This document shows positions 1-64,000 of a stretch of DNA of 64,000 nt, in pieces. Made by a program: the position numbers and the translations under genes. The stretch is taken from assembly GCA_002633005.1 (NCBI GenBank), contig NMRA01000128.1, positions 423,165 to 487,164 on the forward strand, written 5' to 3'. The stretch comes from Phoronis australis. Its lineage: Eukaryota > Animalia > Phoronida. Within the stretch, counting starts at the first letter, position 1. Each line of letters begins with the position of its first letter. The notes under the pieces are model-generated. The model had not been told where the DNA came from and did no database searches. It was given only the letters and a program-made list of their open reading frames with translations.

Positions 1-4
1 ACTT

Positions 5-337
5 CGTGAAAGAACAACAGTTGATTGAAGAAAAGAAAATGGCCAATAGGTGACGCAATATTTCATGGCGCCGAAAGCTGACGCAGAAGATCGCTCCAGA
101 ACTTTAGCAGCAGAATAATGGTAGAACGCCATTTTTCCAACACCGTTTACTCAAGTAAGACTGTAGTTTTTAATTGCATTAATTTGTGTCAGATTATGTA
201 TTACTACTTTTTTACCCACATCTGCGCAAAGCTGTATATTTAGTATACAGCTTTGTACCAAGGCTACATGAAATGTAGCGTCACCTGTTGCCCATTTTCT
301 TTTCAGCTGATTCTTCAATGAACTGATCTTCTTTGAC
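5..337. mobile_element. MITE-like inverted-repeat element
   Basis: ~8-68 (AAGAAAATGGCCAATAGGTGACGCAATATTTCATG) is an imperfect reverse complement of ~267-337 (CATGAAATGTAGCGTCACCTGTTGCCCATTTTCTT). Confidence 0.6.
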
Positions 338-808
338 ATTGCAAACATGTCACAACAAATTGTCAGAACAATTTTCACTTCACAATAAATTTTTAGTATT
401 TTAATAATATCAGCAAACCAAATTTCAGAACAAACTTTGCTGCTGCCAAGGTACTATCATCTCCCGTGAGATGTCGTTAAAAAAATTTAGGAAATGGCAC
501 GTGCGCATGCTGATGGACTTTTTTTGTTACAAAAGGCAGAGAATTATGCAAGAAAATGATATTTATTAAGATTGTTTTTCACTTATAAAAGGGCTTCAAC
601 TGACGAGGTGTGTTGTCGTTTGACTCCCAGTCCTACTGGAATTGCTGTTTTCTTAGCCACATCACATGTTACAAATCATCTGTTAACAGTCATGTTTTCA
701 TACAGCCAAAGTCAGGAAGGTTTAATGATGCTGACAGTGGATTCACTTGTCAAAATTAATTGAATGGTGGTTTTAAGCACTTTAAACTCTTTGTTTACTC
801 TGTTTCAG

Positions 809-3800
809 GCTTTTGCCTTTGCTGCCAGGAGAGGCTATGCGTCCAGCTCTGTAAGAGTTTAATTGTTATTTATGATTGATGAATTGTCAGTTTACAATCA
901 TCATTTGCAACTTGCAACTTTTGATATAGAGATGTTTAGAATTTCACTGATTGATTTGTAATTTTGTCAAAATTTGTGTTAATTGAATGGTTTTGCAAAT
1001 TAGTCTAACTTTCTTGGTATATGAATGATTTGTATCTGGTATTTATCTCATCTATACAAACAATTTTGTTTGTCAGGCTCTGACTTAATTTCCTCAGTAA
1101 AATTAAAATTTGAAATTATCCTTCAATCATGATGATAAAGTTAAGTAGTAGAAATTTGATTGTTTTGCTTTGCAGGTGTCAACCACCAAGCTTTTCCTTG
1201 ATGGCAAATTTGTCGAGTCGCAAGCCACGGATTGGATTGACCTGCACAACCCAGTATGTAACCATAGAAACAAAAAAGGCTAAGTAATTTTCTCTGGCAT
1301 TGCTATCAGGTAAAATATATATATGTAGGTTTTCTGTGTTGTGTGAATTTGTCTTAGTCTATTTACTTATATGTGCGTAATTAAGCCTTCACGCCTATAT
1401 GTGAAACTGTATACATCTGGAATTATGCATTTGTGACTAGGTAAATTTTCTTTAACTTAGAACACAATATGACATTACAGTGAAATATTTTATAAAAAAA
1501 TTCCAACAAAAGTAATTGGGAAGAAATCTTTACTTTTTTTTCACGGTTCAGATATATGCACATGCACACGCACACGCACACACACACACACACCTGTCAT
1601 CTACAAACACATGATTACTTTGAACTTTTTTGTGTGCCCACGTATACCAGTACACATGTGAGTGCGTGTTGCTGTCGTCTCTGAACATGCTGTCTTGTAA
1701 TTTGCGTCCGACACCCTTTGCTGTATCTCCTAAACCTCTTGCCGGATCTTAATGAAATTTGCGATATGTGTTTCTATGTAGCTGATGGCAAATGCATCGT
1801 AGAAAAATGACCTTATTTGGCTAACTTCAGAACATCATATCATTTTCATAAATTTGTTTGTATTTATATGAAAACTTCAGAGGCCATGCTTTATGCATTG
1901 TTCTCTAAAACGCTGTTTGGAATTGTTTTTAAAATGTTCTATTTTTGCATGGTATGATATCAAAATATTACACCTTTAAAGATTTTGATGAAAAAATTAA
2001 AAGTTATATAAAACAAAAACGAAATGTTGAATTAGAAAACCTTAACAGATTTTTTGATAGTTCACCTTGAAAATTAATATCTAATGAGGCGCATATGTCT
2101 ATATGTGAAGCACTTAAGTAAAAACAATTCTGCAACAAAATGTTATTTTCATTATTTGCATATGGCCAAAATACCTGCAAATAGGGTGTGCCATTCTGCA
2201 GCCTTTTCTTTGATTGTCTCTATACTGTCTTGAGTATCCAATAAAAAGTAAAAAATTGCAAACAAAATAATCAGTTACTGTTGATAATAATCGTTCACCA
2301 TAGTGGTTATGCTTGTTCTAGTTTTAAACACATTTGTTGTTTTTGAATTTGAATTTGTACATTAATTTCTTAAAAGTATATTAAAAAATGGTTTTAAGAT
2401 TAGGTTCTTTTGCATAAAAGCCAAAAAGTTTGTGATCAGCTTTACATTGGGGCAGTCACGTGACAATAATATTTCGGCACCTCCACGCCATACAAACCAT
2501 GTAGTTTCAGGATATCACGATTGCCATTGCAGGCCACAAATGAGGTGATCACCCGTGTGCCCAAGTCGACTCAGACTGAGATGGAGGATGCAGTGGAATC
2601 GTGTAAGGAGGCATATAAGACCTGGTCTAACACCACAGTGCTGCATCGACAGGGGATTATGTTTAAGTACCAACGACTGATTCAAGAAAATCTGGTCAGT
2701 GTAACAGCTTTCAAGCAAAAGTGACATTTTCTTGCTGATGACCGGCAATATTCACTCACAAAATTTACCATTTTGTTTGAATTTTATTCACTGGTTGTAT
2801 GATTTTCTTCTCTCCAATCTTATCCAAAGTTGTTCATAAGATTGTTCACAGTCTTTTAAGCTCAGCATGTCTTCAGCTAATTACCCAAGTCATCATTTTT
2901 CTTTCAACACTAGAGGACTTCGATGTAAAGTTTTCATGTTTTGAATGAGGGTTATGTTGCTTTTATAGGACAACATAGCTGCCAACATTACTTTAGAACA
3001 AGGAAAGACATTGGCTGATGCAAGAGGAGACGTGCTGAGAGGACTTCGTAAGACTTTTACCATTCTTTGTCGCATGGCTATGGCTTTTCCTGTTGGTTTT
3101 ATGTATGTTTTAATGAATGACTAAGTGTGCCTTTGTAATCATTGTTCCTTTCTCGATCAGCTTGTAATTCTCTCGCGAGAAATCATTTGTCTTATCTCAG
3201 TTTCATTTTGTTTGTGATTTCATACATATTATTAACGTTTGAATAATGACAACAAGAAGCTTTAGTCAGAGAATGGATGCCTGGATGGCTACAAGTAGAG
3301 TTCACAGAAAATTCCAAAACACGCAAAAATACCAGAACAGGATTGGCTAGCAATCAGCAAATCACAGCTCAGTGTAACAGTGTTGATGACAGGGACACAT
3401 GTGTATTAAGTGAGGGTGTTTCTGAACACTGAATGTGAATAGCTTCACGCAGTTTCAAGTGATAGTGATTAGTATAACTGTCAATAATTGTAAAGCCGTG
3501 TTCCCCAGCGACCTCTCTACAAGCAGCATTGTTTTCTAATTGTCTAAAAATATGTGAATTCTTGTCGCTAATTGTTCCTTCATCCTTGTAGTCAAGTGAC
3601 GAATTATCTCAACAATATTAGTTGCTTGACAACAACTACATTCAAATTTATACACTACATGGGATTTTAGAGCAAAAGGAATGTTATCTTCAACACCAAG
3701 TAAACTTGAAACCGGGCACGACTTAAATACAAGCTGAACTACCATCTTCTTTGAATAAAGCTTGACAATGGTAGATGTTTTACTGCCGAAACATGTCAGA

Positions 3801-6800
3801 AAAGTTGTTGTCTTTATTCAAACTTTACTTGTGTTCGTCAGTCCAAGATCTTTCAGTAGAGATAACAGATTATAAGCATCTATCAGTCCTCTCTGCCTTG
3901 CTGCTGAAGAGACACAACATGTGTTTTTACATTGCAGAGGTGGTTGAACACTGTTGCAGTATCACTTCACTTCAGCTTGGTGAAACTTTGCCAAACGTTG
4001 CCAAGGACATGGACCTTTACAGCTATCGGCTGCCAATAGGTGTCACCGCTGGCATAACGCCCTTCAACTTTCCAGCCATGATTCCGTTATGGGTGAGAGG
4101 GAGAATGTCTGTCTGCAGTTCCTCTAAAAATATTTTGATTAATTGGCTGAAAGCACTTTGTGTGTTCAAACTAGTTTTTCTACTATTAGTGAATGGAAAA
4201 GAAAAGGGAAGGGGGCGGCTGAGAAAAGTATTAATTTTCATCTTTTTGAGCAAGATTTTCCTATTAGAGGCTACACATTATAGAAGCAGCTGTAATCCCT
4301 TCATCAGCTGTGAGAGTATCTAAGGTGCCGTGTCCTTGCAGATGTTTCCCATGGCTCTGATTTGTGGTAACACCAGTGTTATGAAGCCATCGGAGCGTGA
4401 CCCAGGAGCTTGCATGATGCTAATGGAACTTGCCAATGAGGCCGGGTTCCCTGCTGGCACGGTTAACGTCATTCACGGTGCACACGACGGTAAGTTAGGA
4501 CTCGTTGATTCTTTTTCTAAAAACACTTCATTCATGATCCTTTGAATACATAGCTGCAAAACATTTTCTGGCAATTATCTCAAGCTAGTTTGTTCTAAAA
4601 TTTAATCAGTACAATAACTGTACATCTGACTAAGACTAAATGTCTCTGGCTGCTGCTTGATTTGCTCTTGTTATTTTGTTTCTATGTTTACATTGTGACC
4701 ATGTGCTTAAGTAAGAACAGCTTTGTAGTTTTGCAAAACCAGTCTTACTTAAAGCTATATTTTGTCGCTGTTTAGCTGTCAATGAATTGAACTCTTAACC
4801 AATAAAGCACTTTGGTGTTTCAGTCATGAGTTGTCGTATGAGCTGACAACTCCCAAGTCACAGACAATGCATACACATGCCAGTTCCAATTCCGCAATTG
4901 TAGGGTTGGCCAATCGCAAGAAAGTCTGAAGTGTTTATTGAGTTTTTGTCACAACTTGGCCAAACAGAGCAAAGCTTGTATGTTTTTCCATTTCAGCTGT
5001 TAACTTCATCTGTGATCACAAAGACATACGAGCCATTTCGTTTGTGGGTTCAGATCAGGCTGTAAGTATTCCTTTCAACTTCACCATGTTGTTTTAATTG
5101 CAACATTCTCAGATGATGCCTGTTCAGGTTTAGAAGTCAACAATGCAATTCATCAATAGTCAAAAACTGACTTAATGAATTCCTTGAAAATTCTGTCCAT
5201 CTCTGTTAAGAGTAGTGGTGGGGACAACAGTTAAATGAGGTCAGAAATATGTGAAAATTTGGCTGGTAATTTCTAGATTTTATGCATCATTACCACCTGC
5301 TACTGTGTTGAATCAGCTGCAGATTGAGTGCAAGACTGCAGCTTATTGTTCTCATCTTTGGACAGGATTAGTAACAATTCATCAAAAACAACTAATCAAA
5401 AACAACTACACATTTGGAATAGAAAACATCCAGCCTACAGTTCTTTTATATTTTACAGTGGCAGATCTACATTTTCAGTAAGGGGGTTGAGGATTCGCGC
5501 GAATCCGAGGCGCATAGCGCCGAGTGGAGGGAAGGTTGGGAGGGGGTTTCCCCCTTCCCCTGTAAGATTTTTTTTGTTTTTTTTTGTAGCTGATTTTGTT
5601 TTCGTGGTGACCTTTTAAAATTTTTATTTTTGATCCTGTCCCGAGGGGGGGTTGAACTCCCTGAACCCTCCCCTGTAGATCCGCCTCTGTTTTAAAAGCA
5701 CTAAAGCGACTTTCAGATGACCCAAAATTCCGAATTTAGTGTCAGCCGTCACTGACAAAGATGAAATGGTATTTTTTGATTCACGGAGTGCGTGATATCT
5801 TTGAACATCTAGTCTAACAATAAGTAGTAATCTGAGAAGAATTTACTACAACTATGTGAAATCTTCCTTGTCTTAAGTCTCTGTCCATTCATCAGTGAAC
5901 AGGTGTTCATCCAATACTCTATCTCCATCTACCGAAAAAGTTTATTTCATTATGTGCCCTGTATATCAGAAAATAGCTGATAACTGATTGTTGTGTGGTG
6001 CAGGGCCAGTACATCTACGAGCGAGGATGTAAGAATGGCAAACGAGTGCAGAGCAATATGGGAGCCAAGAATCATGGTGTTATCATGCCAGATGCTAACA
6101 AAGAAGCCACACTCAATGCTGTGAGTATCAGTTGCGTGTCTGTGAATGTTACATTTGAGGTTGAAGTGCATTGAATTTACAAATTCATAACCTTATATTG
6201 TGGGACCAAGTGTGCAAAATGGTTATGCTTCCTTATTTGTTGGACGTGACCATTGTGGCCATTGGAGACCTTTGTTGTAATAGGCATCAGTTTGCAAGTG
6301 TATACTAGTATTTGCCTCAGATACCACAAGTACTTGTGGCAACATAAACAGCAACCCAACTTAGCAGAGACTCGAACACACATTCCCTTAGGCAGGAATC
6401 AAGCAGGTGAACTATTATACCACAGGTGATCTATAGGTCAGTGAAAGTATTTAAATTCAGCTGGTCTTACAAAAGTCCTAATTATATCTAAAACTATAGA
6501 TAACCGTTTCTAGTGTTTGTGTGTTTGTAAATATTACATCCATGAGACTTGCAAGTATTTTATATGTAAACAAACGTACTAGTTGCAGAACCTGCCTTAT
6601 TCCATTAGCAGAGGTAATAGAAAAGACGCTACTAGTAGATTTCTGGCAGGTAGAATACCTGGTCATCTGTACTTGAAGACAATGCTTAAGTTATTCATCC
6701 TGTGAACTCAGTTTCATAAAATGTTAAGAGAAGCAAACTTGACCATTTCAACACTTGGGATCATACGCAGATTGGATGTGTTTGTTCCAGTTGGTCGGTG

Positions 6801-8903
6801 CTGCCTACGGTGCCGCTGGACAGCGGTGCATGGCACTCTCAACAGCCATCTTTGTTGGTGAGGCGAAGAACTGGATCCCGGAACTCATTGAACGATCAAA
6901 GAGCCTTAAAGTTAATGCTGGTATGAACTGAATAGGTCTTCGAGGCCACCTATTAAGAATACATAAAAACCTACAAATCTAGTCAAATGCAATCACACTA
7001 GCATAAGCTTTGTTGCCATGGTTTGAAATGAGGTGCTTTGTATTTCCTCAAATTACGGCAAAATTCATCCTATGTACTTTGTTGATCAAAAATGTTCAGA
7101 AATGGTGTGGCATTGACTTAATCTAGATTTGTCAATATTGTCTTCTATTTGTTTCTTGAAAGGTCATGTTGAGGGCGCTGACCTTGGACCTTTGATCTCA
7201 CCTGCTGCTAAGCAACGGGTGTGTGATCTTGTCCAATCAGGAGTGGATGAAGGTGCTGATCTTTTGTTGGATGGACGTGATGTCTCAGTGCCAGGATATC
7301 CAAATGGCAACTTTGTTGGACCAACAGTGCTGCATAATGTTCAGGTATGTTGCCATTAAAAGCTTTTTGTCGCACGTAGATTTCATATTTAAGTATGTTA
7401 TCTTGAGTACAATTTTACTCATCTTCAGTTATCCAAGTCTTTGTAATACAGTTATATTTCGTAATAATTAATTTCCCTAAAACAATTATTACTTAATTCG
7501 GCATATTTTCATCAATGCATTGTCTCATTGAGACTAAACTTTCATTTTTTATTAATTTTAGTTTTATTTGTCAGCTATTTGTTGTGAATATGTAAGTGAA
7601 AGAGATCAGACTTTTTCTGTTTGTTTTTTTTGTTTTAGAAGAATTATTCACTCTGTTATTGACAGTGGGATGTTTTCCATGTAACCTGTAAAGTATGTTG
7701 ACCATATTGCACGATGAATTTTTCCTCAGCCTTCCATGAAGTGCTATACTGAAGAGATATTTGGACCCGTTCTTGTCAGCATGGAGTGCGACACACTTGA
7801 TGAAGCCATCTCTACTATCAACAGTAACCCGTACGGCAATGGCACTGCCATATTTACCACAAACGGTGCGACTGCTCGCAAATTCACAGCTGAGATTGAT
7901 GTAGGTCAGGTTGGAGTCAACGTGCCCATCCCTGTACCCCTGCCTATGTTCTCCTTCACTGGCTCTCGCGGATCATTCTGGGGAGACTGCAATTTCTACG
8001 GAAAAGCGGTAAGCTTGTGTCAGAATTCAGCATCAAATTTTTTTTGAAGACGAATGCATCACGACCTACACAGAGCAGCCTTTGTGTAGCAGAGAAAATT
8101 CGTTGTCAGAAAATTTGTTTGTATGGGTAGAAACCGTGATTGTGTTCGTCAGTTGATCTATGGCCAGGATTTTGATTGACACCTTAACTGAGCAATCGTA
8201 ACGCAGCATTCTTGACACACCTTCGTTTCCATGCCGCCATTTTACCCGACAAACAACACATTGCCGGGTAAAACTTATTGTTTGTTAGTCGACATTTCGC
8301 AAGGGGGCAGAGCTTGCGATAGGTCAATTATCAAGATGTAATGAACGCTAAATATTTGTAGGCCAAGTGCTGTAAGCTGATACACAATGTTGGTCAAATT
8401 AAACTGTGTTCTGTATTCTACTGAAACTCACAATTTCGTAACATCTTTGTGGAGAAATGTTTAATCATCGCCTAACATTGGCAAATGTTTTTAGTTGCTG
8501 CTATGGATTAGGAAATGTTATGTTTGAATTACCAAGGTATCTTTTTGATTCAGTTTTGAAATGAAGAAATATGTGAGGTTATAACTGAGTTCTTGTGAGG
8601 AGAGCACTGTCTTGCGACGAAACACTAGTTTGGCTTTTTAATTAGTGTTTTACAATGTTCAGTCTTTGTATTACCATTTTTCATCACATACATATAGCAC
8701 GACACTAAGTGAATTAGTTTTGAGCAAAAATACCACATTTTAACATACCTCTGTGTCATGTACTTAGTCAAGTAAATATTTCAGCATGATTTTCTTCTTA
8801 GGGAATCAACTTCTTCACCCAGTTCAAGACAGTCACCTCTCAGTGGAGATCTGACGATGCCACGCCCACTGGAAGCGCAACGAGCATGCCTGTGATGAGA
8901 TAA
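809..8903 (+). CDS. ALDH6A1: Methylmalonate-semialdehyde dehydrogenase (acylating), mitochondrial; 5' exon not found (probably upstream of window)
   Basis: GT-AG exons with consistent phase: 809-850, 1176-1253, 2533-2694, 2969-3047, 3938-4092, 4342-4489, 4997-5061, 6004-6120, 6791-6920, 7163-7344, 7730-8008, 8802-8903 (TAA). Family motifs [47 protein letters not shown] (catalytic Cys), [30 protein letters not shown]. Confidence 0.96.
1558..1592. repeat. (CA)n microsatellite
   Basis: Direct reading. Confidence 0.85.
3400..3845 (-). mobile_element. Penelope-like retroelement remnant (GIY-YIG endonuclease region) in an ALDH6A1 intron
   Basis: Minus translation [26 protein letters not shown], later [19 protein letters not shown]; degenerate. 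Confidence 0.75.
5456..5689. mobile_element. Short MITE with CAGTGGC(A/G)GATCT-type termini
   Basis: CAGTGGCAGATCTAC ... GTAGATCCGCCTCTG; related starts near 31629, 42703 and 43388. Confidence 0.65.
8151..8329. mobile_element. MITE of the AATTGACCTATCGCAAGCT terminal-repeat family
   Basis: AGTTGATCTAT ... AGCTTGCGATAGGTCAATT; same terminus as at 13346 and 15544. Confidence 0.5.
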
Positions 8904-9422
8904 ACACCTGATGTTGAGCTACACCGTACTGTGTGCTCTAAAAACACATTTACCTGGAAGAAGAATATGAGATCATGTCTTGAGTTGCATTTACAAAACT
9001 GAAGAATGTGTTTAGGATATATTCGTTTTGTGTTTATCTTTACTGTATTATCATGCATTGTAAGATATTTTGGGCTGGGAGGGGGTAACTTTTTCTGAAT
9101 AATGGCTTAGAATTTTGCGAATGATAGTAAATCATGAGTGTCTTGTTCACACACAATAGGCTTTTTGAAATTGACATGCAAGGTCAGTGAACCCGCTTTT
9201 TGCCATACAACTGTCCTGTGTAAGTAATCACAGCTTCAAGGGTTTATGGTCCTGGTTGAGAATATAACTGTTTTATTACTCCCTATGGGTTTTGAATAGG
9301 TAAGCCTGTAATGTGATGAGTGATTGTGTATCTGTATAAGTGATCTATATTTATGATTCGTGGCAGCTATATTGTGGCACAAACGTAATCATCATGGTAG
9401 TGCTCTTGTTCAAATTATAAAA

Positions 9423-9428
9423 AATAAA
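9423..9428 (+). terminator. Candidate poly(A) signal of ALDH6A1
   Basis: AATAAA ~520 bp after the stop codon, followed by GT-rich sequence. Confidence 0.4.
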
Positions 9429-12400
9429 TATATTTGGCTACTGGGTTTGTTCTCTCACTACACTTTTAGGGCAACAAAACACGGTTTCTGTCAAAAACAA
9501 GTTTTGATTTAGGCCACTTACTGTTACAGAACGATTTAAACTTGTTCATTACTCAAGTCAGAAATAATTTTCAGGGTTGTGAAGAACTGACCGCGTTGCT
9601 TCTTCAGACCCATTCAGTGTCTTGTCACAGGATAGTGTCACTCGCCAAGGCAGGCACGGGCGTTATGACCCTCGGGATTCATGGCATTTTATTCCAACCA
9701 ATTTCAATTCAAAGGATAGGAAATCAATGACCCTTGCTTTGGAGAGCAAATATGCATGTGATATTTTTAACACAAAAACTTTTGTAAGGCGGCCATAAAC
9801 CCACTCACCATCACACAAAATTCAGCTTTTGAGTTAGAGCCACTTGCTGCCTCAGATTGTTAATTAGTCCGAAAACGGGTGTTATTTCTACAGAGCTTGG
9901 AAAACTTGACAGTTTTTTATTGGTTGAAACCAATCTCTACAAGTAAAATTGTCACAGGGTGTCATTTTATTTGCGGAACAGTATGGTTTAATAAAACTAC
10001 ATAAGCTTAGTATGCAAGTGAATGCCTTATAATTTGACTTGTTTTTCACCTATAATTTCTCCAAGGAGAATTTTTTATTATCACACATTAGTGTCCGATT
10101 GCAGCTATCTGATTCGATTCAAACAGGTTTGTTGCTGCCTCATTTTGTTTGACTGGCTACGCTGAATGTATTCCAATACATGAGAGGAAGAGGAATTATC
10201 AGTACAACCGCGTTTGTTGTCATCTGCATTGGTTACAGAGGAGCGAGTAAAAGATATGGAATACAAAACAGCAAAGGACCGTCGCACTAATAGTGGAACT
10301 CTACCATTTTTTGTCCCTTCATGGTGAAGAAGGATACCGTCTCTCTCGTTAGAATTTAGTGGAAATGAAATCCGGAACATATGAGCGTACCTGAGGCCCC
10401 GGGGTGGGGTGGGATCATTCATATTGACAAGGTGGCCGCTGTATCAAAAATTGCAGGTAGGCGGCACTTTTTCAGGAAGTTTTGAAGACCCCGCGCGTGA
10501 TCCAATAGGCTCCTAAATTTTCATTTCGTCACAGCAAAATGCCCATTGCGTTGGCCTCAGCTCCACCAAAGGCGCACTGGCTGTCTTCCTGCAGAAAAAT
10601 CTACCCCAGTTAGCCTAATATCTAAATGTTCCAAAGTTAGCTAAATTTGGACATTTTTAGGTTCCTATGTGTAATCTTAAGGTATACCCGATACATCAGT
10701 TATTTTGAAGATACTATAACTACATACGGCATTTGTATAGTATGGTATTTCACTTGTTAAATATATTTATGTGAGGATATGGACCCCTCTGGACTAGTCC
10801 ACTAATCCTTAGTACAGGACTACACGTCGCTTTCCCAGCCTTCTTATTGGACTATTGTTATCATTTGCTTTGAGTTTGGCCAGCTCTTGTCTCTCGTAGC
10901 TTGGGGGTGATGATTGTCACGCGTATTCTCTTATCCAATCTCGTGTTTCAGTTATCTTCTTTGTGACGACCGCATCGACATACGTTCTAAAACTTATTCA
11001 TTTTTCCCACCCACTATCATCCTTCATTTCATCATTTTCTGATACCCTCGTGTGGCTGGCGCTTTTTTATTGCCCTTCTTAGCAGAAATCATTGTGTTTT
11101 ATTTTACGTATTTTTTCTTCGCAATCAATCACTTGTAATTGTATACCGTACATCATCATATACGACATTATATTGCCTATCATGGTCTCCTTTTCATCTC
11201 AGTCTGGTAACGAGATTGTGATGCATGTATCATTTAAAGTAAACATTTTGGAAAATACCCGATAAAACTAAAACTTTGGGATACCAGGAATTGTCAAGAA
11301 AACTAACCCACTGAGTGATGATTAAGACTTCAACTACTGTAGTATAACGAGCTATCGGAAACTGCCAGCAAGAAAGATATACTTCAGCGACAACACATGG
11401 CCGCTAGATCGAGGAACCATGAAAAGGATTTCCAAAGAGTCCTTTCATTACGTTGTCTACTAAACAATGCTTTTAAAGAAAAGCAACAGACGTGTTTTTA
11501 AAAATCATCTTTAATCAAAATGATCTAGAAATAGTCATCACAACACTTTCAAATAGCCTCCCAACAATTGTAATGACGTCCGTGTCAGAGGCCCTGATCA
11601 ATGTATTGCCATTTGAGTTGGCTAAGTGGAAGGTAAGAAGAGCGTCGACTTCTTCATGGGAACCTTGAGAATCCGTTTGATGATCAGATGTCATAGTACC
11701 ACTGTAAGAAAGGCGAATGCAGTTTACATGTCGCCATGTTAGACAGCAATTGTTTGCCCCCTAAAAATGGTCCATATAGGTCTTTCTACCATTCTTGCAG
11801 GAGAAATGTTGCCAACTCTGTTCTTAAATGTTCCATTCTGCATACCAGGAGTTTTTCATCAAGACAGTTTTAGGTGTTAAATTCGTGTTACGCTGTTTTA
11901 TGGAAAGGAGTTACATTTGTCTTAAATGAAAAGTTAGGCCTAAAAGCTGTTGTGTTTAGCCTAATTAGTGTTTACCTGTACCTACTGTTATCTGTAGTAC
12001 TTGACTACATCCGTGAACTAAAATTAAAAAAAATAAATAAAAGTTTACCTTGTAAAAGAACCCAATCCAGTTCTTCGTTTTGCTGACAGCGTACTGTGTA
12101 TTTTCCAATTGGCAGGCTCTTTGCGGACTGTCCCACTTTTTGATTTTTTCCACCATTCCGACAAACCATTTAAATGTCTCGCTTTTTAACGCATGGCTAA
12201 ACTGACATCCTATCATATACTATTATAATTAAACTTGCGACATAGCCATATTTTTTTCGCTCGGCTGAAGTAGAAAAAAACAAGACAGTTTTAAGTTCTA
12301 TCTGAGCTCATTATGCTACAGTACCTGCGGTCTTAATTAATGTTTATTTGATGACAGTTCCTGATATCCCAAAGTCAAGTTTTCCAAAATGCACATCCAT

Positions 12401-12492
12401 TGACGCTAATTAATGTTAAGCATGGAGAGAGTTCAGTTTTAGCTCGTGGTACCTCGAACATCCGATCTCATAGCTCAAATTTTCAATAGTAT

Positions 12493-12840
12493 ACCGTGGT
12501 TGACATTTTTGGAGGTTTCTGGCAGGCACAACCCAGAGTTTATTGTCTGTTATGGGGCAGTTTAGCCGGGGACCCGTGACATGTATTGAATCACATGGAA
12601 TTGTTTTTTTGTAGTACCTCGAATATATGAGCTAGCTCATTTTTGGGGATCCCGGCTTTTTTATTTATGCCGGACCCATTCCAGAGTACAATTTGTTTGT
12701 CATAGGCCATTTGGTGTTCAGTGCAGTTGTTGGTTTTTCAGTTTTGGCCGGTAGGCCTACCTCGAATATCTTAGCTAGCTCATTTTTTGACTCCCTTGTA
12801 TGGTCCCCAGGGGTCGCACCCAGAGTGCAGACAACAGCAA
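12493..12840 (+). mobile_element. Internal part of the repeat family seen at 35696 and 56977, ending ~80 bp before the PNN start codon
   Basis: CCGTGGTTGA..CCCATTCCAGAGT..CACCCAGAGTGCAGACAAC collinear with ~35798-36137; terminal arms absent. Confidence 0.8.
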
Positions 12841-12918
12841 CTCTCGAGTCAATATAGCACCGTTTCGGCAGGGGGCAGCACTGTTCATCAGCCTCGCACA
12901 TGCGCTTTAGCAATAAAC

Positions 12919-15900
12919 ATGGCGGCGAGCAATGTTCGTGGCGCTGATATGCTGCAAAATGAGCTGGAAAAGGCTCGTGAAAGTTTGAAGGATGTTGATG
13001 AAAACATAAAGAAACTCACTGGAAGAGACCCGTCCGAGAACAGGTTTGCGCGGTTGACATTAAATTTCGTTTGATGTTGCTGCGAACACCAATCGCAATC
13101 GAACAAGCATTCCGACAAAACGCCGAAAACGGCACAAACGCTAACAACTGCTGGAGTGCTGAACTAGACAATTACATCGCCCTGAATGCCGTAGCCATAC
13201 AGGGGCGATAGTACATCCCAACTGAATGCCACAGAAATAACACTTTTTTAACCATACCACAGCCAAGTGATCATGCTTTGTTTAAAATTATCTGAAAAGC
13301 CCTATCTTTACTCAAGCAAACTACAATTTACAAATAATTACTGCCAATTGACCTATCGCAAGCTCCACCCCGACAAACAAACAAGATGTCAGAGGCATAC
13401 TTTTCATTTGGTGGAATTTAGCAGATGACAGAATAAAAATGTCGGTGAATGTTCACTGATTTTGTTCCAAAGTTCCTAAAATCTATTGAATCGTACAGAT
13501 AATTCGACTTTAAGGATATCTCAAACCTTATTCACAAAAATTGGCGATTTTCAAAAGATTTCAAATGTTTCTAGCAAAATATCGTATCTTCATTCTCGGG
13601 GAACTTCAAATACAAAATAGTTACCGTTTAGGGAGAAAAAACAGATTTAGCAGAACCACCTTGGAACCGCACAATCACGTGGGCATTTGTTTACTATTTA
13701 TTTGAGGTCAAAGGTTACAGGGCGGTCACTCAAATCGAATCTTCCGCCAGGTACAGAGCAGCTTCCCGTACCCTCAGTTCTTTCATTCACCAAGTCGCCA
13801 TAATATTGAGTCAATGAAGTGTATTTATGATAGAATGATGCCGGGGTAAACTAAAACAAAACGTAGTTTTGATCCTGAGGTAGCTGTGCGTCTACATGCA
13901 TGTGACCTTTGGCGTTGATAACGAATGCTACAAGTGACCTCATGTCTCTGTGGTCATAAACACAGCAAGTTGTGAAAAGAGATAAAAGCCTCATCCAAAT
14001 TCCTTAATTCAGTAAATAAATTGACAATTAGATGTTTCTCATGCCAATGACATGGTTTAACCACTGATTCAATTTTTGCTTTCCATTTCTTATTTGTTTA
14101 GAGGAGGCATTGTGGCCTAGTGTGATATGTGCCTGCTTTCTTTACTCGAGGTTGTGGGTTCGAGTCCCACTGGGTCACATTGCTAAACCCTTGAGTCAGG
14201 TTTCTAGCCCCTGAGCTCGGTTTTAACTATATATTAATAAAGCATAAAAATGGTTCCAGGTGATCAGTGCAATGGGCCCACGTGCAGCCTGCGCACTTCT
14301 GGTACAGCATGTATCAGACTGCCTGCAATTATTTTTATTACTTGGTTTTGTATCAGTCTCCCTGCACGTCATGTGTACAGGCTATGTGTATAACAGTGAA
14401 CTGTGACTTACTTGAAAGTTGGTCACAAACAACAGTGACAGTTGATCCCAGTTCGTGGCTGCATGGGAGCAGAACGTTTTAATGATAATTAAGTTAATTA
14501 CTTGCTACAAATTCAGTTGACAGTGCGAGTGAATGTTGAAATAGCTAACATAGTTAAGGCTTGTATGGGTTATGTTTACTGAAAACAAGTTTTCACCAAA
14601 TACTTTACCGAGCACTTCGAGATTTTGACCCACTTAAATCGGCTTTTTCTTGGCTTTGGCAAATCGACTTTATCTCAACTTGGGAACACGAGTTCTCAAA
14701 AATGGCTTGCTAGATTTTGCTGAAACTTTCCAAACTTAATAGTTAGTCATGAATCTCAAAGACGATGTTAGGTTTTTTGATATGAAGGCCTAGTTTTTGT
14801 GCAATGTAACAAAGATGAATACGACTTTTACTTTGTCTGAAAATGCCTTACGTTTTGCGAGTTGATAAGTCATAGAAACCGAACGAAAGTCTAATCGCAA
14901 ATTCCTGACAGCATTTTTGAGGTAACTGGAGAAGTTTTCATTTAAAAAAGGTTTCATTAAAACGACCGAGGGGTTATTTTGTTATGAATGTACCTTTCTT
15001 AAAAATGAAATTTTGACTTAAAGCAGGTGTTTGCATAATAATAATAATGGAATATAAGTACAAAAATATTTTTGCATTCCCTGATCTTATTTCTTTCTAA
15101 AAATATATTCTTATACTAGACTAAGTTGACAAAGCTTAGTTTTTTTGATATACGAGTTAGAATGGAAGCCACTAAATAAGGTTTGAGATAACCTTAAAGT
15201 ACATACCCAGCTTTACATAAACATATCGCATCAGTGGCCATGTCAGTTTTCAGGTGAAGGTGAACCCTGGTGGGGTTCTTGGATTTTCGCTGGCTCCAAA
15301 ATACATTTCCTCGAACACTTATTTTTTCATTGTCTCCTTTACAAATTCCCAAATCACTAGCGTACGATTCTCAGCTGAAAAGTATCACTTGTCTTTGTCG
15401 AAGCGTTTTCGGAAAGTGCAAAAAAACGCATTGATTACACCAGCAACGCTGTTTAGCAACAGTGTATTTGCCTCTGGCATCTTGTTTGTTTGTCGGGTGT
15501 CACGTGGCTTTTCACAAAGGGGTGTAGCTTGCGATAGGTAAATTGTTTGGTTGTCTAGACCAGGGACTGCTATCTGACCAGTGCCAAATCTGGGTGTCGA
15601 GTGACACTCAACTTGCCTGTTACAGCTGTTTAAATGAAAAACAAGTTAATAAACATCATTTTCTTGCATAATTCTATTGTCTGCCGTTGACTTGAAAACA
15701 GCATGCTTGTGAATCGCACATTTGTTAACTTTTTGTGACGTCATTTGAGAGATGAGTACAGTTGCGTCGAATAATTTTTAGGGTGCCGGTATTAAAATAT
15801 TATTAAAAAACTTTCTAGGAAAATGTGAATGAAATACATTCCCAAATTACATGTAGCATGAACTCATGTTTATTGTGCGAGATTGGTTGACATTTGAGTT

Positions 15901-18900
15901 ACTGGTTGTTTTGTCCTTGTTCAGCTTTATTTTTATGGATTAACACTTTTTTGATATCCATATGTAGTGTAATCGATGGCTGATTTCATAGAGGCGGGAG
16001 AAGTGCCAGTAGATGAGGATGAGAATGTTTGCGTGGGTGGGAAGTGCAACTGTGCTGGGGTAAAGTGCGAGGCAGAAATGAGGGAGCTTGGTCAGTGAAA
16101 AGTCTGTGTATGAAAATACCTATTGGAAATTTCCAAAACAAAACGTCTGAAAGAGCGTTCCAGAAAATGTCTTGTAAATCAACAGTTGTTTTATTTGAAA
16201 ATCACCTGAAACTAAATCAGTTGTTCTGGGGTACAATAATTCATGGTGGGCCAGTTTTACCTGCTTACAAGTGACTACAGTGAAGTCGTGCTATGCACCC
16301 TTTGAATTGTCCCTCATTTTTAGAACCAGTCAATCTCTGTATAAGGCCCAGCGAAAGTGATACTGGCATAGGCAATGTAGTGGTGTTCCTATATACATAT
16401 TACACACATGTTGTTACATTTCAGGCCAATGGGAAGGCGACTGTCATCGTCTGGTGATCTGAGAGGTAGCAGAGGAGGGTTGTTTGGATTAGCAAGGTAG
16501 GTGCTTTGTTGGCCAACATTCATAGTAATGTTTCAAATTCTTAACCTAAACAAATTGTCCAAACAAAGAATCAAGTCTACAAAAGGCAAATGTATCATAA
16601 CTATGTCAGTTTGAGAGAAATTGATATTAACTCTTAGTTATCCAGTGCCTCACATGGTGTTGTTGCTGTTGACCTTGAATGTGATATAAACTGTTTGTCT
16701 GATTGTTGCAGGAGGGGACTCATCGATAATGCTGGGCGAGTGGGACCTCAGCGTCGATCCCTTGGCACTGCTTTTAGCAGGTAAAGTGGAGGACCAAAAA
16801 TACATTAGCCGCTCACTGCTTTTTCAAATAGTAGCGTGTAGCAAATTGTGGGACAGGTTATAAAGAGTTCTCTCACATTTTCAGAATACTGGCATCCTGC
16901 AGTTCTGCAACATGATTTATGAAGTAGATAATGGAGAAATGATGTTTCGTTTTTCTGTATGTTCAATTTTGTGAAAGGTCGTTTACGTTATAGGTGTTGG
17001 GTGCAGCATTATCTGTTCCTAATAAAGAAGAAAAGTTGTGCTGAGTGCTTTTAATAAAATATTACAGGTAAACACGTCAATTACTCTGCTTCTCTGCAAC
17101 AGCAATAAGCCAAGTCTCTTGCATGATTCCAATATTCGACTTTCCGTGTCAACGTACAGAACTAGACGCAAATAGCTTTGCTAGTCTATGAATGCTGGTC
17201 ATATGTCCTACACAAGTACTCCAGCTGGTGTGTCTTTGTGTTTACTGTTAATTTGTGTTGTTGCTCTTCAGGCTTGGTCCTCGCCCACGTGACCGATCTC
17301 CAGGACAGGACAGTGGAGAAGAAGAGGAACTACCCAACAAGGTAGTACAATATTCTGCTAGGCTTTATACACAAATAACAGTCCAACTTGTTGAGAGCTG
17401 CAGAACTTTTCATTGTGTGAAGGCACCAACACTTGAATTTAAGTGATTGTCACTTAAAGTAAAACATTTTCATTCGTATAGTTAATCCCAGTGCTATTGA
17501 ACAAAAACCTGACATATGCCAATTCTAGCCATATGTTTTGTTATGTGGGACTTGCACTTATCAAAATTTGACTTCAGCATATACATTGGTATTTTTAGTA
17601 TGTGCATAAATTCACGAATTTTTAAAATGAATTCAGACTACGCTCTTATTAACGTCTCACTGTGAGGACTTTACTTCCAGAAGTGATGATATTCCTCTCC
17701 CTGTAGATGACTTTACTGACATTGTCACAAGATTTTAAAAGCTTACACTGACTGTTAACCCTCCAACGCACGTTATGAATGCTTTTGAAATGTTGATAAT
17801 TACGAATTTTCTGTAGAACTTGTATATAAAGTCGGAACTAACTGTATTGAGAGATTTCATCCTAGTAAAGGGAAATCCATTTAGTCTAAAGCTAAGTGAG
17901 TTTATGAACTAGAATGACTGTGCTGTAGAATGTTGTTTAAATTGAGCAAAAATCAAACTTGTGCATTTCTGACGTATGCGAGTTTTACTGAAAAGGCATA
18001 TTTTGCTACTCGGTTATGATACTCGATTTTCAGCCTGTTGTCATGTCTTATGATTGTCTATTCAGCCCACTGTCCAGTCCAGCATCGTAGCTACCTCTTT
18101 AGAGAACCGCACGAGGACAGATAGTATCAAACAACTGAATAAAGATGAGAAAGGAAGACAAAGGTTAGTGTAAGATTTGTCTTAGACAGTAATTTTGATC
18201 TCACTACAGATGCCAGGTGCTTAAAATCATCAATTTCATATCAAAAACACCAAAAAGCAACCCCACCAGTTGACCAGCTGTCTAATTAGAGTACCGGCTA
18301 ACACTATCTGACGATATGTTAATAAGCTGATCTTGAGATACGAGCATTGATTGATTGAATCATCAACGTAAAACCGGGACAACCAGTCACAGCACCAATC
18401 AGCCTCCATTGTGTTTCATGTGAAAAGTCATCCAATATTGCTGGTCGTTTATGGTAGAATAAGGAATGTCGAGGCATTGCATGTATGATGGTTGTAACAA
18501 CTTAGTATTTGACCATTCTGTAGCTCTTTGTAGTGGACTGGTCATTGTGTGTTCTTGCTCTGATAGTTTCAATCCACCTACTAATAGCAACAAAGAACAT
18601 TGCACCATATGCTATACTTATCCTTTATGGCACTGGGTAATGCAGTTCTAACACAATTTGGCAGTGAAAGAGTCAAGCAAAAGTTCTTGCACAGAATAAT
18701 ACTGTACTGCGTAACATCATTTTCTGATGAAATCTCACTTGGTTAAAAGCACGTAACTTGGCATTACGTGCTTTGGTAAGGCACGTGAAAACTATTGACT
18801 ATATTGCAGAAATCGGCGAATGCTCGGAAACTTGCTCGTTGGAACATTGCTGAAGTTTCAAGATGAAGCTAAGTCCAAGAAAGAAGTGGTGTGTATGAAC

Positions 18901-21900
18901 ATGTTTGTAACACCTTTAGTTCATGGTGAAGAATCTAATCAATTTGAAATGATACTTTTATCACTTTTCTGGAACACACTTAACATAACATCTAAATTTG
19001 TTGGGTCATGTTTTGTCAAATAACTTTTTAATAAATAATGATTTTCCAGCCATAACACCATCTGTGTTTAGTGTCCTTCATAGTCACAGGTCTATTATGT
19101 GAATAAGAATAATGTCCAGGTCCCGCACTTTGCGTGAACATAAGGCAGCTGACATAGTATTCACAATTACTGTACATAGTGTTGATGGTGCGATATCTGA
19201 AGAAGTGAGCTTTGGATTATGCTTACATTTTGTAGCCAGGATAGAGTTCAGTAAAGCTAGGACTTTGCTAAAAAGCAAGGCTGCGAAGTCACGTGAGATA
19301 TTGCCAGGTATTTTGAAATGGGAACACGGGATTTTGGCTACATTTTAGCGAGGTCCTAGCATAGGTACTAGGATTTCTGAACTCCACCCAGGTTTAGGTG
19401 AGGTAACTCTAGGTGCCTTTTTAATGAGGTAACCTTGACATCATTTTGAAGGTCATGGCGAGAAAATCGAGGTTTGGCTTTAAAGCAAACTTGTGTTGAC
19501 ACAATATCTCAAGAAGGCAGCTTAATGTTTTGTTCAAATTTTGTACCAAGTTGTAGGTGAGACAGGAGATTTTGTTGGCATTGATCTTGTATTCCGAGTG
19601 GTTGTGAACATTTTAAGAATAGTGTGATATCTTGTTATGGGACCTTTAAATTTTCTTCATTTTGTATCAAGGTATAAGTGGGGCATCTTCAGGCGCCATT
19701 TGATATTGGTGATCTTCACCTCATTTTGAAGGTCATAGCAAGACTACTTGGAAACTTCTGCTGACAGAATATCTCAAGAAAAATGCTTTCTACATTTTAG
19801 TCATATTTAAAACCAAGGTGTAGATGGGGGGGCCTGTTGATTTTGGCCACCTTGACCTCGCTTTCAAGGTCAAGGACTAAGGCAAGAAATCTTTCAATTT
19901 ATACCCAAGTTGGTAGGCCCTAGTGGTTGACTTTGAATTGGCTGATATGTTGATTGTGGTACCAGTTCTTAAAGTCATTCCCTTCACATTTCCAGGTGCA
20001 AAAGAGAAAGGATGTGGAGAAGAAGCTTGAGCAGAAGGCACGTGAAGAGCGAGATGAGTTGCGTAAGGAGCGACAACAGCTGTTCAACAACAGGAGGCAG
20101 CAGCAGGCCAAGATGAGGCGACTGGAGCAGAAACTGGCTCTGGTCGAACTTGTGAGTTGTTGAAACTGCCAAGGAACTACTAGTAACTTAATAGTGTTCT
20201 ACCATGGAACTCGTTCATTATAGCGATGGCTATATTGCTTTTTGTATGTAGAATAAGAACCCTTGAATTTCAACTCACCACGTTCAGTCCTCAATAATTA
20301 GGATTTGAAATGTTTTTCTCAAACTCACAAATCTGAGTAAGATTTATAGGTTTAAATAGTCTTATGCATTGCTTATTTTTTGTTACTAAGAATTTCCAAA
20401 GGCTGAGGACAGATTTTGAAAAAAAAATGATGTGCCACGAGTAGAATTTTTTTGCTTTTGCAGTATTTGCATAGGCCAACTGTAAGTGCATGGAACGAAC
20501 TGCTTGTACAATATGCACAGTTTGCATAGGCCAACTGTAAGTGCGTGGAACGAACTTCTTGTACAATATGCACAGTTTGCTTACGCAAATAAACTTTCTG
20601 TTTCAAGCATGCCGAATGGGAACAGGAGACACGCAAGCTTGGTTTATTTGCTCGCACGAGGGCCAAGCCATACATTTACTTTGTGCCCAAGAAGATGAGT
20701 GAAGGCGTGAAGAAAAAAATAGCCGAGTCTGCTGAGGCCGTAGAAGGTATAATGTTGTGCATAATCTCATCAATGTCTGTAAAAAGAATGGATGAAAGTT
20801 TCTAGTACAGTAACACCTTAGAGTCATGAGCACTGTCTGAATTGTCACTCTGTATGCCATTTAAACATAATATAAGTGGCGATGAAGGAATTTAAATAAT
20901 TATCCTTCTTTGCTCTGCTATGTTGCAATTTTGAGTTTCATTTCTACAGTTAAATGGTTAATTTACAGTATCAGCAAACATCTGATAACACTTGATGGTC
21001 TATGCCTCATTTTATCAAAGTTCATAAATCTTGTCTTAGCTAAGACTGTAGCATCAGAAATTTTTATTGCCATTAACGTGGTTTTTAATGGTGGGTTCTT
21101 AACTTCAGTATGAATTTCTATCATGTGTACGCATTGTCGCATTCACAAATTCACAAAAAAAGAGAGGACTTGCAACCTGTGATGGAACAGACCCCTATTT
21201 TAACCAAATAAAATTGTGGTCATTAATACTCAGTACTCACATTACTTATTAAGGTATGATGTCAATGCATGGAAGGTGTGAAGTATATAACGCATTCTTT
21301 CATTGTTACACGTTACAGTGCCACTAGCTGAATCGTGAACGTAAACTGGAGCCGTGTACATTTTCTTTTTTAGTTGTGATTACTGAGCGCAAAAAGAAGC
21401 TTGAAGAAGAGATAGAGAGGCTTATGCAGGAAGATGAGGCTGGTGAAGAGGGTGCTGAAGGGGATAACCAGGAGGGGCATGGTGAGGACGGGGGCACGGA
21501 GAATGGGGGTGAGGAGGAGGAGGTAGGGAGGAGAGTCTCGCGGGACTCTGGAGACCAGGGAGAACGTCGCGGGTCGAGGGAGGGGCTGTCTGAAGGAATG
21601 GGTGGGGAGGAGAAAAGTGACTCCAAAGATAGTCCTCATGGGAAGGCCGGAGTGGGCGAAGGGGAAAGTGCAGCTAAGCGTGACGCAAAAGGTTCTAGGG
21701 AAAGGAGTCGTAGGGATTCGGGGTCTCGCCATAAAGGGACACTTAGGGGATCGCGTAGTAGAAGCCCACGTGAGGGACGGAAGCGGAGGGAGTCTACTTC
21801 AGGAGATAGGAAAGCCCGTCGGGATTCCAGTAGAGAGAAAAGGGGGGAACAGAGGGGGTCGAGCCGAAGTCCAGATAGAAGGAAACGTAGGGATTCTAGT

Positions 21901-22425
21901 AAAAGTCCTGGGGAATCGGGGAAGCACAGGGACCGAAGTAAGAGTGCTGAGAGGAGGAGGAAGCGCAGGGACTCTTCTAGGAGCCCGGGTAATAGAAGGA
22001 AACGCAGAGATTCCAGTAAGAGCCCTGATAATGGGAGGAAACGCAAGCAGTCTAGCAGAAGCCCAGACAAAAGGAGAACTCGTAAGCACTCTGCTGCTAG
22101 CCCTGAGAGAAGGAAACGTAGTAGAAGTCGTGATGATGGCAGGAAGCTCAGGGACTCGAGTAAAAGTCCGGTGGGTAGGAAACGGTCTGTAAGTCGTCAT
22201 GAGGACAAAAGGGACAAAAGTCAAAGTCCTGCGAAGAGTAATGAGCCTGTGATGGAGTCTGGGGAGGAAATTAGTGTAGATAGATCAGGCGAGGGTGCAG
22301 GTAACTCTGGAGGCAAAGGTGGTGGTGATGTGGAGGTCCAGGGGAGTGAGAGGCAGCAGGGTGAGGAGAGTGGTATGGATGTGGAGGAGGGTGGGGATAG
22401 AGGTCCAGGGATAGTGAGGCAGGAG
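12919..22425 (+). CDS. PNN: Pinin (SDK/memA), splicing/EJC-associated RS protein; stop codon in or beyond the N gap
   Basis: Exons 12919-13043 (MAAS..LQNELEKARESLKDVDENIKKLTGRDP, pinin N-terminus), 16425-16496, 16712-16780, 17272-17341, 18066-18163, 18810-18888 (RNRRMLGNLLVGTLLKF), 19996-20151 (coiled coil), 20608-20746 (FARTRAKPYIYFVP), 21374->22425 (acidic then RS-rich). All GT-AG, phases consistent. Confidence 0.93.
13514..15193. mobile_element. Non-autonomous TTAA-target DNA transposon, Kolobok-like
   Basis: TTAA|GGATATCTCAAACCTTATT ... AATAAGGTTTGAGATAACC|TTAA: 19-bp TIR with one mismatch, RR...YY ends, TTAA on both sides. Confidence 0.7.
14101..14340 (+). mobile_element. tRNA-derived SINE
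   Basis: A-box TGGCCTAGTG, B-box GGTTCGAGTCC, core-like CCCTTGAGTCAGG, AT-rich (TTA-like) tail. Confidence 0.6.
19425..19875. repeat. Degenerate internally repeated element (ACCTTGACCTCATTTTGAAGGTCA-like motif)
   Basis: Motif recurs near 19432, 19711 and 19849, with ATATCTCAAGAA repeated. Confidence 0.5.
20466..20580 (+). repeat. 55-bp tandem duplication just upstream of a PNN acceptor
   Basis: TTTGCATAGGCCAACTGTAAGTGC(A/G)TGGAACGAACT(G/T)CTTGTACAATATGCACAG x2. Confidence 0.9.
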
Positions 22426-23415
22426 NNNNNNNNNNNNNNNNNNNNNNNNNNNNNNNNNNNNNNNNNNNNNNNNNNNNNNNNNNNNNNNNNNNNNNNNNNN
22501 NNNNNNNNNNNNNNNNNNNNNNNNNNNNNNNNNNNNNNNNNNNNNNNNNNNNNNNNNNNNNNNNNNNNNNNNNNNNNNNNNNNNNNNNNNNNNNNNNNNN
22601 NNNNNNNNNNNNNNNNNNNNNNNNNNNNNNNNNNNNNNNNNNNNNNNNNNNNNNNNNNNNNNNNNNNNNNNNNNNNNNNNNNNNNNNNNNNNNNNNNNNN
22701 NNNNNNNNNNNNNNNNNNNNNNNNNNNNNNNNNNNNNNNNNNNNNNNNNNNNNNNNNNNNNNNNNNNNNNNNNNNNNNNNNNNNNNNNNNNNNNNNNNNN
22801 NNNNNNNNNNNNNNNNNNNNNNNNNNNNNNNNNNNNNNNNNNNNNNNNNNNNNNNNNNNNNNNNNNNNNNNNNNNNNNNNNNNNNNNNNNNNNNNNNNNN
22901 NNNNNNNNNNNNNNNNNNNNNNNNNNNNNNNNNNNNNNNNNNNNNNNNNNNNNNNNNNNNNNNNNNNNNNNNNNNNNNNNNNNNNNNNNNNNNNNNNNNN
23001 NNNNNNNNNNNNNNNNNNNNNNNNNNNNNNNNNNNNNNNNNNNNNNNNNNNNNNNNNNNNNNNNNNNNNNNNNNNNNNNNNNNNNNNNNNNNNNNNNNNN
23101 NNNNNNNNNNNNNNNNNNNNNNNNNNNNNNNNNNNNNNNNNNNNNNNNNNNNNNNNNNNNNNNNNNNNNNNNNNNNNNNNNNNNNNNNNNNNNNNNNNNN
23201 NNNNNNNNNNNNNNNNNNNNNNNNNNNNNNNNNNNNNNNNNNNNNNNNNNNNNNNNNNNNNNNNNNNNNNNNNNNNNNNNNNNNNNNNNNNNNNNNNNNN
23301 NNNNNNNNNNNNNNNNNNNNNNNNNNNNNNNNNNNNNNNNNNNNNNNNNNNNNNNNNNNNNNNNNNNNNNNNNNNNNNNNNNNNNNNNNNNNNNNNNNNN
23401 NNNNNNNNNNNNNNN
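22426..23415. other. Assembly gap (~990 N)
   Basis: Run of N. Confidence 0.99.
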
Positions 23416-23905
23416 GGGGGTTGTACCTTAGGTCCTGAAAACAGATTGTAATATTGTACATGATTGTCTTTATTTGTGGGTGCAGTCATTCCATGAGAGT
23501 AATTATCAAGACTGGTACATGATAGTAGTTTGTGCTAAAACCATTGTGTACCAGTATTAGACAGTGTAGCTGATCAGTACACAATGCTTACACAATAGAT
23601 TTTGACAAAGACAAATGAAACAATTGTTGCAGATACCTTTTTGTTTTCTCTAAGAAATTGCCAGGTTTAGATATAAGTTGACATTTACCTTTTGTTACCT
23701 CACAATGTGCGTTAATAATACTAGTTAAGCCACACAATGTTTGGGGTTTTATTTTTTGCCAGTAAACTCTTATTTTACTTCACATGTTGATGCAGTCCAA
23801 CTATACAAAAATCAGTAATTGCTTTGTTTGTGTATTCCCCCTACAGCTGTTGTCAAATGTAAACATACTTGTAAATAATTGTTCTACACATTTTCTATCA
23901 TGTTA

Positions 23906-23911
23906 AATAAA
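23906..23911 (+). terminator. Candidate poly(A) signal of PNN
   Basis: AATAAA in AT-rich sequence after the gap, with a downstream GT-rich tract. Confidence 0.4.
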
Positions 23912-25594
23912 TTAGACATTACTGAATTGAACATGTCTTTTGTTTATGTGCATGTATCATCACTAATTAAATTTGACCAGTCCACTATTTACCATTGATC
24001 TTAGACGTAAGACTTGCATGAATAAACCTAGACATGGTTGAATACTTTCCTTGCAATGGATGTCTACATTTCAGATTCTTGCGTCTATGCAACGCTATCT
24101 GGTTATGTCGCAATTTACCCCAAACGTGAGCTCTAATTTGAATGACCAATGGTTTTTTTCTGTTACTGTGTACGCATTGAATAGATACCTCTATTGTTTA
24201 ACATGGTGACCTAGTAATTACAAGTCTCGACCTCCATTGTGTAGGTTAGCTGTGATGTTGAGTACGCCGTGGAGTAGTAACCAGAGACCATATAATAGAT
24301 TTGTCTTTGTAGTGGATAAGGTTCCTAGAAAGCCTAGATATTTTTCATTTGTGGATGTAAGTTCGTGCGCTTTTTATGTGCATCTCTTTAGTGTTATCAA
24401 AGCTTCCAATTGACTTGCAAGCCAGTTGAAACATCTTTGACAGTGAAAGGTGGAGTAAAGCACACACAACCGTTTTGATTATTTGATAAAATTCAACTAC
24501 ATGATAAAACAGGAAGAAAGTCCCCATGCTTAGTTGGCATTGTGTAACCATGCAGTTTGCAAAGGAGCAGACTTCCACGGAGCAATGTTATTGTGGAACC
24601 AATGAATGCTGGTGTCCTCAAGCTGAGAAATGCACAATCAATTGTAATAAATAAGTCGTTTTCACCAAGACATGTCTGCATCTCTGAGATTTTCTCCCAT
24701 TTTCTGCAGCTGCATTGTTGAAAGGACAGTAACTGCTGCCTGGCAAGTTTCACTGCTGCTCAGTGCTGCCATCTACAATACTGGGATTCAGTGGAACGAC
24801 CTGTATTGCACTAAGAAATAGTTTATTGCACAATTAACTCCACACTGATTTACAGTTCAATGTGACTAATGAAGAACAATTGGCTAAAATATCCAAAAAT
24901 CCATGTAAACATTCCAAAGACGATGTCACTATAATCTCACAAATGTGGCCCTGCACTTGCAAATTGTGGCTTATAAAAAAAGACTGGGTCTCGGACTGCA
25001 AACAAGCTCATAGACTCGTCTCTCGAGTCCAGCACGCATGTGAATTGGAGAGTGGTCTTTTGAGTGCATTGCTTATTTTATGAGTACCGGGCAGTGTTTG
25101 CTAGCCAATAAGCCAAGTTTATAGGTACATGAACCATGTTCAAGAGTGCATGAGCAGTGCTGTTTGGTAGCCTCTGTGAAATCTAGCTTTAGCTTATCGC
25201 ACACTATTAAAGCTGCAGCCGCAGGCCACAGCCATTGTGGTTGGACATGGTTGTTGTGTAATAACCTGGCCGCTTTCCTTATGCTTAACGAAGTGACTAG
25301 AAACTTCCACAACTGCACTGAGGCAAACTAACACATTTTCAGGCAGTAGTTACTGGTACAACTATCAAACCTTAACCAGGGGTTCACTGGCTTGTTGAGA
25401 ATGAGATTCAGATTCACTCTGAAGATGGCAAAGTGAATTCATGGGAAGACTTGACATCATGTGAAAAGGACTATAAATGCTTTCCGTCCAAGAAGGGAAT
25501 TTTTGATTTAGACCAGTTACCACTGACTGTAAAATTGGTATCTAGGTTTTCTTCATTCAGATCTTGGGTATTTTCTGTGTTTGCAAGAGCACCT

Positions 25595-28500
25595 TCAACC
25601 TCTGCTCAACAGCACCACTTTCCCTCTTAAACCATGTTCAACGCCTCCTGGTGGTAGTATGTAAGAGCCAATATCTTTGGCTCTGACTGGGTCCAGTTCA
25701 TACAAGTTATCATTACTAGAGCGAAGGTCATCCATAGACCATAATGCCAAGTGGCGGCTTTTTCCCTGCTTTGCGAACACATAGACATCATTAACACTGA
25801 CGTGTTTAAAATCTTCTAATGAGAAGTTTACATTCATAGCATCTTGAATGTAGTACGAATCTTTGTTAGTTGAGTATTTGCTGTCCAGGTGCTGATAGTT
25901 TGTTGAGAACAACACACCTGTTAAAATGGCAACATGAGAGTTCAAGCACACACTTCTTAAAGTTATATAACATCCAAGAAAATGCTCAAATTTCAGAATG
26001 TTCTATCTCAGAAATGACTCATTGGATCATATGAAACTTTCACATATGGTAATGTGCTTTATGCACTGTTTCCAAAATACTGTTATGATTGTTTTTATCA
26101 TATTCCAAGTTTGCACGAGGGGCTGTCAAAACGGACAGGTCATCATTTTTATGAAAAAAAAACAAAACAATATTTAGAAAACTGGGACAGTAGTTTTTGA
26201 TAAAATATGTCGTGTTACTGACACCTTTCTTTTTGGTACATTTTACTAAAACACATGGAGACATCATCACAGATCAGTACAGAGTTAAAAATACAACCTA
26301 CAGGCTTTCTACTTTCAGAAAATACCTATTTTACAGAATTAATTTCAAAAGTTTTGAAGATATTTCAACAAATGCAGTCTTCGGCATTTTGAGAACCACT
26401 TTAACTCCTGTTATTCTATGGAGTAAACTGGTTCTCAAAATGCAGGCACATTATATCCGACTAATTGACTTTTCAGTAGGGTCCTACAAAACACTAATCT
26501 ACCATGCAAACAATATTCTGCACATGTCAGCTATATTGTTATCATGTATGCATACATAGCAATGATCGCTTTGCGCTCTTCTGGAAAAATGAATTCAAAA
26601 TTATGCACGTTACATTGGTATGGCTTTTTATTAGTTTCCTAGTATCTATCAAACTAAATACAAACCAGTCTTACAAGCACCAAGATATACAATGCCACTG
26701 TAGCATATGATACAACAAAACAAATATTCTACAGAGAAACACAACTCGGTAAGACCAAGAGGCATTGAATTAAAAGGGACAGTAACACAAAAGCGATTAG
26801 TTTTTACAAATATTTTTCATGCGAACAAGACAACAGGTTATATTTGAACACATTGCTGATCAGTAGAACATTGTAATGAATGGAGCAGCTAACTTATGTG
26901 GACTGTTCTGTGGATTACAAAACTCAGTAGAGAGTATGACGACTAAATAATTGAATCTTCCATAACATACACTTCCGAATATTTGTGACGTATCTTCTGT
27001 ATTCTAAAAAAATGATAAAACCTTTGCTGGGAACCAGATGCAAAGAATATATTCAAGTTCACCGTGATCAGTACACTCTAAGATTATTTTCACCAGTTAG
27101 ACCAAATGGAATCTCTCAATTTATTAAGTGTTAGTCCATACATGATACGTACCTGTTAAAGTTGCCCAGTGTGCTTTATGCCCCCTCTTTAGGCATGGTG
27201 AGAAGTTAGAATCGCTGTCGTACATAAACAAAGTTAAGGTTAAAGGTGACATAAACTCGCACCTTTTGCCAAGAACCAACTTTTGCACAATTATGACCTC
27301 ATTTTGTTCCACAAATTTTAAGTCAAGTGACCATTTTATAGATTCAATGACTATATTTTTCTGCACAACTCAAAATGTGAGTGTGTGTAGAAATCAGAAG
27401 CACCTACGCTGTCAACCAAAATTCTGAGGCAATAGTCAAAGTATAATGGCTAACTGAAACATGTCTTTAAGGTGACTTCTTAAAAATATAAATGATGAGT
27501 GACATCATTAGTTTTGATTTTTAATCACGCATGAGCAAAACTAATAGCTTCCCACCTTAGAAATCAGAAATACTCATGCCAGTCAAACAGGAAACAAGGT
27601 GGATAAAGCATTGCCAATGAACCCTCATGAGAGGGCTACCACACAATCAGTGTGGATAAAGCATTGCCAATGAACCCTCATGAGAGGGCTACCACACAAT
27701 CAGTGTGGATAATGATGTAGTTAGGAGCTCTACAGGAATACTTGTGTGTGAATAATCAGGCCTAACAGACCATGACGTCCAAAGCACAATATGATAAGAC
27801 CTGGGTTGTTTATCAGAGTTGTCTGGACACAACACAACAACCACGTAAAACTGGAAGATACTTCTACTGATGTAATTATTCAAGTAGGTCAATCTTGGTT
27901 TGGTATACTTCCTCAGATGCCGCACGGAATGATTTGAGTTGTTTTTCTAAACCAAAACAAAACTAAAGAATTGAGAATATCAGAACGACAGATTTACGAC
28001 ATTTGTTTTAAATACCATGTACAAATACGAGACTTGAACAGAATTGAAAACTTTATCATGACACAATGAATGAATGGGTGATTAGTCTGAGCCATGGCCT
28101 TGGATGATTTTGTTCAAGGTAGATTACGTAGAGCGATAACTCAACCCCATGTAACAGATTTTGCTCTCTCGAGCATCCGTGATAATGACTTGGTATACAT
28201 TGAAATACTCATAACAGTAAAACAGGAAACATGATAAATAAAGGCTAAGTATAGATGTAAAACATCACAGCTTAAAGGATATGGAACTAGTACAGGTCTT
28301 CCATTCATCAAGTTGATGATTATCAGCTCCTGATCTGTTTCCATGGAAACGACCGAAGATTTCAAACCAACATCTTCAGCCAGTTGTGCCATGTAGTTTG
28401 CTGCAATATAAATAAAAACATGAATTCAAGGAAAACTGAATAGTTTCCTGAATAACTATAACTTGATCTCCTAGATCCCCAACAAAAGCATTCAAAGTCA

Positions 28501-29979
28501 TTTGTTTTAGATATTTATTGCACCAATCTAAAATGTTTGGAAACCAGGGTTCTTATCTGAAGCAGCCTAAATGACATGGTTCATTTACTAACGTATTAAG
28601 TAGCTATCTGTCTAGCAATTAATGAAAGTTACATACCAGAAAACATTTCACCTTGAAGAGAGTATGACTTTTCCCTAGACATTTTGAACAGTTCTTGTGT
28701 TGTTAACTGAACACCCAACAACTGACATGCCATGCAGAGTGACACTAGACCGCATCTAAAATGAAATACGAATATTGTAGGAGATTAATCACCCATACAT
28801 TCAAATAATTCTCACTTCAACGTCCCATATTTGTAAAATACATGAACATGACAAATAACTTATCCTAAAAGTATTTCATTGGTTAAAAACAACAAATATC
28901 ATGCCTTCCATACCTAAAGAACAATACCAAAATCAATAAAGACACGTGTGAGATGTGGTTTACCACTATTCTTTCTCCATAAATGAAAATACCTTGATGA
29001 AAATTACCTCAAATTTCAAAGTAAAAACTTTTTGCTTCTTCCATGAAAACAGCTCAGTATACAATTATGGCCAAACAGGCCATTCACCGGAATACACAAA
29101 CTCAATTTCAGATCTAGCTAAAATATGTGACCAGTTTAAGGACACCTTGTATTTTGTCAATAGTTATGTACAATGCGACTGTGTTCAAGAAACCTGTTTA
29201 TCAGGGAATCAGGTCAAAGTGTCGGAGGACAGAATACCGCATTATCGATAGCTTCACGGCAATAAAACACTGATTAAAATGAATTGAAATGTTGTGGATT
29301 AAAACAGGTTTCTGAAATTGAATTCCCTGTTAAAAATTAGGTTCATTTTTACTGGAAGAAGTAGATGCTTAAGGCTTATGTTCTCTGGTATACGTTGATG
29401 AATGGTTTTAGCAGCTCCTTGAACCGCAGTAGACAACTGTCCCACGCATCCTGACGCCAAACAAAAGACCACAAGAACGCCTAACAATGGACTAGACTGA
29501 TATCCAGACCAACCTTACGGTAGTTTAGAAACTCCTGTCCTCTAGAGTTGAAACCATACAGGAGGTTTTTGTAATGTTTTGCCTTTGTGCGTGAGGCTGC
29601 GCTTTTGGGTTTTTGTCCAACAGTCTTAGTAGTGGAATGGTTCTAGTAGACAGGAACAGTTGGACTCAAATGGTTCCTTACACAGTCATAACCAACTGTC
29701 TTTGTAGAAGGTTTGAAAAGTAGCATGGTTTTCTTCACTAATTACTTCTCAAGGAAACAATGTTGTATAAGAAACTGAAGACAGATGAGGAATTATCACT
29801 TTTCACTTAAAAGAAGACATATCACATAGCTCAGAGGCAAAGATACTATAACATCTTTGTCAGAGGTACAAAATTATAAGCAATTTGTGGCCCTTTTTAC
29901 TTACTGTGGCCCATCTTGTAGCAAGGATGTAGTAGAACAGAAATGGACTAACCAATGTTTAGTGCTTAAATGGGGATAA
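25595..29979 (-). CDS. ACTMAP: Actin maturation protease (UPF0692/C19orf54 family); first coding exon not resolved
   Basis: Minus-strand exons 29979-29905 (SLLQDGPQ), 28755-28637 (CGLVSLCMA..YSLQGEMFS), 28400-28283 (..GRPVLVP), 27223-27153 (YDSDSNFSPCLKRGHKAHWATLT), 25917-25595 (..KQGKSRHLALWS..SND..GLRGKVVLL). Matches recalled ACTMAP motifs GPQCGLVAL, QGEMFS, PYD, GHKAHWA, QGKS. Confidence 0.9.
27224..28282 (-). other. U12-type (minor spliceosome) intron of ACTMAP, apparently AT-AT
   Basis: 5' site GTTCC|ATATCCTTT; branch-point-like CCTTAAC about 9 nt before the 3' end; frame is kept (CC|G TAC GAC = P-Y-D) if the intron ends at ...TTTAT. Confidence 0.8.
27599..27710 (+). repeat. ~52-bp tandem duplication inside the U12 intron
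   Basis: GTGGATAAAGCATTGCCAATGAACCCTCATGAGAGGGCTACCACACAATCAGT x2. Confidence 0.9.
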
Positions 29980-31989
29980 CTGAAAAGAAAAAATGTTAAG
30001 AGTAAATTTGGCAACTTGAATGCAAGGAAATAATACATCTGTGTATTTCATAATTCATGAGGTTGAACAGTGTTAAAACTACTTCTTCCTCGCTGTTAAC
30101 CATATCAAGTTATGTGATATACAGTCAACTTATTAACTGGAATTAATGGAATGTTATAAGAGAGCATAAACCAGGCATGTTGTATCCTAGTTTGAACGTT
30201 TCACATTTACTGAACAAGTTAGAGTCATCCTCCCCATAATGAATAGGATCAATGTTCAGGCTCAGTGTCTCCTTTTACCATGAAGTAACCTGCCATCTGA
30301 GCAGTGTGACCCATGTATCTCTTCTATGAAAGTAGTTCCTCTGAAGGAGAATATTCATTACTTAAGAGGAAGATTTAGACTAAGGACTTGTGGAATGGTA
30401 CGTTAAAAGCAAGCAAACCTCATAAACCACATGTTGAGTTGTGATTGGAAAGTTTATAGTCAGCCTCTTTATAACCTCAAGCGTTTCAGGGGGCAGACAA
30501 CCTCACTGGCACACACAACTAAAGATGGAACCTGAACTCTAACCGCTCTTTTTTCACAAACAATTTTAGTGACTAAAAACAAAATATAGAGTGAGTAGCG
30601 CACTTTGGTCACATGACACCGTTTTCCCATTCAGTGACTTTACCAGACGTAGGGGATCTGAGCGTGTGATAACATCTAGCTTCTTTGTTAACTGCCAAGC
30701 ACACTCTTTTGTCTGTTATGACAACAGGCAGGCCAATTATCTACCAGGCTTATTACAGACCATGTGTGAACACAGTCAAACCCAGAGTGAATTGGTGTAT
30801 TCGGAAAGAATAGATTGCCGTAACTTCGGTTGCTGTTGGGCGATTTTGGTGACTCAAAAACTAAACAAGATCACCATTAGACGAAGATTTAAGAAATGCT
30901 ATTGGTTTATGTTCAAATATGATATAACTTAACTTTTATTTTTAACAGTACAGCCCAGGCAGGGTAGATACGATCTTATTGGAGATTAGAGCAATTATCG
31001 AACAAAAGAGAGCTGGCCCTCCAACCATAAATGCCAGAATGGAGTTAATCAGTCGTGTACGATATTGGCTACAGGGATAAACTTCCGAACTAGTTGTTGG
31101 GCTATAAAATCGAACAATTTGGGAGCAACGGGAAAACGCCGTAATGATTTGTACTAAAAATTGTCTGTGGTAAAAATACAGAAGCAGGCTGGGTGTGGTT
31201 GTATTTCATATTTTGTGTGTGGCAAAAGCTTTTGCAATGAGTGGTAAGCGTTGGTCCCCCCTGTCTTTAATATGTGCAAAGAACAGTGTTTTTGAAAATT
31301 CTTTAATACTGGGTAACATTATCTCCCTCCCCAATGAACAGCTTTGGCGGGTGCTCTAATCCCAGGAGTGGACCAATCTTAGAAGGTAACCAGTGAATGA
31401 CTTTTTCACTACCAATTTCCCTACAAAAGGAACATTTTCCAGTTGAATTCTTTACAGAAGGTTCCTTTTTCCAACAAAACTCTGCAGAAGCATTATCAAC
31501 AGAATCCATATTTCTAGAAACCGTTGCACAAAAGGTGTAGGCTCCATTCTTTACAAAATGACATCTCTTCTTGAGTAATAGTCAGATAGGCGCCTGATTA
31601 AAAATGACTTTTAGAACCAGTTACTAACCAGCAGCAGATCCAAGATTTTGAGTTGGGGGGAGGGAGGGCAGATAGCCAAGATTTTGGCCATCAGATATTC
31701 GCACCCCCGTACTGCCAAATGAAATCTTGGAGAATTTTAGGGGTGGGGGGAGGGATGTGTCCCTTTCCCCCTTTAAGTCCAGCACTGCTACCACTCAAAA
31801 ACGGGCGTTATTCAGTGGAAGTAACTGGTTCTCATATCAAGGACCAACCGACCATACCGACCTCTTCTTGTACATCAAACGCTTAATTGGTTGAAAAGTT
31901 AGCTGTACAAAAATCCTTGCGAGGGACTGCGTGTTCCCTAGACGGTTAGCTATCTGTATCAAAACTATCGTCAATAAAAGTTTAGTACG

Positions 31990-32140
31990 CAGCTTTGAAA
32001 GAAGTCGAAGGCTACGTGTTGCCTACTCCGAACGAAAGCCTGAAAAGGCCAAGACAAAACTGCCTCCCAGTCCCAGAACCATGTTGGAACTTAATGCACA
32101 GATTTACCAACATATCAGACGGTCAATGCACTTCAGTGGA
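31990..32140 (+). mobile_element. Possible Mutator-like transposase remnant
   Basis: Frameshifted pieces LPTPNESLKR / KLPPSPRTMLEL / FTNISDGQ resemble the region before the MULE catalytic domain; recall-based only. Confidence 0.3.
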
Positions 32141-32649
32141 TTATCCTGGACAGACAACTTGGCCGAATTTCTATCACAATATCGCACTTTTGGTATATTT
32201 GGTGGTTTTGGATCTACAGAACAGGAGGATGCCATTTTGTGTGTAACCACGTGATATGTCATGTGACTCCTTTGGTTCTCAGGCTGGCATGCAGATTTTT
32301 GCAAGTTTCCTTCGCGAAACGAAATGTATCGATTACAGTGACACATTTTAAAAATGCGCGTTTTTACTTTACCCTATATATCCACAAACGGGCAGGCAGG
32401 CACTAGGCGGGCACCAGGCGAGCACTAGGCAGGCTCTAGATAGGCAGGCAGCCATGGCCAGACACTCAGGCTGACGAGACAGGCAGGCAGGCCGGAGGCA
32501 GGCAGCACTGAGGCAGGCAGACACACAGATGGACCGGCGTTGAGCCAGAGGGTCTTCTCAAGTAATTATAAATACAATGTGTACACAACGACAATATTTA
32601 CAAATGATAAGTTAAATTAAATTTAAAATAAGTTAAAATTAAAATAAGT

Positions 32650-34030
32650 TGCCAGTGGAATTTTACATATTGAAAACTGAAGGTGAGACTGATTCATAAC
32701 TCAGTTCTCTAGTAAAAGGGATCAATCTTGAATGTTGACTAGTAAAGAATTCCATAAAGGGATGACCTTAATAATTAAATGAATTTTGACAAGTTCGGAA
32801 GTTTACATTTAGGTATAGTTGGTTCCACTCGTTGTTGCACGGGTGGTCCTTTGATGGACCGTCGTCCGTCAGAGACAAGTCTGAAATTAAACCCGAGATT
32901 CGGGTTGGAGCCGAAATCCATTTCGAGTTTTACACATGAGAAGTGCCTGATGGTAAATGACAAGCTTGGGAAAAGTCACTGAACCACTGAGTTAAGATCT
33001 TTAAACATATCAGATGATGGTGTTCGAACATGACAATCAAGTAGGCACTGACCCTTCCAGCTCTACTTGACCCCATGCGCTTAGTCACCCACTGCAGGAG
33101 GCAAAAAGTACCGGCGCCCGAGTCCGAGAGAGACAAAGTGAAGTCCGAGAAAACGAAACAAAAATCTCCTAAAAAGACAAGAATTCGGCGCGAATGCACA
33201 ATTCACAGCTCTGGAAGCAGTACTACGTTTTTTAGTCCCCGTTTTTTTAGTAAGACGGAGATCCACATTCTCAAAATTTCGAGACCTACCGAAGCCGGGC
33301 TGCCCGAGTGGGTGCAAGCATGAATAAGTTAAGATAGGATGGACATAGCAATTATAAAAAATCAATGAGGATAATGTGTCTAGAAAAGGTCTAAGTCTTC
33401 TCAACTGAACAATCTGATACCACACTGTCTACAAGCAAGTGAGATTGGAAGTTCCAGGAGAGACAGTCGTCAATCTTCAATCCCACTGAGGAGTTTTGCA
33501 ACAATAGACCAACTTTTTTTATTGAAGTCATCTAAACAAATGTTCAAACAGTCATTAGCATGGGCGGCGCACCATAGGGGCTGGGGACTATAGCCCCCAA
33601 TTTATCAGTGCTGCGCCGCCCATGGCCGGGTGCACCACAGAGAGGCTTTGGGTCACGTTTTCAGTACTGCGCCGCCCATGATTAGACCTGGATTTGTTTT
33701 GTCTGGTACCCGCCTTGGTTTTTTCAGTGTTAATATGCATAGCATCACGATATCAAGTTTGGTGTTTAACTCATAAACTGATTTAGCATATACGTAGGCC
33801 GCAGTATCATCAGCACGATACATGTACATTGAACAATGCTGAGTGACCCAAGGTAAATCATGAACATAAGCGGACCCCAATACCTGATAGACCCTTGGGG
33901 CACACTGCCAACCCGTTAAGTGGCAATTGTTGGCTTATGGGATATTACCAATACTGACTAACTGAGTTCTATCACACAAATAGGTACATAGCAACCATTG
34001 AGTTTATTATCGTGCCACTGTTGGATATGC
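32650..34030 (-). mobile_element. CR1/L2-group LINE remnant, fragmented by later insertions
   Basis: Minus translation gives VPQG..ILG, YVHDLP, MY.ADDTA (RT core), YNCYVHPILTY, and VIPLWNSL near the 3' end. Confidence 0.7.
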
Positions 34031-35695
34031 ACCCTTTGAGGGCCCTGGCCAAGATATTCACGGTTGTCAGGGTCTCCTTTTTTGCAGCATAGGTCGTCTA
34101 AACGCACCTGAAAACGTGCACTTAATCATTCAATGTAAAAATCAAGAAAATTGGTAAAGTGAAGCTTTTGTGTTGTGTGGATTTTTATATTCAATAAGAC
34201 AGTTTTGCTGCAAAACTACATTTCCAGAGGCCCCTCTCTGGGTAGTGATAACGGAGACAAGTGTGACGCTCTATTTTTTCGTTTTTTTTTCTCAGAATTG
34301 TATATCACTTGAGAAAAATTGGTGACCTGACAGATAGTATCAATTCTTCGAATTCGTGATTTTTGTAAACTAATATAGATTTTTTTTCATATTTGGGGGC
34401 CCAGCCGTTGAAGTGAGTCATTGATGACATTCAAGTTAGAACCCTTTTCGTGTTTTTATTGACAAATAGGGACCGCTCACGGAGAGAGGGTCTAATGTTG
34501 GACTCGACTACCTCTATTTTATTTTTTTTTGTGAAATCGTACAACCGATTTTCATGTTGATGAAGATCACTTCTTGTAGGGTCACACGTCGATGGAATGA
34601 ACTGTTTTCCAAGCTTGGTTGTTTAGCCTTTCTTCTTAAGGCGTCCCATTGCAGACGGGACGCTCTCTCGGTGGCGCGGTTTGGGAGAATTGTCCCTTTG
34701 TCACTCTATACACGTAAATCCGACACTGCCATGTAATTACGAGGGGAAGCTAAGATTCCAAAGTCATTAAAGAACACATAAAATTCGTGCACAGCTCAGC
34801 AGTATCAAGACATTCGTTCCAAACAACCAAAAACGTGAAAAATACAGTAGGATTGACCGCCATCGAAAAGGTGGAAATTTGAAGAACATGAAGAACTATT
34901 TGTGAATTACACAAAAGGACCATTTCTGATGGTTAGTTACAAAATAATTTTACTTTTTTCCCATAGTATCACAAGAATAGTACTTCTTTTGAAAATTGTT
35001 ACTGTGGGTTGTTTGTAAGGAATTCGCACATGTCGAAAAGACTGTCGAGGCTACGATTTGTGATTGAACGGTGTACTCAATGTACTTGAAAACAAAATTT
35101 GGGCGTTTTTGTTTTGAAGTTCATGTTGAAGTACCTCTGAAATGAGCAAAAAAATACCTTAATACGAATGCCCCACCCCCATGTTGCTTCGGTTACCCGT
35201 CAAAAATCTCCGAACATGCCTTCGGAATTTGCTAACAACATTTCGCTTTGATAAACAAATTCGTTGATTTCTGATTTATACGTTCATGTATCTACGAAAA
35301 TTTATAGATGAAGATTTATAGATGATTTTTGACAACTAAAAGCTAACCTTGTAAGAATTGATGATGTTTTTAGTGAATTTAGTTGCAGCCTGAAGTTGTA
35401 AAAACTCTATAATACAATTCCAAAATAGTAAAGTGCACTTAGAGACGGAGATCAAAAAAGGAATTAAGTCATTGAATCAAGGTAAACGCATTACTCATGG
35501 AATCGGTTGCTGGTTTCTGATTCACATGTTTATGCATCTACGAAAATGGATTGATTGATAGATGATTTTTTACAGTTAGACGCTAATCTTATAAGAAATT
35601 ATGATGCTTAACTGAACTAAGTCGCAAGCTAACATTGGGGAAATTCGATCTATCATCAGATGGCCAATTAGTAAATAAGTACACTAAACGATTTC

Positions 35696-36240
35696 GACCG
35701 GCAGCCCAGAGCACTTAGCATACATGTAGATGAACGAGGTACCAACATCTGACCACGGGAGCATTTAGAGCCCACCTCAGTATGTACAGATAGCTTACCG
35801 TGGTTGAGATTTTTTGGGGGTTTCTGCCGGGCACATTCCAGAGTGTAATTTGTCTGTCATAGGGCATTTAGTGATCTGTGACATGTATTGAATCATGTGG
35901 AATTGGTTTTGTGTGGTACCTCGAATGTATGTGGTAGCTCATTTTTGAGGGGTCCTTTTTTGGTTTCTGTCGGACCCATTCCAGAGTGCAGTTTGTCTGT
36001 CATGGGTCATTCGGTGTTGAGAGCGGTACTATTGTTCGTTTTAAATCAGTTTTGGCCGGTACCTCAAATATCTAGTCTCACTCATTTTCTGGGCCCTTTG
36101 TAAGGCCCCCAGAGGTCACACCCAGAGTGCAGACAACGGCAGACGTCCATTTCCGTACATACTGAGGTGGACTCTAAATGCTCCCGTGGTCAGATGATGG
36201 TACCTCGTTCATCTATGCTAAGTGCTCTGAGGTGCCGGTC
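35696..36240. mobile_element. Non-autonomous DNA element with ~90-bp TIRs and internal subrepeats
   Basis: GACCGGCAGCCCAGAGCACTTAGCATA..CCACCTCAGTATGTAC is mirrored by GTACATACTGAGGTGG..TATGCTAAGTGCTCTGAGGTGCCGGTC. Confidence 0.85.
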
Positions 36241-38899
36241 TAATTTTTGTCTCAAGGATATTGATGAATGTCGAACAGCTCTACAAAGTGTCCCAAAATT
36301 TTCCTCACAATTCAAATGATAATAAATTGTTTATTAACTTAGGAACTAAATTAGTGGTTTAAATTTACAAACAGTATACCGAAAAAGAATTTCAAATTTT
36401 TAAATAAATCGAATTAAACTCATTGCTCATTAACTTGGAAAGGTTGTCTTTCTTGGTGTTTTTAGTTTTCAGTGGTACTGTGTCATGAATTTTCTTCTCC
36501 AAAAGTTTGCCTGCCATTTCACAGTACAAAGACGGAGCACACGTCATGACTGACGCACCCACGTTAGAAATAAAGCGTATCCATGCAGTAAGTCCGCGAA
36601 GGATCTCAGGGATCCATGGGAACTGAATTTGAACTCCAGACATTGAAGTGTGTATAATTTTGGGACACACTCTGTATCATTTTCCCCAGCCTCCAGAAAA
36701 TGGACTACTGGCCGTGTTTCAACAAGGGATTTTGAAACAGCCACAAACACTTTTCCAGGGACCTCTGGACCTCACTTTTCAAAAAAAAAATCCTTCAAAG
36801 AATGACCACAAGTAAAATGAACTTTTCCCGAAACTGGATCAAAACGAATCCTGACCTTAGAGGTAGCGCAGACGGATATAGGTACGAGTTAAGCTGCCCA
36901 TCTCAAGTGAATCGTACCTGAGCAGACCAGCGACTAGCCCAGTTCACTGAATTTCGTATTTTCACACTGTCAGATCTCAGCTACAGTTACCTGAGGCAGC
37001 TCCCAGCCACCTTCAGTGTGCTGCATGGCCCTAGGCCTATTCTTACTGTCCGTGAAATTTTTTTTGTTCACGGTTACTCAAATATGGCGGTATCCGGANG
37101 CTAGTTTGGCGAAGTGGCGAAGTCGAATTGGTTTGAACCACCCAATAATTTTTACCTTCCCACGCGCCTGATACTATAAGGTGGACGAGATAGTGTTCAG
37201 CAGTTTTTTACAGACTCATGATTTAACTGTCCTGAGAAAAGTTACTAGATATTTAATTAATGCGGAGAAATGTCGAAATGAATTCCTTGAAATGAATTGA
37301 TTTAGATTTGAAAAATCTTGTACTCTCTATGTATTATATATTTGTAATGTGGGCTGGAGGCCTGCTACATGAAATAAACCTATATATGTAGGGAGGGACA
37401 TGATTTTACTTGCTATTTGGAAAGACTTCATTTTTATGCTTTACAGCTTCCAACTGTCAACATGTAGTCTGAGGCCAAAATCAGTGAAATAAAATTGCCT
37501 GTGCGATTTGCAATAATAACATCATGAATAAAGCACCCCGGCGAGATGTCTAAATTAAAACTGTCTCGGACAAGGGAGAATCATAAGTATGCAATATCCT
37601 CTACCAGTTCATGACTTGAGTTTTTGCACGATTCTGCTAAAACGATGTACGTTGTACTGAGTTGTAAGGGACAATCAGGTGCTGGCGGCTGCTACAGACA
37701 TCAACCACTTGGTTTTCCACTGACCCCGGCAATTTCCTGCAATCAGTAAACTATCCATCACCGTTATTGTGCTGCTCTGTCTCGGGAACAAATGTTCACC
37801 TTTATTCGAATAATTGGGATCAGAATCGAGAAGACGCCGTGGTGTTACCGTTCACGCCTCAGTGTTGACGCGATCGAACTCCCGACCGTGTAGAACTTAA
37901 CAAATCGTGAGCGAATTCACGAAAGGTACCCCATCGACCTGTTGCATGAGAGGCCACAGAACAGTTTTCACTAGTTTTTTTTTCTGGCAACGCACATCAA
38001 AAACATATTAGCTAAAACTCGTTTACGACTTCAGTAGGCAGTGTTCCGAAAGTTGTTTAGGTCTACAAACTCGTATTTTAGTGCGAAAAATGCGATTTCG
38101 GTGTTTAAACAGGCACTTTGATTAGCTGACACAAATGGGAACAGATGGCTATCTCCGTTGAACTGGGACACAGTATGGCCCACGTAACTGGAGCCATCTT
38201 GATTCCCAGGGCTCACGCTATGACGTCAGTGATAGGTATCCGGTGATCGACGTGTGACAAGTAAGCTTGAGTTACAAAACATCGTCTTCGGTAGCCAAAG
38301 GTAATACTATGTGACGATTTCAGATTACTTGGTGGAATCTGTGATTAGTTTGATTAACTGCGTCATCGAAACGAAAACTGTCCATATTGTGACCTCGACT
38401 AGCGTAAATATTCCTTATTGTCAGATCAACTAATGCGTTGAAATCTCAAGGACACATCGAATGTTTTTCAGGCGTCATTCGCTTTCGTTTACTCAATGTA
38501 TGTTTTGAAGGTCTAATAAGTTATGTTTCAAAGATTTTTTTCAACGAATTACCTATAGGTGTACCATAAAATCTCACATTGCAGTCACTGACAGGTGACA
38601 GTGTGGTTCTGTGGTTTGAGCTCCGGAATCTTGTTTGGGAGACCCGGGTTCGAATCTTGGTTTTACTGGCAGACCTAGAGAATGCTATACTCGTCTCCAG
38701 TTTATGACATGAGCAAAACCTCTTGGAAATTTCGTCAAAATCCCGAGGCTTGCAAAGGGATTTTGACGAAATTTCTATATCACCAGTATCTAGTAGAAGG
38801 TGCCAGATGGCTTTGCAACGTCGGAAAATATATATTTTATTTCGTTTCACTTTTTATTAGACCCCCGCCAACATTACATAAATGTGATTACAATGTACA

Positions 38900-40320
38900 T
38901 TAATTTGCCAATTTTCAAAAGCCATGGAAATGTCATCTATTGTTCGTAATTGAGTTAAGTATTTTTGTCTGAGATCTGAATACAGTGAACACTCTAGCAG
39001 TAAAAGTGTAATTCAGTGTCTACCTTATCTGTTACACATTTACATCCTGTCCTCTCTATTTATAATCATATGTCTATCTTTTACCACAAGAGAACTTGCG
39101 GAACATTTTACACGACAGTTCTATATAAAAATATGTAATTTTCTACATACAATTCCGACTTAACTAATTTGTACACATCTAGATTTTGACTGAAAGCGTT
39201 TTCTCTAATTGTGTTAATAACGATATCAACACATCGTAATTTGAATTGTTCAATAAATACCGATTCGTTGTCTATCGTCCCTGACTGGGCCAAACAATGC
39301 CAGGTCCATTTTGTTCCATCATATCAAATTGTACATGGATAACTCGAAGAGTCGAAAATATTGTTGTAAGACACTACTCAATCAAAGAATGTAGGTGCAT
39401 TTTATTTATAGAACTGAAGACCAATGCAAGCTACCAAACGCTTTACCTTCTTTCATTTGACTGGAAAACTGATATACGCCTTCTGCAGTAGTGACGTCAT
39501 TAGTTATGCATTAACGTTCACTGTTATCGTTATCACACACCATTCTGTTCAAGTTTACTAAACGTTCGACATATAGACACGAATCTAAGGATATATGAAT
39601 CATCGCTTTCAGCTTCTAAAATTTCATACCACTGGTTTGCACTGATATTTGACAAGCGGTTATATGCACATCTCTTGTATTTCAGCAAACTCCAAAATTC
39701 TGTACTATTTTAATGTCTTGATGTTACAAGCAACGCCTTGGTATTTTCTCTTCATATATAAATATATTTTTAATGTCAGAAGTTATTTATGCTTTCTATC
39801 ATTTTCTTTGTATAGCTCAGCATCTTAGTATGCGGTACTTCCTCGGAGAACTGCCCACTTCCTGTTTTCGTGAAGAGCATGCGTGGTTAAACCAGTCATT
39901 TTTTGATTCATTAAAATAAACTTTCAATTTAACGATTCCATTCCTACTTTTCCCACCATGCGTTCAATCAATGAATGAAAAATCTATACTCCTTCGTCTA
40001 GCTTATATTTTTGTAAAATGTTCAAATCGCCAAACTGATCATTTTGAAAAAGTATTCTCATTTTTAATCTCTTATTCTACTTGACACTTTTATTCATATC
40101 TGCTCAATTGATTTGAATTGCTTCATATTCAATCTCACACTCTAAGAACAAGTGGTCTGCATCAACTTGGGAACAGAAACTTTTCACTGAGCATCAACAG
40201 TTCTGGTTCACAATATTACAATCAACCACTTGCCTGTATACGTGTAAATTGACCAATATCTTTTTCTACACCCACTCTGCCATTCAAGGTTCTGAGATTA
40301 CATGTTCCAAAGATTGGTAA
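38900..40320 (-). mobile_element. LINE ORF2 remnant: endonuclease end, linker and C-terminus, RT core absent
   Basis: Degenerate NGRVG..GQFT..DH (APE-like), MKEGKAFG, NNIFDS..YP, and DTELHF..LECSLYSDLRQKY. Confidence 0.55.
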
Positions 40321-41010
40321 AATACAAATGAGATTGTGAATGGAGCCCAGGCTGGTGTCCGGAAGGACTACTCTACGGTTGACAATATTTTTGTATTTAA
40401 CACTCTCATTACTAAATATGTAGGTAGATTTTGCTGTGTGTTTGTAGATTTTAAAAGGCTTTTGATTGGGCCTGATGTGACTGACTTCGATACAAGTTAA
40501 TAAAGTATGGTATTAAAGGCAAAATGCTTTGAGTCCTTCAGAATATATGCGAAAGTGTGAAATCCACGGTACAAGTAGATTATGAAGGTTGTGTAACAGA
40601 TCTTTTTTGATGTAGGTGTGAGGCAGGGTCACCTTTTTGTTATCACTTTACTTGAATGACTTGGATCAAGAATTGAAAATGAGTAGTGGTTCTTCTGTTG
40701 GCCTGTTTATTGAATTTATAAATGTTTTTGTTTGCTGATGATGTAGTGATGTTTGTTAACTCTGCAATGTCAATGCAGAGACTAATTGGCCAGTAAAAAA
40801 AGGTACACCCAAATACACATATGAGTAAGAATAAAATAATGGTATTTAGAAATGGAGGATATCTGCGACGGTACGAAAACTGGTTTTAAAGGGTAACAAT
40901 TAGTTAACACCAAATTACCATTACTTAGGTATCATGTTTACAGTCAAAGGTATCTGAACATCGGCTCTAAGGAACCTGAAGGAAAAAGCTTGCAAAATCG
41001 TATTTATGCC
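40320..41010 (+). mobile_element. LINE reverse-transcriptase remnant
   Basis: QAGVRKDYSTVDNIFV, VFVDFK..FD, GVRQG, LFADDVV, YLGIMF, with frameshifts and stops. Confidence 0.8.
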
Positions 41011-43044
41011 GGCAGATGAGTCCCTTTTCTTTTGTGCCAGTTACATTTTGGTTGAAACTGTTCGAAACAGACTCGATGTATGTACAGATTGTTAAAAATG
41101 ACCTAGTGTTGAAAGCTTTGTTCAGTTATCGACCTTGGCCAGATTCAGATATGTTCAATCCAGTTTAATGTCAATAGTTGTAAGAGGAACGAGTACTGTG
41201 CAGAAATATAGCCATCGACACTTTTGTGAATATACTGAAAACAAACAATAACGGAGTTAAGAAACCTGTCTAAATATGGATTTCGATTAAATTTGGCAAA
41301 TAGTTTTTTAATAAGGAAATGATCGGCAACGCCATTCCATTTTCGGACGGATTTGACTGCTTTTACGTCACCTCGTGGCAATTTTTGTTATTTTTGCGTC
41401 GTTTTCTGGCGTCCGCCTCTATCTGCCGAACCACTCAGAAGATCATCATGAAAATTTACTGATGTCTTCCCCAGACTATGAAAAGGCCACGATTTTGTTT
41501 GCGTCCTTACCCCTTTGAAGGAGCCTTTGGAAGATGTGCTCATATGGAGCGACGACAAACACTACCGAGTGTCGGTGATGGTCATTTATAAGCGGCTGCT
41601 CAATCATGTAATTCTGTTGATTTTACTTTATTTCTGTTTCTGTTGACAAAGGACGTTATTACATCCGAAAATTTCAGTTGATCTATTCTTGTTGTTTTAA
41701 TTACCTATTTATATTCTACATTTCGTGAAACAATAGTATCCTTGGGAGGATCTGGATCGTCTTATTTAGTTTCAGATTTATTTTCTATGTTGTTTTATGT
41801 AATGTAAAAGTAAATTATGAATCTCTGTTTGGTAGTTTGCTTGACCCGGCAACTGTTTTAGCGCAGAACAAAACTATATCTCTTACCTAAACGCTGTGTT
41901 ACTCCAACGTTACATGTCTGACAATTCAATAAAAATTGGGTCAAGCTGATTGTTGACATGGCTGGATTAAAACTTTTTGAATGACGTCTAGGTCACTCAT
42001 CGTCTCGTTTTTGTTACTCTTTTGATAACAAGGTCCAAAGCAATCGACGCACTGGCAAATTATGGTTGTCTTAAGGGGGAGGGGGGGGGGNGTACATTGT
42101 CTTGACTGAGTCCCACTGTAAAGAGAGGATCACGACTGCAAGACTATCTATGCCAACAACCTTTCATTCCTTCCAATGACACCCAGGGAACACAGCTACA
42201 CACCACAGATTCTCGAAAGAGGTCGCTGTCGTGGTACACCTCATGTGCGCATGCATCATCACACAGTGACACCATAGTCTATAATCTATGGTGACACGTA
42301 ACAAATGCGAAGTCTTGCAGACCCTACTTGCACTATCGTTTTCTTATTACGCTCCGCGAGTGCATATTTACCAGAATGGGAGATGTGTCCTAAGGAGTAG
42401 GAATCCAACTACAATTTTCGAAGAAAAGTGTCCTCGTAAGACCCCTCGCTGGTTCCCTGTGTGTTGCCGGACTAGGCACGTAGGCAACCGGCGAGAGTAA
42501 GACCCAAGAAATTTAAGGTGTAACCGTTTATTTGGTCTGTTGATGGAAGGCCCTATAGACTTCTTAAAATCCTCCTATGTACCACAGGCTGAAAAATACG
42601 CACTGAGGAACCAGCTCAGTTGGGGTTGTACTTCATGGAAATCAAGATGCTTTATAAGTGAACCTAGTTCTTAGGATAATATAGGATGAAATTATGTTGG
42701 TTCAGTGGCGGATCTAGGATACCATAAGGGGGGCCCAGCATGTTGCCTCGGAGAATTGGGCAAAGGGCGATCTGGTATGCGCAGGCAGGGGCTGCCGATG
42801 TGGACTCGTTGTTCCCAAAGTACTAAAAAATTCGCGTATGCGGTTATTTGTACAATGAATATAAGTCCATGTTTGTACAAACAAGGTTGAGAATAGGTAA
42901 AATAGGATGTTTACATTGTACGTAAGGTTTTTGGTACTTTTGAGTCAAATTTCTCTGAATTTATTGTAGACGTTTGCCAGTTTCTTCAATACAGCGATGA
43001 ACGATGGCTAGAATGTAGGACTCAAGTCTATCGTCTTCTGAAGA

Positions 43045-46000
43045 ATGGATGCAAAAGATAAACGTCGACTTCGGTTAAACTATGATTTCCTTCTAGAAAA
43101 TCTTAGCGACGTGCATAGCATTGCAGTACGCGTAATTTCCAAAACGGGCACTCGTTCTCTCGACAAAATTACAGGCACCAACAACGAGGAGTGTAAAGCA
43201 TTTCTGGAATGCTTGCAGAAGATAGAAGGCGGTTATGCAGCATTCTGTGCGAGCTTAGATGAACTAGAGCTCAGTTGGATAGTGGAGAGATTGGAAGAGA
43301 CGGACATTAGCCGAGACGACGACCAAACTGTACCAGCGGGACCTTTGAGGAGAAGTTCATCATACCTTGAATCAAAACGTAAGTAGCAGTGGTGGATTTA
43401 TAGGGGGGCCAAGGGGGCCACACACCCCTAAAACCCTCCCAGAGATAGCCATTTTAAAACCAATATTTTAGAAAGTAAAAGTAAGTTTTAGATTATTTCA
43501 AATGAAGCAAATTACAGACGCAAATTATTACTGTCACTGATCAGCCCGGTATTGGCTGCCAGCGAAGCTAACTTCACGAGTAATCCGAAAGCCTTGTGTG
43601 TCCTAACAACCCAGCAGAATTCACGTACTGATGGTATAGACCCAATTCACGCCGACAGGAGGAGCGTTCCACAACGAGGCTCGCTACGACTGGAAATAGC
43701 GCAGAATGGTGAATGTTGACCAAATCAAAGACGCTACGGTCTCTGACCAAATCCCCTTTTGTCCGCTGACGTCACACGCATACTGGCGCCCCCAGTGGAG
43801 GCCCTGAGAACTCGTAAATAAGCACGCTGGCGACTGTGATTAAAGTATTTTTTATGATTTTTCCAGAGTCGCTATGTTTTAGTGTGTTTTTTAAATAATG
43901 TTGCATGTCATACCTCTCAGAAAATTAATATTGTTCCAATAAATTAAGAAAATTGGAATATTCATTCTCGCGATCTTGCAACACCATCCAAATGTTCTTC
44001 TGTGTTACACACGGCAAAGCCAAAATTTATCCCCACGCGAAATAGCCTTGTTCACGCTCGACTAAAAAGGAATCTTTCAATCATAATTAATTGGTACTTT
44101 ATCCCATTCATTATTATATACCATGCATTATGTTTTTAGAAAAAAAAACGATACTCAACGTCCCACAATAAATACAAGTCTGTTCGCCAGCTACCCTCTG
44201 ACACAGCGTCACCTATACTGTGATAGAGTGTATTCGCCAGCTTGGCTCGGCCGCTGCTAGGCTTGATACTACCGGGTTCATGAACTCGGTTTATTTACGA
44301 GTTCTCAGGGCCTCCACTGGGGGCGACAGTATGCTTGTGACGTTAGTGGACAAAAGGGGATTTGGCCAACATTCACCATTCTGCCTGGATTAGCTCTGTT
44401 GGCTTATCGGGACTCTATTCACGAGGCGGACATTAAAATCCAAAGCGAGGCTCACTGCGATAAACAAAGCGGAAATTCACACTGCGTGAGTTAAATGGCC
44501 GGTCTTTGGAGTCCAACCTGAATATTAAAGGAGAATGCCACCCGATTTAATTAGTCTTTTTTGTCGTCTTAATCGGTCTATATCCACATCGCCTCGCATA
44601 CGGTCGACCTTACCTTGCCAAGAGGTGTCGCGTTAACCTGTGAGGAAGGTGAGAAACTACGCTAGCGACGTCAGTGGTTCATATGCAGAATGAATGCCGC
44701 TATGTTGCGGTGCATCGTTCCCGCTTGTCCGAACTAAGCAGCTGCGAGGAAAGCGGGTATATCGTTTTTTTTTACTTCCTCGAGAGTCCGAAATGCTTAG
44801 GAAGTAGCTCATCGTAGTCACGGTGAAGAATGAAATGTAGGCTGTAAATAGCAAGTATGAGGCCGTGAAACATCTCCGTGTCTGTGGTCTGCAGACGTCG
44901 ACAGTGCCTGACGAATGCCGACTTACAAAATAACTCCATACGTTACGTTGTCTGAGCTTGTTCACGGTACCTCTCTAGTATTTCTTCATCACTGTATTCC
45001 TGTTCGAATTGATAGCATGTAAAACTTAACGATCCACCTGCGAAGTCGGGAGTGATGAGCTCTAGCTAGTCCTAAGTCGGGATTGCGAGTTGCCATGTTG
45101 GCGTTTATTACTGAGCGTTCTGTTTCAAAATGAATTATTCTCATCCTAACCAATACTTATATAAAACTGAAACAAAGTCTGCCTCATTAGATGCAATTTG
45201 TAATACCTTTGGAGTGTTCGTGAGTGCAAATGATTTGAGAAGCCAGCAATGAATAAATCACTGCGTTACCGGCTTTACTTTTTGACGGGACACCGAGGCC
45301 GTTTGAGCTCATGCTAATTTATTGTTTGCTGGCAGAAACTGTTGTGAAACAACTCGATTTCCATCCCACGGCCAGGTGTTAGGGGAATCTTTATTTACAT
45401 TTACATTACTCAAATAATGATTGTCAATGTACAACTTCTGCCCTGACGGTGCTGTGGCCAAAGCGGAACCTGAATTCGCGGCACCCGACGAGTAAGTAGA
45501 TTTGCAGTTTCGTGCCAAATTCACCAACATAATCACGTGCACATTACTTTGGCTCACTAGTATAGTATTTTCTTGACTGGAAGTTTAGTTTCCACTGAAC
45601 TTTGGCTGGTTTATGTTCGTGATGTCTGATCAGTTGGCACTGGCCGGCCGCGACGGGCCTGATCGGGCTCCGAGCCACTGGCCAGGATAACAAGCGTTTT
45701 GTGTTTAGAACTCAAAAAATCACAAGTCTAAACAACACAGATCAAAGTTCTCGTGTCTGTATTTCACGAAAAATACTTCGAACAGACCCCAAACTCCTGC
45801 TACGGACCTTATTGGCCTGCCGAACTTTGTAGGCTAAGGTTTGTCCAAAAACCAATAAATCCGTAAGAGCGAAATAAAACAACACGTTTTCATCAGAACT
45901 CGGTGTATTTTTAAGGGTTTTACATCGAAGTTTGATGATTTATTGGTGTTAAACGATGACTTCAAGCGATAAGCTGACACCAGTAACCCGTGTTGAGAAC

Positions 46001-49000
46001 TGCTGAACAGACTGCGTGTGACACCGATGACATCACTGGATAATTTCAACACCTCCGTCTGCCGTCAGGTGTCAGGTAACGCAACCGTACGTGTAGTTAT
46101 GGAGTAGAACTACTTGATCTAAATCGATACAAATTAGGTTGTTTTTTGGGTGGCATGCTCCTTTAAGACATGCGCACAATTTCGCATGCACATGAAATTT
46201 GACTACCGTTTCTAGTTGTGCTGGCCAGCTGGAGACGGTGGTCACTGTCTACATGGAATCCAAATCAAGTGTTTTACTGCCCGGGTGTTGTTTTCGGTAT
46301 AGGTGCATCTGATAACCGAAATATCGTTTGTTTTTGCATGTAAAAGTTTAAAAATCACATCTAAGTTTGAAAGTTTAGATATTTTTGGAGCGGTGAATCT
46401 TCGGAGTAGTGAATCGTCGAAGAAGTGAACTTTCGGAATAGTGAACCTTCCGAGTAATAAACCTTCGAAATAGTGGGATGTTCCCATTTCCAGCGATGTA
46501 AGCAACTTAAGTAACACGCTAAAATACAACCAGATAAACAATTTTATTAAGTCAGTCGCCGACTAAACTTCATATTTCCGTCTGAGTATGCAATGAGGTG
46601 TAATCACTCATTTAAACATGGCTGATTTGAAACTTTGGCAGGAAATAATGCGAGAATGTTCTCTTTCTGGAGCACATTACATCCTAATTTGTGTTCCGTT
46701 CTTTGCGAGCAACCGTCACAGCATCCTCGTCTCTGGTATTACAAATTCCTTCTCATCTCATGAACATAGAGCTGAGAGTCATGGTTGTGCTGCGTCAAAG
46801 GCCTTACCGAAAACTCTACAGTGTCGACGCTTGCAAAATACCAAAGGTTCACCGTTCTTGAAATTCGAACCACCCACTCAGTGCTGGCTACCGGCCTGAA
46901 TAGGATATATAAATTTGAGTAGAGAGATGGGGGAGTCTAACAAAAAGTCACCCCTGCATCGGCCAAACCTCTGCATGCTACTGCCTGACCGCTAAAATGT
47001 CTGTAAAATACCCTTTGTTGCATGCAGAATGTTGCTCGACATTATGCAAATGGTTTCAAACGGTTACCTGGCAGGTAAATTTGGCAGAACTCAGATATTT
47101 GATTGTGTGTCGCGGGGCTAATCCAGAGCAAGACTTGTTTCGCTGTGTTTATTCATGATACAAGGGCTTACGTAGAATATTTTGCATCTGGTTTCATGCG
47201 GTCCCTTGGGTTGATTTACGTCAAATTTTAGCCCTTTCTTTAGTCGTCTCGCAGGGTCACCCCACCCCTGAAATTGTCTGGCATCTTACTGTTGTACGAT
47301 GTGCAGTGACACTGATCAGCATCGTGCAACTGGCTTCAAACGGTTACCTAGTGGGTTCATCTAGCTCGACTCAGGCATTTGGGCGTGTCTGACGGGACCA
47401 CCACTAGATTTGTCTGGCAGTGTTTATTCGTGATACCTGGGCTTACAGTGAATATTTTGGAAGATGGTTTTAAGCGGTTACCTCTTGGGTTGATCTAGGT
47501 CAATTTTAACCCTTTTTGATAATCGTCTGGCAGGGGCACCCCATCACTGAAATTGTCTGGCATCTAACTATTGTGCCATGTACAGTGATGCTGAACGTCG
47601 TGTAATTGGTTTCAAACTGTTACCTGGTGGGTTGATCTAGCTCAACTCGGCTATTTTGGCGTGTCTGGCTGGGCTAACCCACCACTAGATTTGTGTGACA
47701 GTTTTCCTTCGTGATACCTGGGCTCACGGTGAATATTTTGCAACTGGTTTCATGCATTTACCTCTTGGATTGATCTAGCTAATTTTTTTACCTTGTTTAT
47801 AACCGTGTGGCTGATACTCCCCACCACTGAAAGTGTCTGGCAGTGACCAATTTTGATACAGTGGATTACGTAGTAGGTATCCAAAGCAGTTTGAAGTGGT
47901 TACCAGAAAAGTTGATCTAGCTCAATTTTTTAGTGTCATTCTCTTGGCTCCCCTGACCACACCCACCAGAGCGAACCTGCCAGACGGCCATTTCCAAACT
48001 TCAGGATACCCACAGAGCACTGTGGCACCAAAGAAAATTGGTTACCTTTTCATGCCCAAAAAAGCTCTGGGATGCCGGTCTACAGCTTTTCTTGAGTTGG
48101 GACTCGTCTCTGTTTGATTGAATGAACGTGGATTTGGAATTCGCCGCCGAAGATTGATCCGTTTAAAAAGCTTTTGCACGTACTTCCGATTGGAAGTACG
48201 TACAGTTGGGACACCCGATTTGTCAATTATAACCTTGTCACCTTCTCGGAATTCCGATATTGTTTTGTGTTTTGCAGACGATAAAATGTAAGGCGTATGA
48301 GAGTCTACTTTGCACTACTTTGTCATTCGCCCATGTAATATAAAAATACGTACTCGGTGTTATTAAACAGTCGTGTTGTAACACATTCCAGGTCATGTGA
48401 GAAACATAAATACTCATTAAATTGGGAAAGTGTTCAGTAGTTATAAAATTGGGAAAAGTCAGAGAGTATAGACATACCTTTAAATATATCCTTTTTTCTC
48501 CAGTGAAGTACTTCCCTAGAAGAAACGAAAATTTTACTGGCCGAGAGAGGGAGCTTGAATGTCTACATGATGAATTTCACAAGTCATCTACGAAATCTGC
48601 GAAATGTCGCTCTCAGGCAACCAGTCGACAAGAGATACGGATTCATGGATTAGGGGGTGTCGGTAAATCCCAAATCGCTATTGAGTATATTCATCGCCAC
48701 CAAAACGAATATCGTCTTATTAGATGGATTCGCTCAGGACCACATTCCATTAGAAACTCCATCATTAACTTTGCAAAAGATCTTGACGTTAATGTTGAGG
48801 AAGTAGTTGACGACAAGGATATTGCTCTTAGAATATCAGATGTTTTACTCACTTATGATTCTTGGCTTCTGGTGTTCGATTACGTAGTGTCGAATGATGA
48901 TATTAAACCATTCATGCCCGACTTGGACCGTCTTAAAGAAGGTCAAAATATCATCATTACTTCGGTTACTCCCACAGGTACACCTAACTGCCTCGAAGTG

Positions 49001-50686
49001 AATGCATTTACGGAGGAAGAAGCCTATGAATATGTGTCCAGTCGTCTTCCCCATATTGCATATTCTGACTACAAAAATGTCGAAGCAGTTAAAAACCTCA
49101 CGAAACAGCTTGGCAACTTGCCCCTTGCCTTGTCACAAGCTATTGCATTCATTAAGTTTGGCTCATGCAACATTGACAAGTATATAAAAATCCTGAGCAC
49201 CAGTCACGAGTTGCTAGACGAGAATGTCCACTTTCAAAATCATGCCAAAAAGTCTGTGTATTTCACCCTTATGACTTCCATTCGGAAAATCCTCGATGAT
49301 CAAAGTTCTTCCATTGGTGAACAAGCAGACACGTTACTGAAATGCGTATCTTTGTTGGATTCAGAAGATATTCCTTTAAGTTTGTTTGAAGAGGATGCAT
49401 TTTTTTCAGGGGACATTTTAAATAAATCTGTTGCAAAGTTGCGGGGATATTCGTTGATCAGTAGCCAACGACCGGGCACGGTGCGTATTCACAAACTTGT
49501 CCAAAGAGTTGTTCAAGAGTACTTATACAAGTTTGGACAACCAAGTGAAGTTGAACAGATTGGTCTCCGCCTAAAATCACTCAAACGTCTACCAACGATG
49601 TTTAAGAGGAAGTTGCCACGAGACTGCTCGTGTATTGGTTGGAGAAATGTCAACAGAGATGTCCTCGATACGTTGCAATCCCTACTTCCGCATGCCAAGT
49701 CTCTACTTTGGCATATTGACCAGGAACTCGAGGGTCTAACAGAATTGACGCTGCCATCTGAAGACCAATGTACAGATGTGCGTAAGCAACAGGATGACCT
49801 AATTCAATGTAGGGACACGATGCTCTTTTTCATTGGATTTTCATATTACTTTCTCCGTGACGCGCCTGAGGCTGCCAGTGCATTTAAAGACCTTGTTCAA
49901 GTGCGCTCAGAAACAGGAAAAGGTGACGATGTGAAAGAGGTCGAGGCGTTGGAGATGTTGGGAATCTGCAACCGACTGTCTCGAAATCACGAAGATTCGG
50001 TTGGAAATTTAACAAAAGCTTTGGACATTCTTAACAACTTACAGACCAGTAATCACGACCAACTGAGAATTGCCATTATGACAGCTCTTGGCAAAACGCG
50101 TTACATAAAGGGTGAGTACCAAGAATCCTGCCAACTTTTAGAAGAGGCACTGAATCTGCAATCCAGTTATAGTAAAACATGCCCCGAGAAGAAAAGAGAT
50201 GTGTTCTGCTGCCTGTTGTCCTATATTCTCCCTAAGCTTGGTAGCGCTTACCTGGGCGCGGGGAAGTTACCAGAGGCGAGGGTAAAGTTTGAGGAATGCT
50301 TAGAGGTGAGACAGAAGCTGTATTACGAAGGACATATTCTTCTTGCAGCATCGAGGTTCTGTTTGGGAAAGGTGCAACTTCTTTCTAATGACTTTGAGGA
50401 TGCCCGAGAGTCATTCCAGTTTTGTCTCGAATGTGCTGAATCTAACTACGGCAAACAGCACTCCTTTGTTGGCAAAGTAAATGCAATTATTGGCAAGTGT
50501 TGTATACTGCAAGAAAAATACCCTGATGCGTGCAAATCTTTGACCACAGCATTAAAAATCTTAGCATGGAGTTATGGCGAGATGTCTGAAATCCATGATG
50601 TGGTTCAGAAATGGCTAAAGCATGCAATGCAGCCTGACAAATGTTCTTTCGAGGACACCGAACGATTATATTTGTTTGATTTTTAA
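43045..50686 (+). CDS. CARD/death-fold-like + NB-ARC (STAND NTPase) + TPR protein, copy A (838 aa as spliced)
   Basis: Exon 43045-43378 (phase-1 donor AAAC|GTAAGT) joins in frame to 48504-50686 (CTCCAG|TG). N-terminal ~90-aa helical domain with CARD-like pattern; FTGRERE, Walker A GLGGVGKS, Walker B WLLVFDY, IIITS, LGNLPLAL, IHKLVQ; about 5-6 C-terminal TPRs, some with 42-aa spacing. Death-fold identity is pattern-based only. Confidence 0.85.
43700..44385. mobile_element. MITE with long inverted arms in the copy A intron
   Basis: CCAAATCCCCTTTTGTCC..CCCCCAGTGGAGGCCCTGAGAACTCGTAAATAA (~43747-43821) is the reverse complement of ~44290-44365; CAGAATGGTGAATGTTG also mirrored. Confidence 0.8.
44529..46162. 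mobile_element. TTAA-flanked Kolobok-like element in the copy A intron
   Basis: TTAA|AGGAGAATGCCACCC ... GGGTGGCATGCTCCT|TTAA: 15-bp TIR with one mismatch. Confidence 0.7.
46390..46475 (+). repeat. ~16-bp minisatellite, about 5 copies
   Basis: Unit close to GTGAACCTTCGGAATA. Confidence 0.7.
47050..47930 (+). repeat. Tandem repeat, ~280-bp unit, 3 copies plus a partial
   Basis: TGG(T/C)TTCAAAC.GTTACCT at ~47051, 47331, 47607; CTGAAATTGTCTGGCA and GAATATTTTG recur at the same period. Confidence 0.85.
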
Positions 50687-52137
50687 CCTACCATCCTCTT
50701 TATCTGTCGAACCTTCCCCTCTCCAGTCTCCGTCTCTCAACATGTTATAATCTTCCCGAGGATTACTGATTGATTTTCACAGCATCTGGTGATTTTCGGA
50801 CGAACCGAACTAAACATTCGCTGTGTGTGGTAATTTGTTTTTTGCATCAGTCATCTGCCTTTCACAAAACCGCGCGTACGATATTGAAAATGTCATCATG
50901 TGGATTTGTTTCGTTGATGGCTTGCAGAAACAATTGGAAGAATTCGACTACTTCTGGGACTGCAGCAGTTTTATTTTGTTTACGCGGCTCTTTATCTTCC
51001 AAATGACATAACATGTCTTAATGAAACCCTGCAAATTTGTTTATCATCTTAAGAAAATGACACCTGCAAATTTCAGGACTATTCTGAAACTGTATTGCGT
51101 TTCCTAGGGACTACTGGCATTTTATTTGTTTTGCGCCCATCTCTTTATGTGCCAAACGGTTCAGTTAAGTTCAACAAATTTTTATAACGCAGAGGACGGC
51201 AAGCGGAACCTCCAGTTTCGAACGGCTAGTGCTGTGCTCAGAGACATTTTAAATTTTTCAATTCTTTATCGGAAATAATGAAAACCATTCAAGAATTTGA
51301 AATTGAACTTTTATCTTGACTTTTTTTGATTTGAATTAAATACGGTAACAATATTTTGCATGAGAAGTACCCATACACCGTTTGCAGTGCTTGAGCGTTG
51401 GTTTATTTAAGCGTTTAGCGTTGATCTTGTTAAAAATAGATTTAATCTATTGCGTCAAGTGTAACACCTGTAACTGTATAGTAAGACGCCGGTCGCGAGA
51501 AGTATTGAGTAGATTGCGTGATAAAAAAATTTGAGTCGACCAAAGTTGTGTTCTGCTGTCTGATGGCAGGAATTATTAATTTCATGTTTGTTTTGTGGCT
51601 TCGTGACATGAGACAAGAACCGTTTTAAATATTACTGTATGTTAAAATGCGACCTCTGGTGGCGCTGCTTTGTGTGCAATGTTTTTTTTTAAATATTAGT
51701 GTCTTTTGTTATTGTTCGTTACGCCTTGGCTACTACGACGCCCATGCGTTATCGTGTCGGCGATGGCAGTGATCTAGAATACAATTTCCTTTGTAACTCT
51801 TTCTTTATTATCTTGCACTTAACCAATTAAACCCGTGCGCTATACCAAGCAAGGTGGGGCGACTGTTTTATTAAGTGATACCATGTCAAATTTTACGAAT
51901 ACCGGAAATGCCGCCGTTTCCTAAAAAACGATAAAAGTCACACCAAATCACCAGTATTCACCCCAAAGCCACTATTTGCATGCGATTACTGCGAACTGAG
52001 AGACAGTGCATTCCGACTAACAAAACTATCCAGATTGCAGGAATCAAGTGAAATATGGGTGTCGACCAGCCAGATCTTTTACAAATCCAAAGTGTCTGAA
52101 GTAATTTTCTGCGAAATTTCATCTTCCCGCTTGCAAA

Positions 52138-52730
52138 CAGTAATGGTTCAGGTAACTGTGAACTATGTTTACGAGGTTATATTCATGCGCAATTGTCTTA
52201 AATTCTCTTAGATCTAACCCCTACAAAGTATATTCTGAAAGGTGTATAAATTTCCTCACAAAATTTATTATTCTTGTTTATCTGCCTTTATTATGTCACG
52301 AGACATGTGCTTTTTTAGTAGTTTTTGTTACTTTAAGTAGAGATATTAAAAATATTGTTCCTCCAATCGTATTGGTCTTTTGTGAACATTTTGATAACGG
52401 CATTTTTGAGGGAAATAGGTCTCAGTTTTCTAATTATTGACTTTTTAGAGCATTTTGACCCAAAGCAGTCGCACTCGTGATTTTTGAAGTCTTTGTTCCG
52501 AAAAACTAGGGGAAACAATATTTTTAAAATCCCTGTTCAAAGTAAAAAAAAATAACTGAAAAAGTCACATCTCGTGACAAAATAAAGACAAGTAAACAAG
52601 AATAGTAAATGTTATTATGAAACTTATTCTTTTTTCAGGAAATATATTCTTTATAGGGGTTAGAGCTAGCGGAATTTAAGATATTTGCACATAAGTACAA
52701 CTTGGTAAACAAGGTTCAAAGCCACTACTG
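52138..52730. mobile_element. Foldback/MITE-like element with long degenerate inverted arms
   Basis: CAGTA..TCTAACCCCTACAAAG..ATTCTTGTTTA..GTCACGAGA mirrored by TCTCGTGAC..TAAACAAGAAT..CTTTATAGGGGTTAGA..TACTG. Confidence 0.7.
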
Positions 52731-54547
52731 AGCAAAAAGTGCGTCAAGGGGTCAACAACTGGCAATCTTTCTGTCGTAGCCTTTACATACAACACAACAC
52801 TTAAAATGCCCAGACAAGCCAGAAGGCGCCATTTTTAAGGAAATTGCCAGTCTTTAACTCAAAACAGACTAAAAAATCAAGCAAATGCCATTCATAGCAT
52901 TCAAAGCAGCACAAAACTTAAAATGTCCACAAAACCCAACAGGCGGCAATTTTTAATGAATTTAGAAAAGGCAAATTCAACCGTGGCTCAACGTGACCGT
53001 TGAATGGGTCCTAACATCAATGCGAGCAACAGCCGAGGTCGACCCAGTTAGTTCACCAGGCATAGGGGAGATGGAGTAGCAAGGATGAAGCAGCAACCGT
53101 TATCGACTTTCCTATCTGCACCACTGGAACTTACTAAGGTCATATATCGAAAGTAGAAGGGCGACGATGTAATCAGATGGGATTTTTCATGTCAAGTTCC
53201 CAAAGGAAGTGGTGATTTTTCCGAATAAAAGCGAAGCATAATTAGTAACTGTAAAATAAGGTCAATATCTGGAAAGGAACAAACAGATTTTACATTCTGT
53301 TTAGTTTTGTTTGTAATTCAAATTTAATTATTTTTTATTAAAATATAATCGTTTCGGTACTGAATTTCACAGAGGCACTCTTGCTTCAAAATTGTGGAGT
53401 GCTACCTGTCAATCAACACCGACCAAAATTACCTCCAGAATAGATTTAACAATAGAAAACGAACCACGGAGAAGGCTCTCCCATAGTAGGGGGTGACTGG
53501 GACGTGATACAGATATTTTCCCTCTCGGGTATCGTGAAATAATCCAACAAAAGATAGTGAATTCAAAATGGCGGCGTGTCTTGCTCGGACCAAGCACCTG
53601 TTTGAGTTTCCGAGAAACAGTCTTGGTATACGATAATGCAGAAGATCCACATTCACTATTCAAGTGGATTCAGTTTTTATAATTGGAGATAGAAACAACA
53701 TGACATGAAAATGGCGTTTATATAAGTTACCCCTATCGTTCCTCAATGTATCCATGCAGCCCATTACCATAATCTTTGTGTTCTCAAACCTTTATTCAGT
53801 GGAAGTAATTGCATGCCGATTATGCAGAAGCAGTTCAACTCTGACCCCTCTAGGTTTATAGCTGCCAAAAGTAAAACTTTCCAGCCTGGGAACAATCTGA
53901 ACTAGACTCTTGCGTAAACGCGGTTAGTGCTTAATGAACAGCATTTCAGTACTTTCAGTATTTTTGCGATAAGTTCGGGTGGCCCTCAATTTTTCAAAAT
54001 CATCGTGTAAATAAAGTGCACTTTTTCATAGGAGATAAAAACAACAACATATTCGGTTCTTTCATAATTTTATTCGCACAAGTGTTCTCCGCCTATATAT
54101 TTAATATCTGTTTATGGTTTTGTACCAAAGCAAGGAATCGTTTAGTTTATGCACAATCAGGTAGGTTCCGGCAGCCGGCTTCAAATTGACTGACAAACTG
54201 ATTCTAATATCTTCTTTAACCAATCGACATAATGAATTCATTTTCACCCTTACCTAATTGCTATTGAGCAGCATGATGGAATGAATGCAGATATCTGACG
54301 AAGTACTGCGCGCAATATCTCAGAGTTGTAATTTACTAAACAGTCTTTGTTCATAACGCACGCGACATCACCAATGACACCAATGAGTTCATTTGCTGTT
54401 CCGCACTCTATCTTACGTTCAAAATGACTTCTCTCTTGTCACGTATTTTCGGCGAAAAGGAAGAAGAGCAATAAAAGACCATTTATCTGAAAGGGCCTCA
54501 GATATTTAATTAAAATGATAGGTATGGTCTCTTAGTGCCTGGATTAT

Positions 54548-55482
54548 CTGTCGATGCCAGCTCCACACATATGACTGTACCCTCTCTGACAGTGAGACCA
54601 CCGGCTACTGGCGTGCCAGTACAGGGTGCCTCGGAGGACGATAATGCGTCGATGTCGAAACTCAGGTGGATTGGTCGATCCATTCTGCAAAAGACAATTA
54701 TTCAGCATAACGAATTATCGAGGTAATGATTTTCGATTATAGATCGCAAGGTCTTTGATTTATTCTTCAAATGTATGATTTACCTTCAGCTTGAATAAGT
54801 AATCGTTTTGTACCCCTGATTGCAGTTATCATTTTCATTTTACATTTTACCCTGGATTTATCAGCTCCAGAGATCTTTTGATGCAATAATGGATTCCGAA
54901 TTTGTCCACCTCGTGCATAGAGAAATATGGAATCTGAAACTTGTTCAGAATGCAGGCCTCGCCTGGGTCCACGTCTCGGATACCAATGTAAGCCAAGCTT
55001 TTGGTGCTTAACATGTAAAGATAAAAAACAATCATCACTTTAATACCTTCGAAACGCTTGATGCAAAAAGTGTATTGGCAAATCTGTGCTAACACACCAT
55101 GGCTTGGCCTAGTGGTGTCATTTAAGTATCCCGGTACTCCTTAGGCACAAAACAAGTTGGAAAAGTAAGCTATTCAAGCACCGAATAACTGGCTTGCTGA
55201 AATTTATTATTATTTGACATTACCTGCCGATAAGAAAATGTAGGTCAAGCCTTGTATGACTGGTGCCACTGAATACGCTCACTTACACAATAGATAGGTA
55301 GAAAGAAAGGAGGGCGGGAGACAGGGAGGGAGGGAGGAAGGAAGAAAGTAAGGATGGATGGATGGAAGGAAGGATAGATGGATGGATGGATGGATGGAAA
55401 GAAAGGAGGGAGGGAGGAAGGAAGTAAGGAAGGAAGTAAGGAAAGAAGGAAGGAAGGCAGGCATGCAGNNNNNNNNNNNNGG

Positions 55483-55515
<33 letters not shown>

Positions 55516-56066
55516 AGGAAGGAGGGAAGGAAGGAAGGAAGGAAGGGAGGAAGATGGATGGATGGATGGATGGATAGATAGATAGATAAACAGAAAGAAA
55601 GAAAGATAGACAGACAGACAGATTGACAGATAGATACATGTAGGGAGAGAGATAGAAAGGTAGATAGACAGATAGGGAAATAGATAGATACAGAGATAGA
55701 TAGCCAGATAGATGGATGGATGGATGGATAGATAAATAATTTAAAACAGGGAAACCATAAGCGACGACTAGTTGTCGCAGAATTGTAAACATTTGCTTAC
55801 ATGGTGTTCACCCATTCAAATCCCGGAAGTCCCGGGACGAAGTCTTTTAATTCATGAAGCAAGAATGACATGGGCATCCCATAAATATTGCCGCTCTTTG
55901 ACGTCAACAGTGTGTTGATATCAGCATGCGCGTCGATCCATACAACACAAGCATCTGGCTTCGCTTACAGGTGACCATGTATACTTCCTATTGCCAGGGA
56001 GTGGTCACCCCCAACAGTTAGAGCAATTTGACCTGACGAAATTGTTTCGAATACCCTTTTTGAAAG
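54548..56066 (-). pseudogene. Arginase pseudogene (three recognisable exons)
   Basis: Exons 56066-55801 ([28 protein letters not shown]), 55012-54851 (AYIGIRDVDPGE), 54684-54548 ([25 protein letters not shown]). In-frame TAA at 55965-55967; catalytic His of SGNLHG is Tyr; acceptor reads CAT at 55013-55015; donor reads AT at 54546-54547; terminal exons not found. Confidence 0.88.
55295..55735. repeat. Compound tetranucleotide microsatellite (GGAT/GGAA/GGCA/GATA/GACA) in the arginase pseudogene intron
   Basis: Direct reading; contains a 12-N gap. Confidence 0.95.
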
Positions 56067-56976
56067 CTGAAAATATAGAAGTGCCCCTGATTAGTACAAT
56101 ACAAACCTGTCAACCCCTTCACAACTTGTCTGAATTAGCTGAAATGGAACGAAAATTTTGAATTGACTGTCATCTCACAACTTTGAATTATATATTACTG
56201 TCGTTCGAGTGTATTTTTCGGAATCGAATGATTCTTGCACTTTTCTGCTGTATTAACTCTCTACAGCTGTTGGAACACAAAAGGGAAACATAGAATGTTG
56301 CTAGAATACACTTGTAATATTCAAAATGCACTTAGAATATTTTACGAGTGCAATTCGATTACTGCCGAATACCATACGAGATCTCATTGCCGGAGTTTCC
56401 TTTGTGGTTCTTCTGTAAATTGGCAGGCTTACTGTGAGCAAGATCATGATCACTGTTAAATCCTGGCAAATGAAACTCGACAATTATGTCTATATCTGAG
56501 AGGCAGGAAGAGGGGATGGGGACTCTGCCTTGGAATCTGAATCTGATTCGATATGTTGTCTGAGCAAATTCAAGTTAAGTTCCAGTGGCAGCTACAGCGT
56601 TTCTTTGCGATCTGAGACGTTCTTAATTTAAATAGCCCCCGACTCATTTGATGGCCAATGGAGGTCCTTCTGGCTGCAATCCAAGTGTCAAGACCTCATT
56701 CGCAGTACATTTCTGATGAACAATTTGATATCGACATAAATTCACTCAGTATTAAGAGATACTTTCAAAGTGCAATCTATCTCATTATTGGGCTCTGCAC
56801 TTCACGTAAGTCGGAATTTTAAATGTTATACCACAATATTAGCCTGGAATGGCTAAGACAACCGTGTAATAACCCATTTAGTTATCTCACTATTTAGATA
56901 ACATTTTTGGCGGCAACCGAGGCCGGTTTCGAACGTACGATTCACAGCTGAAAAGTACTGCCTGTTGTCTTTAATA

Positions 56977-57780
56977 GACCGGCAGCCCAGAGCACTTAGC
57001 ATAGATGAACGAGGTACCAACATCTGACCACGGGAGCATTTAAAGTCCACCTCATTATGTACAGAAATGGACGTCTTCCGTTGTTTGCACTCTGGGTGTG
57101 ACCCCTGGGGGCCTTACAAAGACCCCAAAAAATGAGCTAGACTAGATATTCGAGATACCAACCAAAACTGATTTAAAACGAACAATAATACCGCACTGAA
57201 CACCGAATGACACATGACAGACAAATTGCACTCTGGAATGGGTCCGGCACTGAGAAGCCAAAAAAGGACCCCTCAAAAATGAGCTAGCACATACATTCGA
57301 GGTACCACACAAAACCAATTCCATGTGATTCAATACATGTCACAGATCACTAAAACCCCTATGACAGACAAAATACACTCTGGGTTGTGCCCGGCAGAAA
57401 CCCCCAAAAATCTCAACCATGGTATGCCATCAAAAATTTGAGCTAGACTAGATTTTCGAGGTACCGGCCAAAACTGATTTTAAACGAACAATAGTACCGC
57501 ACTGAACACCAAATGACCCATGACAGACAAATTGCACTCTGGAATGGGTCCGGCAGAAACCAAAAAAGGANCTAGACTAGATTTTCGAAGTACGGGCCAA
57601 AACTTATCTTGAACTTGAACAAACAATAGTACCACACTGAACTCCAAATGACCCATGACAGACAAATTGCACTCTGGAATGGGTCCAGCAGAAACCAAAA
57701 AAGGACCCCCCCCAAAAAAAAAAACAAAAAAAATGAGCTTGCTTATACATTTGAGGTACCTCACAAAACCAGTTCCATGC
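56977..57780 (-). mobile_element. Reverse-oriented copy of the 35696-36240 element, with extra internal units and one TIR
   Basis: TIR GACCGGCAGCCCAGAGCACTTAGCATAG preceded by TA; unit ATGACAGACAAATTGCACTCTGGAATGGGTCC repeated at ~57214, 57520, 57655. Confidence 0.85.
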
Positions 57781-59139
57781 TTATATAGACAGCGTGCTTT
57801 TTGTTTGCTATGTTCCTTATGTATATTCCTTAGTTTTTATCTATTCATGTTAGCCTTATATTCCTCTGGGTTTCAGTTACTATGATTTCGACACCTTGTT
57901 GTGTCGATCTATAATTTTGTTTTGTTTTGTCATGCTGCCTAGCTGTACCACTCCATGTTCGTATATTCCTATTTACATGCTTACTTTTGCCCTCTTTTTC
58001 TTATGGCCCTTTTGGCAGCCTCGCTCGCTCTCTCTTGGGTGGGCGGATGCATCTTTCTGCTGCATCTGTGGCAGATTGTCACACACCTTTACAGTTCAAC
58101 ATATGTAACTTTTGTAATTACCGATATCTGTAGTAGTTTAGTTTGTCATAATATATATGACCTTTTATCTCATCTACACGTGTTGTTTACTGTAAACTAG
58201 CTTCGGTATCGCTTCGCAGTTAGCGCATATAAAAGCTAATAGTTGTGTAGTAACTGCAACCGAAATAGTCCAGAGATTCCAAATCTTCAGTTTGGCTGTC
58301 ACCACATTCGTACTTTTGTATCTATGTTATAAAGATTGAACTTGAACTAATGATATCTGTAGTTTTGTTTGCTGTGAAATGTTTACTGTACCTGTAAAGA
58401 TCCAGGGATGGGTTTACAATGAACTGATTTCTAAGTTTCGCTGGTGATCAAACTCTACGCCACTGTTTTGGTACATTAAACTTAAAACTAAAATAAAAAG
58501 ACAAAAACCCGTTCCCGCCCGGCAAAAAAACAAGTAGACTGAGGTATTAAAATATATAACAAAAACCGGTATGAAACATGTTTTTAAACATTGGTTTTAA
58601 AAAACCAATGTTCCTTTGAGGAGTGGCCCTTTGCCAACTAAGATAAACAAAAATATAATTTACCGTTTTTAGTCCTTATGTAATACTTAAATGAACCAAG
58701 TTAAGATCACTCTCTATTGCAGGCTGTGATTATGTGCAAATGTTAGAGCAATCCAACTTGGGTGTAATAAGAACCATCATTGTTGAGAAAGTAGTGCTAG
58801 CGATCACTTTTTCAAAGCTTAGATGTAGATGAATACAAAGGGCGTGCTGACTAATAAAAGTTGCCTGGGGCAAAGGGAATTTTAGCGGAGATCAGTGTAA
58901 GCGAAAAATTCTACACATGTTTATTTCTAACCAAAATTACTGGTTTATACATTTTGAAAATTCGCCAGTGTGTACAGGCACATAACTGGGCCTTGCTCGC
59001 ACTGGACAATGCGGTCGTCACAACTGTGTCCGACTTAGGCCCCGCTCTCTTTGATCCTGGGGAAAGCCGCTGAGAAAGAGCAGCGGTGAAAATTCCCGCA
59101 TATTTTTAGAAATGGGTTTTTTCCTTGTAAGCGCATTAT

Positions 59140-62100
59140 TCACGGCATAGTTAGTTATTTGTACCATTGACGTAAATCTATGTTTGTACAAACAAGGTAG
59201 AAAATAGGTCAAATGTGTTGTTTACATTGTATGTAAGGTTGTTGGTTTAGGTTTGGGTACCTTTGCATTTATTGTAAGCATACGCCATTTTCTTCAATAT
59301 AACGACGGCTAGGATGAAGAGAGTAGATCGTTTTCTGAAGAATGGATGCAGAAGGTAAACGTCGACTTCAGTTAAACCACGACTACCTTATAAAGAATCT
59401 TAGCGACGTGCATGACATTGCAATAGGCATAGTTTCCAAAACGGGCACTCGTGATCTCGACAAAATTTTAGGCATCCAAAGCGAGGACCGTGAAACATTT
59501 TTGGAATGCTTGCAGAAGATAAAAGGCGGTTATGGAGCTTTCTGTGAGAGTTTAGAAGAACGAAACTTCGGTTGGATAGTGCAAAAATTGAACGAGACAG
59601 ACATCAGTGAAGACGGCCAAACTGTACCAGCAGAAACTCCTTTGAATAGAAGCTTGTCATTACTTGAGTCCAAACGTAAGTAGACCTATTATGGGGAGTT
59701 AAACACAATACTTCACTGTTTAACAGCTGGAAGATTAATGTTTGTGTGTTTTTGCCTGTCTATGCGCCTTTGTCAATATGTTGGCCATCGGTTTTGAACT
59801 GTTTTTCCTCCCGTTTTTCTGTCCAAAGACCAATATTGAAATCAGGCCACTTGTCAAAACAAAATCGGGCTGCCGCAAAACATTATCTTATGGAATTGAA
59901 GCAGTGAGTTCAAACTCATAATTCAAAATTCCTGTCTCGCCAATCTATACTGTAACACTAGTCCACGGTTTCGTGCACTATCTTGAATATTCGAAACCGT
60001 GGACTGGCGTATCCCATAAGCTGTCATGTATCTCATTCGGTGTATCACTTCACACCAATTTGCTGGGATAAGCTATTAAGATACCTAGCATACATGTAGC
60101 CATCTCCGTTGCCAAGTAAAACAACCAGGATAGCGTTCCGTAGACCAACGAATCTCGCGAGTAAAACTAATCTGGTCACGTGTAACGCTTGCAATGCATG
60201 ATGGTATCTCACGAAGTCTTGTGTGACCTTGCATTTTTGCGAGATTCTTTCGTTTAAGAATTGTAGCCCAGAGCATTTCGAGTCAAACGTACCCCAGAAA
60301 AGTGAATGGCTCGACCGCTCCAATTTAAACACGGATCTTCCATCAATTGCCCAACGATGCGTTGTCCTATCATTTCTGCTTTGTGTGCCGAATTCTGAGA
60401 TTGTTTGGAAATGACATCATCGGCTTTTCCGTCCTGGAATGATGTGTTAGTGGAAATTATGTGTTTATTATCCTACTGCATGTTTAATAAACATTATACT
60501 CATAAAGATGGGAAAACTATTCAGTAGTTAAAAAATTGAGAAAAGTCCGAGAGTATAGATATACCTTTTCATTCTTTTTTCAGGAAAGTACTTCCCTAGA
60601 AAAAACGAAAATTTTACTGGCCGAGAAAGGGAGCTTCATCGTCTACATGATGAATTTCACAACTCATCTGCGAAATCTGCAAAACGTCGCTCTCACGGAA
60701 CCAGTCGACAAGTGATGAGGATTCATGGATTAGGGGGTGTTGGTAAATCCCAAATTGCTATTGAGTATATTCATCGTCACCAAGACGAATATCGTCTTAT
60801 TAGATGGATTCGCTCAGGACCGCATTCAATTAGAAACTCCATCATTAAATTTGCAAAAGATCTTGAGGTTAATGTTGAGGAAGTAGTTGACGACAAGGAT
60901 ATTGCTCTTAAAATATCAGATGTTTTATTCACTTATGATTCTTGGCTTCTGGTGTTCGATTACGTAGTGTCGAATGATGATATTAAACCATTCATGCCCG
61001 ACCTGGACCGTCTTAAAGAAGGTCAAAATATCATCATTACTTCGGTTACTCCTCTAGGTACAACTAGTTGCCTCGAAGTGAAGACATTTACGGAGGAAGA
61101 AGCCTATGAATATGTGTCCAGTCGTCTTCCCCATATTGCAAATTCTGACTACAAAAATGTCGAAACAGTTAAAAACCTCACGAAACAGCTTGGTAACTTG
61201 CCCCTTGCCTTGTCACAGGCTATTGCATTCATTAAGTTTTGCTCATGCAACATTGACAAGTATATAAAAATCCTGAGCACCAGTCACGAGTTGCTAGACA
61301 AGAATGTCCACTTTGAAAATCATGCCAAAAAGTCTGTGTATTTCACCCTTATGACTTCCATTCGGAAAATCCTCGATGATCAAAGTTCTTCCATTGGTGA
61401 ACAAGCAGACACGTTACTGAAATGCATATCTTTGTTGGATTCAGAAGATATTCCTTTAAGTTTGTTTGAAGAGGATGGATTTTTTTCAGGGGACATTTTG
61501 AATAAATCTGTAGCAAAGTTGCGGGAATATTCTTTGATCAGTAGCCAACGACCGGGCACCGTGCGTATTCACAAACTTGTCCAAAGAGTTGTTCAAGAGT
61601 ACTTATACAAGTTTGAACAACCAAGTGAAGTTGAACAGATTGGTCTCCGCCTAAAAGCACTCAAACGTCTACCAACGATGTTCAAGAAGAAGTTGCCACG
61701 AGACTGCTCGTGTATTGGTTGGAGGAATGTCAACAGAGATGTCCTTGACACGTTGCAATCTCTGCTTCCGCACGCCAAGTCTCTACTTTGGCATATTGAC
61801 CAGGAACTCGAGGGTCTAAACGAATTGACGCTGCCATCTGAAGACCAACGTACAGATGTGCGTAAGCAACAGGATGACCTAATTCAGTGTAAGGACACGA
61901 TGCTCTTTTTCATTGGATTTTCATATTACTTTCTCCGTGACGCGCTTGAGGCTGCCAGTGCATTTAAAGACCTTGTTCAAGTGCGCTCAGAAACGGGAAA
62001 AGGTGACGATGTGAAAAAGGTCGAGGCGTTGGAGATGTTGGGAATCTGCAACCGACTGTCTCGCAATCACGAAGATTCGGTTGGAAATTTAACAAAAGCT

Positions 62101-64000
62101 TTGGACATTCTTAACAACTTACAGACCAGTAATCACGACCAATTGAGAATTGCCATTATGACGGCTCTTGGCAAAACGCGTTACATAAAGGGCGAGTACC
62201 AAGAATCCTGTCAACTTTTAGAAGAGGCACTGAATCTGCAATCCAGTTTTAGTAAAACATGCCCCGAGAAGAAAAGAGATGTGTCCTGCTGCCTGTTGTC
62301 CTATATTCTCCCTAAGCTTGGTAGCGCTTACCTAGGCGCGGGGAAGTTACCCGAGGCGAGGGTAAAGTTTGAGAAATGCTTAGAGGTGAGACAGAAGCTG
62401 TATTACGAAGGACATATTCTTCTTGCAGCATCGAGGTTCTGTTTGGGAAAGGTGCAACTTCTTTCTAATGACTTTGAGAATGCCCAAGAGTCATTCCAGT
62501 TTTGTCTCGAATGTGCTGAATCTAACTACGGCAAACAGCACTCCTTTGTTGGCAAAGTAAATGCAATTATTGGCAAGTGTTGTATACTGCAAGAAAAATA
62601 CCCTGATGCGTGCAAATCTTTGACCACAGCATTAAAAATCTTAGCATGGAGTTATGGCGAGATGTCNAGGATTACTGATTGATTTTCATAGCATCTGGTG
62701 ATTTTCGAACGAACCGAACTAAATATTCGCTGTGTGTGGTAATTTGTTTTTTGCGTCAGTCATCTGCCTTTCACAAAACTGCGCGTACGATATTGAAAAT
62801 GTCATCATGTGGATTTGTTTCGATGATGGCTTGCAGAAACAATTGGAAGAACTCGACTAGTTCTGGGCCTGCCGCAGTTTTATTTTGTTTACGCGGCTCT
62901 TTATCTTCCAAATGACATAATATGTCTTAATGAAACCCAGCAAATTTGTTTATAATCTTAAGAAAATGACACCTACATATTTCAGGACTATTCTGAAACT
63001 GTGTTGCGTTTCCTAGGGACTACTGGCATTTCATTTGTTTTGCACCCATCTCTTTATCTGCGAAACGGTTCAGTTAAGTTCGACAAATGTTTATAACACA
63101 AAGGACGGCAAGCGGAACCTCCAGTTTCGAACGGCTAGTGTTGTGCTCCATAGAGACATTTTAAATTTTTCAATTCTTTATTGGAAATAATGAAAACCAT
63201 TCAAGAATTTGAGATTGAACTTTTATCTTGTTTTTTTTTTGATTTGACTTAAATACGGTAACAATATTTTGCTTGAGAAGTGCCCATACACCGTTTGCAG
63301 TGCTTGAACGTTGGCTTATTTAAGCGTTTAGCGTTGATCTTGTTGAAAATAGATTTAATCTTTTGCTTCAAGTGTAACACCTGTAACTGTAATGTAAGAC
63401 GCCGGTCATGAGAAGTATTGAGTAGATTGCGTGATAAAAAAATTTGAGTCTACCAAAGTTGTGTTCTGCTGTCTGATGGCAGAAATTATTAATTTCATGT
63501 TTGTTTTGTGGCTTCGTGACATGAGACAAGAACCGTTTTAAATATTACTATATGTTAAAATGCGACCTCTGGTGGCGCTGCTATATGTGCATTGTGTTTT
63601 TTTTAAATATTAGTGTCTTTTGTTATTGTTCGTTACACCTTGGCTACTACGACGCCGATGCGCTATCGTGTCGGCGATGGCAGTGATCTAGAATACAATT
63701 TCCTTTGCAACTCTTTCTTTATTCTCTTGCATTTAACCAATTAAACCCGTGCGCTATACCAAGCAAGGTGGGGCGACTGTTTTATTAAGTGATACCATGT
63801 CAAATTTTACGACTACCGGAAATGCCGCCGGTTCCTAAAAAACGATAAAAATCACACCAAATTACCAGTATTCACCCCAATGCCACTATTTGCATGCGAT
63901 TACTGCGAACTGAGGGACAGTGCATTCCGACTAACAAAACTATCCAGAATGCAGGAATCAAGTGAAATGTGGGTGTCGACCAGCCAGATCTTTTACAAAT
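59140..64000 (+). repeat. Tandem segmental duplicate of ~42830-52090 (upstream flank, exon 1, intron 3' end, exon 2, 3' flank); continues past the window end
   Basis: 62668-64000 aligns almost base for base with ~50758-52088. Upstream flanks share TGTTTGTACAAACAAGGT and TGTTTACATTGTA. Intron interiors do not visibly align. Confidence 0.93.
59342..62666 (+). CDS. CARD/death-fold-like + NB-ARC + TPR protein, copy B; 3' end interrupted at a single N (62667)
   Basis: Exon 59342-59675 (same length and phase as copy A) joins in frame to 60584-62666 (TTTCAG|GA). Same motifs as copy A, no internal stops. About 170 bp present in copy A (last ~32 codons and stop) are missing exactly at the N. Confidence 0.83.

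What the first reader, a model, noticed from the sequence alone, without database searches (positions are those of the whole stretch)
43045..62666. Tandem pair of death-fold + NB-ARC + TPR genes: candidate non-LRR NLR/Apaf-like immune or cell-death receptors
Seen: two-exon genes in which a ~90-aa helical N-terminal exon splices in frame to one ~2.2-kb exon with STAND motifs and TPRs; the ORF track misses the join. Established: effector-STAND-superstructure repeat is the NLR/Apaf-1 layout; NB-ARC+TPR is common in fungal NLRs and bacteria and has been reported only patchily in invertebrates. Inference: a lineage-specific receptor family that senses through TPRs and signals through a CARD-like domain. 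Function is not shown by the sequence.
Basis: partly seen in the sequence, partly recalled or inferred. Interest (0 to 1): 0.8.

Follow-up and report, generated by a model that had tools for sequence, protein, structure and literature searches.

The report
Invertebrate CARD–NB-ARC–TPR sensor gene pair
Two nearby copies of an invertebrate gene join a predicted cell-death signalling domain (CARD) to a microbial-style nucleotide switch and TPR repeats; one copy is spliced in RNA, and the protein likely works as an intracellular danger sensor of a kind already listed in other invertebrate genomes, here lacking the arginine that normally reads ATP.

Summary
The genes are real. Copy 1 (43045-43378 ^ 48504-50686, 838 aa) is spliced exactly as proposed: 8 stranded reads in one run plus a contig from a second study. 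Its first coding exon is a predicted CARD: best folds are caspase-9/Apaf-1 CARDs, Z 11.5, from a model helped by a known CARD. The second exon is NB-ARC + winged helix + TPR, nearest (at most 36% identity) to bacterial-type NB-ARC-TPR proteins, not Apaf-1 or NPHP3.

Corrections: copy 2 has matching splice sites but no junction reads, ends in an assembly gap, and lies beyond a broken arginase.

Additions: both copies lack the sensor-1 arginine (R in 114 of 120 relatives) and carry Y after the Walker B aspartate (0 of 120). The copies differ most in the CARD exon (65% identical) and least in the TPRs (97%).

Best reading: an apoptosome-like sensor that clusters CARDs; function untested. Death-fold, NB-ARC and TPR combinations, tandem pairs and effector shuffling are in print for corals, lancelets and placozoans. 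The scan holds no sequence look-alike. New member of a known kind.

The parts
43045..43378 (+). Copy 1, first coding exon (111 codons + 1 nt): predicted CARD (about residues 1-88) and linker
   Evidence: RNA joint at 43378; six-helix model pLDDT 81.7; caspase-9/Apaf-1 CARD Z 11.5; phmmer hit to limpet CARDs
43379..48503 (+). Copy 1 intron, 5125 nt, GT..AG, phase 1, rich in repeats
48504..50686 (+). Copy 1, second coding exon: NB-ARC, winged-helix region (DUF7779), helical region and TPRs, stop codon
   Evidence: Pfam; NCBIfam FxSxx_TPR N-terminal part E 7e-62, 210 bits against cut-off 300; stranded RNA depth about 2-15
48647..48670 (+). Walker A / P-loop, intact (spliced residues 160-167)
   Evidence: matches the consensus of 120 relatives
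48863..48886 (+). Walker B: D237 kept, next residue Y238 where relatives have N (111 of 120) or D (5 of 120), never Y
48965..48967 (+). Sensor-1 / RNBS-B position: V266 where 114 of 120 relatives have R; same in copy 2
50759..52086 (.). 3' flank of copy 1, 95% identical to 62668-64000
54513..56090 (-). Arginase exons between the copies, with an in-frame TAA at 55965-55967; 5' exons not found; likely a broken partial duplicate
59342..59675 (+). Copy 2, first coding exon; 65% amino-acid identity to copy 1, open frame
   Evidence: DNA contig 59085-60814 with 0 differences
59676..60583 (+). Copy 2 predicted intron, 908 nt, GT..AG, phase 1; no junction reads
60584..62666 (+). Copy 2, NB-ARC + TPR exon, open to the assembly gap at 62667; 79 differences from copy 1 in 2083 nt

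Best explanation
Copy 1 is a spliced, weakly transcribed gene for a predicted CARD joined to an NB-ARC switch and TPR repeats, and it likely acts as an apoptosome-like intracellular sensor: a protein ligand would bind the TPRs, the NB-ARC domains would oligomerise, and the clustered CARDs would recruit a CARD-bearing caspase or adaptor to start cell death or an immune signal. Shown: splicing and transcription of copy 1, NB-ARC and TPR domains, intact P-loop, loss of the sensor-1 arginine and Y after the Walker B aspartate in both copies. Predicted: the CARD fold. Inferred from other STAND proteins: auto-inhibition, ligand binding in the TPR groove, oligomerisation and caspase recruitment. Inferred from the motifs: it likely binds nucleotide but reads or hydrolyses ATP poorly, and would assemble ADP-bound as plant RPP1 does. 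Copy 2 is a tandem duplicate; its NB-ARC-TPR exon and 3' flank were likely copied or converted more recently than its CARD exon, and it may be silent or absent in some individuals.
For: RNA joint and + strand transcript. CARD: best non-repetitive hit among 1.84 billion proteins is the two Pfam-CARD stretches of a limpet protein (E 1.3e-4); language-model neighbours are CARD clusters at 0.88; model has the death-fold helix layout, pTM 0.69; the top 30 of 48,161 chains are nearly all CARDs (Z 11.5, rmsd 2.3 A, 88 aligned), ahead of DED, PYD and DD rows at Z<=8.0 (Foldseek agrees, TM 0.74-0.77). NB-ARC motifs align with 120 NB-ARC-TPR relatives. Purifying selection on exon 2 between copies (dN/dS 0.35). 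Precedent: fungal PLP-1 (patatin-NB-ARC-TPR) oligomerises and kills in a P-loop-dependent way (PMC12881547); RPP1 lacks the TT/SR arginine and forms an ADP-bound active oligomer (PMC9104254); invertebrate NB-ARC proteins with death-fold N-termini and TPR C-termini, often in pairs (PMC2246300, PMC4083563).
Against: No functional data, ligand, partner or immune-challenge expression. Pfam finds no CARD in either exon 1. The good model needed a known CARD in its 3-sequence alignment, only 2 of 5 models passed pLDDT 70, and the single-sequence model was a long hairpin with no death-fold match. No Foldseek row reached E 0.001. The TPRs are the most conserved part between copies (219 of 225 identical), unlike fungal NLR TPRs under positive selection (PMC4986451), though recent conversion would hide this. 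Two changed switch residues could equally mean a dead switch. No caspase or adaptor family was found among the window's reading frames scanned.
Confidence: 0.55

Rival explanations
1. The protein is a switch-dead regulator or decoy: with two altered nucleotide-sensing residues it cannot oligomerise itself, and instead titrates a caspase or a partner STAND through its CARD, or serves as the sensor half of a sensor-helper pair.
For: Sensor-1 R (114 of 120 relatives) is V and Walker B N/D (116 of 120) is Y in both copies; the RNBS-B arginine is expected to bind the nucleotide (PMC9519389).
Against: P-loop, Walker B aspartate, GLPL and the MHD-type histidine are intact; RPP1 shows that loss of this arginine is compatible with active oligomers.
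Confidence: 0.2
2. Only copy 1 is a working gene. Copy 2 is a silent, decaying or population-variable duplicate, so the 'pair' has no joint function.
For: No junction reads, near-zero RNA depth on its exon 1, and copy-1 letters in 37 of 39 tested read differences. Upstream likeness stops about 200 nt before the ATG, so the likely 5' exon and promoter may not have been copied. Exon-1 dN/dS 0.77 is not distinguishable from neutral (p 0.39). In DNA run X1 the copy-2 contig has depth 28 against 49-53 for copy-1-type contigs (a lead only, the tool warns that depth is no copy number). A broken arginase lies in the same block.
Against: Both exons are open and both splice sites are kept after 18% nucleotide divergence in exon 1; exon-2 dN/dS is 0.35; RNA depth is low, about 19% of each raw run was read, and the RNA comes from other samples.
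Confidence: 0.45
3. The NB-ARC-TPR exon came from a bacterium (for instance an intracellular symbiont) and was captured behind an animal CARD exon.
For: The exon has no intron; named rows among the 120 best hits are bacteria and two diatoms, none animal; in a quick tree the copies group with an unnamed metagenome TIR-type NB-ARC-TPR protein (support 0.99) inside a group holding a Wolbachia protein (0.90).
Against: Identity is at most 36% and the branch is long (0.87); no animal, fungal or algal NB-ARC-TPR set could be added, so the tree cannot test origin; NB-ARC-TPR genes exist in placozoans, corals and lancelets; one-exon NTPase + repeat genes are normal in invertebrate NLRs (PMC3879445); symbionts also take genes from hosts (recalled).
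Confidence: 0.15
4. It is a non-immune scaffold or housekeeping TPR adaptor (NPHP3- or kinesin-light-chain-like).
For: TPRs resemble kinesin light chain (E 3e-4) and are highly conserved between copies; neighbours are housekeeping genes.
Against: TPR_NPHP3 scores 18-22 bits against a cut-off of 100; no close orthologue in 5.8 billion clusters; a CARD marks death or immune signalling (established knowledge); fungal NLR TPRs also model on kinesin light chain.
Confidence: 0.08
5. The two copies are alleles that the assembler placed in tandem.
For: 95% identity over exon 2 and the 3' flank, and an N gap at the end of copy 2.
Against: Exon 1 differs by 18% of bases, the introns are 5125 and 908 nt and unrelated except at the ends, and contig depths of the two types are unequal.
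Confidence: 0.08

Closest known systems
Invertebrate death-fold / NB-ARC / TPR proteins (lancelet, sea anemone, sea urchin: PMC2246300; Acropora: review PMC4083563 of Hamada 2013; Trichoplax and Hydra: PMC6321704)
   Same: Animal NB-ARC protein without LRRs, death-fold N-terminus, TPR C-terminus, tandem duplicate, signs of different histories for effector and core.
   Different: The exact triple CARD-NB-ARC-TPR was not spelled out in the passages I read (figures are not held); 4 of 4 Trichoplax NB-ARC-TPR rows have no effector domain. No passage read mentions loss of the sensor-1 arginine. Orthology was not testable.
Apaf-1 / CED-4 / Dark
   Same: N-terminal CARD (best structural matches), NB-ARC, C-terminal repeats; inferred CARD-clustering output.
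   Different: TPR instead of WD40; NB-ARC gave no Apaf-1 or CED-4 sequence match at E<=10.
Fungal NB-ARC-TPR NLRs (PLP-1 of Neurospora, PNT1; PMC12881547, PMC4986451) and bacterial NB-ARC-TPR proteins (FxSxx-COOH system TPR, NF040586)
   Same: Same NB-ARC subtype by motifs and by language-model neighbours at 0.95-0.98; kinesin-light-chain-like TPRs.
   Different: Effector is an animal CARD on its own exon, not an enzyme, TIR or amyloid motif; fewer and more divergent TPRs; below the NF040586 cut-off.
Plant RPP1 (TTE/Q motif; PMC9104254)
   Same: NB-ARC lacking the RNBS-B arginine; precedent for an ADP-bound active oligomer.
   Different: TIR-NB-LRR of plants; a mechanistic analogy only.
Bacterial CARD-NLR systems (Lysobacter; Caulobacter LypABC; PMC13236601)
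   Same: CARD-like domain and ATPase-TPR protein in one cell-death system.
   Different: Several genes with protease effectors; ATPase described as Orc1-like; no PADLOC system model matched beyond two generic TPR models.

Membership tests
NB-ARC STAND NTPases | NB-ARC profile match above cut-off | tested here: met
   PF00931 30.3 and 36.4 bits, cut-off 23.5
NB-ARC STAND NTPases | P-loop, Walker B aspartate, GxP (GLPL) and winged-helix histidine | tested here: met
   all align with the consensus of 120 relatives
NB-ARC STAND NTPases | Sensor-1 arginine (T-T/S-R) | tested here: not met
   V266 in both copies, R in 114 of 120 relatives; known members such as RPP1 also lack it
NB-ARC STAND NTPases | Nucleotide binding and signal-dependent oligomerisation | not testable with these tools
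   needs biochemistry
CARD (death-fold superfamily) | Six-helix death fold, closest to CARDs | tested here: met
   model pLDDT 81.7, Z 11.5 to caspase-9/Apaf-1 CARD; model aided by a known CARD; separate sequence signals
CARD (death-fold superfamily) | Pfam CARD / CARD_2 match | tested here: not met
   0 families for either exon 1
CARD (death-fold superfamily) | Homotypic CARD-CARD binding | not tested
   no partner known in this genome
Invertebrate death-fold-NB-ARC-TPR NLR-like proteins | Tripartite layout in one spliced animal transcript | tested here: met
   copy 1 junction in RNA; domains
Invertebrate death-fold-NB-ARC-TPR NLR-like proteins | Common descent with the cnidarian, lancelet or placozoan genes | not testable with these tools
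   no named animal homologue was retrieved
Apaf-1 orthologues | C-terminal WD40 propellers | tested here: not met
   TPR only
Apaf-1 orthologues | NB-ARC sequence closest to Apaf-1 | tested here: not met
   no Apaf-1 chain at E<=10; only plant NRC1 at 0.0015; bacterial-type hits to E 6e-39
Bona fide animal NLRs (NACHT + LRR, as defined in PMC3879445) | NACHT domain and LRRs | tested here: not met
   neither family found
NPHP3 | NPHP3 N-terminal and TPR profiles above cut-off | tested here: not met
   TPR_NPHP3 18 and 21.7 bits, cut-off 100; no N-terminal family

The most novel reading that the evidence does not exclude
An animal 'TPR apoptosome' assembled by joining an animal CARD exon to a microbial-type, possibly symbiont-derived NB-ARC-TPR exon. 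It has dropped ATP sensing and oligomerises ADP-bound like plant RPP1, and the two copies keep one near-identical sensor wired to two divergent CARDs, so one trigger would feed two different caspases or adaptors.
Probability: 0.12. Interest if true: 0.72.

Novelty: new member of a known kind. Interest (0 to 1): 0.42.

Why it matters
Invertebrate NB-ARC-TPR genes are known from domain lists; in the passages I read, functional tests concern only fungal, plant and bacterial relatives. This gene is a compact (838 aa, two coding exons), RNA-verified example with a CARD, so it is an easy test case for whether animals run TPR-triggered apoptosomes besides Apaf-1. Its natural loss of the sensor-1 arginine makes it a test of whether ATP sensing is dispensable in animal NB-ARC proteins, as in plant RPP1. 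The correct gene model also matters, because profile searches miss the CARD and the join.

Tried and rejected
No genome is held, so paralogues could not be counted. The run search listed no RNA holder; RNA runs came by species label and were laid instead. Exon 1 alone: no Pfam family, no PDB sequence match, no match from 2- or 3-sequence profiles, no scored homologue among longer or similar-length proteins. 3 of the 4 representative hits (P0121-P0123) were dropped as tandem-repeat proteins with short matches. The single-sequence fold was a low-confidence hairpin; its fold search gave coiled coils only and was set aside. Two metagenome scans found no relative (0 of 228 and 0 of 336 candidate stretches). 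The NB-ARC tree (122 rows: two copies and the 120 listed hits; 10 of 130 hits were not listed and so left out; FastTree, midpoint root) has no named animal or fungal rows and does not test origin. Positive selection on the CARD exon is not supported (dN/dS 0.77, p 0.39 against neutral). The shuffle test against the limpet CARDs (z 9.5-13.7) is partly circular because that protein was chosen as the best hit. 5' arginase exons were sought by motif and Pfam and not found. No complex prediction was run, as no partner is known. Literature searches gave no passage naming a CARD-NB-ARC-TPR animal protein or testing one; Hamada 2013 and Lange 2011 were not read, and figures are not held, so absence from print is not shown.
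Full report
Setting. The window is animal DNA (about 39% GC, intron-rich) with an aldehyde dehydrogenase, pinin and an actin maturation protease-like gene to the left of the finding. A read search ties it to one coded organism and, weakly, a marine metagenome. No whole genome is held.

Observation. Both units exist. Each has a 334-nt first coding exon ending AAC|gtaagt and a long exon opening after a pyrimidine tract and cag; all four sites are phase 1. Joined in a script, copy 1 reads 838 aa to a stop at 50686, and copy 2 reads 805 codons to an N at 62667. That N stands for about 170 bases present in copy 1. Raw RNA reads show the joint 43378^48504 in 8 reads from 5 start places in run X10 and none in X8 or X9. 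One contig of run X5, a different study, shows it too. Exon 2 is covered almost only by reads of one orientation, as expected for a + strand transcript, at depths of about 2-15. For copy 2 no joint was found in 4 of 4 runs laid, exon 1 is nearly uncovered, and 37 of 39 tested read differences on exon 2 are copy-1 letters. This is weak evidence of silence: depth is low, about 19% of each raw run was read, and the samples differ from the assembled one. DNA run X1 holds copy 2's exon 1, intron and start of exon 2 as one contig with no differences, so the copy is real DNA. Arginase exons with an in-frame stop lie between the copies on the minus strand.

The N-terminal domain. Pfam, PDB sequences and two word-based searches find nothing. 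An exhaustive search of 1.84 billion proteins gave 4 hits. Three are tandem-repeat proteins and were dropped. The fourth aligns residues 4-96 with a limpet protein region that Pfam calls CARD (E 1.3e-4, two stretches). Both exons beat 2000 of 2000 shuffles against both limpet CARDs (partly circular). A language model independently ranks CARD clusters first (0.88, 170-171 shared features, below its 0.9 line). Folded alone the exon gave a poor hairpin. With the second copy and one limpet CARD it gave a death-fold-like helical bundle at pLDDT 81.7, pTM 0.69, in the best of five models (2 of 5 above 70). Against 48,161 chains the best matches are caspase-9, Apaf-1, MDA5, RIG-I and CED-4 CARDs (Z 11.5-10.2, rmsd 2.1-3.1 A), ahead of DED, PYD and death domains (Z<=8.0). 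Foldseek agrees on rank but no row reaches E 0.001. I put the CARD call at about 0.9. It is a prediction, and the model was helped by a CARD.

The long exon. Pfam gives NB-ARC above cut-off, DUF7779 and several TPR families; NPHP3's TPR model scores 18-22 bits against 100. The homologue search returned 130 proteins at E<=1e-10 among 7996 candidates; of the 120 listed, named rows are bacteria and two diatoms, none an animal, and many are unnamed. The best identity over the NB-ARC region is 36%. Language-model neighbours are bacterial and basidiomycete NB-ARC clusters. NCBIfam FxSxx_TPR matches the NTPase part below cut-off. PDB sequences give plant NRC1 weakly and no Apaf-1 or CED-4; the TPRs resemble kinesin light chain. 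So the protein pairs an Apaf-like CARD with the NB-ARC-TPR subtype shared by bacteria and fungi. A quick tree puts it on a long branch beside an unnamed metagenome protein, near a Wolbachia protein, but lacks animal and fungal rows and cannot show transfer.

First, in an alignment with the 120 relatives the P-loop, Walker B aspartate, GLPL motif and winged-helix histidine are intact, but both copies have V at the sensor-1 position (R in 114 of 120, V in none) and Y after the Walker B aspartate (N 111, D 5, Y none). This arginine is expected to bind the nucleotide (PMC9519389, passages). Plant RPP1 lacks it and forms an active ADP-bound tetramer (PMC9104254, passages). Second, divergence between the copies is inverted: exon 1 72 of 110 residues identical, NTPase 167 of 189, TPRs 219 of 225. 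Silent divergence is also higher in exon 1 (dS 0.27 against 0.08, p 3e-4), with a gradient from 82% to 99% along the unit. The simplest cause is recent conversion or recopying of exon 2 and the 3' flank, not selection on the CARD. Exon-1 dN/dS (0.77) is higher than exon 2's (0.35, p 0.03) but not different from 1 (p 0.39).

Mechanism. Shown: a spliced transcript of copy 1 with NB-ARC and TPR domains. Predicted: the CARD. Inferred from STAND biology: a nucleotide-bound, self-inhibited monomer; a ligand in the TPR groove releases it; NB-ARC domains form a ring; clustered CARDs recruit a caspase or adaptor. The nearest tested analogue is fungal PLP-1 (patatin-NB-ARC-TPR), which binds SEC-9, self-associates and kills in a P-loop-dependent way (PMC12881547, passages). 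The altered motifs suggest assembly without normal ATP sensing. I give this 0.55. A switch-dead regulator gets 0.2 and a housekeeping scaffold 0.08. On separate questions: copy 2 silent or variable 0.45, bacterial origin of exon 2 0.15, false tandem 0.08.

What is known. PMC2246300 (passages and supplement 1) reports invertebrate NB-ARC proteins whose CARD is replaced by double CARD, death, DED or TIR domains and whose WD40s are sometimes replaced by TPRs. PMC4083563 (passages), reviewing Hamada 2013 (not read), lists CARD, DED and death effectors, TPR among the repeats, loci in pairs or triplets, and effector shuffling in coral. PMC6321704 (passages and rows of supplement 4) finds WD40 or TPR repeats and CARD-like effectors in Trichoplax, but its 4 of 4 NB-ARC-TPR rows have no effector. 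PMC3879445 (passages) restricts 'bona fide NLR' to NACHT + LRR, which this is not. PMC4986451 (passages) shows positive selection on fungal TPRs. PMC13236601 (passages) describes bacterial CARD-NLR systems. PMC2575513, PMC12314368, PMC10952240 and PMC10698375 (passages) gave background only, and PMC13712769 only a reference line. Nine searches gave no passage naming or testing an animal CARD-NB-ARC-TPR protein, but figures and the key subscription papers were not visible. The scan's own index holds no sequence look-alike and nothing nearby; it holds unreviewed notes on related layouts in other animals, which are leads only.

Verdict. A real gene with a correct, RNA-supported model for copy 1, and a new member of a known but functionally uncharted class of invertebrate NLR-like proteins. 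The altered switch and the one-sensor, two-CARD pattern add some interest. Interest 0.42.

Noticed in passing
window 54513-56090 (-): Arginase exons (best match human arginase 2, E 1e-9) with an in-frame TAA and no 5' exons found. The layout would fit a duplication whose breakpoint fell inside an arginase gene, with the intact copy beyond 64000.
   Followed up: partly
window 42843-52086 against 59154-64000: Identity between the copies rises from 82-83% (upstream and CARD exon) through 87% (intron end) and 93% (start of exon 2) to 95-99% (rest of exon 2, 3' flank): a gradient typical of gene conversion or recombination.
   Followed up: yes
window 59085-60814: One DNA contig of 1730 nt with no differences at depth 28, against 49-53 for copy-1-type contigs in the same run; copy 2 may sit on one haplotype only.
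   Followed up: partly
window 42968-42970: The junction contig has 60 bases that do not match upstream of an AG: likely an unplaced non-coding first exon or leader.
   Followed up: no
window 44322-46330: Stretch inside the copy-1 intron with RNA depth of 100-300 on both strands and many variants: a transcribed repeat family; no Pfam family in its frames. Inverted repeat 43744-43821 / 44291-44368 beside it.
   Followed up: no
window 2470-8044 (+), 12775-23400 (+), 25598-28425 (-): Multi-exon housekeeping genes: an aldehyde dehydrogenase (methylmalonate-semialdehyde type by recalled motifs), pinin with an RS-rich last exon cut by a gap, and an actin maturation protease-like gene.
   Followed up: no
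window 12433-12839, 35693-36243, 56975-57779: Dispersed repeat with an internal unit of about 135-145 nt, in three places and both orientations.
   Followed up: no
P0124 (Patella vulgata XP_050408982.1): Limpet protein with an AIG1 GTPase, two CARDs and ankyrin repeats, named 'uncharacterized' by its source.
   Followed up: no
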